A stretch of DNA of 63,014 bases, from the IMG/VR virus record IMGVR_UViG_3300045988_147415; one strand, 5' to 3'. The notes under the pieces are model-generated. The model was not told the origin of the DNA. It made no database searches and saw only the letters and a program-made list of their open reading frames with translations. Both the position numbers and the translations under genes were made by a program. Of this stretch, positions 1 to 63,014 are shown in pieces. The number at the start of each line of letters is the position of its first letter. Within the stretch, counting starts at the first letter, position 1. This stretch comes from a virus. Lineage: Duplodnaviria; Heunggongvirae; Uroviricota; Caudoviricetes.

Positions 1-1
1 G

Positions 2-247
2 TACGACCGTCTGTTCAGTGTACCGAACCCAGGGGCTGCGGATGATTTCCTGTCGGTGATTAACCCGGAATCGCTGGTGATCAAACAGGGCTTTGCTGAA
101 CCGTCGCTGAAAGAAGCGGTAGCGGGTAAAGCATTCCAGTTTGAGCGTGAAGGTTATTTCTGCCTCGACAGCCGCCATTCCACGGCGGAAAAACCGGTAT
201 TTAACCGCACCGTTGGGCTGCGTGATACCTGGGCGAAGTTAGGTTAA
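2..247 (+). CDS. glnS: glutaminyl-tRNA synthetase, C-terminal fragment (5' part outside window)
   Basis: Open frame enters from window start; C-terminal residues [12 protein letters not shown]...[16 protein letters not shown] match the conserved GlnRS tail; hairpin terminator follows. Confidence 0.8.
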
Positions 248-264
248 TAGGTATTTCGCCACAT

Positions 265-298
265 AAAAAAGTAAACGCCGCTACTGCGGCGTTTTTTA
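265..298. terminator. bidirectional Rho-independent terminator between glnS and the convergent methylase gene
   Basis: GC hairpin AACGCCGC-TACT-GCGGCGTT flanked by an A-run upstream and a T-run downstream. Confidence 0.55.
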
Positions 299-1201
299 CT
301 TCATTATCGCAATTATATCGTTAGCAACTACACGTGTTGACGCCTTGCAGGAAACCGACCGTCTGGCTGCCATATGATGTACTTTAAACCCGTTTCCTTC
401 ATATAGTTCACGGATGTTTGGCGCACCACTATTTGTTATCACTACCTTAGCGCCGCGCTGGTGGGCTTCCACCAATAGAGATACCAGCCGTTTCTGTTCG
501 TCGAAACGGAAGCTATTTCCTGAATAACTGGTAAACCCTTCTGTATCCGGCAGCGGTTCATACGGCGGATCGCAAAAAATCACATCGCCTTCACCAGCCG
601 CCTCGATGACGCCAGCAAAGTCACCTGATACAAAGGACGTGTTTTTGAGTACGTCATCAGCCAAAAATGCCTCCATCTCTGCATGTGGGAAGTAGGGCGC
701 TTTGTATTTGCCATACCCCACGTTGAACTCGCCATTTTGGTTGTACCGCGTTACGCCATTAAAACAGTGCCGATTAAGGTACAAAAAGGCGGCAGCATGA
801 TGTAGCTGGTCATACTTTCCTCTGTTAAATGCCTCACGCACTTCGAGGTAAGCGTCAGCGTTGTTGTAATTTTGGAAAAAACTATATGACAGCGTGACGA
901 GCGAATGTCCTTCTCGCTGCAATGTCTGATAGAAGTTAATCAGGTCACCGTTAATATCATTAAGCAGGTTGTGGCGAAATCCTGCATTTGTAAATACGGA
1001 ACCGCCACCAACGAATGGTTCTATTAACCGCTTGCCGTGTGGTAGATGCTCAAGCACTGTAGGCAACTCTGAGAATTTACCGCCTACCCATTTGAAGATC
1101 GGGCGCTCATATTCATCCGGAGTCCGAATGGTGCGCATATAGCTAATTTCAGCCATCGTATCCTGTTTTTTTATGGCTATGCTTGCTATAGATTTACTCA
1201 T
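296..1201 (-). CDS. DNA adenine methyltransferase (Dam family)
   Basis: FKWVGGK...EPFVGGGSV motif I and DPPY catalytic motif; strong overall resemblance to E. coli Dam; start set at MSKSIA with GGGGG RBS, overlapping the upstream stop. Confidence 0.85.
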   Translation of the reverse strand: MSKSIASIAIKKQDTMAEISYMRTIRTPDEYERPIFKWVGGKFSELPTVLEHLPHGKRLIEPFVGGGSVFTNAGFRHNLLNDINGDLINFYQTLQREGHSLVTLSYSFFQNYNNADAYLEVREAFNRGKYDQLHHAAAFLYLNRHCFNGVTRYNQNGEFNVGYGKYKAPYFPHAEMEAFLADDVLKNTSFVSGDFAGVIEAAGEGDVIFCDPPYEPLPDTEGFTSYSGNSFRFDEQKRLVSLLVEAHQRGAKVVITNSGAPNIRELYEGNGFKVHHMAARRSVSCKASTRVVANDIIAIMK

Positions 1202-1844
1202 AGAGCACCCCCTTATTCGCTTCGAAAACTGCCTTTGCGAATCCATGCGGAGTAGCACTTCGAAAATTAGCCCTTTCAGGTCCAGGTGGCGCGGTATGGA
1301 TTCTGTTATCTGGCTTGCCTAATGATTCGTCCATTAGGGCATCAGGCATGACAAAGCCTTGCCCGCTCCAGAGGCATGTTTTTTTGGTGTAATTGTCTTC
1401 CTTGCAATATGCAGTGAAGTGGTAAGGATGGAAGATGTGATCAGGTTTACGCCAGAATGTCGATATTTGGCTGACCGGGTTTTCAATCATGTACGGGCAA
1501 CCAATCATCTTTGCAATATCGTAACACTGCCAGACGACCTGCATCGCTTTGAACTGGAAAAACGGATCTTTGTCAGCCTTATGCGCAAACCAGCGCGCAC
1601 CGGAAACAGCAAGGTCCGTGCACGGCGGAAAACCAGCTAAAAACACAATACGTTGTAAATTATTTCGGAGAAAAGCATAAACTTCATCACTATCGATAAT
1701 CGCACTGATACGTGTCAGAACTGCGCCTGATTGCATCAGCTCATCTCTGGTCTCTGCGTGTTGTGGATCGACGATAACAGCATCTATACCATGCTCCAGC
1801 CAGGGGGCGACCATTTTCCCCGTGAAATCACAAAGACTCACCAT
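1194..1844 (-). CDS. short C5-cytosine methyltransferase-like protein
   Basis: GFPPCTDLAVSG resembles C5-MTase motif IV (PCQ) and MIENP resembles motif VI (ENV); internal ATG chosen because the longer ORF overlaps rdgC by more than 100 nt. Confidence 0.45.
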   Translation of the reverse strand: MVSLCDFTGKMVAPWLEHGIDAVIVDPQHAETRDELMQSGAVLTRISAIIDSDEVYAFLRNNLQRIVFLAGFPPCTDLAVSGARWFAHKADKDPFFQFKAMQVVWQCYDIAKMIGCPYMIENPVSQISTFWRKPDHIFHPYHFTAYCKEDNYTKKTCLWSGQGFVMPDALMDESLGKPDNRIHTAPPGPERANFRSATPHGFAKAVFEANKGVLYE

Positions 1845-1857
1845 CAGAGGTCTATTG

Positions 1858-2763
1858 TTAACGTTCTGCTTCACCACCAACGGCCTCCACCAGCGAAGTG
1901 AACATCGCGGATAATTCAGCAGTAAACAGGATAAAGTCAGCGTCAAATCGTTGCGCAACATCCTCTCGATCAATATCGTCGTTCTGGTCGTACAATTCGT
2001 CGCTGAACGACAAAGCCTTGATACTCATATCGTCATTCAGTCTGAAAAATGCACGGTCTTGCCAGTTAACCGCAACTGTGGTTGCAACCTTACCAGCTTC
2101 TATATGACTCATGATCTCGTCGGATAGCAGGTCCACTTTTTTGCAGCGGACCGCGCCGCCATCATCAAGCAATGCTTTTAAGGTCGCTTCCTCACCGGCA
2201 TGGAAACCGTTCGGGAAGCCATTTTTAATCCAGCCAGTGATGGTCAGTTCTAATGGGTCTTTCGGAGAGAAGGGGACAACGGGCAAGCTGCCAAGCGATT
2301 TCCGTAACAAAGCCAGCTGATCCTCTGCTTTTTTAGCACTGCTGGCCTCGACAAAAACCAGATGATTGCTTCGGTCTATCAGGATTTTAGCGACTGATTT
2401 TCTCGTGAAAGCACGAGGAAGAAGAGAGTGAAGCACTTCATCCTTCAGCGAATCTTTTTCAGTCTTCTTCAGCTTTCTGTCTTGCTCTTCTTCAAGTGTC
2501 AGGATTTTTTTCTGTAACTCTTCTTTGAGCACTTGAGAGGGTAGGATTTTTTCCTCTCGTTTATGCTGTATCAGAAGAAAACCCTGGTATTCATGGGTGA
2601 GGTTGTCGCCAAGAACGGGGGTCCAACCAGCTTTAGCCATATCCTGAGAACCGCATGGGGTAAACACAAACTTGCTAAGGGCTGCATTTACTTCTGCAGT
2701 ATCCCAGCTAACTTCGCGTGAAAGACGATAGATGAAGATATTTTTGAAAGCGACTGATCTCAT
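1858..2763 (-). CDS. rdgC: recombination-associated protein RdgC homolog
   Basis: Near full-length similarity to E. coli RdgC ([60 protein letters not shown]). Confidence 0.85.
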
Positions 2764-2774
2764 GTCTCACCATT

Positions 2775-2808
2775 TGTGTTAGAAAATACATATTAATTAT
2801 CTAACACA
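2775..2808. promoter_or_regulatory. inverted pair of operator-like motifs (TGTGTTAGAAAATACAT / ATTAATTATCTAACACA) upstream of the rdgC-methylase operon
   Basis: Perfect 9-bp inverted repeat TGTGTTAGA...TCTAACACA; same core TTTCTAACA recurs at 12 or more other promoter regions in the window. Confidence 0.45.
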
Positions 2809-2822
2809 AAGGGGTGCATTTT

Positions 2823-3476
2823 CTATCCTTTCTTGAAATCGAAGTTGCCAGCAGTGGCCTGAAAGGTTCCTCCTGCCTTGAAAGCTATGTCTCCGTTAGC
2901 GGTGACAGCAATATTTTCCCCTTTAACATTGATGTTGTTGGCTGATTTGACGTTAACACTCCCTCCTGCATTCACGATTACATCAGCCGGACCAATGATA
3001 TATATCTGCCCGGACTCATTCATGCCAATCCTTGAGCCTGCTGCCGTATTGGCAATTTCATAGCCGCCACCAGCAGTTCGTACTTCAAGAATATTGTTGC
3101 GGTGAATAACGAAGTCTTTCGTTGCTGAGATTTGGGGGCGGGGAGGTGCTCCATCTACTTCCGGCGGCGTCCAGCCGTTGCCTTTGCCAGATGCTTCTGG
3201 TGCAACGTTTGGAATTCCTCCCGGTGCATCCTGAGCGGCACCAACTATCATTGGGCGTCTGGTGTCTATTCGACCGTTAACATCTAAATAAGGAAACTCT
3301 ACCCAGACCAGGTCACCTTTGACTGTAGGTACAAAAGCGTTTCCGATGGGTAACAGGTATTCCGCCCAGGGTAGATCGTCATCAGGAACGCCATTCCAGT
3401 CAGGTAAAACACGGACTTGAGCACGCATAAGCCCTGCCGGGTGCACAGTTCCAACAATTTGCGCTCTACGCTTCAT
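2823..3476 (-). CDS. phage baseplate assembly protein V-like (spike/OB-fold)
   Basis: N-terminal G.V...G..RV.LP..WAEYLLP...GDLVWVEF pattern typical of gpV/Mu gp45-type baseplate spikes; Gly-rich C-terminal repeats. Confidence 0.65.
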   Translation of the reverse strand: MKRRAQIVGTVHPAGLMRAQVRVLPDWNGVPDDDLPWAEYLLPIGNAFVPTVKGDLVWVEFPYLDVNGRIDTRRPMIVGAAQDAPGGIPNVAPEASGKGNGWTPPEVDGAPPRPQISATKDFVIHRNNILEVRTAGGGYEIANTAAGSRIGMNESGQIYIIGPADVIVNAGGSVNVKSANNINVKGENIAVTANGDIAFKAGGTFQATAGNFDFKKG

Positions 3477-4453
3477 TTGTTCGGCACTCCCAATATCATT
3501 CGTGTTGTGTAGCCTACGCGGTCTTCAAAGTGCGCAACATTTTTTACTATCAGCTTACGGGGCATTGATTCATCAATGCGGTTTTCCTGATCATAGCGGT
3601 ATACGATAATCTCTATCACCATCCCCGGTTTTATATCAGGATTGCCTGCGACTTCTATATCCATTTTGGGGACGAGAGACAGCTGCATATTGCGAAGAGT
3701 TTCCATATCAGAGTCGGATATATAACGCACTGGGAGTGAGCTATCGCCATATTCGACGTAGCCATCGGTCATGGAATACCCAACAAAACGATATTGATTC
3801 TTTGCTGTTGTCGCATGTTCCTGTTGGAGTAGGCGCATTTTTGACAAAGTGTATTCTGCTTTAGGGTTATTCCCCTCGTAGGTAAATGATGGCGTTTGCT
3901 TCATCAGATCAGCCAGGGTGTAAAAGTTAAATTCCCCCCGGCATACCCAACATAATGCACCTTTGTCTCGCGCTATCTGCGAGAGCATTTTTGACGGTTT
4001 GTCACCAGCATTCAGATGATATGTAACTGCGCGTTTTAGCACGCTGCTGGTAATTTTAAGCTTGCCGGAATATGCCTTGAATATAGCGTCTGGTGTTTTG
4101 TTGGTATGTAAATTTGTGCGCGGGGAGGGGATCTTAAACCTGCGCACGTCTTCACTGACAGCAATAACGGTAACAACATCACCAGCCAGCATTGCAGACG
4201 TAACAAAGAAATCTGTTTTAAAAGTGCCTGCATTACCGTTTGGATCGCCCATTTCAGCCACCAGCGATGCACCGTATTTGGCTTTCCAGTCATCAATTAC
4301 GGTGCCGGTAGCGTCATGAATTTCCAGTTTTAGCAAAGGGGCTTTGAGGCTGGTTTTTTCTACATATACTGCGGTAAAAATCCAGTCTCGTGGCACTTTG
4401 TTATCGTTAATGAGCACTGACTGTAGAAAATATTGTTGTAACTCCTGGGCCAC
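3473..4453 (-). CDS. putative phage baseplate/tail protein
   Basis: 326-aa ORF translationally coupled directly upstream of the V-like gene; no recognisable catalytic motifs. Confidence 0.45.
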   Translation of the reverse strand: MAQELQQYFLQSVLINDNKVPRDWIFTAVYVEKTSLKAPLLKLEIHDATGTVIDDWKAKYGASLVAEMGDPNGNAGTFKTDFFVTSAMLAGDVVTVIAVSEDVRRFKIPSPRTNLHTNKTPDAIFKAYSGKLKITSSVLKRAVTYHLNAGDKPSKMLSQIARDKGALCWVCRGEFNFYTLADLMKQTPSFTYEGNNPKAEYTLSKMRLLQQEHATTAKNQYRFVGYSMTDGYVEYGDSSLPVRYISDSDMETLRNMQLSLVPKMDIEVAGNPDIKPGMVIEIIVYRYDQENRIDESMPRKLIVKNVAHFEDRVGYTTRMILGVPNK

Positions 4454-4456
4454 TTA

Positions 4457-5224
4457 TCACCCCATAGATATCGAGGTTTCGGTAATAATACGTTTTGCGT
4501 CCAACTCCCATGCTGTGATCACGTCTGCAATCACACTTATCGGCGCTTGTGTGGCATAAATACGCTCTTCTCCAATTGGTGCCGAAACATCCGTAAATCC
4601 GACTTCTTTGGCATCCTGTATCGAGCAAATCAGCGGGACCGGGACACGAACAAGGTGAGTGGTTGCTTCAAATTGTGTACCTGTCATCAGGCGAAGCCGT
4701 GCGCCCAGCGAATTACACATCAGACTCATGGTCGCTTTATCAGTTGCCATTAACGTAACGTCATACGTCAGAATGGCCTGGGTGTATTCCAGTTCTGCTA
4801 AAGGCATTCCGGTATCCGGTTCGCAAAAACTGGCTACTTTTTTGCGGTCAATCTGCTGATCATCGTTGATATAATTGATATCCATAGTGCGTGAGATATT
4901 GACCAGGGGGAGAGCATCCCGGTTAATGTTCTGGTTTTCAGGTTTTCTCCCTTGCCCGGCATTTGCGCGACGAACTGCTTTAAGAAACTCGATCGAATTG
5001 TCGAAACGGGCCACATAGACACGCTCTGCTGGTGGACGATTCAGGAATGACGCAAAGCGTTTTTCTTCCGGCGCGGGGGCCACCAGTAAGATATCAGAAA
5101 AGATATTGCTGATTAGCGTAGCAAACGCGTTATCCACGCTTTCAAAGCCCGTGGTCTGGAATTTTCCTGTGCGTGAGGTTTGCCATTCACCTGTTCGCGC
5201 CAGGAGGGTTTTATTTGAAGTCAT
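4457..5224 (-). CDS. putative phage tail/baseplate protein
   Basis: 255-aa ORF in the same operon, overlapping start/stop with neighbours. Confidence 0.4.
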   Translation of the reverse strand: MTSNKTLLARTGEWQTSRTGKFQTTGFESVDNAFATLISNIFSDILLVAPAPEEKRFASFLNRPPAERVYVARFDNSIEFLKAVRRANAGQGRKPENQNINRDALPLVNISRTMDINYINDDQQIDRKKVASFCEPDTGMPLAELEYTQAILTYDVTLMATDKATMSLMCNSLGARLRLMTGTQFEATTHLVRVPVPLICSIQDAKEVGFTDVSAPIGEERIYATQAPISVIADVITAWELDAKRIITETSISMG

Positions 5225-6024
5225 TCGATCACTCCGTTTTGAGTCGTATCAAAATTCCTGGCAGGTATGCAGTAGTAAAGCGAACCAACATGCTGTGTGC
5301 CGTAGCTAAAAATACGGTGCACGTACCACCAGCGGCGGGCTACGCCGTTTACCATCTCTTCATTCCATTCAAGAATTGATCCGACGGGGACGTTATTTGC
5401 TGCAATACGCAGAATCAGAACATCATCGGTTAAGCCATCCTGCTCTCCGTCTGCGTCAATCGCATGGAAAGAGTCACGCCCGTCAGGGTTATCCAGCACA
5501 TAAACGATTTCAGGTTCCTGGTAAGTCAGTTCGCGTTGGTTGTTATCCAGTTCAGTGAATGACTCTTCTCCTGTTTCATCGCTGACTACCCCATATGTGC
5601 CAACATCTGGTCGATATAAGAGAGCCTGAAACGCGTCTGGGCTGGATTCAATAATCAGCATCCAGTCTGCGCGGATTTGGTCGTTAAAGGCTTTATGCCC
5701 GTTATAGCGTGCTTTTAGCTGTGGAGTTGGTTCTCTGCCAGCCAGGGAAGGTGGAAGTATGGCTATATCTGATTCGCCAGCATCCGGAGTAAGGCCACCG
5801 TTGCTATCAGCAAAATTATCATGGCTATCAGCTTTGGCGGCGGGTTGCTCTTCCAGAATGCTGAATGAATCCGATCCGGTATTGCCATGTTCCGGCGCGC
5901 CTCCTGCATTCGCTTCAATCGGCGCTGGCGTTTCTCTCTGCGTGCTGTCATGTTCTGACTCCTTACTTGCCAGGTTTGCATCGTCAGCAAACCATTCGTC
6001 AAAACGGCCCATAAGCATCCTCAA
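5221..6024 (-). CDS. hypothetical phage protein (first gene of baseplate operon; acidic N-terminal region)
   Basis: 267-aa ORF with GAGGA RBS; operon position only. Confidence 0.35.
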   Translation of the reverse strand: MRMLMGRFDEWFADDANLASKESEHDSTQRETPAPIEANAGGAPEHGNTGSDSFSILEEQPAAKADSHDNFADSNGGLTPDAGESDIAILPPSLAGREPTPQLKARYNGHKAFNDQIRADWMLIIESSPDAFQALLYRPDVGTYGVVSDETGEESFTELDNNQRELTYQEPEIVYVLDNPDGRDSFHAIDADGEQDGLTDDVLILRIAANNVPVGSILEWNEEMVNGVARRWWYVHRIFSYGTQHVGSLYYCIPARNFDTTQNGVIE

Positions 6025-6102
6025 AGGTCGATCTGTCAGGTATCGAAAGGAAGATTTTCTGGAGATTGTGATTTTGGATGAAGGAGGGGGAATTCATAAA
6101 AT

Positions 6103-6129
6103 GCACTTGCGCACAGTGCAACGGTGCGC
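6103..6129. promoter_or_regulatory. overlapping palindromes GCACTTGCGCACAGTGC / GCGCAC-N9-GTGCGC in the higBA promoter region (candidate HigA operator)
   Basis: Dyad symmetry immediately upstream of a TATAGT -10-like hexamer and the higB RBS. Confidence 0.3.
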
Positions 6130-6174
6130 TATAGTTATGGCATTCGGTAATCATCACGGAGGATCAAATGACTA

Positions 6175-6477
6175 ATGACCAAAAAAATTAACATAAAGGA
6201 TTTCAGGGATGCGTGGCTTGATGATTTTTTTGAATTTTCAACACCACATAGAAAGATACCTCCTGATATTCATATGACATTGTCACGGAAGTTGGACATT
6301 ATCAATGCCGCAACTACCTGTAAGGATTTAAGATCACCACCAGGTAATCGGTATGAGGAACTGTCAGGGAAGCTAAATGGCTATTCATCAGTAAGGGTGA
6401 ATAAGCAATATAGGTTAATTTTTAAGTGGGTTAACGGAAAGGCCGAGGACTTGTATCTCGACCCTCACAAATACTAA
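6175..6477 (+). CDS. higB: HigB-family toxin (plasmid maintenance system killer, RelE/ParE superfamily)
   Basis: DLRSPPGNRYEELSGKLNGYSSVRVNKQYRLIFKWVNG matches the conserved HigB core; toxin-first order with adjacent HTH antitoxin. Confidence 0.8.
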   Translation: MTKKINIKDFRDAWLDDFFEFSTPHRKIPPDIHMTLSRKLDIINAATTCKDLRSPPGNRYEELSGKLNGYSSVRVNKQYRLIFKWVNGKAEDLYLDPHKY

Positions 6478-6547
6478 AACAGATACCCGGTTACGGACCG
6501 GGTTCTGACCAGAGTCCACTTAATACGCACGCTAGTAAGGGCAAAAA

Positions 6548-6886
6548 ATGAAACAGGCAACCAGAAAACCGACGACCGTAGGTGATATCCTGCTGTACGA
6601 ATACCTGGAGCCGTTAGAGCTGAAGATCAACGAGTTAGCAGAAATACTTCATGTTCATCGTAACACCGTAAGTGCTCTTGTTAATAATAATCGTAAGCTA
6701 ACGATGGATATGGCATATCGCCTGGCAAAAGCATTCGATACTTCTGTAGATTTTTGGATTAATCTTCAGACCGCAGTAGATCTGTGGGAAGTCGAAAATG
6801 ATATGCGCGTTCAGGAAGAGTTAAGTCGTATCAATACTGCTGAAAAATTTATTTCTCAGCGGAACCTGAATAAAAAAGCAGCCTGA
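6548..6886 (+). CDS. higA: HigA-family antitoxin (XRE-type HTH)
   Basis: GDILLYEYLEPLELKINELAEILHVHRNTVSALVNNNRKLTMDMAYRLAKAFDTSVDFWINLQ is a classic HigA HTH; directly downstream of higB. Confidence 0.8.
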   Translation: MKQATRKPTTVGDILLYEYLEPLELKINELAEILHVHRNTVSALVNNNRKLTMDMAYRLAKAFDTSVDFWINLQTAVDLWEVENDMRVQEELSRINTAEKFISQRNLNKKAA

Positions 6887-6906
6887 TATAGTAAAACACA
6901 TACAAA

Positions 6907-6935
6907 AAGCCCACTTAGCAAGTGGGCTTTCCTTT
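6907..6935 (+). terminator. Rho-independent terminator after higA
   Basis: Hairpin AAGCCCACT-TAGCA-AGTGGGCTT followed by a T-rich tract. Confidence 0.5.
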
Positions 6936-6942
6936 GTAATTA

Positions 6943-7143
6943 ATGAACATTAAACCTATCCGTACAGAACAAGATTATGAGGCCGCACTGCGTGCGGTCG
7001 AACCGATGTTCGATAACGAACCGGAAATGAATACTCCGGAAGGTGATTTCTTTGAGGTTATGAGTCTTCTCATTGAGGAGTACGAGAAGAAACATTACCC
7101 AATTCAGCCACCATCACCTGTTGAATCTTTTAACTATCCATAA
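6943..7143 (+). CDS. short ORF resembling only the N-terminal (non-HTH) domain of XRE/HigA-type antitoxins; possibly truncated
   Basis: MNIKPIRTEQDYEAALRAVEPMF...EEYEKKHYPI is the usual N-terminal segment of longer antitoxins but the ORF stops before any HTH. Confidence 0.4.
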   Translation: MNIKPIRTEQDYEAALRAVEPMFDNEPEMNTPEGDFFEVMSLLIEEYEKKHYPIQPPSPVESFNYP

Positions 7144-7164
7144 TAAAAGTAATCAGGATAAGCT

Positions 7165-7893
7165 ATGATGTCAGAAAAAGTTAAAGATAATTCGTCTATA
7201 AATGAAACAGAACTAAAATCATTTTCTGAAATAATAAAAGATAAAATATTTAACAAGGTTTTTGCATATGTTGTCATTTCTTTTCTAATCCTTAACTGGA
7301 AGGATATTTTAATTATATTAAAGTCAAAGGACGACATCCTATATACATTATCTATTGTTTTTGTTGGTGGTAATGTACCGTTCTTTGATAATTGGATTGT
7401 ACCCCCGTGGGTTTGTCACGTTGTAATCCCATTTATTTATGGAGTATTTGCATCTGTATTAGCTCCTATTCTCACACTGACGATATCTAAGCTAACAAGT
7501 AAATTATACACTGAAATAAGATATTTAGATGAAGTTGCTGATTATGATAAAAGAATAGAATTGCAAAGAAAGAAAACAAAGTTAAATCAAGCAACCAATG
7601 ACGCTAAATATTCAAAACAAATCTTAGATGAAAATGAAAATAAACTTAATGACTTGGTTACGAAACAGCGAGAAATTTGTGGCGCGATAAAACTATTGCA
7701 TACTGATGTTGGCAGTATTATTGAACTATATAAAAATAAGGGGGTTAGCATTGAATCTCCGCAAGATTTATGTGATTTTATAGTCGCTATAAAAAGCACA
7801 TCATTCTATAATGATGACAAGCATTTTAATAAATTGGTGTCTGATATTTCCAGTTTGTTTGATAATACTGGAATTGATCTTTCAAAAAAATGA
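7165..7893 (+). CDS. AT-rich cargo gene: membrane protein with cytoplasmic coiled-coil domain (candidate abortive-infection/defence protein)
   Basis: Strong drop in GC over the ORF; three hydrophobic helices then a Lys/Glu/Asn-rich coiled-coil region; own terminator. Confidence 0.55.
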   Translation: MMSEKVKDNSSINETELKSFSEIIKDKIFNKVFAYVVISFLILNWKDILIILKSKDDILYTLSIVFVGGNVPFFDNWIVPPWVCHVVIPFIYGVFASVLAPILTLTISKLTSKLYTEIRYLDEVADYDKRIELQRKKTKLNQATNDAKYSKQILDENENKLNDLVTKQREICGAIKLLHTDVGSIIELYKNKGVSIESPQDLCDFIVAIKSTSFYNDDKHFNKLVSDISSLFDNTGIDLSKK

Positions 7894-7899
7894 AAGCCC

Positions 7900-7940
7900 A
7901 GCATAAACTACTAGGCTATGTGTGGTTTATGCTTTTTTTA
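7900..7940 (+). terminator. Rho-independent terminator after the AT-rich membrane-protein gene
   Basis: Hairpin AGCATAAAC...GTTTATGCT followed by TTTTTTT. Confidence 0.5.
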
Positions 7941-9120
7941 CATACTCCATGAACATTTTTTCAGCTTGTGCTGGTGGTGTTCCAGCCATGACAAGCGCAT
8001 CAATGAACGCCTGCTTCTTCAGTGCGAACTGATCGGCAAGGCGTTGCTGAAGCTCCTTGTTTTTCTGTTTCTCACGTTGCAAGGCCGCTTCTTTTGCTGC
8101 CGCCCGTTTTTTCTGTGCATCTGACAACTTTCTGGCCTTGGTCAATTGGTCACGTAGTTTGTCGATCTTGCCGTTGTCCTTTGCCAGTTTTGTACTTAAA
8201 GCTGCCTGGCGCTTCTGATAGAGCCTCCATTCGCGTTTGGCGGCTTCAACGTTCGTTTTACTGCTACGATTGCGATTAAACTCCTTCTCGTCTTCTTTTG
8301 AGAAGTGTTTAGTTGTACGGCGGCGATCGTCACCAAATGCAATTTGCGTTGCAGCCTTTTGTAGCGCACGAGCAATACTCATTTGCCAACTGGCGGACTG
8401 TAACCGCGTCATTGAGTGGATCACGTGTTTACAGGCGACGCCTTGCAGCTTCGGGTTGCGAACTTTTGGATAGGCGTATTCTTTTGGCGGTGCCAGGGCA
8501 AAGTTACCCGCAGTGGCGATGTAACGATACCAGTATTGATGACGACCACAGTCACAATCGAAAGACACTCGCCCGGCGCACAGTGATTTAGTGATTTTGA
8601 GAGCTGATTTATCGTCTTCTGCGATGTCATCAACCATCTGATCCCATTCTTCAAAGCGTATCCTGACGATATGGTGCTGGTGGACGGATATATCCGATGC
8701 TTCTACGCGGATATTAATCACATTGTGGCGAAGAGATACGGGTGTAGCTCTTTTGATACCAGATCCGTCATCCACGGCGTTATTTGCACGCTTAATATCG
8801 ATTGCCTGGCTGGATGCCACCAGCTGGGCGTATGTGATGCCAGCCGTCTTGCTGTCATATTTTTCGCGCGTTTTACTCCGTAGCTTTTCGAAACCTTTCA
8901 GGTCGTCTCGCGTGAAGAACGTGCCGCCTTTTTTCTTCCCTAACTTGAGAATATCTTCGGCGGATTTGTTCCTCAGTCTACCTGGCGTCAGCGTCCGGTG
9001 AGCTTGTCGGCGCTTACGGGTTTGTTCTTTCCTGATAAGGTCGAATAAACGCGTGAAGTCCTTAGAGGACAGGCCGTCAGTGATATAGCGCCCGTCCTGG
9101 TTTTTCAGGAAATCAGGCAT
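7927..9120 (-). CDS. SWIM zinc-finger protein with Lys/Arg-rich coiled-coil C-terminus
   Basis: FDCDCGRHQYWYRY...GVACKHVIH fits the CxCx(n)CxH SWIM motif; 397 aa. Confidence 0.55.
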   Translation of the reverse strand: MPDFLKNQDGRYITDGLSSKDFTRLFDLIRKEQTRKRRQAHRTLTPGRLRNKSAEDILKLGKKKGGTFFTRDDLKGFEKLRSKTREKYDSKTAGITYAQLVASSQAIDIKRANNAVDDGSGIKRATPVSLRHNVINIRVEASDISVHQHHIVRIRFEEWDQMVDDIAEDDKSALKITKSLCAGRVSFDCDCGRHQYWYRYIATAGNFALAPPKEYAYPKVRNPKLQGVACKHVIHSMTRLQSASWQMSIARALQKAATQIAFGDDRRRTTKHFSKEDEKEFNRNRSSKTNVEAAKREWRLYQKRQAALSTKLAKDNGKIDKLRDQLTKARKLSDAQKKRAAAKEAALQREKQKNKELQQRLADQFALKKQAFIDALVMAGTPPAQAEKMFMEYVKKA

Positions 9121-9442
9121 TTTCTATCTCCGGTTCCGCGCTTGCGTAATCACGGATCTTGTTCCTTAGCCATGCCACATCAGGAAGAGTTAACGTGGTC
9201 CCTGCGGGCATTTCTTCCATTTCTGACTCATGGCCCACCAGCACCCGGAATACCCAGCGCAAATCTGCATTGCCATACGCCCTGTAGGCTGCAAGGTCTG
9301 AACGATATACTTCATCAATCTTTATCGTGTACTGGAAATTATCAGAGTGATACTCCGATACCCGCTTAATCATTTCCTGGTGAAACAGCGCACGAAAAAT
9401 ATCGTCTTCAATGTACCTATCGTCGAGTCTGCTATAGCCCAT
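9113..9442 (-). CDS. hypothetical protein
   Basis: 109-aa ORF overlapping the start of the SWIM gene by 8 nt. Confidence 0.45.
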   Translation of the reverse strand: MGYSRLDDRYIEDDIFRALFHQEMIKRVSEYHSDNFQYTIKIDEVYRSDLAAYRAYGNADLRWVFRVLVGHESEMEEMPAGTTLTLPDVAWLRNKIRDYASAEPEIENA

Positions 9443-9635
9443 AACAAAGCCTCTCAGTCATAACCTGGGGGAAACTGTATGCAGGGTGTGAAATGCGAGA
9501 AACAGACAGGCCACCAGTTCAGGGGGATGGGGTTCATAAATCCCCTCACTGGTGACAAGTGACTTTCATTAATCTTTATGCGGGGGCCAGCTTCATTTGC
9601 TGGCATTAGATTAAAAATCAAACGGAGTAAATGAC

Positions 9636-9770
9636 ATGGATGTTATCTTCGAATTATTAATGCTAATTGATCTGTTTATGAACGCTTCATTGACCACTCA
9701 AATACTCGCGTCAATATTTTTGTTACTCTTCTACCTGGTATTGAGGGAGTTAACAAAGCTACTAATGTGA
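9636..9770 (+). CDS. possible small hydrophobic peptide (44 aa)
   Basis: ATG with GGAG about 11 nt upstream; MDVIFELLMLIDLFMNASLTTQILASIFLLLFYLVLRELTKLLM; convergent with the next gene; not in the ORF track because under 60 aa. Confidence 0.25.
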   Translation: MDVIFELLMLIDLFMNASLTTQILASIFLLLFYLVLRELTKLLM

Positions 9771-10424
9771 TCAAAGTATCACGGTATCTTCATCAACTTC
9801 TTTCCCAGCCAGTGACTTTGGCTGGGAGGTGCCTGCTTTAACTTTTTCATGCCCAATAATGGACAGGAACGAAGCGAGTATGCCTGTTTTTTGTTCTTTC
9901 TCGACTGTACCGGTCATCTGCTCTACGTAATCCGCACTGGCAACGTTGTGGTATACGGTCGCGTAGCAACACAGGATCATAATAATATGTTCCGGCCTGA
10001 TGTCCTGCCAGTTCACCCGGTAGACTTCTTCTCCGTTACCGTTGTATTCGGTGTCAACGATGGAGTCGGGGATTTCGAAAGCACCTTTGTTATTTTGCGG
10101 CAGGGATAATAGCTTCTGGAGTTTTAGCTCTCTGTATCTTTCCATCCCGACGATGATTGCTGCTCTGCCATCGGCATGACGGGTCTTGAGAGTCACCTGG
10201 CTTGCTCCGGTGCCAGCGGAGATCGTTGGCGTAATTTCGTCTACTAGAACCTTAAATTTGCTTTTCCGCAGGGCTGCTATAGCTGGAGGAATTTTTTGCT
10301 TTTGCTCCAATGCTGACGCGGGAAGGGGTTTTACTTCGTTAATAATGAGAGCACCGTCTTTCAGTATTGCAGTGAGCATTTGAGGCTTGCTGGTGGTCAG
10401 GCTGAATATTGCGATCTTTTCCAT
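9771..10424 (-). CDS. hypothetical protein
   Basis: Start set at internal MEKIAIF with GGAGGA RBS; the longer ORF would read through a terminator hairpin. Confidence 0.5.
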   Translation of the reverse strand: MEKIAIFSLTTSKPQMLTAILKDGALIINEVKPLPASALEQKQKIPPAIAALRKSKFKVLVDEITPTISAGTGASQVTLKTRHADGRAAIIVGMERYRELKLQKLLSLPQNNKGAFEIPDSIVDTEYNGNGEEVYRVNWQDIRPEHIIMILCCYATVYHNVASADYVEQMTGTVEKEQKTGILASFLSIIGHEKVKAGTSQPKSLAGKEVDEDTVIL

Positions 10425-10450
10425 TGTCCTTCCTCCACGGATGACGGATA

Positions 10451-10476
10451 CAAAAAAAGGCCGCACATGGCGGCCT
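10451..10476 (-). terminator. Rho-independent terminator on the minus strand with no annotated gene upstream
   Basis: Hairpin AGGCCGC-ACATG-GCGGCCT followed on the minus strand by a 7-nt U tract. Confidence 0.5.
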
Positions 10477-10769
10477 GCTTTGGCGTTATGACTCCCTACC
10501 GCGCTTCGGCTGAAAGTTAATCGTCAAAAGAACCTTCAACGGGAGCCGTTAGCGCGATGGATTATGTGCAGTTTGTGATTTCCAAAATAGTGTCAACCAC
10601 TTTTTATGGATTTTATTTTTTGACCGAAATTTGGCCTAAATCATGTTGATTTGGCTGATTATTTTTATAACATAAAAGTCATTTTGATTGCATGAAGGAC
10701 GGTGCAGTGAAGTTAAGGGTTTTAGGGACCGCGCTCGCGGCTAAGATGGTAAAGTATGGAGTTAATGAA

Positions 10770-11591
10770 ATGTTTTTTATAAAAAATGGAAAAAGATGTT
10801 CCTCAACAATACTTGCTACTGTTGTTGCTCTCTCTGTTCCCACATTTGCCTTTGCTTATGATTTTAGCAAAATTGACTGCAATGCCCCTAAAACCAGACA
10901 GATGTTAATCGATGATTATAATGAACTGCTGAAGGACGATCAGGAAGCAATCTCTGTAATTGATGCTTATAATCAGATCAATGAGATAAGAGAAAAAAAT
11001 AAGCTCCAATGCCTGGGAACGTATGAATTCTCAGATGGAAGTGCGCTTAGGGTTAGATATAAGTTATATTTAAATAGCCTCGGCACACCCATATATGAAT
11101 TTTCTCCAGTTGAGGAATTAACGCAAGATGACGTAAGCGCATCTATCCAAAATATCCCTGCAACCACAGCGAGTAAGGCTGGAGGGAATGAAGAAACGTA
11201 CTCCTGTAAAGTGGCTGTAACCTACAATGGAAAGCGCTCTAACTATATGGGGGATACCGGAGTCTGGGATCGTGTGATTACTGACTATGGCACTTATTTC
11301 TCCTGGGATTTGCCGCGCGGAAATCGAGGCAATAGTACAGGCCAGGATGCTTTTAGTGGCATGGACGAATTAAAGCCAGCATTAGAAAATAAGCTGGTGA
11401 GAAAGGAAGTCGAAAAAGATGGTAGCGTGGTTGATGAATTTAGGACTGATGTAAGTTATGGGGAAAAACAACCAGTTCATAAGTTTGTATATGCTCGTAG
11501 AATAAAACCTACAGGCATGAGAGAGTATTATGTTACGGATTTAACAGACAAGCGGGCGTTTATGTTTCTGAATTGTCAGAGAGATTCGTGA
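10770..11591 (+). CDS. AT-rich cargo gene: secreted protein of unknown function
   Basis: Signal-peptide-like N-terminus (KRCSSTILATVVALSVPTFAFA); low GC relative to flanks; start at internal ATG with GGAG RBS. Confidence 0.55.
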   Translation: MFFIKNGKRCSSTILATVVALSVPTFAFAYDFSKIDCNAPKTRQMLIDDYNELLKDDQEAISVIDAYNQINEIREKNKLQCLGTYEFSDGSALRVRYKLYLNSLGTPIYEFSPVEELTQDDVSASIQNIPATTASKAGGNEETYSCKVAVTYNGKRSNYMGDTGVWDRVITDYGTYFSWDLPRGNRGNSTGQDAFSGMDELKPALENKLVRKEVEKDGSVVDEFRTDVSYGEKQPVHKFVYARRIKPTGMREYYVTDLTDKRAFMFLNCQRDS

Positions 11592-11630
11592 TTGACATAG
11601 CAGGCTTACTATTAAGCCTGCTTTTTGGCT

Positions 11631-11990
11631 TTACTCGGTAATAGTTTTGCAGTTGTTTTGATTTAATGACAATCCTAGCTTGCTAGCAGCCAACTCATTT
11701 TCTGTGTGAGAACCAGCAAAAATGAAGCCTTGTTTTATCTTATTTACGGTGAAATATTTATTATACATGAACGCCCAGATAAATGAGGCAATCCACGGGC
11801 CAATTCCGGCTGTGAGGAATGCCAGTATCAGCATCACTACAAATACCCCAATAAAAGTTATAAAGTCTTTCCTGAACAAAGCTGGAAAAGCACCAAACAA
11901 GAATGTAGTCCAGGAAAAACCATAAAAACCGGTGATTGATTCGCCAGTTTGAGGGTTTTCAAGTTTAATTTTAGTAGCCACGATTATCAT
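11631..11990 (-). CDS. AT-rich cargo gene: small inner-membrane protein
   Basis: 119 aa with two or three hydrophobic helices; low GC. Confidence 0.5.
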   Translation of the reverse strand: MIIVATKIKLENPQTGESITGFYGFSWTTFLFGAFPALFRKDFITFIGVFVVMLILAFLTAGIGPWIASFIWAFMYNKYFTVNKIKQGFIFAGSHTENELAASKLGLSLNQNNCKTITE

Positions 11991-12126
11991 CCTTTTACAT
12001 AAAAAACATATAGTTATAGTGCTGTGTGAGATTCTAATGTTACTAATTTACACTTTGTAATGCAATTAAATAACTTTAGGCAGTGGAAGTAACTATTCGT
12101 GGCAGACTATCGTTAAGACCTTTCAA

Positions 12127-12411
12127 TTATGGTTGCTGTAAGTGGAGGGGAACAGCCTGTTCTATCATCTCGCGTATCAAGCCAACTTCAAGTAGTTCCT
12201 CGGATTCCCAGTATCTGTTTGTCACCAGATCCAGGCTGGCTATGACCTTGTGCCGGTCATTCGGCATAGCCAATTTTTCTGCTATAACCATCAGTGAAAA
12301 CTCTTCATCCAGTAGAATTTGATAGCAGTTTTTTGATAGTTCCACTTCCCTTATGAGACTGAAACGTCGCTGGATTGTGGCAGCAGAGTAAGTGAAATCT
12401 ATTTTCTTCAT
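12127..12411 (-). CDS. hypothetical protein
   Basis: 94-aa ORF just downstream of the antirepressor gene. Confidence 0.4.
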   Translation of the reverse strand: MKKIDFTYSAATIQRRFSLIREVELSKNCYQILLDEEFSLMVIAEKLAMPNDRHKVIASLDLVTNRYWESEELLEVGLIREMIEQAVPLHLQQP

Positions 12412-12470
12412 CGTGCGGAGAATCCGGTTATTTAGTAGTTAAAGCCCCGGACAGGCCGGGGCAACAGTAA

Positions 12471-13412
12471 TTAACTAACAATCCAGTCCGTAGCAACAAC
12501 ATCCTCTGGAGCTAAATCAATCGCATGGATTTTCCCATCCCGGATGGTGCGCCAGTGCTTTCGTGATCCACCTTCGGGCCATACCCATACACCTTCAGGC
12601 CAGGATGCTCGACGGCATACGATTGCATACCCTGTTTTAATCCTCTCTCTCGCGGTATGCAACGACAGGTTTGCCTTTGGACTTTCAGGTACAGGATGGT
12701 GAATGGCCTGAAACAGCCCCATTTTGGGGTGATACCAGCGTTTATTACGTGGTTCTGCCTCCGACATCACCTGCTTAAAGGCTTTCCGGAAGGGGGCCAG
12801 GGCCACAATGGAGCGTCGCGCAAGCAAACCATCTGGAGTTAAAAACTCATGCGTATCGGTGGGAATCCGGAAAGCGTTGACCAGGTTGCGACATTTGGCT
12901 TCAGTCAGGCCACATTTCGCCGCCAGCTGGCGGTAGCCAATGTAGCCTTCCGGAATATTGCCTTTCTTGATTTGCTCGACGGTTTCAGCGACTTCGGACA
13001 CTTGTGCCGATACTTCGGCTACCTGGGCATTAACGGCGTTGATCCGGCGTTCATGCTCAAGATGCATTTGCGCCATTTCAGCCAGGATTTCGGCTTTTGA
13101 TTTTAACTGTACCCGGGCATTCTCCAGTTCGCGCCAGCGGTCCACCAGCCGGGCGGTAAATTCGGGAGAAAGCTGTGCGACGACAATGATACTGTCACGC
13201 TTGCCTTGTTCGCCTTCAAAGATGTAAGCCTTGGAAAATCGACGAGGGCCAACTGATTGTTTATTTTCAATTTCCTCAATTTGAGGAAATTGAATGACAC
13301 CACCTTTAGTTAATACTTCAATGGTACGCTTCACATTATCATGACGCTTACCTACCAGTTCCGCGATCTCAATACTGGTCATTGTCGCTTTTTGAGAGAT
13401 GGACAGATTCAT
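12471..13412 (-). CDS. ant: phage antirepressor (N-terminal Rha-type domain, C-terminal Ant domain), immI-like copy 1
   Basis: TSIEIAELVGKRHDNVKR Rha-type N-terminus; 313 aa; paralog of the 51842..52549 gene; preceded by an icd-like ORF as in P1 immI. Confidence 0.75.
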   Translation of the reverse strand: MNLSISQKATMTSIEIAELVGKRHDNVKRTIEVLTKGGVIQFPQIEEIENKQSVGPRRFSKAYIFEGEQGKRDSIIVVAQLSPEFTARLVDRWRELENARVQLKSKAEILAEMAQMHLEHERRINAVNAQVAEVSAQVSEVAETVEQIKKGNIPEGYIGYRQLAAKCGLTEAKCRNLVNAFRIPTDTHEFLTPDGLLARRSIVALAPFRKAFKQVMSEAEPRNKRWYHPKMGLFQAIHHPVPESPKANLSLHTARERIKTGYAIVCRRASWPEGVWVWPEGGSRKHWRTIRDGKIHAIDLAPEDVVATDWIVS

Positions 13413-13627
13413 CAGTGCACCTCCACGCAGTTCATCGGCAGATTCCAGTAATTGAGGATCTCCATCGCATCAAGAGTGAAGCGAGCAGCAAAAATGCAGG
13501 GTTCTTCGGGAAGGTATGAGCGCGCTTCTGCTTCGGTAGCAGCCATGACGCAGATATAGAGGTGTTTTTGGCAGGAATAGAAACGCCAGATAAATTCAGA
13601 ATGAGTTGGGGTAGGGGTAGTAGCCAT
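13412..13627 (-). CDS. icd: Icd-like small protein (host cell division inhibitor-like), immI copy 1
   Basis: 71 aa; EFIWRF...ATE.EARS motif shared with the paralog at 52549..52773; AAGGAGG RBS; translationally coupled to ant. Confidence 0.5.
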   Translation of the reverse strand: MATTPTPTHSEFIWRFYSCQKHLYICVMAATEAEARSYLPEEPCIFAARFTLDAMEILNYWNLPMNCVEVH

Positions 13628-13689
13628 AATGGCAGCCTCCTTTTGCTAATTTAAGGAGCTACCGCGTGAGGTTCCAATCTCAATGGCGG

Positions 13690-13790
13690 TAGCACTGACT
13701 GGGTTGGAACTACCGGCGCAAAAGGGAACCGGCCTGCCTTTCGGCAGCCCAGCCAGCACTACCATTGATCTCTGAGCTAAACGCTACGTA
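13690..13790 (-). ncRNA. candidate c4-like antisense regulatory RNA (tRNA-like features), immI copy 1
   Basis: Minus-strand transcript carries GUUCCAAC complementary to GAUUGGAACC sites both upstream and about 42 nt before the icd start; a UAGCUCAG...GGUAG D-arm-like segment suggests RNase P-type processing; boundaries approximate. Confidence 0.3.
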
Positions 13791-13811
13791 TGGCTGTGCG
13801 ATGGCATGACA

Positions 13812-13835
13812 CAAAAAAAGACGCTTTCGGCGTCT
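13812..13835 (-). terminator. Rho-independent terminator upstream of the c4-like region
   Basis: Hairpin AGACGC-TTTCG-GCGTCT followed on the minus strand by UUUUUU. Confidence 0.5.
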
Positions 13836-13940
13836 GTGTCGCCTTTTGCATTATCCGGGGTTCCAATCCCGGCACCCGTTTTTCTAAGGTGCCGTAGAAA
13901 TATACCCCACGATAATGCCAGGGCGCAACAGTCAGTATTT

Positions 13941-14109
13941 TATGCTTTGGCGGATTTCTTCCGGGCTTGCTTGCAGGCGTAGGCCATTGCTTTAGCTTTC
14001 ACTTCATCCAGCTTCCCGGTGATCACTTCTTTTCCGAGAGTGACAAACCAGTCATAGCAACCGCCAGTAATGTTCTTGATTTGAAAGTTGAGGTAGCGAA
14101 CCGTCATTT
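13941..14109 (-). CDS. possible small protein (55 aa)
   Basis: ATG preceded by GGGGGTG RBS; MTVRYLNFQIKNITGG...; under the ORF-track length cutoff. Confidence 0.3.
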
Positions 14110-14426
14110 TGACACCCCCAGCGCGAGTAAAGAATGCAGATTATCGCGTGAGTGGTGGACGAAGAGTGATGGTAAAAGACTGTAGTTGTTCATAGTGTAG
14201 TGACTCCTTGCTTTCGGAGCCGCCATTGACTGTTCCACGGTCTGGTGGCGGCGCAATAAAGGCTGGAACACCGTGAGTCAACGGGGGCTTTTCAGCCACC
14301 TATATTGCACCGCCATAGGTATAGCGGCGGCAATAATACGAAAAACTAAACAGTTTGTCTCAAAAAGTTGACCGGTGTGCCAATCGGTAGTGAATGTACA
14401 TCGGGGAAATTTACAATTCAACTTAA

Positions 14427-14450
14427 AATGTTAGAAAACTAATTTATCAA
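14427..14450 (-). promoter_or_regulatory. operator-like motif (TTGATAAATTAGTTTTCTAACATTT on minus strand)
   Basis: Instance of the recurrent TTTCTAACA motif, overlapping the 3' end of the ref-like gene. Confidence 0.35.
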
Positions 14451-15017
14451 TTCAATCGCCATCTGATACAACGCCATTTCATCGGCATTGTGCCGTATGA
14501 AATCTGCTTTTCCGCCTATTTTTCCATCAGCATGAACAGGGACCAGCCAGGGATATTGTTCTCGGACCTCGGCTGGCGCTGCGTACTGGTGGTGCCATTT
14601 ACACAAAGGGAGGACATATTTATGCGCGTTCTCTGCCGTTCTCCCGAAGATATGGTGCAGGGATACTACTGGGCTATGTTGCCCGTGAATATGGCAGGCA
14701 ATGCAGGGGAGAGTACCGATAGCGGTCTGTATCCGGCGTTCATCGGCTGTGAGTGATCTGCCCTTCAGGCCGCGTGACGTGCGTGTTTTTTTGGGCGGAG
14801 CGGATACAGCTTTATCTTTTCTCCGCTGTTCATATTGCTTTGCTTTTTCAATTTTCTTTTGCCGATATTCAGGCGATGCGGCTTTTTCTCTCGCTCGCTG
14901 CTGCTGGCGTTGAGCTTGTTGAAGGCGCTTTGCCCTTTGTTCCTCTCGCCAGGCCGGGTCAGCCAATTTTTGCATGGCTTTTTGTCTCTGTTTCTCCCAA
15001 TAACTCTGTTTCTGCAT
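14439..15017 (-). CDS. ref: Ref-like HNH-family nuclease with a highly basic disordered N-terminus
   Basis: About 75 aa Lys/Arg/Gln-rich N-terminus then a Cys/His-rich core (CIACHIHG...HHIFGR...LPLCKWHH); size and architecture fit P1 Ref; operator motif in its promoter. Confidence 0.5.
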   Translation of the reverse strand: MQKQSYWEKQRQKAMQKLADPAWREEQRAKRLQQAQRQQQRAREKAASPEYRQKKIEKAKQYEQRRKDKAVSAPPKKTRTSRGLKGRSLTADERRIQTAIGTLPCIACHIHGQHSPVVSLHHIFGRTAENAHKYVLPLCKWHHQYAAPAEVREQYPWLVPVHADGKIGGKADFIRHNADEMALYQMAIELIN

Positions 15018-15076
15018 GATGGCAGTCTCTTACTTTTCAACGATTTTTCTATGATTGATCAAAATGGTTAGATATT

Positions 15077-15099
15077 CAAAATTGATTTTCTAACACAAA
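15077..15099 (+). promoter_or_regulatory. operator-like motif AAAATTGATTTTCTAACACAAAA upstream of the ref-like gene
   Basis: Recurrent motif about 60 bp upstream of the ref-like start. Confidence 0.4.
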
Positions 15100-15289
15100 A
15101 CATTAATATCATTCCTGATAACTGTTTGGAGGACATGATGCTTATAGCTTTAAGTGCGATCCACCAGCCATCTGTGAATGAAATTGGCCTGTTCTATGTG
15201 TTGTTTTTCGGGGCGTTGGCGCTACTTGAGCTTGGTATTGAGCTTTTCGCAGTGCTTATGTTTTGCGTCACGATTTTGGGGAAATTTTG

Positions 15290-15901
15290 ATGGTGAAACG
15301 TGTTTTGAAAATTTACATCGCGGGGCCGATGACTGGTTATCCAGATTACAACCGTGCTGCGTTTAATGCGAAAGCGAGCGAGCTGATGGCTGAAGGGCAT
15401 ATCGTTCTGAATCCAGCTGTGTTACCTGGTGGCCTTTGTCAGAGTGAATACATGGATATTTGCCTGGCAATGGTGCGTTCTGCTGATGCGATCTACTTGC
15501 TCAATCGATGGGAGGAATCGATTGGTGCTCGTGCAGAGCACGCGCTGGCTGAAAAGCTGGGGCTGACTGTAATTTATGAGTCACCAACCAACATTGAATG
15601 CCAGGTTGCTCCGCATATTTACCGGGAACTGGTCAATGCACTGCGTGATATCGCTGCTGTATATCACGGTACAGAACAGCTTCGTGAGCGTTTAGCCCAT
15701 ACCATTTCCTATTACCTGTCTTTATCTCATGAGCACAAGCTCCGCCAGAAGGTAATGATCAAATTTATCATGAGGTTATCGAAATCCCTGGCAAACGCCG
15801 ATCCAAAGAATCCATTACCGAAAGAGGCAATGAATTACCTGAAGTCCTGCAACGTTGTTTCTGAAGATGGCGTTCTTTTGGTTAGAAGGAGTTCTGCGTG
15901 A
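15290..15901 (+). CDS. DUF4406-like (nucleoside 2-deoxyribosyltransferase-fold) protein
   Basis: N-terminal KIYIAGPMTGYPDYN...LNPA pattern; start at internal ATG. Confidence 0.45.
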   Translation: MVKRVLKIYIAGPMTGYPDYNRAAFNAKASELMAEGHIVLNPAVLPGGLCQSEYMDICLAMVRSADAIYLLNRWEESIGARAEHALAEKLGLTVIYESPTNIECQVAPHIYRELVNALRDIAAVYHGTEQLRERLAHTISYYLSLSHEHKLRQKVMIKFIMRLSKSLANADPKNPLPKEAMNYLKSCNVVSEDGVLLVRRSSA

Positions 15902-16215
15902 GCTGGCGGGGATGGGGAAGGGCAGAAATCATGATACTCCGCCAGTGCGCCGGAACTATGACGGTCGAGAGTATTGGGAAGCTGATCGGTCGTACCGGTG
16001 ATGCCGTCAGGACTAAAGCGCGGGAGTTGGGGATCAGCATGATTCTGAAAGGAGACTTTCATCCGTCAGCCAAATACCGGCAGAGCGATATAGAACTGGC
16101 ACGGCAGCTTCATCAGTGTGGTGTTCCCCGCCGTGAGATCGCGGAAAAACTCGAAATGCCCCTGGGCATGATTAATCAGTACGTTTATTTCGAAAGGAGA
16201 GTGTATGAAGTCTGA
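15898..16215 (+). CDS. small HTH-type DNA-binding protein
   Basis: GTG start overlapping the upstream stop; C-terminal HTH-like segment (RREIAEKLEMPLGMINQYV). Confidence 0.45.
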   Translation: MSWRGWGRAEIMILRQCAGTMTVESIGKLIGRTGDAVRTKARELGISMILKGDFHPSAKYRQSDIELARQLHQCGVPRREIAEKLEMPLGMINQYVYFERRVYEV

Positions 16216-16693
16216 AGGTTTAACGCCCGCACAACTGGCAGAGCGTAACGCTGAGTATGTAACGGAAATTTCCCGACTTGAGAAAGCGTGTGCTGCGCTG
16301 GCGGCGGAGAATGCTGGGCTGAAACATGCAATGGCTGTAACTCTTGAGCATGTGTCGGTCACGGATGCAGGGCAGGCCGGAGTTGCTGCAATGATTATCA
16401 ACGATGCCCTGCACCACAGCGAAACTCCAGCCACCGATGCTTTTCTGGCTGAAATTCGTGCGACGGCTCGCAACGAGGGGATTAACTATACCGCAAGCCG
16501 TCTTGCTGCTGCTTTCAACCACGGATTTATCAATAAGTCTTTACGTGAAGTTTTCGACGTTACGCGCATGATTCTGTCAGCGAAAGAAGAGTTGGCTAAT
16601 GAACCGCACCCGATTGATGGCCTGTCCGGTGAATATGCGGAGAAATCCCTTGAAGAATGGGCGGAACAGATTCGCAAAGGAGCTGACAAGTGA
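16205..16693 (+). CDS. hypothetical protein (coiled-coil; paralogous C-terminal domain shared with 17109..17894)
   Basis: AALAAENAGLK coiled-coil and shared ...TPATD.FL.E...AR.EG....A.R.LAA...GFI... segment. Confidence 0.45.
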   Translation: MKSEGLTPAQLAERNAEYVTEISRLEKACAALAAENAGLKHAMAVTLEHVSVTDAGQAGVAAMIINDALHHSETPATDAFLAEIRATARNEGINYTASRLAAAFNHGFINKSLREVFDVTRMILSAKEELANEPHPIDGLSGEYAEKSLEEWAEQIRKGADK

Positions 16694-17100
16694 AGAGGAT
16701 GATTTTTGTAGCGGCATTGCTGACCATTACCCAACAGGCGCAGGCTTCAGCAGTTATTGTGGCATCTACCGCCGCGACCACGGCTGCTGTAGCTGCTGCG
16801 AACTCTGCGAATATCGCAAACCAACAGTCACAGCGTGCTGCCAATGCATCAGCCAGTGTTCACCCGATCGCCATTAAGACCGGCAAGAAAAATATAGGTT
16901 TCATAACATGCGGCAAACGTTCTGACGAGGCTGTAGGTTCACTTGGATGTACGGTATATGGGGATAGTGAGAGTAGAGAAATTCCATGGAAAACGTGGCC
17001 CGGATACGTTCTCGGATCGAAGCTCCCTGCCAGCTACGAAGTAAATGCCGTATCGTTTGATCACTATAACGGCGTGGCAACTGTCTATTTTACATACTGA
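16690..17100 (+). CDS. secreted protein of unknown function
   Basis: Signal peptide MKRMIFVAALLTITQQAQA; Ala-rich low-complexity region; translationally coupled. Confidence 0.45.
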   Translation: MKRMIFVAALLTITQQAQASAVIVASTAATTAAVAAANSANIANQQSQRAANASASVHPIAIKTGKKNIGFITCGKRSDEAVGSLGCTVYGDSESREIPWKTWPGYVLGSKLPASYEVNAVSFDHYNGVATVYFTY

Positions 17101-17108
17101 GGCTCCGC

Positions 17109-17894
17109 ATGAAATTCTCCAAATTTTCTGAGTTGGTGAATCGTATTTTGTCCAACAACCACAGCCATCGTCGCGATATGGATGTAACGATCGTTGTTCA
17201 TTCGCCTGGCAGCATTGGTTCAACACCCTCAGTTGAGGTTCAGTCAATTCACGCTGGTTTTGATTGGGATTCCGGGAAAGTGCTGATTTTCCCTGCACAG
17301 CCACTGACTACGCTAACACCAGAACAGATTACTGATATTACTGATAGTGTGCGCAAAGGTCAGTCCTGGCACGCATATCAGGAATACAAGAAGCATAAAG
17401 AGCAGTTGGAAAAATTATCGATTGAACTTGATACCGCAAAACAGCGCATTGCAGAGCTGGAGGGTAATCGCGCGGCGCTGGCTGCGGAGAATGCGAGACT
17501 GAAGGCGATATGTGAGGATCGCCGCACGTTCATTATGAATGGCGTGCAGCTTGGTTTTATCAAGGTGCCAACAGTGGAAATAGATCCAGCTCTTGAAACA
17601 ATTCGTATCGCCCTATCACCACAAAAAACCACTCCTGCGACCGACACTTTCCTGGATGAAGTGAAGACTGAAGCACGCAAGGAGGGCGCTTACTTTGTGG
17701 CGAACAGGATGCTGGCTGCTTGGGAAGCTGGTTTTATTGATGATACTGCGAAGAACGCCGCGGATATTGCCCGGATGATTCTTACCTCTACTGAGTTTAT
17801 GGCTAATGCGCGGGAAGGCGATTTTGACCGCTCATTCTCTGATGGGGTTCTCGAAGATATCGCCGAACAGCTTAGAAAAGGAGGTAAACAGTGA
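17109..17894 (+). CDS. hypothetical protein (coiled-coil; paralog of 16205..16693)
   Basis: Shares the AALAAENARLK coiled-coil and C-terminal domain with 16205..16693. Confidence 0.45.
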   Translation: MKFSKFSELVNRILSNNHSHRRDMDVTIVVHSPGSIGSTPSVEVQSIHAGFDWDSGKVLIFPAQPLTTLTPEQITDITDSVRKGQSWHAYQEYKKHKEQLEKLSIELDTAKQRIAELEGNRAALAAENARLKAICEDRRTFIMNGVQLGFIKVPTVEIDPALETIRIALSPQKTTPATDTFLDEVKTEARKEGAYFVANRMLAAWEAGFIDDTAKNAADIARMILTSTEFMANAREGDFDRSFSDGVLEDIAEQLRKGGKQ

Positions 17895-18139
17895 GTAATA
17901 CCGCACGACTACAGCTTGGTTTTTCACCGCTATCAAAAACCATCGTGTTGGCAAAAATGCGTGACTTAGGGGATGGAACAAAACGTCGTGTCGGCAATGA
18001 TCGCGGTCGTGATGTAACCAACGAGGCCGCACAACTCGTTTGGCATCTAGTCATGGCTGAAGGCGGTGAAATTAATTGGGAGCTGGATGATGGTTCTCGC
18101 ATGGTATTGAAGGCAGAAAAGCAGGAGCCACCACAGTGA
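17891..18139 (+). CDS. hypothetical small protein
   Basis: 4-nt overlap with the upstream stop (translational coupling). Confidence 0.4.
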   Translation: MSNTARLQLGFSPLSKTIVLAKMRDLGDGTKRRVGNDRGRDVTNEAAQLVWHLVMAEGGEINWELDDGSRMVLKAEKQEPPQ

Positions 18140-18411
18140 ATATCGACACCACGATAACAATCGATACGGCCCTAAATACCGGTCTGGCACTTTTCGGTTG
18201 GCTTTACATCATGTCCCGTACCTGGCGATGGCTGGGTTCCATTTTCCTAAAAGAGTGGAAAAAACGGCGCAAACAGGAACTACGCCAGAAGGCATTAGAA
18301 GCGTTCTATGACGCATTTGAGCTTAGCCGCATTGAACCAGGCACAACAGCCAGAATAGCGACAAAAGGCGACCTGATGATAGTGATGTTCAGACAGGAGA
18401 AAACCAAATGA
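18136..18411 (+). CDS. hypothetical small membrane protein
   Basis: Coupled ORF; one hydrophobic helix (LALFGWLYIM). Confidence 0.4.
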   Translation: MNIDTTITIDTALNTGLALFGWLYIMSRTWRWLGSIFLKEWKKRRKQELRQKALEAFYDAFELSRIEPGTTARIATKGDLMIVMFRQEKTK

Positions 18412-18632
18412 CAGAACAGACGATGACAAATCGCGAACTTGTTGATGCCGCGATTGAACTTGCTGGCGATTTTTATTCCATGATGGGTTACGAGCATCGA
18501 CCTGGTTTTAAGTATTGGGAGTCACCGCATCCGCAAGAACAACAGGTGTTTGAAATGGCCTGCCGTGCTTTTGAGGTTATTCGCGGTTCTGATGTGATGG
18601 AGGCCGTTGCCGACTTGGAGGATGAAGAGTGA
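18408..18632 (+). CDS. hypothetical small protein
   Basis: Coupled ORF in the same chain. Confidence 0.4.
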   Translation: MTEQTMTNRELVDAAIELAGDFYSMMGYEHRPGFKYWESPHPQEQQVFEMACRAFEVIRGSDVMEAVADLEDEE

Positions 18633-18925
18633 GCATCATTAAAGAAATGCCGGTAGAACGTGATGAATATGGCTGCTGGACACATCCGGAGTATGAGAAG
18701 TTTTGCGCAGGTCGTGAATGTATTTCCACTGAGGAATTTGACGCCTGGATGAAGGAAAATAATCTTCAGTGGACTATTCGCAGTATGGATCTGGACGCAG
18801 CTGGACCCGATATTGCCGCCTGGGAACCGGAGCGACCAGAGGGTGAAGGCTGGTTTGTTGGCTCTATCCATGACACTGAAGATGGTCCAGTTTGTATCTG
18901 GCTGCGGGAGAAGGTTGCCGCATGA
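18629..18925 (+). CDS. hypothetical protein
   Basis: Coupled ORF; stop overlaps the phosphatase start (ATGA). Confidence 0.4.
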
Positions 18926-19614
18926 TCCAGGCTATGCATGAAGTGAATTTATATAGCCGTATTGATGGTTCTGGCTACAGAAACATATGGGTTGTTGGTG
19001 ATCTGCATGGTTGCTACACCAGACTGATGTCCGAACTCCATCGTGTGGATTTTGACCCGGCGCAGGATTTACTGATATCGGTTGGCGACCTTATCGATCG
19101 CGGCACCGAAAATGTTGAATGCCTGGAGCTATTGCAGATGCCCTGGTTTCGGTCGGTTATGGGAAACCACGAGCGATTAATGATCGATGCGTTAAGTCCT
19201 GATGGCAACGTGAATAACTGGCTAATGAATGGCGGGCAATGGTTCTTCATGCTGGACGCTGATCAGGAAATATTAGCCAGGGCGCTGGTGGAGCTGGTAA
19301 GACGTCTGCCCTATATCATTGAGTTGAACACCGGGCATGAAACTATCGTTATAGCCCATGCCGACTATCCAGGTGGAGAGTACCAGTTCGGTAAGGATGT
19401 GTCGCTTTTTGATGTTGTCTGGTCGCGCAGTCGCGTCGGTGATTCGATAGATGGCATTGGTGGAGAAATCACAGGCGCAGATCGCTTTATCTTTGGGCAC
19501 ACACCGGTACGAAGACCAAAAGCATACTGGAATCAGCACTACATAGACACTGGCGCGGTTTTTTGCGGAAATCTGACGCTAATGCATGTGAAGGGAGGGC
19601 AGCTTAAAGTCTGA
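18922..19614 (+). CDS. serine/threonine protein phosphatase (lambda PPase / PrpA-like metallophosphoesterase)
   Basis: GDLHG, GDLIDRG and GNHE metallophosphatase motifs; start at internal ATG overlapping the upstream stop. Confidence 0.85.
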
Positions 19615-19640
19615 TCAAATCATTTACGCACTCAAAATAC

Positions 19641-19672
19641 GTTAGAACATTGATTTTAGTTTTCTAACATAT
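19641..19672 (+). promoter_or_regulatory. operator-like motif pair (GTTAGAACATTGATTTTAGTTTTCTAACATAT)
   Basis: Recurrent motif with a partial inverted half-site, about 40 bp upstream of the 19712 gene. Confidence 0.4.
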
Positions 19673-19711
19673 TATTTTACCACTCGGAACAAAACAGAGT
19701 CGGTATGCATT

Positions 19712-20707
19712 ATGAGTGCAATAATCACCCCATATGTCGTAAATGAAACTGGTGTGGCTGTCTTTCCTGTAGATAAGCCCACCAGCAATTACATCGGCGC
19801 AGGACGCCGTTTTCTTATATCCCCATTGCCGCGCGAACAGGTTGAAAACACCCCTGATGGCGTCGTGGACCTGAATTATTCCCTGGTTGCCAACCAGTCA
19901 CTGACACCCTTTTTTCAAAGTGAGCGCGTATTTAATGCGTTAGGTGGTGAGGATTCTATCGTTCACTGGGTTAGCACCAACATTCACGATTGCCAGGCGC
20001 ATGATAAGCGTGATTGTAGCCACCAGCTAACCACTCACTTCTATAACGGTTCTGCCGTTCGCCTGTGCTGGAAGCATGATGCGGAATACATGATGAAGGG
20101 GTACGGCAAGCTTGACGACCAGCTATCCCTGAATCGCGCCAACTGGATTATGAACTGGGCCGCCAGCGAGTTAAAACTTCCGCCAGACCGCGATCTTAGC
20201 ATGGTTGAACTCACCTTTTGGGCCATTCGCCGGAATCTTAAAGACGAGCTACCTGATGAAGCTGGTCGCATTGCATTTTGTCAGCCAAAGCCTGAGATCC
20301 CTACAGGCACTCTGAAAGAGTCGGATATCACCTGGGAGCACAGCACCCGCGAGCTGGTGGATATTACCGCAGAGCAGATCGTCAACCTGTCTGTAGATGA
20401 AGATTCCGGCCTGCTTTATATGCGCCGACCAAAAACGGTCCTCGGTAAAAGCCCGGCTTATCTCCGGTTTGTGGTTTCTCGTCCGTGCATCGGATGCGGT
20501 GGAAAAGTTAATCACCCGTTCATGTACCGCGCCCGCTCGTTAAACGAACACGATCGCTGGGCTGTTCCTCTTTGCGATGAATGCGCCAGAAGCGCAGAAA
20601 ACGATGTCCGGGCATGGGAAAAAACGCATGGCATACGCCTTTACGTAGCCGCTAACCAGCTTTTCGATTTCGCCATCGAGCGCGGAGTGATCACGTTCAA
20701 TAACTGA
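19712..20707 (+). CDS. hypothetical protein with C-terminal Cys-rich (zinc-ribbon-like) segment
   Basis: 331 aa; C-terminal CIGCGG...CDECA cysteine pairs. Confidence 0.5.
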   Translation: MSAIITPYVVNETGVAVFPVDKPTSNYIGAGRRFLISPLPREQVENTPDGVVDLNYSLVANQSLTPFFQSERVFNALGGEDSIVHWVSTNIHDCQAHDKRDCSHQLTTHFYNGSAVRLCWKHDAEYMMKGYGKLDDQLSLNRANWIMNWAASELKLPPDRDLSMVELTFWAIRRNLKDELPDEAGRIAFCQPKPEIPTGTLKESDITWEHSTRELVDITAEQIVNLSVDEDSGLLYMRRPKTVLGKSPAYLRFVVSRPCIGCGGKVNHPFMYRARSLNEHDRWAVPLCDECARSAENDVRAWEKTHGIRLYVAANQLFDFAIERGVITFNN

Positions 20708-20720
20708 TGGGAACAATGCA

Positions 20721-21020
20721 ATGAGTCAAGGTAATGGTGACGGAGCTGCAAAGTGCAGAATCTCCACTTGTTTGATTAATGACAAAAAAATAGAACCGTG
20801 CGCGGCGTTGGCACAATCCCTGGAGCAGGATGCTGAATACACGACGCGGAAAGGTCTGCTGAAATACAAAATCTATAACCATGAATTAATTCATTCACAA
20901 GACCTGATCATGCTGCGGTCAGGCGAGCTTTCTAAATCGCCGATTCGAATTTCATTTTGCCCGTTCTGTGGTGAAAGTCTGAAAACGTGGGAAGCGGAGG
21001 CAACCAGTGATCAAAATTAA
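20721..21020 (+). CDS. hypothetical small protein (possible zinc ribbon)
   Basis: CRISTC ... CPFCG cysteine pairs. Confidence 0.4.
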   Translation: MSQGNGDGAAKCRISTCLINDKKIEPCAALAQSLEQDAEYTTRKGLLKYKIYNHELIHSQDLIMLRSGELSKSPIRISFCPFCGESLKTWEAEATSDQN

Positions 21021-21816
21021 CTATCAAGAACTGCGCGAGGCGGCGGAACAGGCAACGCAAGATGAATGGGTAGCATATATTTTGCCGGGTCATAACGGCA
21101 TTTATCCTGCGCGCACGTCTGAGGGTAGGCATTGCGGATACTTTATTGACTGGCCTGGCATTGATGGACAAAGGAATGCTGGTGCTAATGCCCGTTATAT
21201 CGCGTCTATCCCACCAAAAGTTGCGCTGGCACTCCTGGCCGAAATTAAGTGCCTGGAAGACACAAATATTGATGCCATGTGCCGAATTGCAGAACTGGAA
21301 AAACAATGCGCTGAATGGGAGCGAAAAGCATTAAGCAACTTTGAAGAGTGTGCTGCTATGGCTGAACGTATCGAAGAGTTGCAGACAAACTCTGCACCAG
21401 GTTCGTTTGGCATCATCGGTGAAAACATTCGAACACAGGATAATCGAATAACGTCAGACCCTATGTTTTGTGTGTATCAAAAGCGCGAAATCGTTGTTGA
21501 TGCTGATTATGACTATGACCGGATTGTCTGGGTTGATGAAGATGGCAATGAAGCCAATAAACGCCAAAGTCGTCGTCTCGAACTACTTCACGAAAACTTT
21601 CGAGAGCCACCAGAAAAATGGCGGCGCGTTGCTGTGAAAGATATTGATGAATTCGTGACCTGCTGTTTCACCGAGCAGGGTTGTAAAGACTACTTGGCAG
21701 CCAATGGTCACAATCTTCGCTTGCCTTTTATATATGTAAAAAGCGGTTTCAGGAACGCTGAATATATCGGCATAAGAAACTGGCTTGCTGGCATTCGCAT
21801 CAAAGGAGGTGAGTAA
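21007..21816 (+). CDS. ead/Ea22-like family protein
   Basis: N-terminal ELREAAEQATQDEW...ANARYIASIPPKVALALLAEI typical of Ea22-like prophage proteins. Confidence 0.55.
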   Translation: MIKINYQELREAAEQATQDEWVAYILPGHNGIYPARTSEGRHCGYFIDWPGIDGQRNAGANARYIASIPPKVALALLAEIKCLEDTNIDAMCRIAELEKQCAEWERKALSNFEECAAMAERIEELQTNSAPGSFGIIGENIRTQDNRITSDPMFCVYQKREIVVDADYDYDRIVWVDEDGNEANKRQSRRLELLHENFREPPEKWRRVAVKDIDEFVTCCFTEQGCKDYLAANGHNLRLPFIYVKSGFRNAEYIGIRNWLAGIRIKGGE

Positions 21817-21992
21817 TGCGTGTGGCATGTATCGGCTTGTTACCGTACCCGACTCGTTTTTGGGCTTCTGCGCTAATTGCAAAGCCACATGTCCTGATGG
21901 CTGACAACATCATCCCGGCACCAAAGCGCCGCCATACCGGTATTGCAGCGGCACGACGAGCAGCAAAGAAACGCAGGAGAGCAAAACGATGA
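21816..21992 (+). CDS. possible small basic protein (58 aa)
   Basis: AGGAGGTGA RBS; TAATG overlap with the upstream stop and ATGA overlap with the next start; below ORF-track cutoff. Confidence 0.3.
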   Translation: MRVACIGLLPYPTRFWASALIAKPHVLMADNIIPAPKRRHTGIAAARRAAKKRRRAKR

Positions 21993-22180
21993 AAAACCGT
22001 AAAGCAAAGATGCTTATTTCCCGTGTATACAGACGTTGCCATCCCAGCCAGTGGTTGAGAGTTAGCAATCGCCGTGTGGTGTTGTACTTATATTCTGGAA
22101 TTGCCAGAGAGGGAGTCCGAGATAAGCGCAGCGCGGCGCAAAACCGCTGGAAAAACCACCTGCGCACTAAAGGAGACTGA
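21989..22180 (+). CDS. hypothetical small basic protein
   Basis: Translationally coupled on both sides. Confidence 0.35.
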   Translation: MKNRKAKMLISRVYRRCHPSQWLRVSNRRVVLYLYSGIAREGVRDKRSAAQNRWKNHLRTKGD

Positions 22181-22181
22181 T

Positions 22182-22391
22182 ATGGCTATTGCCGCAAGTT
22201 ACACCATGCATCTCTACTGTGATTGTCGCCAGTGTACAAATGGTAAATATCAAACGCCAGACTTCGGTGAGTATATCGGTACGTCATGGGCTGGCTGTGC
22301 AAAAGAGGCGCGCAAGGACGGCTGGCGAATAAGCAAAGACAAAACGCGTGCTTTTGCGCCCGGGCATAAAGTTTTGAGGGTTAATAAATGA
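22182..22391 (+). CDS. small Cys-containing protein (possible zinc-binding)
   Basis: Internal ATG with AAAGGAG RBS; YCDCRQC motif. Confidence 0.45.
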   Translation: MAIAASYTMHLYCDCRQCTNGKYQTPDFGEYIGTSWAGCAKEARKDGWRISKDKTRAFAPGHKVLRVNK

Positions 22392-22837
22392 CCACTATTA
22401 CCAAAGAACGTGCGGAGATTAAATCATTCATCACAGGCTTCCTGAGCGACCCAGCGCACGATAACCAATCTTCAGACAGCCTGCTTGCCAATGTGTTTCG
22501 TATCGCGCTGGCATCGCTGGAAGCAGAACCGATGGCATGGCGATATCGCTACGTGAAAAAAGGCATTACGGACTCACAGGGGGAGCCGTGGGTTGGTGAC
22601 TGGAAATATGTACCGACAAAAGAGGATTGCAACGACAGACCGAACTATGAAATTCAGGCGTTATTCACTGCCCCGCCTGTGCCACTGACACCAGAAGGAT
22701 TGATTAAAGCAGTGCGCTTCTATGAACAGGTTAAGCGTGAGAATCCGCCAGTCGAAACCGGAGCATGGAAAGACGCTGTTGACTGGGTGCTCAAAGAGGC
22801 TTGCCAGGCTGTAAACATTGGTACCAAAGGAGATTGA
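22388..22837 (+). CDS. hypothetical protein (paralogous N-terminal motif with the next gene)
   Basis: Shares ALASLEAEP and TAPP(V/A)P segments with 22839..23681. Confidence 0.45.
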   Translation: MTTITKERAEIKSFITGFLSDPAHDNQSSDSLLANVFRIALASLEAEPMAWRYRYVKKGITDSQGEPWVGDWKYVPTKEDCNDRPNYEIQALFTAPPVPLTPEGLIKAVRFYEQVKRENPPVETGAWKDAVDWVLKEACQAVNIGTKGD

Positions 22838-22838
22838 T

Positions 22839-23681
22839 ATGACCACTTTCACCGACAAAGAACTGATTAAAGAAATCAAAGAGCGCATAGGCAGCCTGGA
22901 CGTTCGAGACAATATTGAGCGCCGTGCTTATGAAATTGCACTGGCATCGCTGGAAGCAGAGCCTATTGGTGAAGTTTCAGAGAAGCGACACGGCCTTGTT
23001 ATGGATGGAACGGTAGACCTTGGCGGGAAATCAACTTATCGCATCATTAAGGGAGAAAAAGCGATGAAGTTGTTGCCGTTGGGGACGAAGTTTTATACCG
23101 CACCGCCAGCGCCGGTAATACAGGCTGATGTCGCGCAAGCAATTGAAAATCTCAAGCAGAAATTAGTGGAATGCAATCGCTATAACTACTGCGCAGATGC
23201 AGTTAAGGGCGTAGAGGATGCCTGCCACGCTGCCATGCTTCAGGGTATCCAACCTGTAAGCCAAACTTACAACTTGCCAGAATTAATCGAAGGGATGGAA
23301 GTTTCCATTGATGTAAGCACTTGTGATGCTGATTTAGGTAATCGCTATTTCGGCACCGTCACCGAGGCGTTAGAACTTGATACAGCCAAGAATGGTTACA
23401 TCCTCCTGGTTCAGGACGCAGAGCCAAACTTCGATGTAAATGGCAACTCTCCGGGAACTCCGGATAGTTGGATAAGCTGTAGTGATCGAATGCCTGAAAA
23501 GGGCCAGAACGTGCTTATTTCGGTGAATTTCGATAGCTCTCTGGTTGAACCGCTAATATGCTCCGCACGCTATACCGGAAGCACCTTTCGGCGCGGAGAT
23601 GCAACGATTAAGCCGGGTAATGGTATTGAGCAAGCAACTCACTGGATGCCGCTACCGGAACCGCCGCAGGAGGCGAAATGA
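22839..23681 (+). CDS. hypothetical protein with DUF551-like C-terminus
   Basis: C-terminal W(M)PLPEPP motif; AAAGGAG RBS at internal ATG. Confidence 0.5.
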   Translation: MTTFTDKELIKEIKERIGSLDVRDNIERRAYEIALASLEAEPIGEVSEKRHGLVMDGTVDLGGKSTYRIIKGEKAMKLLPLGTKFYTAPPAPVIQADVAQAIENLKQKLVECNRYNYCADAVKGVEDACHAAMLQGIQPVSQTYNLPELIEGMEVSIDVSTCDADLGNRYFGTVTEALELDTAKNGYILLVQDAEPNFDVNGNSPGTPDSWISCSDRMPEKGQNVLISVNFDSSLVEPLICSARYTGSTFRRGDATIKPGNGIEQATHWMPLPEPPQEAK

Positions 23682-23938
23682 TGGATGTAAAAGAGAAGGT
23701 TTTGCAGGTGATGCGTTCCCGGGCTGCCCTGCAAGATAAAGCTCTCGGCGGGGAATATCCATTCAGGATGGCAACCTGGAATTTGCGGTTGGCAATGGAG
23801 AAGGAATTTCCTGATGAAGAATGGCGTTCGGCAGATTTGCGCAAAATTCTTATGGAGATTGCTAAAGACGGAACAGTATCTAAAGATAAACATGCCAGCC
23901 GGATTGGTCAGGCAGTATGGAGACTGGAGGAGCGGTAA
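23678..23938 (+). CDS. hypothetical small protein
   Basis: ATGA overlap with the upstream gene. Confidence 0.4.
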   Translation: MMDVKEKVLQVMRSRAALQDKALGGEYPFRMATWNLRLAMEKEFPDEEWRSADLRKILMEIAKDGTVSKDKHASRIGQAVWRLEER

Positions 23939-24237
23939 TGGCTAACCTGCAACTTGCCGTCAAAGGTGAATACTTCGATGCCATGATTCGCGGGGAGAAA
24001 ACGGAAGAGTATCGCCTGTGCAATGACTACTGGAATAAACGCCTCGTTAATCGTAAGTATGACCGCCTGATTATCACAAAGGGATATCCGAAGCGCGACG
24101 ATTCCAGCCGCAGACTTGACGTCCCGTATGACGGATATGAAATCAAGACAATCACACATCCACACTTCGGAGATAAACCGGTAAAGGTGTTCGCGATAAA
24201 AGTAAAATTAACACGGAGTAATTATGTGGTGCGGTAA
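23938..24237 (+). CDS. ASCH/DUF3850-like small protein
   Basis: LAVKGEYFDAMIRGEKTEEYR pattern; TAATG-coupled start. Confidence 0.45.
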   Translation: MANLQLAVKGEYFDAMIRGEKTEEYRLCNDYWNKRLVNRKYDRLIITKGYPKRDDSSRRLDVPYDGYEIKTITHPHFGDKPVKVFAIKVKLTRSNYVVR

Positions 24238-24256
24238 TAATCATGGCGGAAGCCAG

Positions 24257-24517
24257 ATGATACTTACCGAATATACGTTCGACCACAAAACCAATAAATC
24301 ACGTTCAGTATATTTGCTTCGGCACAATAGCCGCGTAAGAAATACCGTGCTGGAGCAAAATCTGACTGTTGAAATGGATAATTTGGGAAACTTCAAGCCA
24401 ACAATATCGCTTGATGATTTTCCTCGTGGTTTAAGCGAAAGAGAAGCAATGCTGAAATTAGCAGAATGGTTACAAAGATTGAGCATTGCTATTGAGGATA
24501 ACTGGATTCAACCATAA
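24257..24517 (+). CDS. hypothetical small protein
   Basis: Start ambiguous (24224 or 24257). Confidence 0.35.
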   Translation: MILTEYTFDHKTNKSRSVYLLRHNSRVRNTVLEQNLTVEMDNLGNFKPTISLDDFPRGLSEREAMLKLAEWLQRLSIAIEDNWIQP

Positions 24518-24541
24518 TGAAAAACAGAAAGAAAGATTGCT

Positions 24542-24751
24542 ATGGCAACATTTAGTAAATTCGCAGTAATTATGATTTTATTAATCCCCCTCACTGTTAC
24601 AGCAGGGGAACAGCAACATTGCACAAAAGAGAATGAACACCCTTTCATCGTTATTCAATGTGATGACGGAACGGTGACAGTGGTTAATGTAAGAAATGAC
24701 CGTGTAGCTGTATGCCGTAAAGGCGAACCATGCAAGGAGATAAAGCTATGA
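24542..24751 (+). CDS. small secreted protein
   Basis: Signal-peptide-like N-terminus (FAVIMILLIPLTVTA) with several Cys. Confidence 0.4.
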   Translation: MATFSKFAVIMILLIPLTVTAGEQQHCTKENEHPFIVIQCDDGTVTVVNVRNDRVAVCRKGEPCKEIKL

Positions 24752-25527
24752 CCAAAATCACTAAAGAGCGTATATCAGAGATTATTTCCCGTATCGAAAT
24801 GTATGGTCACGGTGCTGGATATACGGCAGATGAAGTATTGGCACTTGCCCAAATGGCTTTGGCGGCTTGCAAAGATGATAAAAAAATGAAGCTTATCGAC
24901 TTGTTAGTGAAGGAGCTGCCTAAGTGCGGCGGGTGGCCTGATGGAATGAGTTATTGTTACCTACCCAGTGTCAATTTAATGGCACCATGCGCGACTTTTG
25001 CTTTTGGCTCAGACCTCAAAAAAGACACTTTCTTTGGGCGCAATTTTTGTTGTGAGATTGAGCTTCCAATTGGTGACCTTGATAGCGATGAATACCAGTC
25101 AGTTGTCACTCGCGAACAATACGAATCAGCTCTCATAGCGTCGCAGAAAGTCGAGTTCAATGGTGATGAACCTGAAAGTAAGGCTTACAAGTTAGATTTT
25201 GAGCAATTAGATTTTGAGCAATGGCTGGAGCAGCAACGCGGGGAAATCGATGTGGACTGCGGTTGTGTGTCTGCGGAAACATTCATGCACTGGTTGCGGG
25301 TAGCTTATGAGGCTGGGAACCATCCGGTTCTTCCGGATAGTTCCCAACAAGCGCCCAGGAAAAGCGTAAAAACCACTCTGGAAAGAGGCTATCTTGAGGC
25401 CGCATTAAAGATTAAGCCGGGCCATACGCTAGGCGTCATTGATGCCATGTTGGTTCATGAAATGGCTAAGGCTTTATTGCCGCTGGTGGCTGATAAACAT
25501 GAGGCGGGCCATGCCAACGAAAGCTGA
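24748..25527 (+). CDS. hypothetical protein
   Basis: AAGGAG RBS; ATGA overlap with the upstream stop. Confidence 0.45.
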   Translation: MTKITKERISEIISRIEMYGHGAGYTADEVLALAQMALAACKDDKKMKLIDLLVKELPKCGGWPDGMSYCYLPSVNLMAPCATFAFGSDLKKDTFFGRNFCCEIELPIGDLDSDEYQSVVTREQYESALIASQKVEFNGDEPESKAYKLDFEQLDFEQWLEQQRGEIDVDCGCVSAETFMHWLRVAYEAGNHPVLPDSSQQAPRKSVKTTLERGYLEAALKIKPGHTLGVIDAMLVHEMAKALLPLVADKHEAGHANES

Positions 25528-25843
25528 GTTACAGGCTCGCGTAGAGATTCTTGAAAAAGAAAATGCGAGTCTAAAAGGAATGCTGGCGCGGGCGGAAAGG
25601 GAATTATAAGGCAAATTATTGCCAGAAGAGCTGCCACCAGCAGATATATCTGATCGAGTGTCCTGGTGGATGAAGTATTTCCGTGCACCGTGGGAGGCGT
25701 TTTGGTGCTACGACCATCGCAGATGGTGTGATGAGCTTGATAGCAGTTTCCCCTATTTTGCGGAAGGGAACTCTTGCCCTGAATGTAGGAGTTAATGATG
25801 ACCGGCGATAACGCGTTTGCACCAAAGGTGTCTCTTTAATGTA

Positions 25844-25863
25844 TACTGTATAAATGAACAGTA
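25844..25863. promoter_or_regulatory. LexA (SOS) box TACTGTATAAATGAACAGTA upstream of humD
   Basis: Perfect CTGT-N8-ACAG LexA consensus about 20 bp upstream of the humD start. Confidence 0.7.
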
Positions 25864-25882
25864 TTATTGAGGTGAAAACGCT

Positions 25883-26272
25883 ATGGGCTTCCCTTCTCCT
25901 GCGGCGGATTATGTTGAAAGCAGAATTTCTCTTGATCAGCAACTAATCAGGCATCCATCAGCGACATACTTCATGCGGGCGGCAGACAGCCATCACCGTG
26001 AGGGAATATTGCAGGGTGCTTTGCTGGTGGTTGATTCCTCGCTTACTCCGGTTGATGGCTCTCTGCTTGTGTGCGCTATGGAGGGCGAATATCGCATAAA
26101 GAGATACCGAAAGTATCCGCGCCAGCACCTGGAGGATTTAAGCACCGGGAAGAAAGAGGCGTTACCAGTGGATGACGATGGATACACGGGCAGTAATGCT
26201 GTTTTTGGTGTGATCACTCATGTCATCAATGATGCCCGAAGTGGGGAGTTTGATGATTGTCCGGTTATTTAA
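25883..26272 (+). CDS. humD: UmuD'-like protein (HumD)
   Basis: Begins at GFPSPAADYVE, matching the post-cleavage UmuD' N-terminus; S24 peptidase fold residues retained. Confidence 0.85.
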   Translation: MGFPSPAADYVESRISLDQQLIRHPSATYFMRAADSHHREGILQGALLVVDSSLTPVDGSLLVCAMEGEYRIKRYRKYPRQHLEDLSTGKKEALPVDDDGYTGSNAVFGVITHVINDARSGEFDDCPVI

Positions 26273-26344
26273 GCTGCAAAGTGCTGGTGCTTTATGCCTG
26301 TGAAGTTTATAATCGTGTACACATAACGAGTACACGAGGTGTTT

Positions 26345-26566
26345 ATGCAATCCATTAACTTCCGTACCGCGCGCGGCAACCTTTCTGAAGTGCTCAACAA
26401 TGTTGAAGCCGGGGAAGAGGTTGAAATCACCCGCAGAGGCCGTGAGCCAGCAGTAATTGTCAGCAAGGCTACTTTCGAAGCCTACAAAAAAGCGGCGCTG
26501 GATGCTGAATTTGCATCCCTGTTTGACACCCTGGACTCCACCAACAAGGAACTGGTTAACCGATAA
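26345..26566 (+). CDS. phd: Phd antitoxin (prevent-host-death)
   Basis: [39 protein letters not shown]... matches P1 Phd essentially throughout. Confidence 0.9.
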
Positions 26567-26946
26567 TGAGGCATATATCACCGGAAGAACTTATTGCGCT
26601 TCATGATGCGAATATAAGCCGCTACGGCGGCCTGCCGGGAATGTCAGATCCGGGTAGGGCAGAGGCCATTATCGGGAGAGTTCAGGCCAGAGTTGCCTAC
26701 GAAGAGATCACCGACCTTTTCGAAGTCTCCGCCACCTACCTGGTGGCTACGGCGAGAGGGCATATATTCAATGATGCCAATAAGCGTACCGCGCTAAACA
26801 GTGCGCTGCTATTTCTACGCCGTAACGGTATACAGGTATATGATTCTCCCGTGCTGGTGGAGCTTACAGTGGGGGCTGCAACTGGTGAAATCCCCGTATC
26901 TTCAGTAGCGAAAAAACTACGTGAACTATATGGTTCCAATATTTGA
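26566..26946 (+). CDS. doc: Doc toxin (death-on-curing, Fic fold)
   Basis: [25 protein letters not shown]...[12 protein letters not shown] matches P1 Doc; TAATG overlap with phd. Confidence 0.9.
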
Positions 26947-26950
26947 AAAG

Positions 26951-26974
26951 AAGCCCGCTCAACCAGGCGGGCTT
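26951..26974. terminator. hairpin shared by convergent doc and terminase-paralog genes
   Basis: AAGCCCGC-TCAACCAG-GCGGGCTT; on the minus strand it is followed by a U-rich tract. Confidence 0.4.
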
Positions 26975-26981
26975 CCTACTA

Positions 26982-28088
26982 TCACTCAATGATTTTTTCT
27001 GCTGTCAGCCAGCTAATTTCTTGCCTGTCTTTCGGCGGTTTTAGCATGTGGGCGTATTCAGCGACATTCTCCCACGGAATTGTTTTTGCCCACTCAACGA
27101 TAGCATTGTGATCTGCAGTGAAGAGTGGAATGGTGTGCGATTTCAACCACTCTAATGTTGTAACGCCATGTTTTTTTGCGTGGTGCTGTGCATGATGCCG
27201 GGCTATCACTTGTAATGGCATTGTCCATTCACTACCATCAGGCATCGAAAAGCGCATTGTTTTCGGCATATCTGATTCAAGAACAGCCTCCCGAATACCC
27301 GGGAACTCACCAAGAACCATGCGACGGTAATCATCGCCGATTTTACCACCATACATTTCTGCAATCCCATCAAGATAATCTTGAGTAAGCAGAGGTGATT
27401 CTTCTGCGTTCAGCTTGATGGCTGTATAAATACCACATGGATTTTCTTCAGTTTTTGCACGACCATGATGGGAATCGTAAAAGTGTCCATGTTCCTCCTC
27501 TGGAGGAGCAGACATTAAAAGTATACGTGAATCGTCACTCACTAAAGATGCTCTTAACATCCCGAATAGCCGATAGCTTACAAGAGCCGCGTCCATAACA
27601 ATGATCAAAAGATGTTCAGCATAATATCCGGCTACATCTTCCTCATAATTTAGGCGATATGGTTTAATTTCGCAGCCCCAAGATTTTTGGTAACGATGAT
27701 TGAGGCCATTTTGGTCGATTTGAAAATACTCTCCCAGTAATGGCGCTTTTGTTTTAGCTTTCTCCCAATACATATTCATGAGTGAGAGAGTTACCATTCC
27801 ATTACGCTCAAAGTCTGGAGCGACCATGACCGTTTTAGACTCAGGCATCAGGATCGTATAAAGGATACAAATGATAGCCAGAGCAGACTTATGCCCTATC
27901 CCAGTCGGTGTGGTAACGCTGACTGCTGAACCTTTTTGTTGAATCGCCTCAACAATTAATTTTTGCTGGTGGGTTAACTTAACCCCCATCAACTCTTCTG
28001 CTGCTAATGCCCAGTCATGGCTATATTTGCTTACCAGCTCTATCCACTCTGGTAATTCGGTGATGTTTTTAGGCGTCAGCATCAGCAT
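26982..28088 (-). CDS. terminase large-subunit ATPase-domain paralog with degenerate catalytic motifs
   Basis: Aligns with the pacB-like protein over about 250 aa (THQQKLIVEAIQ, HFYDSHHGRAKTEENP) but Walker A is GIGHKS rather than GTGKS and Walker B is VMDAAL rather than ILDEAS. Confidence 0.55.
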   Translation of the reverse strand: MLMLTPKNITELPEWIELVSKYSHDWALAAEELMGVKLTHQQKLIVEAIQQKGSAVSVTTPTGIGHKSALAIICILYTILMPESKTVMVAPDFERNGMVTLSLMNMYWEKAKTKAPLLGEYFQIDQNGLNHRYQKSWGCEIKPYRLNYEEDVAGYYAEHLLIIVMDAALVSYRLFGMLRASLVSDDSRILLMSAPPEEEHGHFYDSHHGRAKTEENPCGIYTAIKLNAEESPLLTQDYLDGIAEMYGGKIGDDYRRMVLGEFPGIREAVLESDMPKTMRFSMPDGSEWTMPLQVIARHHAQHHAKKHGVTTLEWLKSHTIPLFTADHNAIVEWAKTIPWENVAEYAHMLKPPKDRQEISWLTAEKIIE

Positions 28089-28875
28089 CCTCCGCTACCT
28101 CTGCTTCCACATCAGCCACGGCTTCATCGGACGGTTCTTCTTTGGCCTGCTCTGCAATCGCCGCACGGCATTTCGCCCTGGCTGTAGCGATTGCTTCAGC
28201 TCGCACATCATCAGGAATCGTTGACGTGATATACATATCCAGTTCTTCGGCGCGGAACACTGTTTGGTCCAGATATTCGCGTAGCATCCAGGTAAATTCG
28301 AAATCACACGCGATAATTTCTGCGCTACCTTCTGCACCATTTGGGAAATGAATAAATGCCTGTTTAGCCAAACCGATAACACGACATGCGGTTGCCAAAA
28401 CAGCGACAACCAGGTTTACATTTTCACACGCTACGGGCTGATTAACGCCGGAGATTACTCCATTTAACTGTCGGTTATATGGAAGGTAGTTTGAGATGCG
28501 TTCTACGCGCCATGTGCCAGTCAGGCTGCCATTTTTAAAGATAATTGGTGTAACGGATAGCCCAAGCTCGCGTATAAGTCGTTGCGCTATAGCAGGATCA
28601 TTAAACAGGTCTAATGCTACACATTCGAAAGACTGCGCAAGGGCAAACAGTTCTTCCAGCGAGTAGTCTTTGCCCCTGGCGGTGATGTAACGACGAACGC
28701 CGCTGTCCGCATCACTCCATATAGCTACGCCATGCTCTTCATTCAGTTCTTCATTAAAGCCGAGATACGTCATGATAGTGCGTTCAATCGTGTCAAACGG
28801 CAGTGACATGTCGGCGTTAACAGCCACCAGCAGGCCATTACGCAAGCGGTATTGAATTGCTTTAGTATTTTCCAC
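28069..28875 (-). CDS. hypothetical protein with acidic C-terminal tail
   Basis: 268 aa; C-terminus EAVADVEAEVAEDADADA. Confidence 0.45.
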   Translation of the reverse strand: MENTKAIQYRLRNGLLVAVNADMSLPFDTIERTIMTYLGFNEELNEEHGVAIWSDADSGVRRYITARGKDYSLEELFALAQSFECVALDLFNDPAIAQRLIRELGLSVTPIIFKNGSLTGTWRVERISNYLPYNRQLNGVISGVNQPVACENVNLVVAVLATACRVIGLAKQAFIHFPNGAEGSAEIIACDFEFTWMLREYLDQTVFRAEELDMYITSTIPDDVRAEAIATARAKCRAAIAEQAKEEPSDEAVADVEAEVAEDADADA

Positions 28876-28881
28876 GTTAAA

Positions 28882-29544
28882 TCACTCCACTACAAACCAG
28901 TCACATGCCAGTAAGTCGCCTACAGAAGGAACCCACGGAACAACTACACCTTGTGCATTTTTTAAGGCGAAATAAGCACCATACGGAACGAGGTCGCCGG
29001 GGAAATATCCCTTAATGGCTTCCATTCGTGCCGGGTACTGTCCTTCAGGAACCAGCCAGCAGAATTGGTTTTCGCCGTTCCACCCGCGTCGGGCAACTTT
29101 CTTGCCATCCTTCAGCCACATCAGCGCGTCAGAAAAGTCGGCTGCTTCAAGGTCGATTTCTTCTTGTAGAGTAGCGATACCGCCAGCAGAAATAGTTACG
29201 TCCCTGGCTGTAATGAATGTCACCCCATTGTGACCTTCAATGCTGAGCGATACCCCATTTTCGGAGGCGTCGTTAACCCGGCTATAGCATTTTTCAAATG
29301 CTTTCTCTGGCACATAGACCAGATAGCCATTTTCAGCAGTGACGAGATATCCTCCTATTTGCGGTCGGAATTTTTCCAAGAACACACCATCAACACGAAG
29401 CGTCATTCCTTTTGGCTCAACGACTTCGATACTGCCAAAAATGGGCGCATAAGCTTCGCCGACAATAACAATATCTTTGATTTTCGATGCCCGAATGACG
29501 CTGTGGCTTTTGTATTTGGGGAACACCTGAAAAGTGCTGGCCAT
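28882..29544 (-). CDS. hypothetical protein with DUF2829-like C-terminal motif
   Basis: ALMWLKDGKKVARRGWNG motif, repeated in 37191..37766. Confidence 0.45.
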   Translation of the reverse strand: MASTFQVFPKYKSHSVIRASKIKDIVIVGEAYAPIFGSIEVVEPKGMTLRVDGVFLEKFRPQIGGYLVTAENGYLVYVPEKAFEKCYSRVNDASENGVSLSIEGHNGVTFITARDVTISAGGIATLQEEIDLEAADFSDALMWLKDGKKVARRGWNGENQFCWLVPEGQYPARMEAIKGYFPGDLVPYGAYFALKNAQGVVVPWVPSVGDLLACDWFVVE

Positions 29545-29558
29545 AATCTTTCCTCTAC

Positions 29559-30053
29559 TTAAAACTTTTCGTACTGAAGCGGTGTACGCTTGATTTCAAT
29601 GCGGTCTTCCGATGTGCTACCAAAGCCACCAGCACCACGTTCCGTTTCGTTGAGTTCCTCAACCTCGACTAGTGAGACTTGTTCAACACGCTCAAAAATT
29701 CCTTGCATGACAGCCATTCCAGGCTTGAGACAAACGCCTTCCCCGCCGGGATCAGTAATCAGTTTTGCCATGATTTCACCGCGATAATCGGAGTCGATAA
29801 TTCCTACGCAGTTAGCCAGGCGAGTATGTTTTTTGCAGCCCAATCCGGAACGCGGATAGAGTTTCAGACACCAGCCGGGCGGGATCTCCATAGCCAGTCC
29901 GGTGTACACCCACCAGCTTGAGGAAATTGCACCATTGCTATCGACACATGGTTTTATTTCAACAGCCTCAAAATCCATCGCCGCCGATCCGGAGGTGGCA
30001 TAAGCTGGAAGTTTTGCTGCCGGATGTAGGCGTTTCACTTTTACGTAAATCAT
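29559..30053 (-). CDS. dut: dUTPase
   Basis: AYATSGSAAMD, PRSGL and GIIDSDYRGE motifs of trimeric dUTPases. Confidence 0.8.
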   Translation of the reverse strand: MIYVKVKRLHPAAKLPAYATSGSAAMDFEAVEIKPCVDSNGAISSSWWVYTGLAMEIPPGWCLKLYPRSGLGCKKHTRLANCVGIIDSDYRGEIMAKLITDPGGEGVCLKPGMAVMQGIFERVEQVSLVEVEELNETERGAGGFGSTSEDRIEIKRTPLQYEKF

Positions 30054-30526
30054 TGTTTTTTAGCTCTCTGCGTGAAGGTGTAAACCCGACGTTTGATATG
30101 TGGAACGGTAGGAACAGGAAGACAGGAACTTTCAATAACTCCTTGCTCCTCCAGCGATCGCACCGCCCGCAAGAACTGCGACGTGTCGCCGCCAAACTGG
30201 CGGGCATAGGTGCTGCCGTTATGAAGTATTTGAGCTATTACCCGAGCTTTTGTCTGGCTGTCACGATATGCGAATAGCCGCACGGCCTCTTCTGGCGCAA
30301 TCGATAACTGATAGCCTTTACCGGCACGGTGTCGAATGAATCCATGCGCCAGTAGGTTTTTGAGTTCGTTACGAGTGCGAACAGATCCGTAATCCAGGAA
30401 GTGTGGATTGATAACGACTGGCTTAAACCATTCCGTAGGTGCTTTAGCTAATAGAGCTAACAGCTTTCCGGACAATTCTGGATAGGAAGACGGGTAGCAA
30501 TTCAGAGATGGGTAATAAGTTTTCAC
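30050..30526 (-). CDS. hypothetical protein
   Basis: 158-aa ORF coupled to dut. Confidence 0.45.
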   Translation of the reverse strand: MKTYYPSLNCYPSSYPELSGKLLALLAKAPTEWFKPVVINPHFLDYGSVRTRNELKNLLAHGFIRHRAGKGYQLSIAPEEAVRLFAYRDSQTKARVIAQILHNGSTYARQFGGDTSQFLRAVRSLEEQGVIESSCLPVPTVPHIKRRVYTFTQRAKKQ

Positions 30527-30867
30527 CGACGCCCCCTTGCAGGATATCGACCTGCATCAGTATCCGGTGCGATAAAGCCGGTAGTGGGGCGAGTGAAAGC
30601 GAGATTAATCTTCTCGACCATAGTGCGATAATTTTCCTGATAGTGGGCCAGGAGTTTTTCGGCGGCAATGATGGTTACTTTCCGGACGTAGCTTTCTGCT
30701 TCCTCCAGATTTCGCCAGTTTTTTTCGAGGGTAAACACAGGGACGGCCTCAAGCCCGGTCATGATGCCGAACACAACGACAGCATGACTGTTCTTAACAC
30801 CAGCGGCGAAGGTTACGGTGTAACCATCCACCTTGAAGCGTCTTGATTCCGTGATTTGACTCTGCAA
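30523..30867 (-). CDS. hypothetical protein downstream of cre
   Basis: 114-aa ORF; operator motif in its promoter. Confidence 0.4.
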   Translation of the reverse strand: MQSQITESRRFKVDGYTVTFAAGVKNSHAVVVFGIMTGLEAVPVFTLEKNWRNLEEAESYVRKVTIIAAEKLLAHYQENYRTMVEKINLAFTRPTTGFIAPDTDAGRYPARGRR

Positions 30868-30924
30868 AGCACCCTCCTAAATAGGCGAGGGTACTTTACA
30901 GCAAAGGCGTTAATCTAAAAAGAT

Positions 30925-30946
30925 GTGTTAGAAATTTAATTTACGA
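30925..30946 (-). promoter_or_regulatory. operator-like motif (CGTAAATTAAATTTCTAACACA on minus strand)
   Basis: Recurrent motif at the cre 3' end, upstream of 30523..30867. Confidence 0.4.
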
Positions 30947-31969
30947 ATCCATAAGGCGGCTATTAGCCCCCACAGACACGCCGCCACGGCGAAGATACCG
31001 CATAAGTGTTTCCGGTTTCTTCCAGGTTCCTTCCTGCATGATCTCCACCATAGACACCTGCTTTTCAGCCATATCAATAGCGGCCCCGACGCGTGCACTA
31101 TGCCCGGTCCACGTCCGGTATCTTCCTTTGTTTGGCGTAGCATCTCTTTTATTCAGCAACACCCAGGCGTCGCTGAATATTTTCTCCATTGCAGGTGCAG
31201 TAAGGGGCGTTGTCGTGATCCTGGCCTTATTGCTACGGTGTATCGGCGGGAACAGCACTGCGTCAGGATGTTCGCGAAGCCCGGAAACATCCAGCCAGTC
31301 ATTCAGCACAGCGGTAGTGCGACGGGAAAGCACCTTATCAAGCCCGGCGGCGGTCGTTATTGTCTTCGTGTGTGAAATATGTAGCGTGACAGTGTCACCT
31401 GTTTGGTCCAGATCTCCTACACGAATACGCGAGATTTCCGACATACGCATCAGCGTATTGTATGCAACAAAGAGAAAAGCCCGGTTGCGCAGGTCCACCA
31501 GCCGTTCTGACCTGGACAACAGGACGTCGAGCAGTTTCAGATCGTCCCACCGCAGCGGTATAGCCTGGCCTGTTCGTTCGCCTTTTTCAGTTGCCGCTTC
31601 GCGCCGGATGCGCCGCATAGCCAGAGAAACACTTTTATCATCCGAAAGTGGCGCAAGGCCACAATGCGAAAGCAGCATGTTCAGCATGGCGTAGTGCTTA
31701 TCAATGGTGGTCGAAGCCAGATCGGCATCATGCAGCTGAAGAAAATACTCGCGGGCCATTTCTGGTGAGATCGGAAACCAGGCAAGCTGGCGAGCGTGAC
31801 ACCAGCGCGCCCAGGAATGAAACACCAACCGGAGGTCGCGCAGAGTATTCGGCGCATAAGCCCCCTGGTCATTCATGAACCGCATAAAGTTTTCTGCGGC
31901 TTCCTGGTACTCTTTGCCAATGTTGCGCAGAAAACCACCGGAACTGCCAGAGATAATTAATTCACTCAT
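30941..31969 (-). CDS. cre: Cre-like tyrosine recombinase
   Basis: Colinear similarity to P1 Cre (SWARWC, VSLAMRRIRRE, RNRAFLFVAYNTLMRMSEISRIRVGD, HTKT, SGHSARVGAAIDMA, EIMQEGTW); roughly 40 percent identity by eye. Confidence 0.85.
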   Translation of the reverse strand: MSELIISGSSGGFLRNIGKEYQEAAENFMRFMNDQGAYAPNTLRDLRLVFHSWARWCHARQLAWFPISPEMAREYFLQLHDADLASTTIDKHYAMLNMLLSHCGLAPLSDDKSVSLAMRRIRREAATEKGERTGQAIPLRWDDLKLLDVLLSRSERLVDLRNRAFLFVAYNTLMRMSEISRIRVGDLDQTGDTVTLHISHTKTITTAAGLDKVLSRRTTAVLNDWLDVSGLREHPDAVLFPPIHRSNKARITTTPLTAPAMEKIFSDAWVLLNKRDATPNKGRYRTWTGHSARVGAAIDMAEKQVSMVEIMQEGTWKKPETLMRYLRRGGVSVGANSRLMDS

Positions 31970-32120
31970 GAAACTATTTGACCTCTATATACAGATGACG
32001 CTACGCGAAAAATATAAAAATGACAGGGTAGCTATAAGTTAATTTTCAAAATACAAGCCTTTGATTCGAGGCACGTATTTTCAGTGATGTCAACACTGTT
32101 CATCTACACATGATTATAGC

Positions 32121-32154
32121 CTAACTTTAAATAATGCCAATTATTTAAAGTTAT
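32121..32154. other. lox-like recombination site CTAACTTTAAATA-ATGCCAAT-TATTTAAAGTTAT
   Basis: 13-bp inverted arms around an 8-bp asymmetric spacer; arms resemble loxP arms (ATAACTTCGTATA); about 150 bp upstream of the cre-like start. Confidence 0.65.
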
Positions 32155-32334
32155 AAAATGCCGATTTTTTTTAATCCATCATAGATTGATGATGACCAGT
32201 AACACGTTGCCTTCATGGTCTTTAATTTGCGAAGTGTGGTTTCTACGGTTGGTTTTCTAAAATTGATGACAAAAAATCACAGTTCGATCCTTTACTCACT
32301 CTGTTATTCGACATAAATTTGTCATAGTAATTTT

Positions 32335-32355
32335 ATGTTAGAAAACTAAATCGAG
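32335..32355 (-). promoter_or_regulatory. operator-like motif (CTCGATTTAGTTTTCTAACAT on minus strand) just upstream of the candidate repressor gene
   Basis: Recurrent motif 10-30 bp before the 32364 start; weaker variants at about 32251-32270 and 32036-32056. Confidence 0.4.
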
Positions 32356-32363
32356 TAGGAATA

Positions 32364-33401
32364 ATGAGTAAGAAGTCGATCGAGAAAGAGTACAAACGGT
32401 TCCTGCAAACCGCTGAACGGTGGAAAGAGCTGGTGGTCGCAAACTCTGTTTTCCATGATACCAGTTATGCTGGCGAGGAATTCCGCCATGTTGCATTAAC
32501 GCATGACCAAAACATATTAGAAGAAGCTGAAAAATGTCTTGCTGAATGGAAAGCCTTCGTTGACATGTGCCGCGATGCCGACGGCAAAGCGTCGAACATT
32601 GTTGAGTCTGTATATTCTCCGATCCCATTCATCATTGAGGACACCAATCAAAGCACGCATGTCGTTGTGCAAAGCGCTACAACAACACGTACATTTACAC
32701 GTGAACAATTGCTAAAAAAATACGACAAAATCATAAAGAAAAGCCTGAAAAACAGGGTTTTTTCTCAAATTGTAGGTGCTCTTGAAGAAGAACAGCGCTT
32801 CTTTGAAGCTGAGCCTGAAGGCGAGATCTACCGGGCGCGTAAAGAGGCATATACAGATGTTGTGCTGACAACAAACATCGAAGGCAGCAATGCCCTTTCT
32901 CGCTTTAGAGTTGGCGCACATGGCGCATTGGTTTTCGCAAGACTACCGAAGACAACGATCCCCGTTGTCAATAATGTTGGTGAACGCCGGAGCATTACAA
33001 TTTATTCTGGCGTCGAATCGGTACCTTGCAGCCTTCTCGGCGATTTTAACTTATATCGTGTTCGTGACCTGGAAAAACACCAGCCAAGCTACGTTGCGAA
33101 GTCGTACATCTTAAGGAACATCGATATTCGCAATGAAAGCCTTAAGCAGAAATCCGCTAAGATGCTGGAGGATGCCGATCCGGCTATTCGCCATATCATT
33201 GAGCGTAAGATACGTACATCACGTGAAGCAATGGCAAGGCTGGATAAAATGGATCTGGAATTGTTAGACGTAATGATGGCCTCTGGAGACGACCTGACCG
33301 GCATTAAACTGAATGAAGCTCGTAAAAAATACGGCAAAGCAATCGAAGAACGTTACGGATACACATTCCCCCAAACGCAGTACGCCGCGAAGCTCTGGTA
33401 A
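32364..33401 (+). CDS. hypothetical protein; candidate C1-type master repressor by position
   Basis: 345-aa ORF divergent from cre across the lox site and convergent with pacB, the topology of c1 in P1; no sequence-level confirmation. Confidence 0.35.
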   Translation: MSKKSIEKEYKRFLQTAERWKELVVANSVFHDTSYAGEEFRHVALTHDQNILEEAEKCLAEWKAFVDMCRDADGKASNIVESVYSPIPFIIEDTNQSTHVVVQSATTTRTFTREQLLKKYDKIIKKSLKNRVFSQIVGALEEEQRFFEAEPEGEIYRARKEAYTDVVLTTNIEGSNALSRFRVGAHGALVFARLPKTTIPVVNNVGERRSITIYSGVESVPCSLLGDFNLYRVRDLEKHQPSYVAKSYILRNIDIRNESLKQKSAKMLEDADPAIRHIIERKIRTSREAMARLDKMDLELLDVMMASGDDLTGIKLNEARKKYGKAIEERYGYTFPQTQYAAKLW

Positions 33402-33410
33402 TCACAACCG

Positions 33411-33427
33411 GCCCCGCATCGCGGGGC
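33411..33427. terminator. terminator hairpin shared by the convergent candidate repressor and pacB genes
   Basis: GCCCCGC-ATC-GCGGGGC followed by TTTATATAT. Confidence 0.5.
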
Positions 33428-33428
33428 T

Positions 33429-34937
33429 TTATATATCCAGATCTGGCATTTCGATATCCGCCAGAACCTGATCTCGGAAAGTTGCCATTTCGGCACCAAT
33501 ATCTTCATTAGCAGGCACATAGTCCACCAGCATAGTGAAGCAGTAGGTATCCCATCGGTCAGGCGATTTGATGTTTAGCTTTTGCCGCATGTGCTCTTTG
33601 CGCATCATCGCCATTTTCCCTTCCTCATTCAGTAAAAAGGGGATTTTTGACGCTTGCTCTGCCGTTTTAGGGTCACTGTCTATCCGCATACGCCCTGACT
33701 TTATGGCATCACGCGCCATAATATTTGCGTAGGCACGCTGATTAACAAATCGCTCCCTGTCTTTGTTCGCAAACATGGGTTTTCCCCACCGAATACGTAC
33801 CGGGTTCGCACCACGACGCACCAACTGCGCACACGTATCAGAACCAAAACCATCGGCATCAACCGCGATTGTTATATTCGGGTATTTTTCCGGCGTACAT
33901 TCGTTATATATGAAGTCAGCAAAGGCCAATGGGTCCATAGTGCCAGGCATCTCCATTACCTTAAAGTTAACAACGCGCCGCTTATCCCTGTGACCAGATA
34001 CCTTGCAGATGTTGAGGACCGACTTATCTCGCCCATTACCAACGTCAGCCGTTGCCACCCATCCCCAGTTTTTCTCCAACAACACCTTGCGGCGAGCAGC
34101 GCGATCGCATTCATCACGACCAAGCAAATAGCCGTTAATTTCTCGTGGGAACTGACCAAGCACCTTGACCATGTACTCAATAGAATCGCGCCCGCCATAT
34201 TCCAGAAGCTTCTGCTTGATGAATTGTGGTGTGACGAACGGTGATTCTTCCGAGTTAAGAACAATTGCTGTCCAGATCCCTTTCGGGTTGTCTGGGGTTT
34301 TTGCTTGAGAATGGTGCGAATCGTAGAAATAACCACTTGGCCTTGTTGGCTGGGATAGCATCAACATCCGGTTATCTTCTTCAGTAAGAGCACCGGTCAT
34401 TACGCCGATCGCCTTATCAGATATACCAGATGCTTCATCCAGAATTAGAAGCAAATGTGCCGCGTGTTCACCCGCCAGCGCTTCTTCGTTGCCGAGTCGA
34501 TAACCTTTGCAGAGAACTTCCCAAATCCCCTTACGGGAGCGCTCATAAAACATGGTGTCAGAGAGGACAAAATAGGTCTGCAACCACCCATGACGCTTAA
34601 CTGCATTCGCCCAATACTGTTTAACGTATTTGAATACGCCTGTTTTTACCTGGCCTATCTTGTTAGCAACAATGATGACACGGGCATCGGGGAACAGGAT
34701 CATGAAAATCAACAGCAACATCGCGGTAAGGGACGACTTCCCCGTTCCGTGTCCGGACGTGACGGTCGTCCTACTCCCCGTTTCCTGCACGGACTGAATG
34801 ATCTGCTGCTGCTGGTGGGAGGGGAACATCCCAAAAATATCGACAACAGCCTGGGTAAAGTTGTAGCGGTATTTGATTACCATATCGCGCCAGCGTGGAT
34901 CGCTGGTGACGCATTTAATCTTGCGCCCTCCAGCCAT
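33429..34937 (-). CDS. pacB: terminase large subunit (PacB-like)
   Basis: Walker A SGHGTGKSS and Walker B LLLILDEASG; 502 aa; directly downstream of the small-subunit gene. Confidence 0.8.
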   Translation of the reverse strand: MAGGRKIKCVTSDPRWRDMVIKYRYNFTQAVVDIFGMFPSHQQQQIIQSVQETGSRTTVTSGHGTGKSSLTAMLLLIFMILFPDARVIIVANKIGQVKTGVFKYVKQYWANAVKRHGWLQTYFVLSDTMFYERSRKGIWEVLCKGYRLGNEEALAGEHAAHLLLILDEASGISDKAIGVMTGALTEEDNRMLMLSQPTRPSGYFYDSHHSQAKTPDNPKGIWTAIVLNSEESPFVTPQFIKQKLLEYGGRDSIEYMVKVLGQFPREINGYLLGRDECDRAARRKVLLEKNWGWVATADVGNGRDKSVLNICKVSGHRDKRRVVNFKVMEMPGTMDPLAFADFIYNECTPEKYPNITIAVDADGFGSDTCAQLVRRGANPVRIRWGKPMFANKDRERFVNQRAYANIMARDAIKSGRMRIDSDPKTAEQASKIPFLLNEEGKMAMMRKEHMRQKLNIKSPDRWDTYCFTMLVDYVPANEDIGAEMATFRDQVLADIEMPDLDI

Positions 34938-36301
34938 TAATCATCCTCCGGCGGTTCTATCGCGATATCATCATCTCCGGCGTCATACCCTGCATCAGAT
35001 GCATCATAATCACCGTAAATTTCAGCCGTTGCCGAAGGGTCAATATCCAGCTCTTCGTCGTTGGCCTCGAATTCTCCAGCTTTACGCTCGCCATTGCGGT
35101 CGTAATCTCCGCACCCCAATTCTTCAACAATGGTTGCCACATCCGCCCGGCGCTCTGCCAGCCATTGCGGATGGTTAGCCTGAAGCGTTGCAAACTCCCT
35201 TGCCTCTTTGTCCAGCTGTTCATCATCAACATCATTGACGTCAGAAACAGGTGGTTCGAGAAGAGTGATAGCTTTCGCCGCGCGCGCCGCGAGGATAGCC
35301 GGGACGCTGACCCCCTGGCGCTCGATGTATTCAGCAACACCGATATCATCCAGTTCCTCGCGCTCACGCATACGTATAGCGGCGGCGATAACTCTGGCTG
35401 CGCGTGCGTCAGCGCCAATGCGATATTCAATCTCTTTGCCACGCTGTTCGGCCTGTAGGCGTGCTAATTCGAGTTTTTCTCTGGCCTCAGCCTCTTTGAA
35501 TGCTTGCTGGCGAGCGCTCTGACGAAGCTTTTCATCCCCCTGTCGCAGCTTTTGTTCGGACTGATATATAGCTGCCAACCTACTGATAAAATCATTCATG
35601 TAGTAGGCCGCGTCACTGATTAGACCGAGAAGGCGCTGCCCAGGGTGCATTCCTTCTGGCTCTTTATCGCCCAAGGCGTCTATTTCCGCCTGTAGACGTT
35701 CGGCCTCCTGATCAACAATGCTTTGATACTGAAGTGCGCGCTCTTGCGCCATTTGAATTGCTAACCGCAGGTGTTCTTCTGCGCCGTTCTTCATCATATC
35801 GCGAGCCACATTCGTAGTGGGCAATGTGGCACGCTGCACAGCACCGCCAGGGATCATTGCTGAAGATCCCTCAATTTTTGGGGCGCTTTTATCTTCTTCG
35901 GGGATCATTTTCGCCATTTTTTCGCGCAATGATCTCCTGACAGATTCTTTTATCTCATTGTTATTATTGGTATTACTTTCATGATCCGAAGTTTTCTTTC
36001 TTGGCATACTTCGGAAAGAACCTGCACCCTGCGAATTGTCAATTTCTGTAAATTTTGTTTTTTCTGCACCCTCTTCCAGCTTTTTTGTTGCTCTTCCCGC
36101 CCGTTTTTTTTCAGGTGATTTGGTGCTTTTTTTTGTTGTCTTTACCTGCGACCGCACCTCATTTTTTTTCATATTGAGATGCTTTCTGGCTGTATTGAAG
36201 CTAAGGCCATGCTCCTCACAGTATTCCTTTACAGTGATCCCTTTTTCTTCACGCAACGCTATAAAGCGGGCGCGGTGCTCCTCCCAATTAACCAGACTCA
36301 T
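34937..36301 (-). CDS. pacA: terminase small subunit (PacA-like) with N-terminal HTH
   Basis: N-terminal HTH (ITVKEYCEEHGLSFNTARKHL); overlaps the pacB start; contains an internal GATC-hexamer cluster. Confidence 0.6.
   Translation of the reverse strand: MSLVNWEEHRARFIALREEKGITVKEYCEEHGLSFNTARKHLNMKKNEVRSQVKTTKKSTKSPEKKRAGRATKKLEEGAEKTKFTEIDNSQGAGSFRSMPRKKTSDHESNTNNNNEIKESVRRSLREKMAKMIPEEDKSAPKIEGSSAMIPGGAVQRATLPTTNVARDMMKNGAEEHLRLAIQMAQERALQYQSIVDQEAERLQAEIDALGDKEPEGMHPGQRLLGLISDAAYYMNDFISRLAAIYQSEQKLRQGDEKLRQSARQQAFKEAEAREKLELARLQAEQRGKEIEYRIGADARAARVIAAAIRMREREELDDIGVAEYIERQGVSVPAILAARAAKAITLLEPPVSDVNDVDDEQLDKEAREFATLQANHPQWLAERRADVATIVEELGCGDYDRNGERKAGEFEANDEELDIDPSATAEIYGDYDASDAGYDAGDDDIAIEPPEDD
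35850..35990. other. candidate pac packaging site: cluster of GATC hexamers inside pacA
   Basis: Five GATC sites within about 135 bp (near 35852, 35865, 35903, 35931, 35983) plus TGATCA near 35710, against about 0.5 expected by chance. Confidence 0.45.
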
Positions 36302-36690
36302 AAAGCAACACCACGCTTTTTAACGGCGGCATTCCACAGCTTATTCGCCATGTCCACCAGCTCTCGTTGCTCTTTTCGCGCCTGTTCGACTGATTTCCTG
36401 CTACAGTTTTTAACCAGTAAGCTACCGTATTCAGGCGTGCGCCCGCGCACCTTGAACTGATATCCGTTCAGACCATGTAGCCAGTATTTTCGTGGATACA
36501 CACGATCATCCAGCTCACAGATTGCCCTGCTTGAACGAACAAAATGACGAATGATGTTAGTTACACTTACTCGTGAAACATGGAGATGAGGGTATTTTTC
36601 TTTGGCGAGAGTGGTAATTTCAGTGACTGTCAGATAGCAGTCAGCCCTGATCATGATATCCGCAATTTCTGCGCTGCTGATTTGTTCCAT
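36298..36690 (-). CDS. hypothetical protein; candidate late-promoter activator (Lpa-like) by position
   Basis: 130-aa basic protein immediately upstream of and coupled to pacA; operator motif in its promoter. Confidence 0.3.
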   Translation of the reverse strand: MEQISSAEIADIMIRADCYLTVTEITTLAKEKYPHLHVSRVSVTNIIRHFVRSSRAICELDDRVYPRKYWLHGLNGYQFKVRGRTPEYGSLLVKNCSRKSVEQARKEQRELVDMANKLWNAAVKKRGVAL

Positions 36691-36767
36691 TAATCCCCCG
36701 GGCAGGAAATGACCGAGGGGATGATAATGAGAATGTTAAAACTGTATAGACTGGTAAAAAGATGATT

Positions 36768-36790
36768 ATATTAGAAAATTAATATTAAAT
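36768..36790 (-). promoter_or_regulatory. operator-like motif (weaker variant) upstream of the Lpa-like gene
   Basis: ATTTAATATTAATTTTCTAATA on the minus strand. Confidence 0.3.
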
Positions 36791-36798
36791 ACCTAACG

Positions 36799-37191
36799 CT
36801 ACCAGCGAGACAAACGAACAACATGTTTCACTTTTGCGATCCACTTTCCGCGATAACTATTGATTACGGCCTGTGCCAGCTTCAAATTGGCTTCAAAATC
36901 AGCCTTACTACCATCAGACTCCACCAGCATTCCTCCATCTATTTCTGGTAAACATAGATAATCCTGCTCAACCTGCAGCGGCATTGATGGCTCTCTGAAT
37001 GGCGTTACTTGCTCTGCTTTCCAGCGAAATCTAACCCTCATCCCCCTGGTGGTCATTACTAGATAGCCTGTTATAGTGCTTTTATGGCCCACATCAGTAC
37101 GCGTGGCATTGCATGACACGATCTTACAGTTAGCGATAGACCACTCCATATTGGTGGCCTGTTGAGTGCTTAATTTGGTAGTCCCGTACAT
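36799..37191 (-). CDS. hypothetical protein
   Basis: 130-aa ORF coupled to the upstream gene. Confidence 0.4.
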   Translation of the reverse strand: MYGTTKLSTQQATNMEWSIANCKIVSCNATRTDVGHKSTITGYLVMTTRGMRVRFRWKAEQVTPFREPSMPLQVEQDYLCLPEIDGGMLVESDGSKADFEANLKLAQAVINSYRGKWIAKVKHVVRLSRW

Positions 37192-37766
37192 CAGAAAGCC
37201 TCCCAGTCAGTCGCGATTATATCCACACCAGTTGCAAACCAGTCTGTCTGCGCCTGTAAATCCCCATTCATCATTACCAGGCGAGGCATCACCATCACAT
37301 CGCACCCTTCCACAATATCGAATGCCTCTTCCGGCAAGAATTCGAAGAGCTTTTCTTTGCTGCCAATGCTGCCACGGAACATCGATATATAGCTCCCTTT
37401 AGGCCATGATGTCCGCCGGGCATCAAGCCCTTTCATCATCCAGTAAAAAGCCGAGGAAAAAGGGATATTCTTTTTGCCAATGATTACATTATTCGCTTCT
37501 GTGTACTTCAGGAACTTAACTAACCTTACCATTGACTCGGATAACGCAACGTATGGCTCATGATTGATTGCTGACACGCTTACACCGTGCAATCCAACGC
37601 TTACCACTGTCATATCGCCGCTCTGTGCGGTTTCGATATTGACGCCTTTGCGAACTAATGAGGCGTAAAGTTCCTCTCGCTTTTGGGTCCAGCGTTCCCG
37701 CTTCCCTATGAAGTCACTCAAAATGAGATCTTCTTCTGCATATGCGTTATCGTTCGCCATTAACAT
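37191..37766 (-). CDS. hypothetical protein with DUF2829-like motif
   Basis: FYWMMKGLDARRTSWPKG resembles the motif in 28882..29544. Confidence 0.45.
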   Translation of the reverse strand: MLMANDNAYAEEDLILSDFIGKRERWTQKREELYASLVRKGVNIETAQSGDMTVVSVGLHGVSVSAINHEPYVALSESMVRLVKFLKYTEANNVIIGKKNIPFSSAFYWMMKGLDARRTSWPKGSYISMFRGSIGSKEKLFEFLPEEAFDIVEGCDVMVMPRLVMMNGDLQAQTDWFATGVDIIATDWEAF

Positions 37767-37974
37767 AACGTCTCCTTTTTACACGCGCGACCATCTCTCG
37801 GTTAAACCGATAGAGATGTCGAAACTTCGTATTAATTAAGGGTTACAGCCTGAGCGGCTATATGATGAATTGAAAGGAGTTGTGGCGGTGGTGCCTCCAC
37901 CTGCCAGGTCAGCCACGCCCGGCGACGACACTTATCAGAACCTCAATGAATGAAAATGGCTTCGTCACGAGCGC

Positions 37975-38040
37975 ATAGCCGCAATTACCACAACGGAAAC
38001 GGCGCTCGCGTTAATTAAACGCCTTTTCCTGTTGTGCGCC
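37975..38040. repeat. hairpin element, copy 0 of a repeated tRNA-trailer module
   Basis: CCACAACGG ... CCTGTTGTG inverted repeat resembling the elements at 38800, 39130 and 39367. Confidence 0.35.
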
Positions 38041-38220
38041 GTACTCTTCCGGCTGTCACACCGAATCGCCAGGATGGTGAGTCCTCGGTCCGACGATATG
38101 AACGGGGCTTGCACATTCCGGCTACCTGGTTTGTTGCCTGAGCTAGGGGAAAAGGTAACCCCTTTAACGTCACCAGACCGCTAACGACGCATGTGCCAGA
38201 CGCCGTGTTACAACCAAATA

Positions 38221-38296
38221 TGGTGGCCCCTACCGGATTTGAACCGGTGACCGTGCGATTATGAGTCGCCAGCTCTAACCACTGAGCTAAAGGGCC
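38221..38296 (-). tRNA. tRNA-Ile (anticodon CAU, ileX-like; Met cannot be excluded)
   Basis: 76-nt cloverleaf GGCCCTTTAGCTCAGTGGTTAGAGC...GGCGACTCATAATCGC...GGTTCAAATCC...GGGGCCACCA, closely resembling E. coli ileX. Confidence 0.8.
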
Positions 38297-38433
38297 AGAT
38301 TACTGTTAATTCCGCTTACGCTTTTTGCCAGAACCGCGTAAGGCTTTTGCCGCTTGCTCGGCCCCATATGCAACCACCAGCAAAAATAAAAATGTCCAAC
38401 CAGGGTTCTTATCGGCAAACGCCCAAAAATTCA

Positions 38434-38667
38434 TCACTTACAGCCACCTTGCATTTCCTTGGATAATTCATTGATTTTAGTGCTCAATAAGTAATCAAAG
38501 TAAAGATAAAACACAAAAGTAACGATAGTGCTTAAAGTGTCTGAAATTGCGTATTTCAGCTCAGGAAGCATGACAAAGCAGACAAATAGCGGAAGAAATA
38601 ACTGCACTATGCACAGGCTCTTCTTCCACAACCATCTATATCTGAAGTCTGACAACAAAAACTCCAT
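38434..38667 (-). CDS. possible small membrane protein inside the tRNA cluster
   Basis: AT-rich ORF with two hydrophobic helices; start ambiguous and RBS weak. Confidence 0.3.
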   Translation of the reverse strand: MEFLLSDFRYRWLWKKSLCIVQLFLPLFVCFVMLPELKYAISDTLSTIVTFVFYLYFDYLLSTKINELSKEMQGGCK

Positions 38668-38799
38668 TGCTTGAAACTTTATTAGGTTGCGGTGCCTGGT
38701 GCCTCCAGGTGACGTTAACCAGTTAACAATTAACGCCGGGATGTTTGACTTAACCACTAAGGAGGATTGTTTTAACTGTTCCGCGTGCGCTTAGCCGCA

Positions 38800-38920
38800 T
38801 TCACCGCAATGGTAAGAGCACTTGGCTGGCTGGGCGGCGATGACGCCTGTACGCATTTGGTGATCCGGTTCTGCTTCCGGCATTCGCTTAATTAGCCAAA
38901 TACTCTTAACGTTGCACTGG
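38800..38920. repeat. hairpin trailer element, copy 1 (immediately 3' of tRNA-Ser)
   Basis: Conserved TCACCGCAATGGTAAGAGCACTTGG paired with CCAAATACTCTTAACGTTGCACTGG about 70 nt away. Confidence 0.4.
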
Positions 38921-39004
38921 CGGAGAGTAATGGAATCGAACCATCATCGCTTGCGCAATGGGACGGTTTTCAAGACCGCTTGAGCACCATGCTCCCTACT
39001 CTCC
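38918..39004 (-). tRNA. tRNA-Ser (anticodon UGA), long variable arm
   Basis: 87 nt; acceptor GGAGAGT/ACTCTCC, anticodon loop CTTGAAA, T-loop TTCGATT, CCA encoded. Confidence 0.75.
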
Positions 39005-39129
39005 AGTGATTGTGGCGACCGGTGCTGATCTCCGGCTTGCGGTTATTTCAGACTCTCACGGGCGTTTAATTGCCCCGCCGAACAGCTCTTTTCCGCAATA
39101 GCTGCAATGTCTTTCGCGCATCAGCCTGC

Positions 39130-39240
39130 GCATTCACCACAATGTTGAGAACACTGGTTGTCACGCTGCAACGCAACATTTATTCGTAGATTGGGATATG
39201 ACCCCGTTACGCCGGTGTTCTCAACGTTGTAGTGCCGGTT
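39130..39240. repeat. hairpin trailer element, copy 2, with a duplicated fragment of the tRNA-Thr 3' end
   Basis: CACAATGTTGAGAACAC ... GTGTTCTCAACGTTGTAG 17-bp inverted repeat followed by GTGCCGGTTACGG. Confidence 0.4.
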
Positions 39241-39366
39241 ACGGTTCCGGCCAGGCCTCTTCCTCAACGGGGTGTTCTCCATACGGACTACCGTTTATTG
39301 GTCGTTCCTGCGGTTTATGTTGTGAAGCCAGATGCTTATCTTCTGGTTGCTTCTAGGAGCTGCACT

Positions 39367-39452
39367 TCATCACAACGGTAAGAGCATTTATGGCTCGCAT
39401 CGCGGGAAAAAGCCCACGGTAGAGAGTCGAACTCTACAAATGCTCTTACCTG
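39367..39452. repeat. hairpin trailer element, copy 3 (immediately 3' of tRNA-Thr)
   Basis: GGTAAGAGCATTT ... AAATGCTCTTACC 13-bp inverted repeat enclosing two internal hairpins; no valid cloverleaf on either strand. Confidence 0.4.
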
Positions 39453-39458
39453 TTGTGT

Positions 39459-39534
39459 TGGTGCCGGTTAACGGGATCGAACCGCTGACCATTCGCTTAC
39501 AAAGCGACTGCTCTACCAACTGAGCTAAACCGGC
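39459..39534 (-). tRNA. tRNA-Thr (anticodon UGU)
   Basis: 76 nt; acceptor GCCGGTT/AACCGGC, D-arm GCTCAGTTGGTAGAGC, anticodon loop TTTGTAA, T-loop TTCGATC, CCA encoded. Confidence 0.8.
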
Positions 39535-39538
39535 AATT

Positions 39539-39625
39539 TGGTGGGGAGTGATGGAGTCGAACCACCCGAGTCGCAATGACAGTAGATTTACAGTCTACCC
39601 CGCTACCCCTACGGACTAACTCCCC
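39539..39625 (-). tRNA. tRNA-Tyr (anticodon GUA), long variable arm
   Basis: 87 nt; anticodon stem-loop GTAGACTGTAAATCTAC as in E. coli tRNA-Tyr; acceptor GGGGAGT/ACTCCCC; CCA encoded. Confidence 0.7.
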
Positions 39626-39630
39626 TAAAT

Positions 39631-39707
39631 TGGCGATGGTGGGTGGATTCGAACCACCGACCGACAGCTTAGAAGGCTGCTGCTCTATCCTACTGAGCTA
39701 CACCATC
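39631..39707 (-). tRNA. tRNA-Arg (anticodon UCU, reads rare AGA)
   Basis: 77 nt; acceptor GATGGTG/CACCATC, anticodon loop CTTCTAA, T-loop TTCGAAT, CCA encoded. Confidence 0.8.
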
Positions 39708-40912
39708 ACTTGCCGGGTACGTCTCCGGCGAGGGCTTCCACCTCCGTATGCTTTTCGGCGCACCGCGCCCTGGCTGCAATTCGGTAACAGGGGATGCACA
39801 ACCCTGGCTTCCAGCGTGATTAGCGCCTTCAGCATGACGGGATATACCCGTTACAAGAGATTTCCCAGGATGCCATTAACCAATGGCTGTTACGCGGGAG
39901 GGACGTAACAGGTAAGGGCGCTGACCAGAAAGACCTGACCCTTCTCATTCATCTGGTTAATCACACCAGCGCCCTTGCCTGTTATGCCTCCCCGTTCCCT
40001 AATACACAGACGGGGACACTCTGCGGTCGATTTTTTGACGGGGGACGACTCATACCCCGTGGCGTCTGGCTTCTTAGGCCGCTACCATCATCAGATCATC
40101 GTTTGCATTTACTTTAATGGTCGGTTTCTAAACCGCCGCAAAGTCGCTAACCATGACGAAAACCCTAAAAAAGCCCACCCGAAGATGGGCAAATACGCTA
40201 CATCTCACACAAGAAAGAAGCCGACTGCCTGAGCTGGATTCACTTTCAAATGCCCGCTGAAAGGGATCACAAGTCGGCTTCTTTCTTGATGCGGCACTCT
40301 CTCCGCCCGTCACCGCTCTGTCTCGGTTGTCGCGTTTGCCACGCCAGCCGTAACGAGGTTTAAAGTCTTTACACGTTTCCATCACTCGACTGCCGTCTGT
40401 GGCTGTTCGTTGCAGCGGGGGTGCCTCCCCCTGGGGATATCCCCGGCCTTACCCCATTCTTTCAAGACACAATGCAAGGCCACATCCGCATAGGTGCATT
40501 ACCGCAACATTAAGGAGACTCAGGGCAAAAGGTAACCGCCACAAAAATCCCTATGCCTCCTTAATGTTGAAGATGTGCATTGATGATTAGATGCAGCATG
40601 TACCGTTACTCTCTGCCGGACCATCATCAATGAACACCTTAAAAAGACCTTCCGTGGCTCAACATGTATTGTCGTTTACTCCGCAAAGTGCTCTCTCTGA
40701 AACCACTTTCCGCACTAAACCTGCTGAACTTTGGCCTGCACGGTGCCAAAGCGTGCTCTTGCATTACTATACATTTCTAACACTTTAATTTGTTAAATGC
40801 TGGTGGGAGAACAATAACCAATAAGTGACTATCAAGCCCAGCAAGCGAAACGTGGGTACCGCCCACCAGCAAGGAAAATTCTATGTTAAGTTATCTTCAC
40901 AATCAATACATT

Positions 40913-40940
40913 CGAATTGTGATTTTAGATTTCTAACACA
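40913..40940 (+). promoter_or_regulatory. operator-like motif ATTGTGATTTTAGATTTCTAACACA (second copy at about 40768-40792)
   Basis: Good match to the recurrent motif at the edge of the 1.2-kb noncoding region. Confidence 0.4.
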
Positions 40941-42149
40941 TTATTTCCCATAAAGATCTTCTACACCCCCATTCTTCTTATCCCATTCGTTCGCCCATAC
41001 CCGGCAAGCGTCAATGATTTCCTGACGACGATCTCCTTGCATGAACGGGATGCTTTCATGGAAACAGCTTGGAATGCAGGCCACACTGAATACAGTATCA
41101 AACTCCGTCTGCTTGATTGCCTCCAGCGTCTCCGGACGCATTTTTAATTCATCGATTGGCGCATCCTTAGAGTCCATAATCCGGCGATATAAGCGCGGAA
41201 AATCCGTCTCCAGGTACGCCATAATTTTATCTGCGAGACATTCGTCTATGTCGGTATTCCAGTCCTTTTCGAAGCCCGGCAGGCGATAGTAAAGCGGCGT
41301 TCCCCATACCGATGGGATCACATCCATCGTTAACAGGCGATTGGTTCTGATTTGTTGATGGTAATTAGCCGTCAGCAGTGCTTCGCCACGCTGCCCAGTT
41401 TCCGCAACCAGGCCGTGTGGATACTCATGGATGTAGGCAATGGCATCCCTTCCATCATACATAAGTGGAAATGTCTCTGGTCTTTGTCCCATGCCACAAG
41501 CACGGTTCAGATCGTGACCAAGCTGTGAGCACTCTCGCTTTAATGTTTCGATAATGCTCTGCGCTGTAGCCAACTTTTTACGCAGTGTGACGCCTTCGCC
41601 TTGATAATCAATGCATTGCTGATTGAGCTTGGTTAAACGCTCTTTTAGTTCCCGGCGCTCTCTTTTCAGCGTGCGGTTATCCTTCTCCGCAACATCCAGC
41701 CGCTTTGTCAGGCTGGGCGGATAGTCTTTTTTGTAACGGTTCAAATCGGCTTCGGCAGATTTACGCAGTGTATTTGCCTGTTCAAGACGCGCTTCCAGAT
41801 TGCCGATCTCATTACGCATATTCGCGGCAAATTGATTAACTGCATCACCCAGGCTTTCAACTGTCGCTGATACGCCTGTGACTTGTGAAAAACGGATCAA
41901 GCCATCATTAACGGCTTGTTGGTATTCCTCAAACTGATCCACCAGCTTATTGTAATCAACTGCCCCATCATCAAGCAGCTTGTTGATTTCCGCCACCAGG
42001 TTATCTGTAGTGGCAATGACACTCTCGTGCAGTCGCTTTGACAGGTCATCACCCGGATTCCGTTTCTGTATAAGAGCGATTTGTGTGCGCAGCGTTTCAA
42101 TTGCTGTCGAGATAATTTCCAGATTAGAAGTATCAGTGTGTTGACTCAT
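40941..42149 (-). CDS. hypothetical protein (N-terminal coiled-coil, C-terminal globular domain)
   Basis: Start set at internal ATG (MSQHTD) because the ORF-track start is GTG; operator motif directly upstream. Confidence 0.5.
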   Translation of the reverse strand: MSQHTDTSNLEIISTAIETLRTQIALIQKRNPGDDLSKRLHESVIATTDNLVAEINKLLDDGAVDYNKLVDQFEEYQQAVNDGLIRFSQVTGVSATVESLGDAVNQFAANMRNEIGNLEARLEQANTLRKSAEADLNRYKKDYPPSLTKRLDVAEKDNRTLKRERRELKERLTKLNQQCIDYQGEGVTLRKKLATAQSIIETLKRECSQLGHDLNRACGMGQRPETFPLMYDGRDAIAYIHEYPHGLVAETGQRGEALLTANYHQQIRTNRLLTMDVIPSVWGTPLYYRLPGFEKDWNTDIDECLADKIMAYLETDFPRLYRRIMDSKDAPIDELKMRPETLEAIKQTEFDTVFSVACIPSCFHESIPFMQGDRRQEIIDACRVWANEWDKKNGGVEDLYGK

Positions 42150-42166
42150 TGCTGTTCCCGTCACCT

Positions 42167-42193
42167 TGTTAAATTAGTTTTCTAACATATTTT
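42167..42193 (+). promoter_or_regulatory. operator-like motif CCTTGTTAAATTAGTTTTCTAACATAT
   Basis: Near-identical to the reverse complement of the site at 54320-54346; about 20 bp upstream of the 40941..42149 start. Confidence 0.45.
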
Positions 42194-42230
42194 ATTAGTT
42201 TGATGGCGGTATCGGAAGATGCAATAAACA

Positions 42231-42257
42231 AAAAACCCGCTAATTGGCGGGTTTTTA
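42231..42257. terminator. bidirectional Rho-independent terminator
   Basis: AACCCGC-TAATTG-GCGGGTT flanked by an A-run and a T-run. Confidence 0.55.
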
Positions 42258-42262
42258 TGCAA

Positions 42263-42577
42263 TTACTGTGTTGCAGCCTGATAAATAAGATACGCGATAA
42301 ATACAGGTACGATGGCCCATTGCAGCAATGAAAGTAGCCTCATTACTGTTATTGGGGTAACTCCATTCACGTATTGCTTCTCTGACATTTTCCCTAACCA
42401 ACTAACCGACAACAGTGCCGAGTTTTCCCCCAATTCCAGCTCTCTGAGAGCTTCACGGATTAACGGCGCTGTCACAGCCTTAACCGGCGTGCTCAACGTG
42501 ATACTCCGCGTCCTCCCCGCATCGTCAGCGAACGCCAGACTCACATAATATTTTTTGCTCAATGTACAAACTCCCAA
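42263..42577 (-). CDS. hypothetical protein with C-terminal transmembrane helix
   Basis: 104 aa; hydrophobic C-terminus (WAIVPVFIAYLIY); followed by a terminator. Confidence 0.4.
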   Translation of the reverse strand: MGVCTLSKKYYVSLAFADDAGRTRSITLSTPVKAVTAPLIREALRELELGENSALLSVSWLGKMSEKQYVNGVTPITVMRLLSLLQWAIVPVFIAYLIYQAATQ

Positions 42578-42759
42578 TCATCAGCGCTTGCACTTTCCGG
42601 GGTTATGTGAACCTTATCGCCAGTAACAATATTGCGAGCTTCAAAACTTCCATTGATACGTTTCGAGATCTCAATACATAGAGCCTGCTGCCATGAGCGA
42701 CGACGAGCGATAGCATTAGTTCCTGCAGGGATAAGTTCTGCCACGTTAAGTAAACGCAA
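42559..42759 (-). CDS. hypothetical small protein
   Basis: 66-aa ORF overlapping the downstream gene by 19 nt. Confidence 0.35.
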   Translation of the reverse strand: MRLLNVAELIPAGTNAIARRRSWQQALCIEISKRINGSFEARNIVTGDKVHITPESASADDWEFVH

Positions 42760-42773
42760 AACGATTTCTCCGT

Positions 42774-43265
42774 TTAATCAAGACAAACATATTCCGTGAT
42801 AGCTTTTATGGCTTCAGCGGCACTGCGCGCCTCAAAGCAGTAGTAACCTGCTTCAGTGAGGCGAGTCATCCAGACGAGTTGTTCGGGAGTCAGGCGATTT
42901 CTCCCATGTTTCATCTCAATGCGCATTCCGTGGTATCCCCCGCAAGCAAGGTCTATAGAAAGATCGGGATATCCCTTCTTTTGGCCTTCTGCCACCATCT
43001 TTATTGCCGTCCTTATGCCTCGCAGACCGCCGTTTGGAGTGGCGTGAGTATGCTCATACACATAGCGCATATTGCGATACAACCAATCCAGGACGCGAAC
43101 CTGTTCGTAATGCTCATGGTTCCTTTTGATTAGATCTGGGTTTTTCTCCAGTTCTCTGAGAGCTGCGGCATGTGGGGATGTTTCAGAATATTCACTGCGA
43201 CGCCTTCTTTTTCGCGCTATTTTTCTAACACACCCATTGATAGTAAATAAGCGAAATAATAACAA
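42774..43265 (-). CDS. VRR-NUC domain nuclease
   Basis: HEHYEQVRVLDWL...HATPNGG...GYPDLSI...GGYHGMRIEMK...LTPEQLVWM pattern of VRR-NUC; start uncertain because an operator motif lies within the first 20 codons. Confidence 0.55.
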   Translation of the reverse strand: MLLFRLFTINGCVRKIARKRRRRSEYSETSPHAAALRELEKNPDLIKRNHEHYEQVRVLDWLYRNMRYVYEHTHATPNGGLRGIRTAIKMVAEGQKKGYPDLSIDLACGGYHGMRIEMKHGRNRLTPEQLVWMTRLTEAGYYCFEARSAAEAIKAITEYVCLD

Positions 43266-43404
43266 CTACGTTAGATTTGTAAAACAAGAGAGATACTACT
43301 CAAGGATGGGCTATATGCAACAGGTCGGATTTGCTTTTAGAGTAAAGAGTGACCTTAATCAACAAGGAGGGTAAATCGCATGGCATTTACCCAACCTGTT
43401 ATTT

Positions 43405-43665
43405 TTAAAGGGTTATTTTATCCTGTTCGGATAATTCTTTGATTGTCTTGTCGATTGCGATCAACCAACCTTCATAGGTTAAATCATCAACAAGTTCTAC
43501 CAACTTATCATCGGTGTGAGGAAAGTATATCCAGCTCCAGTTCGCAGGGTTTTCTGCTTTTCGCAGCGTAAAAACCTTCTTGTATCGGTGGAACTCAAGG
43601 ATATACCCCTTCGATATGGAATATTCCTTTAGGTCTTCGACCGTAAACCTACGATTCTTTCGCAT
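43405..43665 (-). CDS. hypothetical small protein
   Basis: 86-aa ORF coupled to the upstream gene. Confidence 0.4.
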   Translation of the reverse strand: MRKNRRFTVEDLKEYSISKGYILEFHRYKKVFTLRKAENPANWSWIYFPHTDDKLVELVDDLTYEGWLIAIDKTIKELSEQDKITL

Positions 43666-43667
43666 GG

Positions 43668-44102
43668 CTACCCCATGATTCGATATTTCTCTATAGACTC
43701 GTCGTAACTTGTGTACACGTATGGCTCTGTATCATCAGCATAAGGTGCGACTTCCAGAGCATGAACGGGATTGTATACCGCGTCATTTTCCAGGCGATCG
43801 CTCGAATACAGATGCCCAGCCAAAACCGTAAGCGCCGGGCGACTCATTTTGTAGATCTCTGCCACATCACTATCTACAACTTGTCCAAATGATATGTCGC
43901 CGCGCTCCAGCAATATCGTTTTGAGCGCGGGCCACCACGGACCATAAAGGTGATAAAGCTGTGGATTTTTCTTCAGTCTTTCTACCATGCCATCAAGATA
44001 AACTGTCAGGTATTCTTCTTCACTCCTGCCATTGAGCGCCTGCGGCAAAATGTCCTCAAGGTAGGATTCCGTCGGTTTTACAGTGTCAATTAATGTCGTC
44101 AT
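43668..44102 (-). CDS. hypothetical protein (second gene of the giant-protein operon)
   Basis: 144-aa ORF 36 nt downstream of the giant gene. Confidence 0.45.
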   Translation of the reverse strand: MTTLIDTVKPTESYLEDILPQALNGRSEEEYLTVYLDGMVERLKKNPQLYHLYGPWWPALKTILLERGDISFGQVVDSDVAEIYKMSRPALTVLAGHLYSSDRLENDAVYNPVHALEVAPYADDTEPYVYTSYDESIEKYRIMG

Positions 44103-44138
44103 TCAAATTCGGCCCCGGTTGGGGCCGCTCCTTATCTG

Positions 44139-47100
44139 TTAGGCCGCATCGGCGATTATTTTACGCAGTTCATCTACCGAGTAACGCGTAGATACCATCC
44201 ATGCAGGACGGTCAAAGTTCACATCAGCAACCGGGTTTGCTTCAAAATTCCAGAAACGCCCGCCAATCTTCTTAATCGCGTCTTTGGCGTTCCGTATTGT
44301 CGAGGAACCTGGTTGGTCGGCAATGAGATAAACCGCGCCAACGTCCTCGCTGACGCTCCACCAGCGCCCGCGAACACGCGCCTTAGCGCGAATCGGCTTA
44401 TCATTAACCACAATGATATAGTCATCATTCGCCGCTTCATCAGCTCTGGCTTCAGCCACTGCCGCCTGCTCTTCTCTTTTGCTTTCAGCCTGCTCAAGCC
44501 TTTCCGCGATCTCTGATTCAGTGGCCCCGCCGTTTTTCAGCGATACATAGTCCTGCCACGTTGCCGATTTGAGCGTATCCGGCAACTCATTCACATAGTC
44601 GCCGTCTTTCAACTCACGGGCGCGGCGGGTAGCCATTTCTACCAGGCGATTAACAGAAACAGCATCAGCAAAATCGTCCTTACTAATGTATTTTTCATCA
44701 AATGCATTGATGACAGCCCCCACCTTAATCCACTGTGCTGCCGGTGATTCCAGGGGGTTATCAGCCTGAACAATGGCGAGTTTCGCTCCATCTACCCCAT
44801 TATTCGCCAGCTGTTCCAATGCCGCCCATCCATCTGCATCACTGAGTGATTTATATTGCTCAAACAATGCATCGCGCCAGGCCACCAGCGCAGAACGTGT
44901 TTTTTCGATCTTCGTCTTAATTTTCGCTATCTTGACCTGATTAAACATCCGTTCAATATCATCGATATTGCTAAAGGCTTTCATCCTGCCCTGGAATAAA
45001 CGGTATGCCAGCACGGTCCTCCAGAATGATTCCAGACCTTCTCCGGACGGTTTGCGGAACAAGCTAAGAATATCTTCAGAAGTGACTTTATTAAGCGAAC
45101 GACCTGACAGACCACGCCCAGCCATCCAGTTTTCGAACTCCTGGGCAACATCATCCATCGTTGCCTGTGCGCCCCATGCCTGCATTCCCTGGATGTAATC
45201 ATACCCATACAATGCCTGGAGGAATCCCTCTCCGTCCACGATATTCAGCGGATTATCACTGGCTTGTATTTTTGCCACTTCACGCTTCAGCGCCTCATTG
45301 TTGATATCAGGGTAAATCCACTGCTCTGGTGCAATATCCGATGTACGCCCGATTTTCTGTCCTATCATGCCATCATAGGTCGATGACAGCGCGATCTGAC
45401 CATCATCGGTGCGATAGGCCCAGTATTTAATACCTGGTTCACCGCCCCATGCTCTACCAGGCTGGCCTGTAGTGACCTTCATTACTCCGTTACGAATAGC
45501 ATCATAGAACTGATCGCGAGTAAGTGACGTTGATAGCTGGTGGCACTGAACACCACGCGCAGCTGTTGCACGCGATTCTGCAACACCCTCTTCAAAAGTT
45601 ACCGCTTCAATCACTGAGTCAAACGGTAATGTTACGATTGACCCCGGTGATCGAGCGTAACGGCTTGCTCTATCCAGCCAGGCGATACGACAGATGTATT
45701 GTGCTTTTTCACCATCAATTTTTTCCACCCGGACAATCGCTGTTGTTTCGCGATCATCAATGACTGCACGGTAATAACTACCTTTATGCAACAGAATGTT
45801 CTTGTCAGTGCGCATATATTCTTGCGGGTTCTGAATAACATCGATGCTGATATCCAGCACACCAGACTTAATAGCGCGTTCCACATCACCACGAGAGCGT
45901 TTCATAATGGTATCCGCGTCTTTTGCCCTGGTGATCGCAAACCGCAGCACCCGCGCACGTTTTCTGTAGCTACTCAACTGCTCAAGCGCGTATTTTTGCC
46001 CATTCCTGTTCGTACCCGCTTTTATCAGGTCGTCAAGATTGCGCTGGTAATACTCTATCTGTTCCATCGCGCTTTTCAGTTCTGTCTCCATCATGCCGAT
46101 ATCTTTTCCGGCGGCGTTTGCCGCTTTCAGGTAGATATCGAGAGCATTGTTGGCCTCGCGCTGTGCTTTCAGTTTCAGACGTTCTTCACGCTCTTGCGCC
46201 TGGCGAGCCATGATTGCGCGGCGTTCTTCCGGGTTTGCCGCCAGCATAATGGCGCGTTCATCAGCATCATCCGCATCACCATTGGCGATCTCTGACATGT
46301 CGGATGTCATCACCATCTTGATCCAGTCTTTCTTACGTTTCAGCGTATCCAGACGGAAGTCGTCGAATGTGCCTTTGCCACAATAGTAGTGAACATTGAC
46401 CTTTTCTTGCGGTGAACCTACGCGCGCACCGCGCCCATTTCGTTGGTCGATACTGGCTGGTGTCCAGGGTAGTGTCAGGTGATGGATATCGGTTGTCCCG
46501 ATGTGCAGGTTAATACCTACTTCAGCCTTCTTGTTACAGATTATGATGCGCGTGCGACCTTCGTTATAGTCGGCGGCAATGCCTTCCATGCCCTCAAGGC
46601 CAGCATCATTTTTAGCTGAGAGATAATCCTCATATTGTGCAAGTTTGCTGTAGTAGGTTTCCCATGCCCCTTCTTTGTATTCACCGTTTTTGTTTGGAGT
46701 AGGTTCGGTCGGCTTATTCACCTTCTTCAGCTTGATGCCGCCAGCCTGGCTAACTGTCGTCGCATTGATAATGCCAATCTCCTGCTCCGGCATTTGCAGT
46801 GCACTGGCGATAATACGGCGAAGCTTCTGGTGCTGGGCTTTTTCATCAATAAAGACGATCTGCTTACCGTTCTTCAGACCTTCACGAAGATTTTCGATCA
46901 GCGCGGCATACTTCGGCGGGATGGGGTGCGATACCTGCTGCATATCAATACCGGCAGCCGCAATGGCCTTCAGTATTTCAGCTTCCAGTTCAATGCTGGC
47001 ACGTATTTCAACATGCGTCGGATGTTCACTAAAAGCGGTCTTCACTACCTTGCTGGTACGCGTACTGACCAGCCCGCCAGCGCCGTCTTCCTCGGCCTCA

Positions 47101-50100
47101 TCAACATCATCTGCCACTTTACCGCCAGCTACTTTTGGCAAGGCATCAGCAATAGCTTTTACCTGGTCTGCAAGCTCAACGGGGAACTGGAATGTAATTG
47201 CACTGGCATACAGATCCGGGTCTATAGCAACCTTGTCCATGTCACGGATGATGGAGAAGATGAAATCATCCGGTTTGTCGTTAGTGATATGCCCGTTTTC
47301 ATCGACTGTCAGCTCATCATTGCGACTTAACTCCTGAGCACGCTTACGAAGCTCTTCATAAGCAGTCTCCTGCTCCCCTGTCATCGGGATCTGCAAGGTG
47401 TTCTCGATGATGTCGGGAATTTTAACCGTCGCTCCGACATCTGCAGCAGTCTTCAGAGTGGTCCAACGATGGAAAATACCACGCAGGCCGTCAAGGTTCT
47501 GGAAGCCCACCAGCCCCTGCTTCTCTTCCACTTCCCCGGAAATTTTCTGGACCTGAACTGTGGCTGTTTTGCCAAACACACGAACGAAATCATCAGGCGT
47601 AATGATGCCCATGCGCATCCACTCTTCCTGCGGAATGACAGTAGACAGCATGTTGAAGGCATCAATCGGACTGTTCACCAGCGGAGTTGCCGTCAGCATG
47701 ACTACACCACGCCCGTTGTTGCGTTTCATCATGTACGCAGCTTTTACAGCCATGTCGCGGGCCATCTTGGATACTGCCGGGTTAGGCAAATATGCCAGTT
47801 GTCCCGCTTCACGCCCGGCATTAAAGGAGTTGCGGTAGTTATGCCCCTCGTCGGCAATCACGCTATCGAAGTTCATATCCTCAAAGTACGGGATATTCTG
47901 CTTCTTCGTTGTACCGGTATTCGCGGCCTGATCCTTAATCTTGTTCTTCTTCTGCGCATCACGGTGTTTACCGGACGCCAGGTCAAGACGCCCCATTTCC
48001 ACAGCATTAAAGACAGCTTGCTGTGAGTTCTCCTCGATGGTTTTTTCTCGTAGCGGGATAGACGCGAATTGTTCTTTTGTCATGATGACCGTTCGCCAAT
48101 TTGACGACGGGATCATGTTCATACGCTGAACGATAACGGCGCTGGCGGACTCTTTCACAACATTTCTGGTAAGAGGCTGCCCGTTACTGTCGAGGCGTGG
48201 TTCGCCATTTTCATCAAGCACCGGCGAGGTCAGAATATTTCCGCTGTCATCACGAACTTCATCCAAACCGATAAACATCATATTGGCGAAGGCATCAGCA
48301 CTGTAGAAACTCTGTGCCTCGTGATACCAGTTCTGATAAACCGCCTTCGGAACAACAATACACGTGCGTTTAGTGCGACCTGTTTCGAAGTTATACGCCT
48401 CAAGCGCAAGCGCGGTCGTGGTTTTACCCAGCCCGGTACCAAATCCCATGATGCCGCGCCCATCTTCTGACAAGCGCCGAACTTCTTCATTCTGATAAGT
48501 AAGAGGAATGCGCTTTCCACTAAGCCCTTCCAGGCCAAGCGGTGCGTCAGAATGCGTGAACGGAATGAAACCATTGAATGCGTCGTTATACTCGCGGGCT
48601 ATCTGATCAGCCTGCGGGTGAGTGCGTAACCAGTCGTTAAAACTAACTTCCAGTTGAGCAATTTTATCCAGGTACTCGTTAGCGTTCTGCCCACGCGGTT
48701 TAACACCGTTCAGGTAGTTTTCTAACTGGTTCAGGAAGCCGTCTTTATTGTTGGCCTTCTTGAACTCATTCCCGTTTTTGCCGTTTACGGTTCGTAGCTG
48801 ATAGCCGGTAAATACCCCGTCCTTACCTTCGTAATCGTCCGGAGATACCAGAATGCCATCGACGACCTTCAGATCAGGTTCAGTGTATTTAAACTCGTCA
48901 TAGCCCTGCTCTGCCAGGAACTCTTTTATCAAGCGGCGATCCAGCCAGCGGGCATTCAGATTAACGGTGACTTTATTTAGTGGCGTGAAAATACGTTTCT
49001 CTTCGATTTTCGCCAACTGACGCTCAAAGTTCGCTTTCTGCTCACCTGTTGACGCATCACGCCAGCCCATCAGCAATGCTGTTTTGGTTGCAATATCGCC
49101 GCTGGTGGCGCGGTCCATCGGCAGCAGGCAGCCATACCCATCAATAGCGATATCATCAAATTTCGCCAGGTATTCAAGGGCCGCGTCGTCGTCCTCTGGC
49201 AGTTCACCAGCAAACGCCTCACGAAAGTCTCCCAGCGTTATAGGATTAAGGGCTACATCACTGAAAAGATGTGCTATCACTTGTTCAGGACGTGTAAAGT
49301 CAATACCGGCAGCACCATCCGTTACATCAAGTCGCCCTGCCAGAAGGTCAGAAGTGGAACCATCCTGTTTCACATTGCCAGTGAACGTCATCCAGTTTTT
49401 AGCGCCAGCTTCAGCAAGCCCATTCAGCTTAATGGCGTGCGGTGGTCCATACTTCGCAACTTCTGCTGCCGCCAGGCGGGATGCATCTGCCAGTTTGTCA
49501 TCAACGTTCACACCCAGGTTACGCAAATCAAGTGCCTTGTTGATCAACTGACCTATCAGCGCACCGCGCATAACGCGCTCCCTGTCTTTTTCTCGCTGCT
49601 TGCCAGCAAAGCGAATCATTGCTGCCACTTCATCACTGACAACCGATGGATAGTCGGACGCGATCGCCGATATCTGGTCCCATGACAAAGCCAGAATCCC
49701 GTTTGTTGACTGGAACGCGATCTGCAGATCGCCAAACGTCGAAACACCATATCGACTTACATCAAGCGCGGAGGATTTGGTTGTCGTGTCCTTAACCCAT
49801 TTCAGACCATCAAACTCATGCCAGATACCGCCTACAAGGCGTTTATCGCCCACTTTCGCACCCTGCCATGCCTGAGTAGTTACGCCGAGCAAATCCCAAT
49901 TGATGCGACTATCAAAGCGACGAGATAGCGCGGTTTTCATCGACTCATTGGATACACGACCGTCTTTTTTCACCACCAGGGTATTGCGGAAGCTGGTACG
50001 TTCCATGTCGCCGTAAACAAATCGCTTCCCTTCGGTTGTAAACCATTTTCCTTTGAGGAAGGTATCCCAAAGGACGTTTGCCGATTTGAGTGTTGAATCA

Positions 50101-50975
50101 TCCGTGTCGGGGATCATCTCCAGGAAGGTTTCCGGGTGTTTACGCAATACCCATACGTCCACCACGGTATCTGTACCGGATTCGCTGAACGTACCAGAAG
50201 GCATACGATGTGCGCCCAAAAATTCCGCTTTACGGCTGACTTTATCGCGCAATTTTTTATATTTCGCACCATCGGTCATGCCATTCGGCACCACCAATAC
50301 GATAAGCCCACCAGGCTTAACCTTGTCGATCGTGCGCAGCACAAAGTAATTGCCAACGTTCTTCTCGTTTGCATATGCCGGATCAAGCCCGGCGACACCG
50401 GAACGCCCTTCACCAAACGGTACGTTACCAACAGCGTGATCATACATTGCGTCTTTCGCCGCCAGCGCCTCAAACGCCCCGATATTCACATCGTCTTCCG
50501 GGTGCAAAAGCTGGTTTATTCGACCGGAAATCGGAGACAGTTCGGCGCTGGTCATTATCATGCCCTGCCGTTTTGTCTCCTGGAAAATACCTGTGCCCGC
50601 TGATGGTTCCAGTACGTGCCCGCCATCAATACCGTAGTCAGCAAACAGATCCCATATACCTTCAGCCATAAACTGTGGCGTGTAGTATTCGTATTGGCTG
50701 CCCTCACCATCTGTCAGGCCGCCTTCACCGGTATACCCGGCAAGAATCTGACGTTGTTCGTCAGTTAATTTCGCCCCATCGAAGCCGGGCGGAAGGGAAT
50801 TAAGAAGATCTACTGCGGCATTATTTGCTGCCCGGCGTGTTTTCTGAATACTGACGCCATCGGCTTTCCTGACGCCAAAGGTCGCAACAGCACGTAATTT
50901 ATGCAACCGACTAACAATTTCAATCAGTTCGCCTAAGCTGGAGGCTTCACTGATTGAATGAAGTAGTTTGTCCAA
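44139..50975 (-). CDS. darB: 2278-aa DNA methyltransferase-helicase fusion (DarB-like putative antirestriction protein)
   Basis: N-terminal SAM-MTase motif I (LEPSAGTGIF) and N6-adenine motif IV (NVPFGEG); central SF2 helicase motifs (GLGKTT, DEGHNYRN, LTATPLVNSP, QRNGRGARVGS); AGAGGGGGA RBS. Confidence 0.8.
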   Translation of the reverse strand: MDKLLHSISEASSLGELIEIVSRLHKLRAVATFGVRKADGVSIQKTRRAANNAAVDLLNSLPPGFDGAKLTDEQRQILAGYTGEGGLTDGEGSQYEYYTPQFMAEGIWDLFADYGIDGGHVLEPSAGTGIFQETKRQGMIMTSAELSPISGRINQLLHPEDDVNIGAFEALAAKDAMYDHAVGNVPFGEGRSGVAGLDPAYANEKNVGNYFVLRTIDKVKPGGLIVLVVPNGMTDGAKYKKLRDKVSRKAEFLGAHRMPSGTFSESGTDTVVDVWVLRKHPETFLEMIPDTDDSTLKSANVLWDTFLKGKWFTTEGKRFVYGDMERTSFRNTLVVKKDGRVSNESMKTALSRRFDSRINWDLLGVTTQAWQGAKVGDKRLVGGIWHEFDGLKWVKDTTTKSSALDVSRYGVSTFGDLQIAFQSTNGILALSWDQISAIASDYPSVVSDEVAAMIRFAGKQREKDRERVMRGALIGQLINKALDLRNLGVNVDDKLADASRLAAAEVAKYGPPHAIKLNGLAEAGAKNWMTFTGNVKQDGSTSDLLAGRLDVTDGAAGIDFTRPEQVIAHLFSDVALNPITLGDFREAFAGELPEDDDAALEYLAKFDDIAIDGYGCLLPMDRATSGDIATKTALLMGWRDASTGEQKANFERQLAKIEEKRIFTPLNKVTVNLNARWLDRRLIKEFLAEQGYDEFKYTEPDLKVVDGILVSPDDYEGKDGVFTGYQLRTVNGKNGNEFKKANNKDGFLNQLENYLNGVKPRGQNANEYLDKIAQLEVSFNDWLRTHPQADQIAREYNDAFNGFIPFTHSDAPLGLEGLSGKRIPLTYQNEEVRRLSEDGRGIMGFGTGLGKTTTALALEAYNFETGRTKRTCIVVPKAVYQNWYHEAQSFYSADAFANMMFIGLDEVRDDSGNILTSPVLDENGEPRLDSNGQPLTRNVVKESASAVIVQRMNMIPSSNWRTVIMTKEQFASIPLREKTIEENSQQAVFNAVEMGRLDLASGKHRDAQKKNKIKDQAANTGTTKKQNIPYFEDMNFDSVIADEGHNYRNSFNAGREAGQLAYLPNPAVSKMARDMAVKAAYMMKRNNGRGVVMLTATPLVNSPIDAFNMLSTVIPQEEWMRMGIITPDDFVRVFGKTATVQVQKISGEVEEKQGLVGFQNLDGLRGIFHRWTTLKTAADVGATVKIPDIIENTLQIPMTGEQETAYEELRKRAQELSRNDELTVDENGHITNDKPDDFIFSIIRDMDKVAIDPDLYASAITFQFPVELADQVKAIADALPKVAGGKVADDVDEAEEDGAGGLVSTRTSKVVKTAFSEHPTHVEIRASIELEAEILKAIAAAGIDMQQVSHPIPPKYAALIENLREGLKNGKQIVFIDEKAQHQKLRRIIASALQMPEQEIGIINATTVSQAGGIKLKKVNKPTEPTPNKNGEYKEGAWETYYSKLAQYEDYLSAKNDAGLEGMEGIAADYNEGRTRIIICNKKAEVGINLHIGTTDIHHLTLPWTPASIDQRNGRGARVGSPQEKVNVHYYCGKGTFDDFRLDTLKRKKDWIKMVMTSDMSEIANGDADDADERAIMLAANPEERRAIMARQAQEREERLKLKAQREANNALDIYLKAANAAGKDIGMMETELKSAMEQIEYYQRNLDDLIKAGTNRNGQKYALEQLSSYRKRARVLRFAITRAKDADTIMKRSRGDVERAIKSGVLDISIDVIQNPQEYMRTDKNILLHKGSYYRAVIDDRETTAIVRVEKIDGEKAQYICRIAWLDRASRYARSPGSIVTLPFDSVIEAVTFEEGVAESRATAARGVQCHQLSTSLTRDQFYDAIRNGVMKVTTGQPGRAWGGEPGIKYWAYRTDDGQIALSSTYDGMIGQKIGRTSDIAPEQWIYPDINNEALKREVAKIQASDNPLNIVDGEGFLQALYGYDYIQGMQAWGAQATMDDVAQEFENWMAGRGLSGRSLNKVTSEDILSLFRKPSGEGLESFWRTVLAYRLFQGRMKAFSNIDDIERMFNQVKIAKIKTKIEKTRSALVAWRDALFEQYKSLSDADGWAALEQLANNGVDGAKLAIVQADNPLESPAAQWIKVGAVINAFDEKYISKDDFADAVSVNRLVEMATRRARELKDGDYVNELPDTLKSATWQDYVSLKNGGATESEIAERLEQAESKREEQAAVAEARADEAANDDYIIVVNDKPIRAKARVRGRWWSVSEDVGAVYLIADQPGSSTIRNAKDAIKKIGGRFWNFEANPVADVNFDRPAWMVSTRYSVDELRKIIADAA

Positions 50976-51126
50976 AGGATTTCCCCCTCTAAACCGTAAA
51001 AAATTCCGCTATGCGGTACGATTGAGAGGGTATGGAGAATGTTATTTTCAGGGGGACGATACTACCGTCAAAATCACATACTCCCCATAGTTTGCCTACT
51101 TATTAACCCATGACCGGGAGAAAAAT

Positions 51127-51612
51127 ATGGCAAACATTGAACCTCGCTGGCTAATTGAAGCCCGTAAGCACATTGGCCTGACTGAAATAAAAGGCGCTAA
51201 ACACAACCCTGAAATCGTTCAGTTCTGGCGCGACATCAAGCGCGGCGGAATTAAAGACGATGAAACGCCGTGGTGCGCAGCATTTGTCGGTGCAATGCTG
51301 GAACGTGTAGGCATCCGCTCAACAAGATTTGAGTCGGCAAAATCCTATCTGGATTGGGGCGAGAAATTAGATACACCGGCATACGGATGTATCGTTGTAT
51401 TTACCCGCGTAGGCGGTGGGCACGTAGGCTTCGTTGTCGGACGCCGCGCCAATGGCGATCTGCTTGTCCTGGGTGGGAACCAGGGGGATGCGGTTAATAT
51501 TCGCGCATTCCCAACATCAAGAGTGTCTGGCTATCGCTGGCCTGCTGGCGAACCACGCAATACCGCTCTGTTACCAGTCGGAGACGCAGCAACCTCAACT
51601 AATGAGGCATGA
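51127..51612 (+). CDS. TIGR02594-family protein (CHAP/NlpC-P60-like putative peptidoglycan peptidase)
   Basis: Conserved WCAAFV...GCIVVF...GGGHVGFVVG pattern (Cys/His dyad). Confidence 0.5.
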   Translation: MANIEPRWLIEARKHIGLTEIKGAKHNPEIVQFWRDIKRGGIKDDETPWCAAFVGAMLERVGIRSTRFESAKSYLDWGEKLDTPAYGCIVVFTRVGGGHVGFVVGRRANGDLLVLGGNQGDAVNIRAFPTSRVSGYRWPAGEPRNTALLPVGDAATSTNEA

Positions 51613-51637
51613 AAAAAGCCCCGGCCAGGCCGGGGCA
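51611..51637 (-). terminator. Rho-independent terminator after the split antirepressor gene
   Basis: GCCCCGGCC-AGG-CCGGGGC followed on the minus strand by UUUUUU. Confidence 0.5.
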
Positions 51638-51644
51638 TCACGCT

Positions 51645-51845
51645 TCAAGTCACGATCCAATCATTACCGACTATATCAGCCGTCGATAAATCAACTTCCC
51701 GGATCTGGAGTCCATTAATACAAAACCATCCGGTAGTAGAGTAATTATCAGGCCAGGCCCATACACCAACACTCCATGCTTTACGGCGGCACACTTCAGC
51801 CTGTCCTTCCCTGATTTTTTTTACCGCCTGCATGATGTCCATCAC
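51645..51845 (-). CDS. antirepressor C-terminal domain encoded as a separate ORF (immI-like copy 2)
   Basis: 66 aa aligning with the last 60 residues of the intact antirepressor (...VCRRKAW..GVWAWP...DWIVT); start overlaps the upstream stop (ATGA) in a different frame. Confidence 0.5.
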   Translation of the reverse strand: MMDIMQAVKKIREGQAEVCRRKAWSVGVWAWPDNYSTTGWFCINGLQIREVDLSTADIVGNDWIVT

Positions 51846-52549
51846 TCACCTCCCCAACCGATCACCTGGAATTGCCCCATTTTGGGGTGATACCAGCGTT
51901 TTCCTCGGTGTTCAGCCTCCGACATCATCCGGTTAAAAGCATTCATGAAGGGAGATAAGGCCACGATGGAACGACGCGACAATACCCCCTCTGGAGTTAA
52001 AAACTCATGTGTATCGGTGGGAATCCGGTAAGCGTTGACAAGGTTGCGGCATTTGGCTTCGGTCAGGCCGCATTTTGCCGCCAGCTGGCGGTATCCAATG
52101 TAACCATCTGGCATGTTGCCCTTCTTGATTTGCTCGACGGTTTCTACCACCTGGCTAACCTTTGACTCAACAACATGAAGCCGCTTTTGCTGCTGAACTG
52201 CATTTGCAGCCATTGCGGCGATCATCTCTATTTCGGTCAACGGCTGGCGTGCTTGTTCTTCCAGTTCGCGCCAGCGGTCCACCAGCCGGGCGGTGAATTC
52301 GGGAGAGAGCTGCGCAACGACAATAATGCTGTCTCGTTTGCCTTGCTCGCCTTCGAAGACGTAAGCCTCGACACTACGGCGTAGTCCTAAGTTATTGATT
52401 TTTTCGAAAACCTGCAATGCAGGAAGTTGAATAACTCCAGATTTAGCCAGGCGCTCTATTGATATTTTTACGTTATCTGGACGACTTCCCACCAGCTCCG
52501 CGATCTCAATGCTGGTCATTGATGGCTTTTCAAGAATGCAGATATCCAT
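51842..52549 (-). CDS. ant: antirepressor N-terminal Rha-type portion (immI-like copy 2; gene split relative to copy 1)
   Basis: TSIEIAELVGSRPDNVK Rha N-terminus; high similarity to 12471..13412 over about 230 aa, then terminates early. Confidence 0.65.
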   Translation of the reverse strand: MDICILEKPSMTSIEIAELVGSRPDNVKISIERLAKSGVIQLPALQVFEKINNLGLRRSVEAYVFEGEQGKRDSIIVVAQLSPEFTARLVDRWRELEEQARQPLTEIEMIAAMAANAVQQQKRLHVVESKVSQVVETVEQIKKGNMPDGYIGYRQLAAKCGLTEAKCRNLVNAYRIPTDTHEFLTPEGVLSRRSIVALSPFMNAFNRMMSEAEHRGKRWYHPKMGQFQVIGWGGE

Positions 52550-52773
52550 CAGTGTGCCTCCGCAATGCCGGGATTGGTAATATTGCGATACCAGGGATTA
52601 GTGTTTGGTTGTGGGGAAGTAGAGAAACGACCAGTAAGAACACCATGCTGATCAGGGATCAGAGAACGGGCTTCTTTTTCGGTTGCGGCAATTGCGAAGT
52701 GATCGCAGTGTTTTTGCAGGGAGTGGAAACGCCAGATGAATTCTGGACGTGAGCAAGGATTGGCATTAACCAT
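52549..52773 (-). CDS. icd: Icd-like small protein, immI copy 2
   Basis: 74 aa; paralog of 13412..13627 (PEFIWRFHSLQKH...ATEKEARS); GAGG RBS. Confidence 0.5.
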   Translation of the reverse strand: MVNANPCSRPEFIWRFHSLQKHCDHFAIAATEKEARSLIPDQHGVLTGRFSTSPQPNTNPWYRNITNPGIAEAH

Positions 52774-52829
52774 AGTTACGGCCTCACTAACAGGTTTAAC
52801 AACCTGCTACCCGCTGTCAAACAGGTGGC

Positions 52830-52920
52830 AGGACGTGACAGGGTTGACAGACTGGCGTTAGTGAAACCAGCAGGCCGAAGCCTCCCCATCACGCCCCACC
52901 ATAATTCGGGCGTAACGCGG
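52830..52920 (-). ncRNA. candidate c4-like antisense regulatory RNA, immI copy 2
   Basis: CUGUCAAC element complementary to UUGACAGC sites located about 41 nt before the icd start and again about 170 nt upstream; same geometry as copy 1 with a different sequence; boundaries approximate. Confidence 0.3.
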
Positions 52921-53116
52921 TTTACGGACACAAAAATACCGCAATATCGGAAATCTGCGGTTGTCCGCACTAACATTCAGGCTGTCAAACCTGGTCGCAG
53001 AATTTGCTACGACGGCATGAATATAAGCCTGAAAACATGGAAGATCAACTAAAAATTTCAGCAATGGATGACTTCAGTCGATGATGCAGATCATACATTC
53101 CGATTTAGAAACAGCA

Positions 53117-53135
53117 AATTAATTTTCTAACACAG
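53117..53135 (+). promoter_or_regulatory. operator-like motif AAATTAATTTTCTAACACA upstream of the immI copy 2 operon
   Basis: Recurrent motif about 340 bp upstream of the icd start. Confidence 0.4.
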
Positions 53136-53186
53136 ATTATCGAGCGAGCATTTTCCGATCATTGGGATGTTTTGTAGACACACAGG

Positions 53187-54149
53187 TCATCCCCTAAAGC
53201 CCGCCGGGATTGACCAATCCTCACGGTCAAATTCAGACCGATAGCCACGCTGTTTCATCAGGTCAAAGGCTTCACCAATGGTTGCACACCCCTGGGAGCC
53301 AGAATAATCCATTGAGAAATCCAGGGCACTGGATTGTTTAGGCTTATTCACTGCGGTAGCGGCACTACGTATCCATGCAAATTTTTTTGCCAGCTTTTCA
53401 GCGGTACGATACAGAGCCTGCCGTTTTGCGTGCCCCTCGTCTGAACGACGCTTTGCAGCTCTCGCTTTTGCCGCCGCCAGGCAGTGGTTGGTATGTTCTT
53501 CCCTGATTACTGGTTTTTTATCCAGCCCCCCATTATCCGCTTGAGAACTATCTTCTGGTGAAGCCTTTGGCTGAACCGCGCATGATCTTTCTCTTCTTTT
53601 GGCTATAGAGTGACTCTTATTTTCTATTGGCTGTCCATTTTGAACATGGGGGGACTTGTTCAATTTGAACAGGGGGTTCCCAGTTTCAAAAAAATAACGA
53701 ACCTTTGAAATCAACTGCTTAACCAGTTTTGTGGCGTTGGCAAATTTGATGCCCTGCTTACCCCCTATCTCCATTGCTACATGAATGAAGTGGAGAAATT
53801 GTGTCGTAAACCGATATACGTTACACACCTGGGCATTGTTATTCGCTACCTGATGTTGCTTAACAAGCATTCCGCACTTCGTCGCTTCAGCAAATGCCCG
53901 GCGCACAGTAGAAATACTGCGTCCTGTAATCTCGGACATATCAGCATATGAGCGACGGATCATGTATTCATCGGTAGACCCTGCCAGGTTGGCGAACTCG
54001 GCAATAATGGCGCTATGTGAAGGGGAAAGAAGACCGCTATGACGAGCAAAAAAACTCAACTGATGACCTTTGATTTTTTTGTGGTATTCAGTGTTGTTTT
54101 TATACTCAGAAGTGTTGAAAGTTACTGAAACTGAATTTAAAATACTCAC
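53187..54149 (-). CDS. HTH-containing protein; possible replication/regulatory protein (RepL-like position)
   Basis: Internal HTH (ADMSEITGRSISTVRRAFAEATKCGMLV); own promoter after a terminator. Confidence 0.35.
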   Translation of the reverse strand: MSILNSVSVTFNTSEYKNNTEYHKKIKGHQLSFFARHSGLLSPSHSAIIAEFANLAGSTDEYMIRRSYADMSEITGRSISTVRRAFAEATKCGMLVKQHQVANNNAQVCNVYRFTTQFLHFIHVAMEIGGKQGIKFANATKLVKQLISKVRYFFETGNPLFKLNKSPHVQNGQPIENKSHSIAKRRERSCAVQPKASPEDSSQADNGGLDKKPVIREEHTNHCLAAAKARAAKRRSDEGHAKRQALYRTAEKLAKKFAWIRSAATAVNKPKQSSALDFSMDYSGSQGCATIGEAFDLMKQRGYRSEFDREDWSIPAGFRG

Positions 54150-54212
54150 CAGATAGTTCCGTGAAAAAATCTATCTACCGTATAAATCTATGGCAGTGGA
54201 TTTATACACCCA

Positions 54213-54236
54213 AAAAGCCGCTTCTCAGCGGCTTTT
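54213..54236. terminator. bidirectional Rho-independent terminator
   Basis: AAGCCGC-TTCTCA-GCGGCTT with flanking A/T runs. Confidence 0.5.
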
Positions 54237-54319
54237 GCTTTTTTGGCAGTCGCTACCGGAGCAGTGACCGCGATCCTACTCGATCCCATCCACCAGGATC
54301 AACAGTGTATATAAATACA

Positions 54320-54346
54320 CTATGTTAGAAATTTAACTTAACAAGG
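54320..54346 (-). promoter_or_regulatory. operator-like motif (CCTTGTTAAGTTAAATTTCTAACATAG on minus strand) next to palindrome GTGTATATAAATACAC
   Basis: Near-identical to the site at 42167-42193; adjacent perfect 6-4-6 palindrome at about 54305-54320. Confidence 0.45.
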
Positions 54347-54349
54347 CAA

Positions 54350-55348
54350 TCACCCCCTTCTAGAAACGAAGAGTAACGGGGTGGTGTTTTTGTTCTCCTT
54401 CGGTGATAACTCTGGTTCTTTCTTGCCTGATACCGGTAAGCCATAAGTAGCATTTGCCCCAAGAGATTCAAGCATCGCAGCCACTATGCGGGCATCATCT
54501 TCAGACTGCATACGGCAGAGCGCCCGGCGCTGTTCTGCGCTGATAAAAACAGGCATTTCCTGGATAGCGTCACGCAAAATCCGGCGGCATTGCTTTGCAT
54601 TTTCCCCTTGGCTTTCCATCATCGCTGTTTGAGCGCGCAGCTTATCTCGAAGCTGTATGTTTTCCACTTCAAGGAGCATCAATTCTGATTCCAGGGCTTC
54701 ACGATGTGCAGATTCGAGCATGGCTTGCTGATTTTTCATTGCTGAAAAGTGGTGAACCAGATCCGTAGCTGCGTTATCGGTAAAACCTTGTTCGATAAGT
54801 GCTGCATGAATAGCCGCATCGCGCTCTTCTGCTGATTCAAGCATCAGGCTTTTCTTGTCGAGGCTGATATAGTTAGGCACAGTTACGTAATCAAAGCCGT
54901 GGAAAGACTTTACCAAGGATACCGATGAATCTGGACCAGATGTAGCCCACGACCAACCACCAGCACCAGAATTAATCATGCCCTGAACAATACGCCCGGT
55001 GTCTGTATCCAGTATTTCCTGCGTATGCGTAACAATGCCGTTGTCGTCAATCGAAATGTCGATAGTCCTGTTTGACGGCACGTTCTCCAATACAACAGGC
55101 TTCCCATCTACCATCACAACAGAGACTTCCGGCAAGTTCAGGCTTTTCGTTTTGTTATAGTGCATCGCCCGGCGACCATGACCGTAATAACCATACATCT
55201 CACCCAGCGCGATACGCTCTTTTGTTTCTGGCGAGTTGAATGTGTCTCGTACCGACTGAATGACGTAATTTCGGTTGTTCTGCGGTGTGTGTTTGCGGAT
55301 TTTCTCTACCAGGGAGAAGCGATCCGTAACAGTATTCAGTGATTGCAT
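54350..55348 (-). CDS. putative head morphogenesis protein (protease/scaffold-like by position)
   Basis: 332-aa ORF directly downstream of the portal-sized gene; coiled-coil C-terminal half. Confidence 0.3.
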   Translation of the reverse strand: MQSLNTVTDRFSLVEKIRKHTPQNNRNYVIQSVRDTFNSPETKERIALGEMYGYYGHGRRAMHYNKTKSLNLPEVSVVMVDGKPVVLENVPSNRTIDISIDDNGIVTHTQEILDTDTGRIVQGMINSGAGGWSWATSGPDSSVSLVKSFHGFDYVTVPNYISLDKKSLMLESAEERDAAIHAALIEQGFTDNAATDLVHHFSAMKNQQAMLESAHREALESELMLLEVENIQLRDKLRAQTAMMESQGENAKQCRRILRDAIQEMPVFISAEQRRALCRMQSEDDARIVAAMLESLGANATYGLPVSGKKEPELSPKENKNTTPLLFVSRRG

Positions 55349-55361
55349 TATTTCCCTCCGG

Positions 55362-57044
55362 TTAATTGCTCATCACAAATTTTGCAAAGTTTATTAACTG
55401 TTCTGGCGTCCAGTTTTCCGGATCGTCACCGGACGACAACGGCGCGGATTCATACATTCCATGCTCGTTGTTTTGCTCTGATTCATTCGCCTTAAACTCT
55501 TTGATCATGGTATTGAGAGTGTCATCGTCGATGTGCAGCTGTTCGGTGAACAGATAGCGCATAAACGCGTCGCTGCCAGCCAGTTTCGGGTTGTTCTGGA
55601 CCTGGTCCATAATTTGGGAGATGACAGCAACAAAGTTGGCGCGTGCATCCAGTTCTCGGTTTTCCTCTTCCTGGATAGCAGTGTTCATTGAGTTGAATTG
55701 CACGTCATAAGGACGGTTTTTTTCGGTGTAAACCTTCCCGTATTTATAAGCGAGGTGAATATCATGAAGCCGATAAATAGTTCGCTGGGCGGCCTGTCTG
55801 ATCCAGTTCGCACGTAATGCGGCCTGGATAGCTGTTTGTTGCCATCCGCCCTCTCCAAGCCCACCGCTCATTTGATCTGCCCAGCCGAGCATCGTGGCGT
55901 CAATGCCTAAACTGGCCGCTAACTGACGAAGATGAAACATAACGTCTTCAATGCCGCTGATATCTGCGGGTATAGACTGCGTATCAATAGTGATGCCGTT
56001 CTTCCCATCTCCCATAACAGGTATCAGATGGTTAAGCACAGTCGGAATAGCGTTGGCATTAATCGACCTTTGCGCCACCAGGTCACTATGACGCTTCAAT
56101 GCCTGGCTGACGCCACGCGTATAGTTCGCCGCATTAACCGGGTCCAGTGTGTTCGTGGTAAGAGCAATCAGGCGGTCAATTTTGGCTGCATTATTTCGCG
56201 TTGATTTCAGCGCGGCGAGCGCAGCACATAAATTCAGGTAAGGTTCATAGCTGTATTCAAGGAATGAAGTTCCGTAATTCTGCGTCTCCATTAACGGCTT
56301 ATCAGCCTGCTCACTTAACAGTGAGTACCCTTTTGTGCCGTAGCTAACCGGAATAACTTTATGCTGTGGCGTCCAATAGGGATTTTTCATGGAAACCAAA
56401 TTCCACGGTTCGGTTATTACTCTGCGCAAACTATGCGTATCCAGGATGTAATCACCACTGAAACCTACCAGCTGGCTACCACGATAAAACTCCTGGACGA
56501 AGTGTGGCAGAGTGTAATAACTGGACTCAATGCCTGTTATCCCCCTGCCCTGTTCAGCATAAGGGCGGACATAAGACACCCCAAAGATCGCCATAATCAT
56601 GGCCCATGAAGGAAGTCCGTCATTAATCATCGCCCCCAAATCAGCAGTTAACTCTTCACACCTACTTACCGCCTCGGCATCGGAACCATCTTTTGGCGAA
56701 AGCATGAATGCCAGCCCGGTTTTCTTTGAAGGCGCAAGCGCATGTGCAATATGAATGTTTAAAGCCGTCGAGATAGTCGGGCTTTTAGCCATCGTTTCCA
56801 GGATGTTGTACTTTTGCAGGCGCTCGCCTGGCAGTTCAGCGGATAAAGAAATTGAATCTGCTGCACTCGTCATGCCATCGCTGTTGCTCCCCAGTATACC
56901 TGGACGTAAAGCAGACAGGCCGGAACGAGCAACGACACTATGCCCGCTCGTAAAAACGACCGGATCGGCGGGCGTAACATCACCACCGTTGAAGGCTTTC
57001 TTCAATGCTGACAGAAAGCCTTTGTTTTTGTCTTTCGTTGCCAT
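55362..57044 (-). CDS. putative portal-like head protein
   Basis: 560-aa ORF in the structural operon; assignment by size and position only. Confidence 0.35.
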   Translation of the reverse strand: MATKDKNKGFLSALKKAFNGGDVTPADPVVFTSGHSVVARSGLSALRPGILGSNSDGMTSAADSISLSAELPGERLQKYNILETMAKSPTISTALNIHIAHALAPSKKTGLAFMLSPKDGSDAEAVSRCEELTADLGAMINDGLPSWAMIMAIFGVSYVRPYAEQGRGITGIESSYYTLPHFVQEFYRGSQLVGFSGDYILDTHSLRRVITEPWNLVSMKNPYWTPQHKVIPVSYGTKGYSLLSEQADKPLMETQNYGTSFLEYSYEPYLNLCAALAALKSTRNNAAKIDRLIALTTNTLDPVNAANYTRGVSQALKRHSDLVAQRSINANAIPTVLNHLIPVMGDGKNGITIDTQSIPADISGIEDVMFHLRQLAASLGIDATMLGWADQMSGGLGEGGWQQTAIQAALRANWIRQAAQRTIYRLHDIHLAYKYGKVYTEKNRPYDVQFNSMNTAIQEEENRELDARANFVAVISQIMDQVQNNPKLAGSDAFMRYLFTEQLHIDDDTLNTMIKEFKANESEQNNEHGMYESAPLSSGDDPENWTPEQLINFAKFVMSN

Positions 57045-57108
57045 GAATCACCGCAAATTGTTTCCAGTTTTGCGGCAGCATAATCAGTATGTGATTTCAG
57101 CGGTTGGT

Positions 57109-58506
57109 TTAGTTTTCCGTACGGCAATTATTTAGATCTGTAGAATTTTCAAACATAGCAAAGTTCAGACCTTTCCCTTCGCCAAATTCACCCTCAATTT
57201 CATCAGATACAGCAGACAAAATACGACGCAGATCAACATCGCCACCGCCGAACATATCGCCCAATGCCTGTTGTTTATGAGTCAGCTCGTCGTTGATTTT
57301 TTGCGCCATTTTTTTGAATGCTGCCCCCATACGCTTCGCACTGCGATTATTTGCTACGATGAATAACGCCAATGCCTCAGCTTCCGGTGTACTGTCGCCG
57401 AATAACCCCCTTTGGGCGATCACTTCTTCAACGGCCTGACCGTTGTCTTTGGCTTCACGTACAAGATTAATTGCTTCCTGGAGTGCTGCTATCGCCTGTG
57501 TATCCAGGCCATTAACCTGCTCTATACCGTCCACTAAGCCTGTTACTGCGTCATGGTGAGCGTCGCCAGACAGCGACTGCATTTGCGCAAAATCGCTGGC
57601 TGCCGTATTTAATGCGGTCAGGATATTACGCATTTCCGGATCTGGCTCTTCCGACACCAGCCGAACAAGCCTTTCATCCTTGTACGCTTTGGCAAAAATT
57701 GCATTCTGGATGCGATCGATAAGCTGTTTCGTGGGACGCCCATCGGCAGTAAGCAAGCCTGCCGTCGCTGTATCGCCAATTTCGCGCAAAAACGCACGAA
57801 TAAACGCATCATTGGACCGCGCCAGCAGATTTCCATCATCTGAAGGATTAAATAGCGCCATGACGCTCTCAGTGAGAAATTGCGCATCCGCATACGCTTT
57901 TTCACTTGCTGCCATCTCTTGCAGATCGCTAATGTTTGAATCGCGGGCAAATTGAGCGCGGTCTACATCTGTGAGTCTTTCTCGCACCAGTACGGGCATA
58001 GACATTTGCGAAATTTCGTCAGGATTCAGACCAAACTCTTTCGCATGGTCGATCAGGTACTGGCGATACTCATCCGCCTGTCCTTGCTCATAGGCACGCC
58101 AGATACCCATACTCCTTCCGTTGCCGGATTCAACAACGTTGTCCGGACCAACTATCGGCGCTCCGTGGCTGCTCATACCGGAATCCGTTAATTGTGCCGG
58201 GCGTAAATTGGAGGCAATACGGTTAACCTGGAGTTTGCTGGATAGCCGGGTACGATCTCGTGGTTGGAGTTCTTCCGGGAAGGCCGGGTTAATCGTACCG
58301 TCAAGGTTGTTCGAAATGATCAGACTGCTGGCATCAACGACCTTAAAAGCCGTCTTTACCTCTGCACCTTTGCTGGTGACTACGTAGCTACTTCGCCCCA
58401 GGCGTGTTTCTTTCCTCTCTAATGAAGAAACCAGAGCAATGACGCTGTTAATATCTGCGGCCCCGGAAAGCGCAGAAGTAACTGATTTGTTCAAAATACA
58501 CTCCAA
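57109..58506 (-). CDS. hypothetical phage structural protein
   Basis: 465-aa Ala/Glu-rich ORF in the same operon. Confidence 0.35.
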   Translation of the reverse strand: MECILNKSVTSALSGAADINSVIALVSSLERKETRLGRSSYVVTSKGAEVKTAFKVVDASSLIISNNLDGTINPAFPEELQPRDRTRLSSKLQVNRIASNLRPAQLTDSGMSSHGAPIVGPDNVVESGNGRSMGIWRAYEQGQADEYRQYLIDHAKEFGLNPDEISQMSMPVLVRERLTDVDRAQFARDSNISDLQEMAASEKAYADAQFLTESVMALFNPSDDGNLLARSNDAFIRAFLREIGDTATAGLLTADGRPTKQLIDRIQNAIFAKAYKDERLVRLVSEEPDPEMRNILTALNTAASDFAQMQSLSGDAHHDAVTGLVDGIEQVNGLDTQAIAALQEAINLVREAKDNGQAVEEVIAQRGLFGDSTPEAEALALFIVANNRSAKRMGAAFKKMAQKINDELTHKQQALGDMFGGGDVDLRRILSAVSDEIEGEFGEGKGLNFAMFENSTDLNNCRTEN

Positions 58507-58588
58507 CTATAGAGAAAGCTGTGAGTGTAAAAAGTGTGTGATTTATGTGAGAACAGATAAGTGAAAGGGGCATTTCAGCCCCTTTTGA

Positions 58589-58957
58589 TTACCCGGCATA
58601 ACCGTTAGCTTTCACCCAGCTTATGGTCTGCTCTTTAGCCTGCTCCAACGTAAGGAACTCGCCAACATAGTTTGAGATCCCACGCAGCGCATCAATAAAT
58701 TCCATTTGTGTGGACTTTGTGAACACACCGCCCAGGAAGTCAGTCACTATCTTAGGGACTTCATCTACAACAGGATCAGTCTGTTGTTGCGGTTCCGCTG
58801 CCGGTTGCGCGGCAGTCCCCAGGCCCAATTTCAGCATCACATCAACAATCTGCTTACCAATGGTGACGCGTTGCAATACTGGCGCAGTTTTCTGCGCCTG
58901 CATTAGATCTGATAGCTCTTTACCTAATTTCAGGCGGTCTAAAACAGAGATGGTCAT
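58589..58957 (-). CDS. hypothetical protein downstream of the DarA-like gene
   Basis: 122-aa ORF coupled to the upstream gene. Confidence 0.4.
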   Translation of the reverse strand: MTISVLDRLKLGKELSDLMQAQKTAPVLQRVTIGKQIVDVMLKLGLGTAAQPAAEPQQQTDPVVDEVPKIVTDFLGGVFTKSTQMEFIDALRGISNYVGEFLTLEQAKEQTISWVKANGYAG

Positions 58958-60894
58958 TAAGCACCTCCCTGCTGAATTTCAGCCAGAATGTTGATCAGGT
59001 AGTCAACTGCTGCACCAACAGTGGCTTCGTTCTCGTCGTATCGACCTGCACTGATTAGAGCGTTTGCAGCTTCCTGCACATGGTCAAGTTCGGCACTGAT
59101 TACCGTCAGATCGCGAGATGTAAACTGCACCGGGACGGATTTAAGGTACTCCAACGCTTTATCTGCTTCCTGATCAGCTTCAGTTGCCGCTTCTTCAGCG
59201 TCTTCCGGCGTTGGCTGTTGCTCTGGTGCTGTTTGTGGGTGTGATTCTGGCTCAACTACAGGTGCTAATTCAGGCTCTGGCGTTGCTTCGTTTGAATGAT
59301 TTTGAAGGGCGTTATATACGTCCATAATGAAAAGGTTCTCCCCATCACCAAGCGGATAAGCCACGTTCGGAAACTCTTTGCGGAAAAGAATTTTTACTTG
59401 CGCCTTGAATGTTTTCAAGTCGCTGCCAAACAGGTCTACATAGCCATCAATGTGTTCTGCCATGCTGGACGCAACCAGTTCCCTCGCCATATTTTTCAGT
59501 TCATCGTCATCAGGTAGATAGCGTAATTCATACTGACTGACTTCTTCATCTGTCAGTTTACGGTCATACGTAATGATACCGTGACGAGCATATTCGTAAT
59601 ACTGATCAGCCTGGTCAGGACGATCAAGCACGGCTTTATTTCCATCCGGCACAGCACCAACACCAGCCGGGCGAGATTGAAGTGCATAGTGGTATTTACC
59701 TACATCTTGGCTCTCTGGTTGTGATACTGGGTTCGTCTCGGGGTCTGTCTGTGGTGGTTCGGAGTCTTCCTGCTGGCCTGGTAACACATCAACTTTATAT
59801 TTATCTGCGTTATGCTCTCGGTAGGCTTTAAGTAATTTGGTTGCAGCATCTGCCAAACTGCCTCCTTTGACAGCACTGGCATCAATACTGAATTTACCTT
59901 CAGGTGCTACTATCGTAACGAAATTGTCACTGCCGGACGTGACATAATTAACTTCAGCGCCATTATCCAGCACTGTTTTTCCGTCAATGGCAAGATTATG
60001 TTTTACATGTCGCAGCTGGTCACTAAACGCTCGCTCTTTCGTTTTTTCACCTTTAGCAGACAACAATTTATCGCGTTTTGCTTGTAATTCCTCGTTGATG
60101 GCTTTCTGGGCATCAAGTTTTTTTTGCATCTCCGTAAGAGCAGCACGCTTTTCAGTCAGCCCACGTTGCGCAACGTCCACCTGATCAATCATTATTGACC
60201 GTTCTTCTGCCAGTTTATCTGCTTCATTGAGATAACTCTCAATATCTGCCTTCATTTTGTCCTGGCGCTCTTTTGCTTTCTTAAATTTTTCGCTGTTACG
60301 CTCAATCAAATTAGATAGCGCCTGGCATACCTGGCTTAAAGAAACATCTCTCCCACCAATCGGGGCGACAACGTGAGTTACGTTACGCTTATTAAGTAAA
60401 AACTGAAATGCAACAAGCTCGTCGTTACTCTTTATTTTTGCCCCGTCAGCTGTTGGAGAGTGGAAAATTATGCTTGTACTCTGCCCGTCAGTAAGCGGTA
60501 TCTGCGCGGTCAAAACAGGGATATTAGCTATCCGACGCACACGACCGATAATCGCACCACCAATACAATTACGTCCATTTTCATCGGTCCCAGCTTCATC
60601 AGTCCCTGCCATAATATTCGTACCATTCAGGCCACGATTCAGCGCACGGACGAAAGCTCGCATTGTTTGAGCTAACCGAATTCTGGTTGTAGTTATGGAC
60701 TCAAACATAGCTTCGTCAGACACAACCAGAATTTCATTGCCCATATAGGCAAGCTCAATATCTTCTAAGGTCGCCGCCTCAAAAATCAGGTCATCTTCGT
60801 TTAATTCTTCTGAAGACCAGCGACTTGGCATATAGCCGGGGATCGTATCAGCAAAAGTAGACTGAATATTAATTCGTAAAGGATTGTTAATCAT
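58957..60894 (-). CDS. large internal-head-type protein (DarA-like by size and operon context)
   Basis: About 645 aa with central coiled-coil and Pro/Glu-rich low-complexity segments; start at internal ATG (MINNPL) with GGAGG RBS. Confidence 0.35.
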   Translation of the reverse strand: MINNPLRINIQSTFADTIPGYMPSRWSSEELNEDDLIFEAATLEDIELAYMGNEILVVSDEAMFESITTTRIRLAQTMRAFVRALNRGLNGTNIMAGTDEAGTDENGRNCIGGAIIGRVRRIANIPVLTAQIPLTDGQSTSIIFHSPTADGAKIKSNDELVAFQFLLNKRNVTHVVAPIGGRDVSLSQVCQALSNLIERNSEKFKKAKERQDKMKADIESYLNEADKLAEERSIMIDQVDVAQRGLTEKRAALTEMQKKLDAQKAINEELQAKRDKLLSAKGEKTKERAFSDQLRHVKHNLAIDGKTVLDNGAEVNYVTSGSDNFVTIVAPEGKFSIDASAVKGGSLADAATKLLKAYREHNADKYKVDVLPGQQEDSEPPQTDPETNPVSQPESQDVGKYHYALQSRPAGVGAVPDGNKAVLDRPDQADQYYEYARHGIITYDRKLTDEEVSQYELRYLPDDDELKNMARELVASSMAEHIDGYVDLFGSDLKTFKAQVKILFRKEFPNVAYPLGDGENLFIMDVYNALQNHSNEATPEPELAPVVEPESHPQTAPEQQPTPEDAEEAATEADQEADKALEYLKSVPVQFTSRDLTVISAELDHVQEAANALISAGRYDENEATVGAAVDYLINILAEIQQGGA

Positions 60895-61522
60895 GCTCAT
60901 CCTCCAGGCGCGCGATTTCTTCTTTAAGAGCACGTGTCTTAGCTACTTCCTGAGACAAGGCAGCTTTAACGTTACCCGTATCTTGCATTACTTTGTCTGA
61001 CTTGCTCTGGAGTTTAGACAGTTTGTCGTTAGCATTAGCGATATCTTCACGGAGTGCATCACGTGATTCTTTCGCTTCAGCTAATTTCTGAGCGTTAGAT
61101 TTAACTCCCTGCCGCTTCTTATTTCCGTCATCAATATTTTTTGCTGCACGAGCAAGTTTTCGAGCTAATGACTTCTGGAAAGAAGTTGCTCCGCGATTAA
61201 ATAAAGCCGCAAGAGATTGCCCCAAAGCCGACATTGTTTTTACTGGCTTGAACGGTACTGTTTTACCATTCAGTTTGATCCCAGATATATCACCGGTATC
61301 GTTAACCTGAACTTCCATTGTCTGTTCATCAATACCAATAAGGGTAAACGTGCGCGTCATGATCCCATCTTTCTTCCTGCCATTACTGGCAGGGATCACC
61401 CTCGCTATCTTGTAACCACCTTTGCTGATTTCTTTGACGAGTTTTGCCAGCCCCTTTTCGTTTAACTCATCATAATTAAGAAGAACATAATTATTCTTAT
61501 TTGACATCCCAGTCTCCTTCAC
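60887..61522 (-). CDS. hypothetical protein with C-terminal coiled-coil
   Basis: 211-aa ORF between the antiholin-like and DarA-like genes. Confidence 0.4.
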   Translation of the reverse strand: MKETGMSNKNNYVLLNYDELNEKGLAKLVKEISKGGYKIARVIPASNGRKKDGIMTRTFTLIGIDEQTMEVQVNDTGDISGIKLNGKTVPFKPVKTMSALGQSLAALFNRGATSFQKSLARKLARAAKNIDDGNKKRQGVKSNAQKLAEAKESRDALREDIANANDKLSKLQSKSDKVMQDTGNVKAALSQEVAKTRALKEEIARLEDEHD

Positions 61523-61943
61523 GCTTTTCGATCGTAAACTGGCGCTCTATGCAGTCATTGATAGGGAAAATGCGATAAAGCGGATTCAGTCGGCAGTTAC
61601 CGTTAGTCAATGTGACTTTCAGATCCCACTTCGTTGGCTCAAGATATTTCGTATCGATGAGCAAATACTCTTCTCTCTCACCGCGTTTTGAGGCGTCAAC
61701 TGGTCGCGTTTTCCCTGAAATAACCACAGATGGATTTTTCAGGTCTTGCAACCAATATTCGATTTGAGCATTGCTGACCCAGCTTCGCTTAACACGTAGC
61801 GAAACAGGAAATGCTATAGCTGATTCTTTCACTACAGCGTCACCAATACTCAAAATCTCAACACTCTTGCGACGAAAAATGAAACGGTCAATGATGGCAA
61901 CAAATGCCATGATAAAAATGAAATAATTTCCAAAGTTACCCAT
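61497..61943 (-). CDS. putative holin antagonist (LydB-like by position)
   Basis: 148 aa with one N-terminal hydrophobic helix; ATGA-coupled to the upstream holin-like gene. Confidence 0.3.
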   Translation of the reverse strand: MGNFGNYFIFIMAFVAIIDRFIFRRKSVEILSIGDAVVKESAIAFPVSLRVKRSWVSNAQIEYWLQDLKNPSVVISGKTRPVDASKRGEREEYLLIDTKYLEPTKWDLKVTLTNGNCRLNPLYRIFPINDCIERQFTIEKREGDWDVK

Positions 61944-62269
61944 TATTTCTCTCCACCTTTTCCCCCATTCGCTATTACGCTTAAGAGATTCAAGACGTTA
62001 CTAGCTCTGGACTTCAAGCCCTGTAAAATTTCACTACCGTTGTTACTGGCAATCAGAACAACACAGAAAATGATGCCTTCAGGCCATTCTTGGCTAACCG
62101 CCACCCCATACCCCGCAAGCCCGGCTGTTACCGCAGTAAACAATTCACTCGCAAGATTGAGCAGGGACGCAGAAATGCGCCCGTCTCTAACTCCGAGAAG
62201 GAATACGCCGGTTCCACTTAGTAGGGATGTTATGACTACTACAGCCAGATTTTCATAATCTGCAAACAT
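61943..62269 (-). CDS. putative holin (three transmembrane segments, LydA-like)
   Basis: 108 aa; three hydrophobic helices and a charged C-terminus; GGAGGGG RBS. Confidence 0.4.
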   Translation of the reverse strand: MFADYENLAVVVITSLLSGTGVFLLGVRDGRISASLLNLASELFTAVTAGLAGYGVAVSQEWPEGIIFCVVLIASNNGSEILQGLKSRASNVLNLLSVIANGGKGGEK

Positions 62270-62347
62270 ACCCCTCCAGAAATAACATCTAATGCGCCAC
62301 TAACTTAGTCAGTTTGTTATTTCCTTACAGGACATCTTCTAAAATCT

Positions 62348-62373
62348 CCCCCCTTAACATACAAGGGGGGACA
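62348..62373. promoter_or_regulatory. GC-rich hairpin in the divergent promoter region immediately upstream of cin
   Basis: TCCCCCCTT-AACATAC-AAGGGGGGA; the stem ends 2 nt before the cin ATG. Confidence 0.3.
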
Positions 62374-62374
62374 T

Positions 62375-62935
62375 ATGCTTATTGGATACATTCGCGTATC
62401 AACTAATGACCAAAACACCGCTTTACAACGAAACGCCCTTGAAAGCGCAGGATGTGAGCTAATTTTTGAGGATAAGGCGAGCGGCAAAAAGGCTGAACGC
62501 CCAGGGTTAAAAAAGGTTCTGCGTATTCTTTCCAGAGGTGACACCCTGGTCGTATGGAAGTTAGATCGTCTTGGGCGCAGCATGCGTCACTTGGTTGTGC
62601 TGGTGGAAGAGCTGCGTGACAGAGGCATTAACTTCCGAAGTCTCACTGACTCCATCGACACCAGTACACCAATGGGGCGCTTTTTCTTTCACGTAATGGG
62701 GGCGCTGGCAGAAATGGAACGTGAGCTTATCGTTGAACGTACACGCGCAGGACTTGATGCAGCTCGCGCAGAAGGTCGTATAGGTGGGCGTCGGCCTAAA
62801 TACAAAGAAGAAACATGGCAGCAAATGCGGCGATTGCTGGAGAAGGGCATCCCCCGTAAGCAGGTTGCAATCATCTATGATGTGGCTGTTTCCACGCTTT
62901 ATAAGAAGTTTCCGGCGTCATCATTTCAATCCTAA
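62375..62935 (+). CDS. cin: serine DNA invertase (Cin/Gin/Hin/Pin family)
   Basis: MLIGYIRVSTNDQNT...GDTLVVWKLDRLGRSMRHLV...GINFRSLTDSIDTSTPMGRFFFHVMGALAEMERELI...IPRKQVAIIYDVAVSTLYKK matches Cin/Gin throughout. Confidence 0.9.
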   Translation: MLIGYIRVSTNDQNTALQRNALESAGCELIFEDKASGKKAERPGLKKVLRILSRGDTLVVWKLDRLGRSMRHLVVLVEELRDRGINFRSLTDSIDTSTPMGRFFFHVMGALAEMERELIVERTRAGLDAARAEGRIGGRRPKYKEETWQQMRRLLEKGIPRKQVAIIYDVAVSTLYKKFPASSFQS

Positions 62936-62955
62936 ACCTTGGTTTAAGAGAACTC
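62924..62955. other. candidate crossover site (cix/gix/hix-like) overlapping the 3' end of cin
   Basis: TTCAATCCTAAACCTTGGTTTAAGAGAA contains the AAACCTTGGTTT palindromic core seen in hix/gix sites. Confidence 0.45.
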
Positions 62956-63014
62956 GGTACCAGTGGTGAAAAGATCCCCCTGTTGAGCACGGCTAACACA
63001 TGGAGTGCGCGCCA

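Follow-up and report, generated by a model that had tools for sequence, protein, structure and literature searches.

A candidate two-part RNA family among the tRNA genes of a P1/D6-like phage-plasmid

The tRNA genes and their neighbourhood

The window, that is, the whole analysed stretch of 63,014 nucleotides, is a P1/D6-like phage-plasmid and matches other phage-plasmids of this group. Its tRNA genes are encoded on the minus strand (Table 1). The homologous stretch of P1 is situated, according to the P1 annotation, between the C1-controlled ban promoter and ban. By sequence comparison, the tRNA region is the counterpart of the untranslated leader of the P1 ban operon.

The five tRNA genes of the initial annotation, including Arg-UCU and the CAU (Ile2) tRNA, are confirmed by ARAGORN and Rfam. 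Four of them score 41.9–72.1 bits against a gathering score of 29 (RF00005), and tRNA-Ser is called by ARAGORN; in a near-identical plasmid tRNA-Ser is annotated in RefSeq. The CAU tRNA is Met according to ARAGORN and Ile in the RefSeq record of a plasmid copy that is 99.4% identical; its P1 homologue is Ile2.

The only strong intrinsic terminator of the array found by the terminator scan is that of the dicF-like region. This terminator (40190–40173) sits upstream of the tRNAs, which counts against reading the array as one transcript; the stretch from there to tRNA-Arg yielded no promoter. On the other side of the array, a Tad2-like gene (PF11195, 39 bits) begins 113 nt downstream of SL-D.

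In the P1 annotation, the hairpins described below are overlain by two antisense ORFs, plp and upl. In the window plp has two in-frame stops and upl is absent. The P1 genes plp and upl are apparently these RNA structures in translation, and the same goes for at least one PHROG family.

Table 1. Features of the tRNA region of the window. LH, long hairpin; SL, tRNA-shaped domain.
Feature	Position	Strand	Evidence
LH-1, divergent arms CAACAUUAAGGAG / CUCCUUAAUGUUG	40502..40571	-	read from sequence
SL-1, type-2 (STnc100-like)	40409..40508	-	architecture recovered by fold
dicF-like region with intrinsic terminator	40173..40230	-	terminator scan; P1 homologue annotated 'dicF-like region'
LH0, palindromic variant	39896..39993	-	inverted-repeat search; fold z = -5.5
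tRNA-Arg (UCU)	39631..39707	-	ARAGORN; Rfam tRNA 72.1 bits
tRNA-Tyr (GUA), long variable arm	39539..39625	-	ARAGORN; Rfam tRNA 41.9 bits
tRNA-Thr (UGU)	39459..39534	-	ARAGORN; Rfam 67.2 bits
LH-A, canonical	39371..39457	-	fold -43.1 kcal/mol, z = -7.65
SL-A, degenerate	39226..39376	-	sequence; MFE folding does not recover closing helix
LH-B, 23-bp stem	39135..39234	-	inverted repeat, 87% complementary; z = -4.9
SL-B, type-1, complementary loops GCUGA / UCAGC	39009..39143	-	fold; family covariation
tRNA-Ser (UGA)	38918..39004	-	ARAGORN; Rfam: tRNA-Sec model only, 44.6 bits
LH-C	38804..38917	-	fold; begins 1 nt past CCA of tRNA-Ser
SL-C, type-2, best STnc100-like copy	38686..38810	-	Rfam STnc100 39.4 bits, E = 1.7e-6
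CAU tRNA (Ile2 type, P1 trnI homologue)	38221..38296	-	ARAGORN; Rfam 66 bits
LH-D, 15-nt interior	37989..38036	-	z = -4.4
SL-D, type-2	37879..37994	-	fold

Long hairpins and tRNA-shaped domains

Four hairpins with stems of 13–17 bp and interiors of 50–70 nt had been described, all placed directly 3' of tRNA genes. All four (LH-A, LH-B, LH-C and LH-D) are real and are located where they had been reported, but the stems are in fact 19–23 bp long with a bulge, the interiors vary from 15 to 72 nt, and the count was incomplete, as LH0 and LH-1 had been missed. Only LH-A, which begins 1 nt past the CCA of tRNA-Thr, and LH-C directly follow tRNAs; LH-B comes after another structured domain, and LH-D lies about 185 nt past the CAU tRNA. 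The predicted folds of LH-A to LH-D are far more stable than those of shuffled sequences (z from -3.2 to -7.7), and the arm motifs common to the copies are commoner than in any of 100 shuffles.

The arms of LH-A show no mismatches to the family consensus, and its interior contains the T-arm-like hairpin GTAGAG-TTCGACT-CTCTAC, noticed earlier in copy 3 of a zero-based numbering. The interior of LH-C is homologous to the SL core of lambda and to an element following tRNA-Ser in rV5-like phages. The 5' arm of LH-D is the exact point at which the homology with P1 breaks, with a breakpoint cluster at 38030. LH-1 has the architecture of the K-12 Qin LH upstream of dicF. The variant LH0, also present in P1, has no bulged A and is extended by GGAGG/CCUCC.

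Pattern scans and hand-anchored alignments yielded 127 distinct LH copies in enterobacterial phages. Their arms are nearly invariant, and the interiors belong to 51 unrelated families. The bulged A is retained in 126 copies and U.G at pair 17 in 98; the arms also share a U.U site, and the base reads CACAAC/GUUGUG. Over all stem pairs, G.U outnumbers A.C by 163 to 13, hence the LH structure is read on the tRNA-sense strand; folded single-stranded DNA would also fit a tolerance of G.T on one strand. The ends ACACAAC...GTTGTGG depart from the attC core RYYYAAC...GTTRRRY, as read from the sequence, at one and two places. RNase III needs about two turns of double-stranded RNA and tolerates internal loops or bulges, and the LH stem with 19–23 bp, one bulge and one mismatch site fits this, making it a probable RNase III processing stem. 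The conservation of the arm sequence exceeds the known needs of RNase III, which hints at another partner.

The hairpins had been regarded as tRNA trailers. Elsewhere, however, an LH follows terminators, other RNA modules or tRNAs, and its constant partner is the SL (87/127). No conserved promoter was found just upstream of the LH, the upstream context being a mixture of tR', tRNA 3' ends and other modules. GUGAAU stands directly after the LH in 87 of the 127 copies. The LH–SL unit is about 200–330 nt long and is repeated in the array. The LH/SL junction is present in about 9% of complete E. coli genomes by a strict search, and the arms and SL ends are kept nearly to the base across phages of the Enterobacterales while the sequence between them changes.

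Each LH, with the exception of LH0, has a tRNA-shaped domain, the SL, attached on the 3' side. The SL consists of a closing helix of 7–9 bp, an AAU linker, a D-like hairpin, a variable middle replacing the anticodon arm, and a T-like hairpin of 5 bp that abuts the 3' closing strand. In SL-1 the closing helix is GUUGCGGU / GCUGCAAC, and after the AAU linker the 3' hairpin GGGGG-AGGCA-CCCCC abuts the closing strand. Between the end of SL-B and the 5' end of tRNA-Ser there are 4 nt. SL-C is nearly identical to the dicF–dicB spacer of K-12 Qin. Taken alone, the SL folds exceed shuffles in stability by a small margin only (z from -0.9 to -2.0).

The 3' end of SL-A is GCCGG-AACCGUAA-CCGGC-ACUACAAC, and it overlaps the 5' arm of LH-B. 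SL-A is probably a decayed copy, since its closing helix is missing from the MFE fold. A fragment resembling the 3' end of tRNA-Thr had been reported after the second hairpin copy and taken for a trace of module duplication. The fragment is present (CCGTAACCGGCAC, 39262–39238) but lies just 5' of LH-B in the transcript sense, and is better read as the T-like hairpin and 3' closing strand of SL-A, doubling as the 5' arm of LH-B.

The initial annotation had suggested a covariance analysis across related phages, and this analysis demonstrates conserved structure. In 35 sequences, 14 pairs carry changes on both sides, compared to 3.0 in shuffles (none of 500 as high), and the slid controls collapse. 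The SL closing helix GUUGUGGUG/CACCACAAC is paired in 93% and the LH base helix (GUUGUG) in about 98% of cells by a tally of per-pair counts, such percentages being inflated for three helices because the sequences were chosen for pairing there. The loops of the D-like and T-like hairpins are complementary, with the compensatory variants GUCGA/UCGAC and ACUGA/UCAGU. This loop–loop helix, which was not a selection criterion, is paired in 99.4%, and few independent events stand behind the kissing-loop covariation. The strand GUUGUG is common to the LH and the SL; thus the two basal helices exclude each other.

None of the LH or SL domains gave a tRNA call or match, either in the window (ARAGORN; Rfam at E <= 10) or, with ARAGORN, in 24 other loci with LH–SL. 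Together with the covariation, this speaks against ordinary tRNA pseudogenes devoid of conserved structure. One SL variant features a canonical D arm (GCUC-AAUGGC-GAGC) and T arm (GCCGG-UUCGAUU-CCGGC); the same variant produces a weak tmRNA match, 20 bits at a gathering score of 47. A CCA-like 3' end was considered as a general SL feature and rejected, as ACCA occurs in 2 of 70 copies; therefore tRNA-like processing by RNase P lacks direct support. The hammerhead-like CUGAUGA in the 5' hairpin of the SL was rejected as well, being part of a variable hairpin and its loop with no Rfam match. In the window, Rfam applied at the gathering threshold and at E <= 10 left the LH unmatched and yielded no ribozyme, Y RNA (YrlA), GOLLD or ROOL.

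Decay deserves separate consideration, as the modules might be functionless remains of tRNA genes or leftovers of rearrangements in tRNA clusters. The 3' domain is indeed tRNA-shaped, in one variant down to the canonical D and T arms; perfect T arms are seen in the interiors of 8 of 127 LH copies, compared to 0.075 expected; the tRNA-Thr-like fragment precedes LH-B, and SL-A looks degenerate. However, it is the arms and SL ends that are near-invariant while the interiors change, covariation maintains the helices, no LH or SL is picked up by ARAGORN or by the Rfam tRNA model, and in lambdoid late operons the unit has a fixed position after tR'. Hence the suggestion of decayed tRNAs holds for the shape and the relics, and decay as a general explanation is very unlikely.

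Counterparts in lambda, K-12 Qin, P1 and STnc100

In lambda, an LH begins 5 nt past tR' and is followed by an SL closed by the covarying helix GUUGUGCUG/CAGCACAAC. The same position after tR' is used behind late promoters of the lambda, 21 and 82 types.

This position bears on whether the modules are terminators or attenuators that set transcription into downstream genes, as the initial annotation had suggested for termination. The hairpins are stable, and the choice of GUUGUG between an upstream and a downstream partner is formally attenuator-like. However, a U tract is absent after every LH and SL, the 3' arms continuing with GUGAAU; the terminator scan found no intrinsic terminator at any of them, the strong one being confined to the dicF-like site; and the lambdoid unit, downstream of tR', lies in transcripts of a terminator-resistant polymerase. 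We consider this explanation hardly credible.

The dicBF operon of Qin, a prophage of E. coli K-12, has the order LH, SL, DicF, type-2 SL, dicB. The arms of the Qin LH are built alike, and their bulge and mismatch are at matching places. The RNase III sites of this operon were described by Faubladier et al. 1990, as cited in bioRxiv 10.1101/2023.04.14.536235 and PMC5069750. According to the former, the 190-nt DicF species requires RNase III; the latter attributes the 3' end of the 72-nt DicF to RNase III. As deduced from the fragment lengths, the 5' end of the 190-nt species falls at about L202:13246, inside the 3' arm of the LH, and the 3' end of the 72-nt species at the 5' edge of the type-2 SL. 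Together with this length-based mapping, the literature indicates RNase III action at those Qin modules that are homologous to the ones of the window. As far as consulted, the dicBF papers deal with one processing site and one sRNA, and mention no family, SL partner, shared strand or link to tRNA clusters. The window differs from Qin in having tRNAs in the array, and its DicF is only 'dicF-like'. Our literature search turned up no mention of the arm sequences, and none of a conserved structure downstream of tR' or within the tRNA region of P1.

In P1 (AF234172, annotation of Lobocka et al. 2004), the ban operon contains tRNA-Asn, tRNA-Thr and tRNA-Ile2 at the same locus and with the same flanks as in the window. 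The two share tRNA-Thr, Ile2, LH0, LH-A, LH-B, LH-C, SL-A and SL-C, although the interiors of LH-A and LH-C differ. The window has five tRNAs versus three in P1: Arg-UCU and Tyr replace Asn, and Ser is extra. It also has an additional LH-D/SL-D and tad2 where P1 has ban. Among P1-like loci, the points where homology breaks are concentrated at the arms of the LH and the ends of the SL. The gene cassette behind SL-C differs between plasmids, with at least five alternatives.

Such a distribution could reflect a role in DNA, namely, recombination linkers or a miniature mobile element, where the inverted arms and CACAAC promote cassette exchange and the RNA structure is incidental. In P1-like plasmids the breakpoints gather at the arms and at the ends of SLs, the cassettes alternate after SL-C, P1 and the window diverge exactly at LH-D, and CACAAC is present at both ends of the unit. 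At the same time, clustering of breakpoints is expected around any conserved island. The strand-specific excess of G.U (163 to 13), the invariant bulge, the conserved non-canonical sites, and the compensatory changes both in helices and between loops are not what a DNA element predicts. Inversion of the interiors by recombination between the arms was considered and rejected, as it is not seen: 303 matches have the same orientation and 2 are inverted, both deriving from one artefactual long match. As regards a MITE, the inverted arms are present, but the 51 interiors are unrelated and the flanking CACAAC belongs to RNA helices. In the annotated stretches of lambda, P1 and Qin that were examined, we noticed neither a transposase nor an integron integrase close to the copies. 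We regard the DNA-level explanation as improbable.

The remaining relationship is that to the prophage sRNA STnc100 (RF02076) and to its relatives, the PasD sRNAs of lambdoid prophages. The SL-C match covers only model positions 31–147 and stays below the gathering score of 47. The type-2 SL of Qin scores 34.4 bits, and SL-B, SL-D and SL-1 gave no STnc100 match in Rfam at E <= 10. The type-1 SLs, with the kissing loops GCUGA/UCAGC, have no Rfam match at all. Nevertheless, SL-C, SL-D and SL-1 share the architecture of the STnc100 core: the closing helix, the AAU linker, the 5' hairpin, a middle part that varies and, immediately next to the 3' closing strand, a 3' hairpin with the AGGCA loop. 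The 3' stem of type 2 covaries (CCUGG/CCAGG, GGUGG/CCACC, GGGGG/CCCCC) and in STnc100 itself reads CCGGG/CCCGG. On this comparison the SL core is the core of STnc100/PasD. STnc100 has a 30-nt 5' part and a terminator; the SLs of the window have neither, the LH taking the place of the 5' part. Both STnc100/PasD and the window copies reside in late or accessory phage regions near tRNAs, and in L100 full STnc100 copies follow an LH–SL unit in tandem.

Both STnc100 and PasD have been detected as prophage sRNAs that depend on Hfq, and RIL-seq gives them numerous partners (PMC8550237; bioRxiv 10.64898/2026.05.13.724894). The modules of the window may mainly be genes of trans-acting Hfq-associated sRNAs of this class, the variable parts (the interior of the LH and the middle of the SL) being seeds for pairing with mRNAs of the host or the phage and the conserved parts a scaffold. 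The match of the SL core, the tandem arrangement, the known Hfq dependence and partners, and the 51 interior families, which fit a conserved scaffold with a variable payload, are all consistent with it. However, all described Pas sRNAs have a terminator and a U tail, and the window copies have none. SL-B abuts a tRNA, the type-2 SLs stand about 30 nt before the start codons of unrelated genes (dicB, tciA), and 54 of 70 units are co-oriented with the next long ORF, resembling a 5'-leader role. Hence genes of this kind are possible but rather unlikely. Among the readings offered initially, 'processing signals' and 'small RNAs' are the best supported.

A model of RNA punctuation

Judging from sequence, LH–SL is a widespread, unannotated two-part RNA family, represented also in phage lambda and the K-12 dicBF operon. 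We propose, with a probability of roughly 0.55, that its members are punctuation modules which cut and refold a polycistronic transcript containing tRNAs, sRNAs and mRNAs.

The region would then be a polycistronic, largely untranslated RNA array where tRNAs alternate with two-part non-coding modules, the LH bracketing a freely exchangeable interior. During transcription the LH would fold first and hold the strand GUUGUG. RNase III would then cut its stem, freeing the upstream tRNA or other RNA with a short trailer and releasing the interior. GUUGUG could then re-pair with the downstream CACCACAAC and close the SL. The downstream RNA, be it an sRNA, the next tRNA or an mRNA (tciA, dicB, tad2), would gain a structured 5' end because the SL closes after the cut, which may stabilise it. 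As a side effect, the conserved arms would serve as homology anchors for swapping interiors and neighbouring gene cassettes.

Several known systems are similar in part. RNase III stems, such as T7 R1.1 and its relatives and those of rRNA operons, are cleavage signals between RNAs and also set the stability of the products. In mitochondrial 'tRNA punctuation', tRNA-shaped structures separate functional RNAs of one polycistronic RNA. LH–SL likewise sits between functional RNAs of one transcript. Unlike classical stems, it brackets a variable payload and has a fused tRNA-shaped domain with a shared strand; moreover, the sequence of its arms, and not the shape alone, is conserved across unrelated phages. 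GOLLD, ROOL and T4 RNAs C and D are structured non-coding RNAs of obscure function that accompany phage tRNA clusters and sometimes enclose tRNA-like parts. LH–SL also is a structured non-coding RNA travelling with a phage tRNA cluster, but it resembles none of these in sequence or by Rfam model, is much smaller and is repeated.

A more speculative idea, which we consider improbable, is that the modules form a distinct, hitherto unnamed class of modular phage RNAs where a conserved stem and a tRNA-mimicking scaffold display interchangeable payloads, with either the payloads or the mimic of tRNA serving as decoys or guides. As decoys, they would, for example, titrate host tRNA-targeting defence nucleases or tRNA-processing or tRNA-modifying enzymes during lytic growth. 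If true, this would account for the modules travelling with phage tRNAs and adjoining anti-defence genes such as tad2.

The significance of the family is that one unannotated RNA module is present in three of the best-studied systems, the late leader of lambda, the ban operon of P1 and dicBF of K-12. The family suggests how phage tRNAs, sRNAs and mRNAs could be excised from long untranslated transcripts. It would also explain the shape of STnc100/PasD, with its tRNA-shaped core, and why the region is a hotspot for swapping tRNAs and accessory or anti-defence genes.

The tRNA cluster and its surroundings

All five minus-strand tRNA genes proposed in the initial annotation are confirmed by ARAGORN and Rfam; their anticodons are UCU (Arg), GUA (Tyr), UGU (Thr), UGA (Ser) and CAU, the last in a tRNA of the Ile2 type. 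In a sequence search the 2.3-kb stretch carrying the array is 99.4% identical to the E. coli plasmid pKOr024_2, 93% to phage D6 and, in pieces, 88–89% to P1 and P7; by this measure it matches P1-type phage-plasmids. The homologous stretch of P1 was originally annotated as the long leader of the C1-controlled ban operon, with the order promoter and operator, 'dicF-like region', tRNA-Asn, tRNA-Thr, tciA/B/C, tRNA-Ile2, ban. A tRNA cluster at this place is known from P1; the gene set found here is new. The late-promoter activator gene Lpa lies further downstream of the array, on the minus strand. No promoter was found between the dicF-like terminator and tRNA-Arg.

At about 84% identity, Arg-UCU/Tyr (39707-39539) and tRNA-Ser with the ~70-nt element following it (39004-38827) resemble the tRNA cluster of virulent rV5-like (Vequintavirus) phages (L200 513-985, from phage HeinrichReichert). 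This similarity suggests that lytic myoviruses and P1-like phage-plasmids have exchanged tRNA modules. The same phage has an odd 99-nt tRNA-like gene (L200 984-1082), annotated as tRNA-Lys in its record, for which ARAGORN gives an anticodon of four bases (atcc). Elsewhere in the window C4 antisense RNA is encoded twice, at separate sites, once next to an isrK-like RNA and once next to the c4 target a1/b1; the window therefore has two immunity-type antisense RNA loci.

Features of the array, other window loci and the Qin counterpart (LH, long hairpin; SL, tRNA-shaped domain 3' of it)
Feature	Coordinates	Strand	Remark
PmgS-like gene	40941-42164	minus	one flank of array
Promoter-like site	40906-40878	minus	after PmgS-like gene
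LH-1	40571-40502	minus	extra copy, missed initially
Strong terminator (dicF-like region)	40190-40173	minus	between promoter-like site and tRNAs
LH0	39993-39896	minus	extra copy, missed initially
LH-A	39457-39371	minus	
LH-B	39234-39135	minus	
SL-B	39143-39009	minus	
LH-C	38917-38804	minus	
SL-C	38810-38686	minus	
107-aa ORF	38434-38757	minus	sole family match PHROG 24763, residues 2-28 only, which are translated SL-C
LH-D	38036-37989	minus	
Tad2-like anti-Thoeris gene	37191-37766	minus	PF11195; other flank of array
C4 antisense RNA gene	13682-13892	minus	76.7 bits
C4 antisense RNA gene	52821-53026	minus	68.8 bits
LH + SL before dicF, type-2 SL between dicF and dicB (Qin)	L202 13177-13585 (E. 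coli K-12 MG1655 1,649,176-1,649,584)		

Long hairpins and the tRNA-shaped domain

The four long hairpins of the initial annotation lie where it had placed them. Compared with shuffled sequence, their predicted folds are much more stable (z from -3.2 to -7.7) and their arm motifs are enriched. The T-arm-like hairpin described there is located inside LH-A. The fragment taken for a duplicated tRNA-Thr 3' end is present immediately upstream of LH-B in transcript sense, but it consists of a T-like hairpin and the closing strand of SL-A, whose last bases double as the LH-B 5' arm. An LH starts 1 nt after the CCA of two tRNAs, and 4 nt separate the end of SL-B from tRNA-Ser.

About 140 of the loci returned by two pattern scans of viral contigs (L005-L181, mostly from contigs of ~40–50 kb) contain 127 distinct LH copies. 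The arms are near-invariant, CACAAC-A-GGUAAGAGCAYUG ... CARUGCUCUUNCC-GUUGUG, with the bulged A in 126 of 127 copies, U.U or U-A at pair 9, and a U.G wobble at pair 17 in 98. Across the 19-bp stem, G.U pairs number 163 against 13 A.C pairs; since G.U on the tRNA-sense strand is A.C on the other, the fold is selected on the tRNA-bearing strand. The interiors, 15–200 nt long, fall into 51 unrelated families of fixed orientation, and eight of the 127 contain a perfect T arm (0.075 expected).

Each LH is one half of a composite unit. The SL domain follows it directly: it takes in the six final bases of the LH 3' arm as its own beginning (GUUGYGGUGAAU) and ends in the complementary strand CACCRCAAC. 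The window has SL-1, a degenerate SL-A, SL-B, SL-C and SL-D. Against the prophage sRNA STnc100 of Rfam, SL-C gives a partial, sub-threshold match (39.4 bits, E = 1.7e-6; gathering score 47). SL-C and a full STnc100 of phage 933W share a core of closing helix, AAU linker, 5' hairpin, variable middle and 3' hairpin, the last having the loop AGGCA and abutting the closing strand in both. In the commonest SL, type 1, a closing helix of 7–9 bp is followed by the AAU linker, a 5-bp hairpin GCGCA-GGCUGA-UGCGC, a variable middle and a 5-bp hairpin GCCGG-AGAUCAGCA-CCGGC abutting the 3' closing strand, as the T arm of a tRNA abuts the acceptor strand. The two loops are complementary (GCUGA/UCAGC) and co-vary, with variants GUCGA/UCGAC, ACUGA/UCAGU and UGCUG/CAGCA. 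One variant retains both the D arm (GCUC-AAUGGC-GAGC) and the T arm (GCCGG-UUCGAUU-CCGGC) in canonical form and weakly matches tmRNA. A CCA end as a general SL feature was ruled out by counting.

In an alignment of the conserved parts of 35 distinct units, where three helices had been selection criteria, 14 pairs are changed on both sides, compared with 3.0 in shuffles (0 of 500 as high), and slid controls collapse. The loop–loop helix, which was not a selection criterion, is 99.4% paired with two covarying pairs. Taken alone, the SL folds are only weakly better than shuffles. The SL is tRNA-shaped. This conservation and covariation speak against the modules being dead tRNAs. Their being terminators, an option raised in the initial annotation, is at odds with the lack of U tracts. 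Stand-alone Hfq sRNAs are plausible for the products, but the window copies have no terminators.

Further recurrent sequences accompany the hairpins. The motif GUAACGGGKUCAUAUCCC occurs in the LH-B interior (39213-39190), in the spacer before tRNA-Arg (39852-39832) and in the LH-C interior of P1 (L002 2487-2510). The minus-strand stretch 38200-38040 between the CAU tRNA and LH-D, reading GGUAGCCGGAAUGUGCAAGCC ... GGUGUGACAGCCGGAAGAG, is found again immediately 5' of LH in unrelated viral contigs (L071, L147) and is probably another conserved RNA module. Other phages have further recurrent pre-LH modules, including GCCGUUAGCUCCACGAAACGGAGC and GGUGUGAUUAAUAAUGGGC.

Counterparts in lambdoid phages and Qin

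In lambda (NC_001416), 5 nt separate the 6S/tR' terminator from an LH downstream of it (44789-44864); next come an SL, closed by GUUGUGCUG/CAGCACAAC, and S. The unit has the same position behind late promoters of the 21 and 82 types. The sole annotation near the lambda unit (L199 988-1160, NC_001416 44787-44959) is hypothetical orf-64, further upstream. The 70-nt core of the lambda SL recurs as the LH-C interior of the window and after tRNA-Ser in virulent rV5-like phages, with a different closing helix in each of the three settings. The late leader of a lambdoid contig (L100 2206-3232, minus strand) is an array of related RNA modules: tR', LH, an SL of the canonical D/T-arm variant and two STnc100. 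The contig also has an isrK/C4 pair 3.5 kb from this array.

The dicBF operon of the K-12 prophage Qin has the order ydfC, LH, SL, DicF, type-2 (STnc100-like) SL, dicB. The LH has a bulge and a mismatch at the family positions, and the type-2 SL is nearly identical to SL-C. According to a preprint (bioRxiv 10.1101/2023.04.14.536235, citing Faubladier et al. 1990), the 190-nt DicF species needs RNase III, its 5' end being an RNase III cut; PMC5069750 also attributes the 3' end of 72-nt DicF to RNase III. Deduced from fragment lengths, the former end, 190 nt back from the 3' end of DicF, falls at about L202:13246, within the LH 3' arm (13239-13258), and the latter at the 5' edge of the closing helix of the type-2 SL.

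The shared strand, proposed processing and recombination

GUUGUG pairs upstream with CACAAC, forming the LH base (paired in ~98% of cells in a tally of per-pair counts), or downstream with CACCACAAC, closing the SL (93% paired). Both helices are conserved, and they are mutually exclusive. Where units stand in tandem, a single strand can serve twice, as the 3' strand of an SL and the 5' strand of the LH after it; SL-A/LH-B is an example. We propose that the LH would form first, sequestering GUUGUG; RNase III would then cut its stem, separating the upstream tRNA or RNA and releasing the interior, and the freed GUUGUG could close the SL. As a result, the downstream RNA would have a compact tRNA-shaped domain at its 5' end.

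The shared strand, the strand-specific wobble pattern and the LH start next to CCA fit this cut-and-refold model, and the end of SL-B at the RNase P site of tRNA-Ser is consistent with it. So is the placement of type-2 SLs: unrelated genes, dicB and tciA among them, have one some 30 nt ahead of the start codon, and tad2 has one 113 nt ahead. Co-orientation of the units with the long ORF that comes next was counted in 54 of 70 cases, and with the previous one in 46 of 81; the former agrees with the model as well. A 3-kb untranslated leader so packed with structure would presumably be a poor Rho substrate.

Homology breakpoints among P1-like plasmids cluster at LH arms and SL ends. P1 and the window differ in their LH-A and LH-C interiors and diverge exactly at LH-D, the middles of SL-B and SL-C exist in several versions, and the gene cassette after SL-C is one of at least five. 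The modules might be DNA-level linkers or MITEs, but the strand asymmetry, the covariation, and the fixed orientation and unrelatedness of the interiors speak against this. We read the clustering as recombination at conserved islands rather than as the primary function.

The modules also seem to have misled annotation. The P1 genes plp and upl (L002 1923-2492) are annotated antisense over LH-A, SL-A and LH-B (window 39110-39485); the plp counterpart in the window has two in-frame stops, the upl counterpart is absent there, and both are probably not genes. PHROG 24763 may have been built on a translated RNA structure, and a real ORF at the place of the 107-aa one, if any, probably starts at an internal AUG (MEFLL...).

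A genome-per-species scan found the LH/SL junction throughout the Enterobacterales, including Serratia, Klebsiella, Pantoea, Citrobacter, Kluyvera, Rouxiella and Kosakonia. By strict megablast, 495 out of 5426 complete E. coli genomes carry it, nowhere beneath an annotated feature. Across 18 loci (150 kb altogether), neither the LH nor the commonest SL type is covered by an Rfam family at the gathering score, and the searchable literature, which did not include one possibly relevant 1994 paper, yielded no description of the family. The hairpins noted initially are real and more general than was seen at first. The LH/SL modules add a new and widespread variant to two known kinds, RNase III processing stems and the STnc100 family, and the near-invariance of the LH arms suggests an additional partner.

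Follow-up and report, generated by a model that had tools for sequence, protein, structure and literature searches.

The question raised by this locus is what a phage-plasmid of the P1 family carries in 1.2 kb of DNA that lie between a tRNA cluster and pmgS and seem to encode no protein. The window, that is, the whole stretch of 63,014 nucleotides that was analysed, belongs to such a phage-plasmid, and its identity to phage D6 over this region is 98-99%. A preliminary description made from the letters alone had seen long inverted repeats and two operator-like sites, and had suggested small RNAs or a cis-acting origin or partition-type element. The answer we propose is that these 1.2 kb form the non-coding, promoter-proximal end of an operon under repressor control, transcribed on the minus strand and equivalent, in its D6-type version, to the Pban/Op72 - tRNA - tci operon of P1, and that they would produce an RNA able to dock on the host tmRNA, mask the host tag template and offer its own template instead. 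It is, to us, the best explanation of the features described below, and we give this whole reading a probability of about 0.45.

The region and its operon

All the features of the region are read on the minus strand (Table 1). This strand was chosen because of the tag frame, the terminator, the tRNAs, the promoters present in other phages and the G·U pairs; the folding energy, also tried as a strand criterion, is uninformative (-175 kcal/mol for both strands). The region is made up of a 458-nt tmRNA-derived RNA gene at the left and of a D6-type structured leader in the right ~750 nt. The earlier statement that there is no convincing ORF is borne out: the longest ones (85 aa) run through hairpins and the terminator, and the 85-aa ORF of the minus strand is broken by a TGT->TGA change in related loci. 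Eight ORFs were compared with Pfam and PHROG, and protein coding was rejected, as none of them has a meaningful match and PHROG hits occur solely where an ORF is antisense to tRNA genes.

Table 1. Features of the region and of the adjoining tRNA gene, in the order of transcription
Feature	Position	Strand	Basis or remark
Operator-like motif, copy 1 (GTGTTAGAAATCTA)	40926..40939	-	Just past the pmgS stop codon; conserved in 11 related loci
Candidate sigma-70 promoter TTGATT-17-TAGAAT	40878..40906	-	Consensus scan, 9/12 matches; both hexamers conserved in related loci
Second candidate repressor-controlled promoter with operator-like motif copy 2 (40770-40783)	40766..40796	-	
D6-type structured untranslated leader	40194..40765	-	D6-like phages and plasmids only
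Intrinsic terminator (GCCCAUCUUCGGGUGGGC + U6)	40165..40190	-	Terminator scan; first element of the module common to P1
5' arm complementary to host tmRNA nt 57-105	40119..40164	-	46 nt, co-linear pairing
A-rich linker, 12 nt	40107..40118	-	A (-4) and U (-1) relative to the GCA resume codon are invariant
Tag frame GCA AAC GAT GAT CTG ATG ATG GTA GCG GCC (ANDDLMMVAA) + TAA	40074..40106	-	
Stop-codon hairpin (40068-40080), pseudoknot a (40026-40060), pseudoknot b (39989-40023)	39989..40080	-	
Long hairpin with variable tip ('Hvar' module)	39896..39993	-	Inverted repeat I1; recurs in many phages
P1-type 3' domain	39708..39895	-	RNAalifold, 12 P1-type sequences; limited variation, weakly supported
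tRNA-Arg(UCU)	39631..39707	-	ARAGORN and Rfam; directly abuts the element

At the equivalent place, the P1 record shows Pban with the C1 operator Op72ab, a 'dicF-like region' and then trnA/trnT. The homology between P1 and D6 begins exactly at the intrinsic terminator and extends to the tRNA, and the element is conserved at ~90% identity although the flanks differ. This conserved stretch of ~460 nt carries no annotation in the P1 record, where the 'dicF-like' label designates ~95 nt upstream of it. DicF (RF00039) was considered and discarded, no Rfam match being obtained with E-values up to 10 in the window and up to 5 in the 'dicF-like' stretch of P1.

The motif RTGTTAGAAAWNTA, which we take to share TCTAA with the C1 operator consensus of P1, occurs 14 times in the window, where 0.26 sites would be expected, and is dispersed across the genome, as a repressor operator would be. 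The two copies that the preliminary description had placed near the right edge are found there on the minus strand, beside candidate promoters and upstream of the tRNA/tci genes, as in a P1-type operon leader controlled by C1. They occupy the place of the C1-controlled Pban/Op72 in P1, and the synteny agrees with P1 and D6; together with the motif count, it makes both copies candidate repressor operators. Copy 2 abuts a conserved -10-like hexamer, TATAGT (40766-40771), retained as TATACT or a similar sequence in the diverged loci, with a TTAACA at a poor spacing, 19 nt upstream.

The right-hand ~680 nt are probably a cis-acting operon leader. The D6-type leader is far longer than that of P1 (~680 nt versus ~155 nt) and unrelated to it in sequence. 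It contains a hairpin at 40567-40643, hairpin B (40505-40569) with its hypervariable loop, two GC hairpins (40433-40444 and 40417-40431), a conserved block (40308-40407) and hairpin A (40210-40288), and the RNAfold z-score of the 721-nt leader is -5.0. The hairpins listed in the preliminary description all fall within this D6-specific part. The perfect inverted repeat of hairpin A is present, with a stem of 17 bp (40210-40226/40272-40288, 45-nt loop) and not of 14 bp as first counted; hairpin B has the 13-bp perfect repeat attributed to it (40505-40517/40557-40569; 21 nt at 86%), and the GC hairpin GGGGGTGCCTCCCCC lies at 40417-40431. A perfect stem of at least 13 bp arose in 0/300 shuffles of the region, the largest being 11. 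The conserved block is found again in a plasmid of Pantoea and at two further loci (L250/L260), its spread being confined to the D6-like elements and three other contexts.

A putative tag template related to tmRNA

The stretch 40165→39708 on the minus strand, which abuts tRNA-Arg, corresponds to a conserved, structured and unannotated RNA of 458 nt. Judged by its sequence, this RNA is derived from tmRNA, of which it is a 'template-only' relative. The preliminary description had missed this tmRNA-like RNA (39708-40165); its suggestion of small RNAs was right in spirit for a region that is non-coding, read leftward and rich in conserved RNA structure.

The element possesses the internal frame that characterizes a tmRNA, with a resume codon, a stop codon and no initiation signal: neither a start codon (AUG) nor an SD is present, and the frame is preceded, 8 codons upstream, by an in-frame UAG. 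Its peptide is to be compared with the tag of E. coli tmRNA, ANDENYALAA. A 10-codon frame ending in a stop is found in 127/127 copies, gathered with a search pattern that fixed the first three codons, and specifies 13 peptide variants, every one starting with AND and most of them ending with AA or VA. In 40 distinct versions of the frame, there are zero indels, the stop codon is TAA in 40/40, the entropy by codon position is 0.56/0.30/0.83, the third position being the most variable, and the last Ala codon makes use of all four GCN. The linker that precedes the frame measures 12-13 nt throughout the enteric families; in E. coli tmRNA, 11 nt separate PK1 from G90.

Two pseudoknots with covariation lie downstream of the frame, while the upstream PK1 is absent and the antisense arm stands there. 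In a set of 28 diverse type-B (non-P1) relatives, compared with 500 shuffles, 93.3% of the cells are paired and 12 pairs are changed on both sides; the covariation score (0.302 versus 0.141) and the number of cells changed on both sides (62 versus 18.6 in the shuffles) are each reached in 0/500 shuffles. The type-A pseudoknots (window, P1, 3M, ECBP1) display compensatory changes, as judged by eye. In hairpins A and B of the leader, compensatory changes in one related locus (L079) preserve the pairing of the long stems.

Further downstream, the 'Hvar' hairpin shows G·U/G-C alternation at columns 194-248 and 213-238. In the P1-type 3' domain, we predict a helix GUAACAG/CUGUUAC, a pseudoknot-like CAGGG/CCCUG and hairpins at 39872-39887, 39837-39851, 39757-39769 and 39712-39729; three one-sided changes in the related locus L031 are compatible with wobble pairing, and the 3' end of the P1-type RNA at the tRNA reads ...CCCGGCAAGU. 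A homology of this domain with PK2-4 of tmRNA was rejected, as it amounts to an 11-nt identity only (E = 0.62).

The Rfam family tmRNA_permuted (RF04321) aligns with the linker and the tag stretch, at 24.1 bits in the window against a threshold of 47 and at 22-33 bits over the window, P1 and four other phages, each value being below the threshold; the match to RF01850 is also below its own (11.8 bits against 84). Rfam gives no hit of RF00023 (tmRNA) on the window, ARAGORN reports no tmRNA either in the window or among 120 related copies, and a tRNA-like domain (acceptor stem, T arm, CCA, G3·U70) is not detected in the element by either program. In most families, the element is followed by a tRNA or a tRNA-like domain. 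The tRNAs next to the element are of the ordinary kind (Asn, Arg, Met or Ile). In the other families, position 3 of the tRNA-like 3' domains is U-A and CCA is usually missing.

A 5' arm antisense to the host tmRNA

The complementarity of the arm to the host tmRNA exceeds chance, is conserved in relatives and favours the target over the element itself, Serratia phage 3M (z = 2.4) and locus L110 (z = 1.5) being weak cases that are individually not significant. With nt 57-105 of E. coli tmRNA, which span PK1 in its 3' half, the resume codon and the first five codons, the arm forms 36 Watson-Crick and 2 G·U co-linear pairs. Its pairing score of 57 is to be compared with 34.9±4.2 for shuffles and is reached by 1/5000 of them. 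Out of 17 windows along the element, the arm is the only one complementary to tmRNA beyond background, and no second docking site on tmRNA appears among them. The arms of other families share the same target (nt 53/57-104), with z = 7.1, 7.0, 6.8, 4.5 and 4.1.

The host tmRNA is preferred to the element's own tag region in 52/52 arm/own-tag pairs. By RNAduplex, the arm-host duplexes reach -36 to -51 kcal/mol versus -12 to -24 for the own tag region, values to be read against those of shuffled arms, which already attain -23 to -33 kcal/mol, the energy z-scores being just -2 to -5.7. The minimum of the cofolded RNAs includes the intermolecular helix, with a ΔΔG of about -9 kcal/mol. When 0.9 Mb of bacterial DNA is searched by nhmmer with a profile of the arms, 73/74 matches fall on ssrA, on the opposite strand; each of them is weak (~11 bits) and it is their placement only that is informative.

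On most Enterobacterales tmRNAs, the scores of the enteric arms are 54-63, compared with 38-52 on those of Vibrio and Oceanisphaera; Yersinia is intermediate (42-57) and Aliiglaciecola equals the E. coli level. The arm of the Aeromonas phage is complementary just around the resume codon and not significantly so, the tmRNAs compared including none from Aeromonas. In the P1 type, the arm could alternatively pair within the RNA, with 39806-39826 of the 3' domain.

Relatives and distribution

The element is present in 561/5426 complete E. coli genomes (~10%, through P1-like phage-plasmids), in 620 plasmids and in 206 phage records, and has unannotated relatives in Ackermannviridae, N4-like, T1-like and Aeromonas phages. 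Lytic phages of other families have this core under a promoter of its own and in the absence of tRNAs; for Akira, L110 and pAh6-C, the predicted promoter puts the start of the transcript a few nt before the arm. The minimal forms (CS01, L023, pAh6-C) consist of the arm, the tag and the two pseudoknots, and of nothing else, and the long type-B forms end with a tRNA-like domain that has a covarying T-like hairpin and, in some of them, CCA. A description of the element was not found in the searchable full-text literature, and the published tmRNA censuses have no enterobacterial phage entry.

Discussion

The model we propose combines the sequence features of the element, the coding-type conservation of its frame, the covariation of its pseudoknots, the host-specific complementarity of its arm and the absence of a detectable tRNA-like domain. 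Transcription would start near the two operator-like sites, cross the ~680-nt leader and meet the terminator (40190-40165), beyond which read-through would enter the 458-nt RNA (40165->39708). The cleavage by RNase P at the downstream tRNA-Arg would free this RNA and make its 3' end. The arm would anneal to the host tmRNA and open PK1, thereby burying the host resume codon and the first five codons in a duplex. The phage resume codon would then stand 12 nt from the end of the duplex, a distance to be compared with the 11 nt from PK1 in the host tmRNA. Ribosomes that the host Ala-tmRNA·SmpB rescues would continue translation on the phage template and attach the phage tag in place of the host one. 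Expression, processing, annealing in vivo, use of the template and benefit to the phage are what we infer from the sequences. The extension of the model to many enterobacterial phages including P1, in which a template-only RNA would parasitise the host tmRNA so that a phage-specified peptide is appended, is put forward somewhat more tentatively than the reading of the locus itself. The phage tags resemble ssrA-type degrons by their hydrophobic, Ala-rich C terminus, and in a published screen of C-terminal tags such tags proved potent ClpXP degrons (bioRxiv 10.1101/2024.01.29.576913). What the phage would gain by swapping tags is therefore not obvious.

The pairing of the arm with tmRNA and the undetectable tRNA-like domain also fit an RNA that is an antisense inhibitor only and that blocks or destroys the host tmRNA, thereby shutting off tagging, its frame being the untranslated leftover of an ancestor or a mimic. 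Long antisense duplexes are classical substrates of RNase III, and the ~40-bp duplex between arm and tmRNA might plainly be one. We nevertheless consider this reading rather unlikely, since an untranslated frame is not expected to hold exactly 10 codons, an unvarying TAA, a variable third position and four Ala codons, since the A at -4 and the length of the linker are kept across the 13 peptide variants and unrelated phage families, and since selection also acts on the downstream pseudoknots. A self-contained rescue RNA, which would not need the host tmRNA and would use an unrecognised tRNA-like part or a neighbouring tRNA or tRNA-like domain, with the arm as one strand of an internal P2-like helix, would explain the possible pairing of the P1-type arm with the 3' domain, which the three L031 changes retain, the 3' tRNA-like domain of the long type-B forms and the tRNA that abuts the element in the P1 type. 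We find it less likely still: the internal partner varies in place and in sequence among families, the host site is the stronger one in every case, the minimal forms are entirely devoid of a tRNA-like part, and the tRNA-like domains, without G3·U70 and mostly without CCA, are joined to the template by their 5' end, a topology that needs an RNase P cleavage which would separate the two. The ordinary nature of the neighbouring tRNAs also argues against it.

The position between the terminator and the tRNA cluster, within an operon leader of which the right-hand part probably acts in cis, could mean that the element too is a purely cis-acting leader or spacer, serving the tRNA/tci genes by way of terminator read-through, the stability of the transcript or the processing of tRNAs, and that its likeness to tmRNA has no function in trans. 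This is improbable, as the core of other-family lytic phages has its own promoter and no tRNAs, and as neither the coding-type conservation of the frame nor the host-specific complementarity would be expected of a spacer. The Rfam scores under threshold and the missing tRNA-like domain might also betray the decaying, functionless fragment of a captured ssrA; such a decay is very hard to reconcile with the conservation between P1 and D6 in spite of differing flanks, with the number of E. coli genomes and phage records that carry the element, with the covariation of its helices and with a frame that is intact in every copy. The origin or partition-type element of the preliminary description, to which an incompatibility site may be added, had the long inverted repeats and the repeated, protein-binding-like motifs in its favour. 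It found no support: neither tandem repeats nor iterons are present, no AT-rich stretch offers an unwinding region (GC 0.43-0.60), the repeated motif is scattered over the genome in the manner of a repressor operator, and in the part common to P1 the equivalent stretch is annotated as the ban-operon leader and as neither an origin nor a partition site. The conserved features are strand-specific features of an RNA (tag frame, G·U pairs, terminator). We regard such a site as scarcely credible.

Nearly all bacteria have trans-translation by tmRNA-SmpB, which is also an antibiotic target, and to our knowledge the tag template has always been regarded as belonging to one and the same RNA, or to one gene's two pieces. 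If our reading is true, an antisense-docking, template-only RNA would control ribosome rescue in a new way and represent a phage-host interaction of a new type. It would be the first example in nature of a second RNA re-programming trans-translation in trans, and of a virus that rewrites the host quality-control tag. Proteins ending with AANDDLMMVAA would then be expected in induced P1 or D6 lysogens. If the antisense part alone works, tmRNA would for the first time be known as the target of a phage RNA. By analogy with the phage tRNAs that bypass host anticodon nucleases (PMC10264068), the element, located in phage tRNA clusters, may be a 'spare part'. It is also carried by lytic phages of therapeutic type (Ackermannviridae, N4-like, T1-like) and is unannotated everywhere, so that it bears on genome annotation and possibly on phage-therapy biology.

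Comparison with known systems

With tmRNA (ssrA, RF00023), the element shares a 10-codon tag frame that starts with GCA AAC GA- (A-N-D), ends with Ala and lacks a start codon, an A-rich stretch before the frame with A at -4, a stop codon placed in the loop of a hairpin, downstream pseudoknots and the 11-nt string GUGGAAGCCCU, identical to E. coli PK3. It differs from tmRNA by the lack of the acceptor/T-arm domain, of CCA and of G3·U70, and by the tmRNA-antisense sequence that replaces PK1 and the 5' half. We know of no precedent for the delivery of a template by base pairing only other than the two-piece tmRNAs, whose coding piece forms half of the tRNA-like domain. These circularly permuted tmRNAs occur in Alpha- and Betaproteobacteria and in cyanobacteria (RF04321, RF01849-51; PMC11915505). 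They are the best Rfam match of the element and have, like the proposed complex, the tag template and the CCA end on separate chains joined by base pairing; in contrast, one gene of one organism yields both their pieces, and the coding piece provides the 5' strand of the acceptor stem, whereas the second piece would here be the complete host tmRNA, paired through its template region.

Genes of ssrA origin are already known in phages, namely in the Bxz1 group of mycobacteriophages and in Bacillus phage G, together with a fragment in DS6A limited to the TLD, a partial tmRNA able to interfere with host trans-translation; a census of the RefSeq bacterial viruses in 2012-13 found ssrA in mycobacteriophages only (PMC4131195). 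The Bxz1-type genes differ from the element in being complete tmRNAs that standard tools find. DS6A has kept the tRNA-like domain alone, and the element is its mirror case, with the template only and an antisense arm. As for the setting, the P1 ban-operon leader has the same order of repressor operator(s), leader, terminator hairpin, conserved stretch of ~460 nt and tRNAs. The specific recognition of a target RNA by pairing, as proposed for the element, is shared with the trans-encoded antisense RNAs of phages such as C4 of P1/P7, which the window carries as well. Unlike that of the C4-type RNAs, the target of the element would be a stable host RNA of the translation apparatus, and the pairing would involve a region of ~46 nt, and no short seed, in an arm fused to a translatable template.

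Setting of the region

The window is a P1-family phage-plasmid, 98% identical over 39629-41200 to Escherichia phage D6, whose record carries no annotation from pmgS to the tRNAs, and about 89% identical over 39629-40193 to P1, P7 and SJ46. Every feature of the region reads on the minus strand. The equivalent place in P1 runs from Pban with the C1 operator Op72ab through a 'dicF-like region' to trnA, trnT, tciABC and ban. In the alignment with P1 and D6, the P1 homology starts exactly at an intrinsic terminator and runs to the tRNA; the DNA upstream of it (40194-40940) is restricted to D6-like elements, in 2 phage records and 120 plasmids.

The preliminary description of a region with long-stem hairpins, operator-like sites and no convincing ORF was borne out. 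The ORFs, of 85 aa at most, run through hairpins and the terminator and have no family match, and one of them is broken in relatives; two stems are perfect over 17 and 13 bp, where 0 of 300 shuffles reach 13 bp, a GC-rich hairpin was located, and the operator-like motif occupies 14 sites in the window against 0.26 expected. The proposed origin or partition element found no counterpart, the region having neither tandem repeats nor an AT-rich stretch. The left half appears to be a tmRNA-derived RNA.

Features of the region (window coordinates)
Feature	Position	Strand	Remark
pmgS end	40941	-	
Operator motif RTGTTAGAAAWNTA, two copies	40926-40939; 40770-40783		kept in eleven loci
Candidate promoter TTGATT-17-TAGAAT	40906-40878	-	conserved in eleven loci
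-10-like TATAGT	adjoining second operator copy	-	conserved in eleven loci
Hairpin B	40505-40517/40557-40569		13-bp stem
GC hairpin	40417-40431		
Recurrent leader block	40407-40308		about 100 nt
Hairpin A	40210-40226/40272-40288		17-bp stem
Intrinsic terminator	40190-40165	-	GCCCAUCUUCGGGUGGGC + U6
tmRNA-like RNA	40165-39708	-	458 nt
5' arm	40164-40119	-	
Tag frame	40106-40074	-	10 codons + stop
Hairpin module	39896-39993		
Internal arm partner	39806-39826		P1 type
tRNA-Arg(UCU), Tyr, Thr, Ser, Met	39707-38221	-	Arg 39631-39707; Tyr 39539-39625
STnc100 match	38688-38808	-	sub-threshold

The tRNA adjoining the element is Arg(UCU) in the window and Asn(GUU) in D6 and P1; the two versions, both seen among related loci, have an identical acceptor stem and an almost identical T arm, and their difference looks like an anticodon-arm exchange. 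The tRNA-Tyr is absent from D6. Between tRNA-Met and tRNA-Ser lies the match to the STnc100 sRNA (39.4 bits vs 47, E = 3.5e-6); a weaker match lies at the locus of the N4-like phage ECBP1. Rfam matches at the gathering threshold in the window (13682-13769, 52821-52906, 13814-13892, 52974-53026) are two C4 antisense RNAs, isrK and the c4 a1/b1 target region.

The tag frame

The tag frame reads GCA AAC GAT GAT CTG ATG ATG GTA GCG GCC TAA. The Rfam model tmRNA_permuted aligns this stretch at a sub-threshold 24.1 bits (threshold 47), and the same stretch in P1 and four unrelated phages at 22-33 bits. The 10-codon frame and its stop are present in 127 of 127 copies, which encode 13 peptide variants (ANDDVVLMAA, ANDEQFLAVA and ANDDLMLMAA, for example). 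Among the 40 distinct versions there are no indels, TAA is the stop in all 40, the entropy at codon positions 1, 2 and 3 is 0.56, 0.30 and 0.83, the last alanine codon is variously GCC, GCT, GCG or GCA, and the A at -4 and the U at -1 are invariant. In the window the frame has neither start codon nor SD, and 8 codons ahead of it UAG occurs in frame. The conserved length and stop, the absence of indels, the codon-position entropy, the invariant -4 A and -1 U and the lack of a start codon and SD together bear the signature of a translated frame that would be entered in the manner of trans-translation.

The 5' arm is complementary to host tmRNA

The most conserved 5' blocks of the element, GUUUUCGUC, AGCGAC and UUUGCGGC, match E. 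coli ssrA in reverse complement. The duplex comprises 36 Watson-Crick and 2 G·U pairs:

phage, 5' to 3': GGUUUUCGUCAUGGUUAGCGAC-----UUUGCGGCGGUUUA-GAAACCGACC
tmRNA, 3' to 5' (nt 105 to 57): UCAAAAGCAG---CAAACGCUGAUAAAAAACGCCGAAAAAUGCUCCGGUUGG

The window arm scores 57 against 34.9±4.2 for shuffles, a value equalled by 1 in 5000; the same tmRNA target is recovered in other families (z = 7.1, 7.0, 6.8, 4.5 and 4.1), with weak arms in the Serratia phage 3M (z = 2.4) and the related locus L110 (z = 1.5). Scanned in 17 windows, the element shows complementarity to tmRNA in the first alone, and a profile of 33 arms, run against 0.9 Mb of bacterial DNA, placed 73 of its 74 matches, individually weak, on the opposite strand of the ssrA template region. 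Promoters in Akira, L110 and pAh6-C would start the RNA a few nt ahead of its arm.

The element could instead be a self-contained RNA whose arm forms an internal helix, and the P1-type arm does have an internal partner, at which the related locus L031 shows three wobble-compatible changes. This partner is, however, weaker than the host site and is not conserved between families; the arm, when paired internally, may be in a masked state. The RNAduplex energies are -36 to -51 kcal/mol with the host against -12 to -24 with the element's own tag region, energy statistics that are modest since shuffled arms also pair strongly with the 363-nt target. The host is a better partner than the own tag in 52 of 52 distinct pairs (mean score 52.8 vs 24.6), and where the two templates differ (GUC in the host vs AAU before the resume codon, GAC GAA AAC vs GAU GAU CUG) the arm fits the host version. 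The cofold minimum includes the intermolecular helix and lies about 9 kcal/mol below the monomers.

Pseudoknots and the 3' end

A small stop-codon hairpin and then two H-type pseudoknots follow the stop. In 28 diverse non-P1 sequences (type B), 93.3% of the cells are paired against 35-49% in slid controls, both partners are changed in 12 of 22 pairs, and covariation scores 0.302 vs 0.141 in shuffles (0/500). The pseudoknots of the window and P1 (type A) are of other sequence, their support being limited to compensatory changes judged by eye.

ARAGORN calls no tmRNA in the window or any relative. The P1-type RNA, 458 nt long, reaches the tRNA's first base and is without CCA; minimal versions (CS01, L023, pAh6-C) are made up of just a 5' block, a tag and the pseudoknot pair. 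Long versions in other families have at their end either a tRNA or a tRNA-like domain; the latter is without G3·U70 and usually without CCA, and we read it as a signal for RNase P processing.

The long type-B relatives (L006, L010, L007, L046, L082 and others) carry this domain 180-700 nt after the tag, with a helix GUUGUGGUG/CACCACAAC, a D-like hairpin and a covarying T-like hairpin (GCCGG/CCGGC, UCUGG/CCAGA, GUAGG/CCUAC); CCA occurs in some only and G3·U70 is absent. In N4-like phages (L004, which is ECBP1, at about 1890-2020, and L102) there are tRNA-like genes, left uncalled by ARAGORN, that carry inserts of ~100 nt; their T arm is normal, CCA is encoded and the acceptor stem covaries (UUAUCAGU/ACUGAUAA vs UUACUGGU/ACCAGUAA). 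A hairpin module, (A)ACAGGUAAGRGCAYU ... AGUGCUCUUWCCKGUU, repeatedly adjoins these RNAs at many loci, its tips hypervariable and sometimes bearing a T-arm-like GGUUCGAAUCC.

The leader

The right half is read as the structured untranslated leader of a repressor-controlled operon. In an alignment of eleven related loci (83-99% identity), the stem of hairpin B is kept and its loop is hypervariable; one locus, L079, shows an A-U to G-C exchange in hairpin B and two compensatory exchanges in hairpin A. The 721-nt leader stretch folds with z = -5.0. Its structure may control terminator read-through, or hairpin A and the terminator may form an sRNA. The stretch 40165-40288 (-), the D6 counterpart of the P1 'dicF-like' stretch, is arranged like an Hfq-type sRNA of ~125 nt (hairpin A, U-rich linker, terminator); in Rfam it yields nothing beyond weak MicA and STnc240 matches. 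The dispersed motif (other sites include 14428, 19657, 30925, 32335, 42175, 43218, 53120 and 54322) is probably the D6-type repressor operator, related to the P1 C1 consensus yet distinct from it.

The leader block has copies at 81-85% (L249 1501-1613; L250; L260), carried by a Pantoea plasmid and two other viral contigs. Downstream of these copies come a variable-tip hairpin module and a tRNA-like 3' domain as in the long tmRNA-like elements. The recurrence of block and modules points to phage non-coding RNAs forming a modular family whose ends are tRNA-like.

Distribution

A sensitive blastn search with 40164-39971 hit unannotated stretches of 206 phage records, among them Ackermannviridae (Serratia 3M, PhiSH19), N4-like ECBP1, T1-like CS01, Akira and Aeromonas phage pAh6-C; a further 120 loci came from an IMG/VR pattern scan. 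Of 5426 complete E. coli genomes, 561 carry the element unannotated, as do 620 plasmids. The 'hypothetical protein' genes drawn over it in SJ46 (NC_031129), JL22 (ON018986) and several plasmid records are probably miscalls.

Discussion

The element, to judge from its sequence, is a tmRNA-derived, template-only RNA bearing an anti-tmRNA arm. The most economical reading is that the arm docks on the host tmRNA and the phage template is substituted for that of the host. The element would be released from the operon transcript and docked by its arm onto the host tmRNA; the end of the intermolecular helix would then take the place of PK1, burying the host template, and the phage template would be offered at the normal distance. 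Tagging would still proceed through the host Ala-tmRNA·SmpB, and the added peptide would be that of the phage. A simple hairpin can stand in for PK1, and frame choice requires the upstream A; both properties are compatible with this docking and template substitution. Other explanations would make the element purely an antisense inhibitor, a cis-acting spacer or a relic.

Full-text literature gave nothing relevant to the element, and no description of a template-only RNA with an anti-tmRNA arm was found in the searchable literature. Censuses of tmRNA, relying on ARAGORN and BLAST-based tools, which miss the element, confine phage ssrA to mycobacteriophages, Bacillus phage G and DS6A, which has the tRNA-like domain only (79 phage sequences in 2025). 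The element is not filed as a tmRNA, since the defining feature, a tRNA-like domain, was not detected in it. Compared with E. coli tmRNA, its tag is ANDDLMMVAA instead of ANDENYALAA, the phage tags still being similar to ssrA-type degrons, and the linker from the arm end to the resume codon measures 12-13 nt in every enteric family, near the 11 nt that separate PK1 from G90.

Follow-up and report, generated by a model that had tools for sequence, protein, structure and literature searches.

The open reading frame at 44139..50975, on the minus strand of the window (the whole 63,014-nucleotide stretch analyzed here, as recorded in IMG/VR under IMGVR_UViG_3300045988_147415), is very probably the darB gene of a D6-like, P1-related phage-plasmid, an assignment of orthology to which we give a probability of roughly 85%. 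The gene is already known and annotated in Escherichia phage D6, where orf15 (ASR76325.1) is described as “defense against restriction; similar to P1 gene darB”, and the window holds no new kind of system. Given that GenBank annotation of the same gene, the preliminary description, which had proposed a DarB-like methyltransferase-helicase fusion from the letters of the DNA, was right, and the gene itself is ordinary. The D6 and window proteins have equal length (2278 aa) and differ by 33 substitutions (2245/2278 aa identical; 98.4% nucleotide identity between the genes). The window protein is the exact sequence of NCBI EFO3079131.1, matches the PHROG “DarB-like antirestriction”, and falls in a 90%-identity protein cluster of 4384 sequences. 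Both elements have the same neighbors from 39629 to 57097. Between its ddrB and portal genes the window is without D6 orf23/orf24, some 1.1 kb of sequence, and the tRNA sets also differ.

The frame is single and complete, from a TTG start to a stop codon, and a row of 2278 stop-free codons would be expected by chance with a probability of ~3e-48. A strong Shine-Dalgarno sequence (GAGGGGG) lies 6 nt 5′ of the TTG, which aligns with Met1 of P1 DarB. The upstream intergenic region (50976..51126, minus strand) is common to darB and a divergent CHAP-hydrolase gene, and has, as consensus matches only, a candidate sigma-70-like site (TTGACG-16-GAAAAT at 51071..51044, 5′ of darB) and a box, ATGTGATTT, that is 1 base off the P1 late-promoter -22 box. 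Beyond the hydrolase gene are, in order, an anti-repressor/icd-like pair, repL, and then the protease and portal genes. The “virion-gene region” proposed earlier is thus only partly apt: downstream are morphogenesis genes of the pmg group, one of them a pmgS-like head gene, but upstream the hydrolase gene, the anti-repressor/icd-like pair, and repL come before protease and portal.

Comparison with P1 DarB (AAQ13985.1, 2255 aa, from a six-protein Dar system) bears out the proposed P1 architecture. The two proteins align from the first to the last residue with 44% identity overall, in full-length collinear homology (44% over aa 1-1935), with domain order and catalytic motifs in common. Identity is 50-69% in the methyltransferase and SNF2 cores (47-69% for the SNF2 ATPase), whereas after residue 1600 it falls to ~20%, weak yet collinear to the end. 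We compared six DarB lineages of 2250-2300 aa each, with mutual identity of only 38-55%; TP, motif I, NVPFG, GTGLGK, DEGH, ATP, and QRxGRGxR are invariant in all six. By these alignments, the window protein retains every catalytic motif intact, in the methyltransferase and in the ATPase alike.

Every motif quoted in the preliminary description was located, and four Pfam families, N6_Mtase and three SNF2 and helicase families, exceeded their curated cut-offs. The gamma-class N6-adenine DNA methyltransferase domain (aa 91-290; 50106..50705, minus strand; Pfam N6_Mtase, 21.0 bits vs a cut-off of 20.4) carries YYTP (97-100), motif I LEPSAGTGIF (122-131), and motif IV NVPFG (184-188, within the quoted NVPFGEG, 184-190); a helical N-domain in front of it bears GYTGEGG (aa 80-86), a motif of the GxGU type. 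In an AF2 model that covers the first 820 aa, the methyltransferase core has low confidence. The Foldseek matches of the domain are all HsdM/TaqI/BsaXI/PglX-type adenine methyltransferases. Next comes a middle region (aa 291-822; 48510..50105, minus strand) conserved only among DarB proteins, in which no Pfam family was matched; aa 410-800 were modeled with AF2 pLDDT of ~80-90, and a Foldseek search with this model gave no PDB match specific to the region. The SNF2/SWI2-type SF2 ATPase (aa 823-1600; 46176..48509, minus strand) matches Pfam SNF2-rel_dom (46.8 bits vs 24.9), ResIII (24.4 vs 22.5), and Helicase_C (24.3 vs 23.5). Its N-lobe contains GLGKTT (848-853), DEGH (1042-1045, within DEGHNYRN, 1042-1049), and TATP (1095-1098); after a helical insert at ~1221-1345, the C-lobe has QRNGRGARVG (1511-1520, within QRNGRGARVGS, 1511-1521). 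The C-terminal third (aa 1601-2278; 44142..46175, minus strand) is DarB-specific, and consists of long coiled-coil helices, a beta-rich domain, a helical domain, and a small terminal alpha/beta domain.

Among solved structures, those nearest to the methyltransferase domain, in sequence as well as in fold, are HsdM subunits (EcoKI 2ar0/2y7c; Vibrio 7eew), which have the same motif order, yet the relationship is remote (E = 1e-3 to 1e-4): type I HsdM 7eew_A is matched by sequence at E = 1e-4 and EcoKI HsdM, with the family profile, at E = 1.3e-3. Unlike HsdM, the domain shares a polypeptide with an SNF2 motor and has no HsdS/HsdR partners. An HsdM subunit of a type I restriction-modification system was accordingly rejected as an identity for the gene, as the domain similarity is only remote and the neighbors are ulx and phage genes, not hsdS/hsdR. 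Methyltransferase-SNF2 “dyad” polyvalent proteins are known from phages and conjugative elements (Iyer et al. 2017, PMC5512222). The window protein appears to follow their order, with an LPD36-like N-domain (judged by the GxGU motif), an EcoKI/TaqI-like methyltransferase, and an SNF2 ATPase, and the dyad likewise has the TP and NxPF motifs (PMC5512222). The wider dyad class, however, is without the module at aa 1601-2278, which only P1-like DarB proteins were found to have.

The remaining members of the P1 Dar system, ulx, hdf, darA, ddrA, and ddrB, have homologs in the window as well. As described before, two small open reading frames and a VRR-NUC gene follow darB on the same strand. The first, 36 nt 3′ of darB (43668..44102, minus strand, 144 aa), is a ulx homolog whose product is 48% identical to P1 Ulx and falls in the PHROG “Ulx-like anti-restriction” (E = 4.6e-59); a same-sized gene follows darB in 4/4 other lineages examined and is detectably Ulx-like in 2/4. 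The second, orf13-like (43405..43665, minus strand, 86 aa), sits where P1 has lxc, belongs to a PHROG of unknown function, and is conserved after ulx in the lineages L004 and L007. Its match to P1 Lxc (hhalign probability 47%, E = 1.9e-4) suggests that it is possibly Lxc-like, though it is probably not a Dar component. The third (42774..43265, minus strand, 163 aa; Pfam VRR_NUC, E = 9.3e-6, 26.1 bits vs a cut-off of 23.8) is a nuclease-fold gene that D6 annotates as “similar to P1 pmgM”; it has its own candidate promoter-like site at 43283..43256 (consensus match only), and by homology it is a pmgM gene, counted here as a neighbor of the Dar genes.

The other Dar genes lie 6-10 kb upstream of darB, all on the minus strand. 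They are homologs of hdf (60887..61522; 40% identity to P1 Hdf, PHROG Hdf-like, Pfam DarA_N), darA (58957..60933; 38% identity to P1 DarA, Pfam DarA_N and DarA_C, NCBIfam anti_RE_DarA at 1139 bits vs a cut-off of 350), ddrA (58589..58957; 33% identity to P1 DdrA, PHROG DdrA-like), and a half-length ddrB (57109..58506; 465 aa vs 995 aa in P1) with 64% identity to P1 DdrB aa 2-442 and Pfam ddrB-ParB at aa 46-177. As in P1, ulx adjoins darB and the hdf-darA-ddrA-ddrB operon is in the genome. The window differs from P1 in that portal and protease genes are not divergently adjacent to darB, there is no res/mod cassette after ulx/lxc, DdrB is half as long, the N-terminal targeting segment of DarB has diverged, and its C-terminal third is only ~20% identical.

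In P1, DarB was found in virions by mass spectrometry, the first 30 aa of the protein direct a reporter to capsids, and DdrB is listed as a helper of DarB addition to the capsid (PMC9024508). Dar packaging is ordered, with ~45 DarB copies per virion (PMC12810830). Deletion of P1 darB results in sensitivity to EcoB and EcoK, and plasmid-based darB assays are confounded by restriction alleviation induced by Chi or EcoKI sites (PMC11109961), and DarB acts only in cis (PMC12707154, PMC5512222). By homology, the D6-type DarB would likewise be packaged and injected with the DNA, which it would shield in cis against type I restriction. If it follows P1, tens of copies would enter the prohead via the N-terminal segment, after Hdf, DarA, DdrA, and DdrB, and would be ejected with the DNA, protecting only that molecule from EcoKI/EcoBI-type enzymes. 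The window retains type I target sites (5 vs 8.9 expected for EcoKI, 14 vs 10.7 for EcoBI, and 2 vs 6.1 for EcoAI), which implies that the element does not escape by site avoidance. The corresponding 30 residues in the window (50886..50975, minus strand) are predicted with low confidence (AF2) to form two short helices, and have 8/30 residues in common with P1 (M1, K3, L4, S12, S13, E16, R28, A29); M1 alone is invariant over the six lineages, and residues 6-10, important in P1 DarB, differ. These diverged first 30 residues and the half-length DdrB, relative to P1, count against the DarB reading, as do the confounding of plasmid-based assays and the low-confidence AF2 model of the methyltransferase core.

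How such a protein would act on DNA is a more tentative matter. The mechanism that we favor, while holding it to be somewhat short of an even chance, is that the SNF2 motor would load on the entering duplex and translocate along it, and that the HsdM-like methyltransferase would methylate adenines in advance of the host enzyme or, alternatively, occupy the DNA, leaving type I complexes unable to engage or translocate. Use of both activities is suggested by the strict conservation of both active sites. It is also plausible, if less so, that DarB protects without catalysis, by coating or blocking the entering DNA or by offering its HsdM-like domain as an HsdR/HsdS decoy; enzyme motifs would then be kept solely for SAM- or ATP-dependent binding, under the same family assignment but with another mechanism. 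The cis-only action gave rise to a “physical occlusion” hypothesis of this sort (PMC12707154), ~40-45 copies are packaged per P1 virion (PMC9024508, PMC12810830), and the methyltransferase is nearest to the HsdM of the very systems countered. On the other hand, all catalytic residues of both modules are invariant at 38-55% identity, beyond the needs of binding, and ~45 molecules are too few to coat roughly 90 kb without translocating.

Two readings that would give the protein a different role are each very improbable. As a prophage-encoded defense or restriction-like enzyme against other invaders (type ISP/IIG-like, or a DISARM-, Zorya-, or Dpd-like SNF2 protein with a methylase), it would account for the weak local matches to DrmD, ZorD, DpdE, and BrxHII models; however, these matches fall far short of the family cut-offs (44.5 bits for DrmD, where 610 are required; at most 38 bits in PADLOC) and cover SNF2 motif stretches only, the Pfam search found no nuclease domain in the protein, and there are no partner genes, with neighbors matching no PADLOC model. 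Orthology and synteny moreover tie the gene to P1 darB-ulx, and the P1 protein resides in virions. The other reading, in which a helicase joined to a maintenance methylase does housekeeping for the phage-plasmid in replication, recombination, or epigenetics, is suggested by the position of darB ~2.2 kb from repL and by RefSeq names that go no further than “SNF2-related protein” or “DEAD/DEAH box helicase family protein”. Yet in P1 and four other lineages darB adjoins portal/protease rather than repL, the C-terminal module is confined to DarB proteins, and sensitivity to EcoB/EcoK is the only P1 darB-deletion phenotype in the literature covered (PMC11109961).

Functional analogs of DarB are T4 IPI* and T7 Ocr, anti-restriction proteins of phages that are already there, or are brought in, as infection begins. 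These are small inhibitors that act on restriction enzymes in trans, unlike DarB-type proteins, which are large, cis-acting, DNA-directed enzymes.

Within the D6-type population, variation in DarB is concentrated in a patch at aa 1626-1925 (45201..46100, minus strand). Identity over aa 1601-1800 is 98-100%, or 78-83% in a second sequence group, while the rest of the protein outside the patch is mostly 97-100% identical. The fast-evolving C-terminal third is the likeliest place for an interface with variable partners, either host defense or capsid-internal proteins. That it may determine the specificity of the system is a speculative suggestion, drawn from the ~20% identity between lineages and the variable patch. 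If true, the D6-type DarB and half-length DdrB would counter a spectrum of host defenses other than that countered by P1 DarB, which could comprise other type I families or non-restriction-modification systems, and patch variants would track host defense repertoires.

D6-like phage-plasmids are widespread in E. coli and Salmonella, with 96 plasmids in PLSDB each covering 80% or more of the region. Gene content and homology confirm that these elements carry a complete P1-type Dar set. The anti-restriction role of the DarB proteins is easily missed in plasmid surveys because RefSeq labels mention only SNF2 or DEAD/DEAH box helicase similarity. For work on the mechanism of DarB, the value lies in two active sites that are invariant across six lineages and in a C-terminal module private to DarB, with a patch that is variable in the D6-type population.

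The open reading frame at 44139..50975, reported in the preliminary description, lies on the minus strand and runs for 2278 codons, and it is not explicable by chance because the probability of such a stop-free stretch is ~3e-48. Its start codon is TTG, which is well supported, since GAGGGGG lies 6 bases 5' of it and residue 1 of the product aligns with Met1 of P1 DarB. All of the motifs previously quoted for a methyltransferase-helicase fusion are present in the protein: LEPSAGTGIF (aa 122-131), NVPFGEG (aa 184-190), GLGKTT (aa 848-853), DEGHNYRN (aa 1042-1049), TATP (aa 1095-1098), and QRNGRGARVGS (aa 1511-1521). A Pfam search agrees with this architecture, giving SNF2-rel_dom, ResIII, Helicase_C, and N6_Mtase, all four above the curated cut-offs and three of them narrowly. 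The proposed likeness to DarB is likewise supported, both by BLASTP identity to P1 DarB (44% over aa 1-1935) and by near-identity to an annotated homologue in Escherichia phage D6.

Over its full length, the darB DNA shares 98.4% identity with that of D6 (MF356679), where the counterpart, orf15, carries the annotation “defense against restriction; similar to P1 gene darB”; 33 of the 2278 residues differ between the two proteins. Window positions 39629-57097 are collinear with D6 at 97.7% identity, and the remaining window is also D6-like. PLSDB contains 96 E. coli and Salmonella plasmids (~92 kb) that match at least 80% of window 38015-63014, with 97-99% identity among the matches listed. The identical protein in NCBI is EFO3079131.1, “helicase SNF2 [Escherichia coli]”, which falls in a cluster (90% identity) of 4384 sequences. 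Together, the D6 match, the plasmids, and the cluster mark the window, from its sequence, as a common D6-like, P1-related phage-plasmid, and its darB gene is thus already known, having an annotation in a published phage genome and being abundant in databases. D6 orf24 and orf23 (~1.1 kb in the ddrB-portal interval, 4769-5878 of the D6 locus) are missing at window 57045-57148. Five tRNA genes on the minus strand at 38221-39707 (Met-cat, Ser-tga, Thr-tgt, Tyr-gta, and Arg-tct) correspond to a region annotated with Asn, Thr, and Ser in the D6 record, and here the two sequences either share only 87% identity or do not align; the tRNA cassette is variable.

The protein divides into several segments. 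Residues 1-30, which are poorly conserved, correspond in position to the capsid-targeting sequence of P1 DarB, whose N-terminal 30 residues are enough for targeting (PMC9024508). A helical domain follows at aa 31-95 and contains GYTGEGG, which fits the GxGU motif that Iyer et al. (PMC5512222) described for the LPD36 domain. The gamma-class N6-adenine methyltransferase spans aa 91-290. DarB itself has no solved structure, and the nearest relatives of this domain that have one are type I HsdM proteins, including EcoKI HsdM (phmmer against 7eew, E = 1e-4; family profile against EcoKI HsdM 2y7c/2ar0, E = 1.3e-3). Foldseek returned only adenine methylases of the HsdM, TaqI, BsaXI, BseCI, CamA, and PglX types; the AF2 model of aa 1-820 behind this search is poor in the methyltransferase region (mean pLDDT only 67, and <50 over much of the core) and was used solely to confirm the class. 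Neither Pfam nor Foldseek placed aa 291-822 in a recognisable family. An ATPase of the SNF2 type, including the helical inserts typical of such enzymes, occupies aa 823-1600, and aa 1601-2278 are confidently predicted (pLDDT 84.9) to form long coiled-coil helices, a beta-rich domain, a helical domain, and a small terminal alpha/beta domain, a structure with no informative match in PDB or BFVD.

Conservation is distributed unevenly along this architecture. In the global alignment to P1 DarB, identity is 51-55% over the first 300 residues, 47-69% in the SNF2 N-lobe, and 55-57% in the C-lobe, vs 19-26% past residue 1600. The two tails are nevertheless of about equal length and their final 140 residues align at 26% to the same C-terminus, so the proteins are collinear throughout. 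Word-indexed searches with the C-terminal region, whether alone or as a profile of six lineages, yielded only 12 close fragments, and the other DarB lineages were recovered only through an exhaustive HMMER search, in which aa 1634-2278 matched just 25 proteins among 1.84 billion representatives. The full-length matches are all DarB-like proteins of 2250-2300 aa, and the C-terminal third is, by these searches, private to DarB proteins. With D6 and P1, the matches define at least six lineages sharing 38-55% identity, most of their members being on 63-97 kb contigs or from Enterobacterales. When six lineages are aligned, the methyltransferase motifs (TP, motif I LEPSA..G.F, and GNVPFG) and the ATPase motifs (GTGLGK..T, DEGHNYRNS, L.ATP, and QR.GRGARVG) are invariant, and identity to the window protein averages 0.5-0.67 in the enzymatic cores as against 0.13-0.24 past residue 1600.

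The rest of the P1 Dar set is also present. The three same-strand ORFs noted earlier downstream of darB are there, starting with a ulx homologue (43668-44102) 36 nt 3' of darB, with 48% identity to P1 Ulx and a match to the PHROG “Ulx-like anti-restriction” (E = 4.6e-59); in four other DarB lineages an ORF of 137-150 aa comes after darB, and two of these four ORFs are detectably Ulx-like. The second ORF (43405-43665, minus strand, 86 aa) belongs to a PHROG of unknown function and is kept 3' of ulx in two other lineages (13339-13623 in locus L004 and 13341-13652 in locus L007). It may be a diverged Lxc, as P1 lxc occupies the equivalent position and the two profiles match weakly in hhalign (probability 47%, E = 1.9e-4). 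The third matches VRR_NUC and is a pmgM homologue with its own promoter-like site; nothing links its function to DarB. Upstream of darB, at 57109-61522, lie homologues of Hdf (40% identity to P1), DarA (38%; NCBIfam anti_RE_DarA at 1139 bits vs a cut-off of 350), DdrA (33%), and DdrB (64%, with the Pfam ddrB-ParB domain). The DdrB homologue (57109-58506, minus strand) has 465 aa vs 995 aa in P1 and covers the N-terminal half only, a short form shared with D6. In P1 and four other lineages the portal and protease genes are divergent and next to darB, whereas in the window and D6 they are co-oriented with it, ~3.4 kb away. This interval (51127-54349), which carries repL, an icd/anti-repressor pair, a small ORF, and a divergent CHAP peptidoglycan hydrolase, is an insertion in D6-type genomes relative to those of P1 and the four other lineages.

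A P1-type late promoter upstream of darB was considered using the Lpa-type pattern AAGTKAYTW-N4-TAnnnT, built from three annotated P1 promoters, and was not adopted, as only a one-mismatch box, ATGTGATTT, with non-standard spacing lies 5' of the gene (51060-51085, minus strand). The strict pattern has 3 matches in the whole window vs 1.3 expected. The box AAGTTAGTG followed by TTAGAT, 5' of a lydA-like gene (62290-62320, minus strand), resembles P1 Lpa-dependent late promoters in sequence. The gap that separates the convergent CHAP gene from the small ORF at 51645-51845 contains a strong hairpin, GC-rich and with a T-run (GCCCCGGCCTGGCCGGGGC TTTTTT; 51618-51636), which is likely a bidirectional terminator keeping upstream transcription out of the darB promoter region. 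The window is strongly enriched in Chi sites (GCTGGTGG; 44 vs 1.7 expected), and five are inside darB (44358, 44882, 45536, 47507, and 49101). P1 has been reported to be rich in Chi, and on plasmids carrying darB the Chi and EcoKI sites together lead to artefactual restriction alleviation (PMC11109961).

In P1, DarB is a virion head protein present in ~40-45 copies and added last in an ordered pathway that requires Hdf, DarA, DdrA, DdrB, and Ulx (PMC9024508, PMC12810830). P1 lacking darB becomes sensitive to EcoB and EcoK (PMC11109961), and protection acts only in cis, limited to DNA from the same particle (PMC5512222, PMC12707154). By orthology, we consider it highly probable (roughly 85%) that the window protein has the same role. 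Escape by avoiding type I sites was rejected, since EcoKI AACN6GTGC (5 vs 8.9 expected), EcoBI TGAN8TGCT (14 vs 10.7), and EcoAI GAGN7GTCA (2 vs 6.1) occur in the whole window at roughly expected numbers; the element must therefore depend on an active countermeasure. SNF2 proteins of defence systems (DrmD, ZorD, DpdE, and BrxHII) were also rejected after NCBIfam and PADLOC tests, their models reaching at most 44.5 bits vs cut-offs of 500-1100 and covering motif stretches only, and this comparison found no defence-system partner genes near darB. The synteny seen in other DarB lineages, the P1 darB-deletion phenotype (PMC11109961), and the confinement of the C-terminal module to DarB proteins make a housekeeping replication helicase unlikely.

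As to mechanism, we favour the translocation-coupled action on entering DNA proposed by Iyer et al. (PMC5512222), in which the SNF2 motor would carry DarB along the duplex while the HsdM-like domain would methylate or occupy DNA ahead of host type I complexes. The invariance of both active sites across lineages sharing only 38-55% identity lends this support. A purely steric or decoy mechanism is a serious rival, although we regard it as the less probable of the two. Within D6-type DarB, differences cluster at aa 1626-1925 (window 45201-46100): identity over aa 1601-1800 is 98-100%, or 78-83% in a second sequence group, vs mostly 97-100% in the rest of the protein. Such clustering points to recombination, or to diversifying selection, within the coiled-coil/beta-rich portion of the C-terminal module. 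We put forward, tentatively and as an unlikely proposal at present, that this module sets which host defences are countered, in which case the D6-type spectrum would differ from that of P1 DarB. The additions of this analysis are small: the six-lineage conservation map, the DarB-private C-terminal third, the variable patch, and the half-length DdrB.
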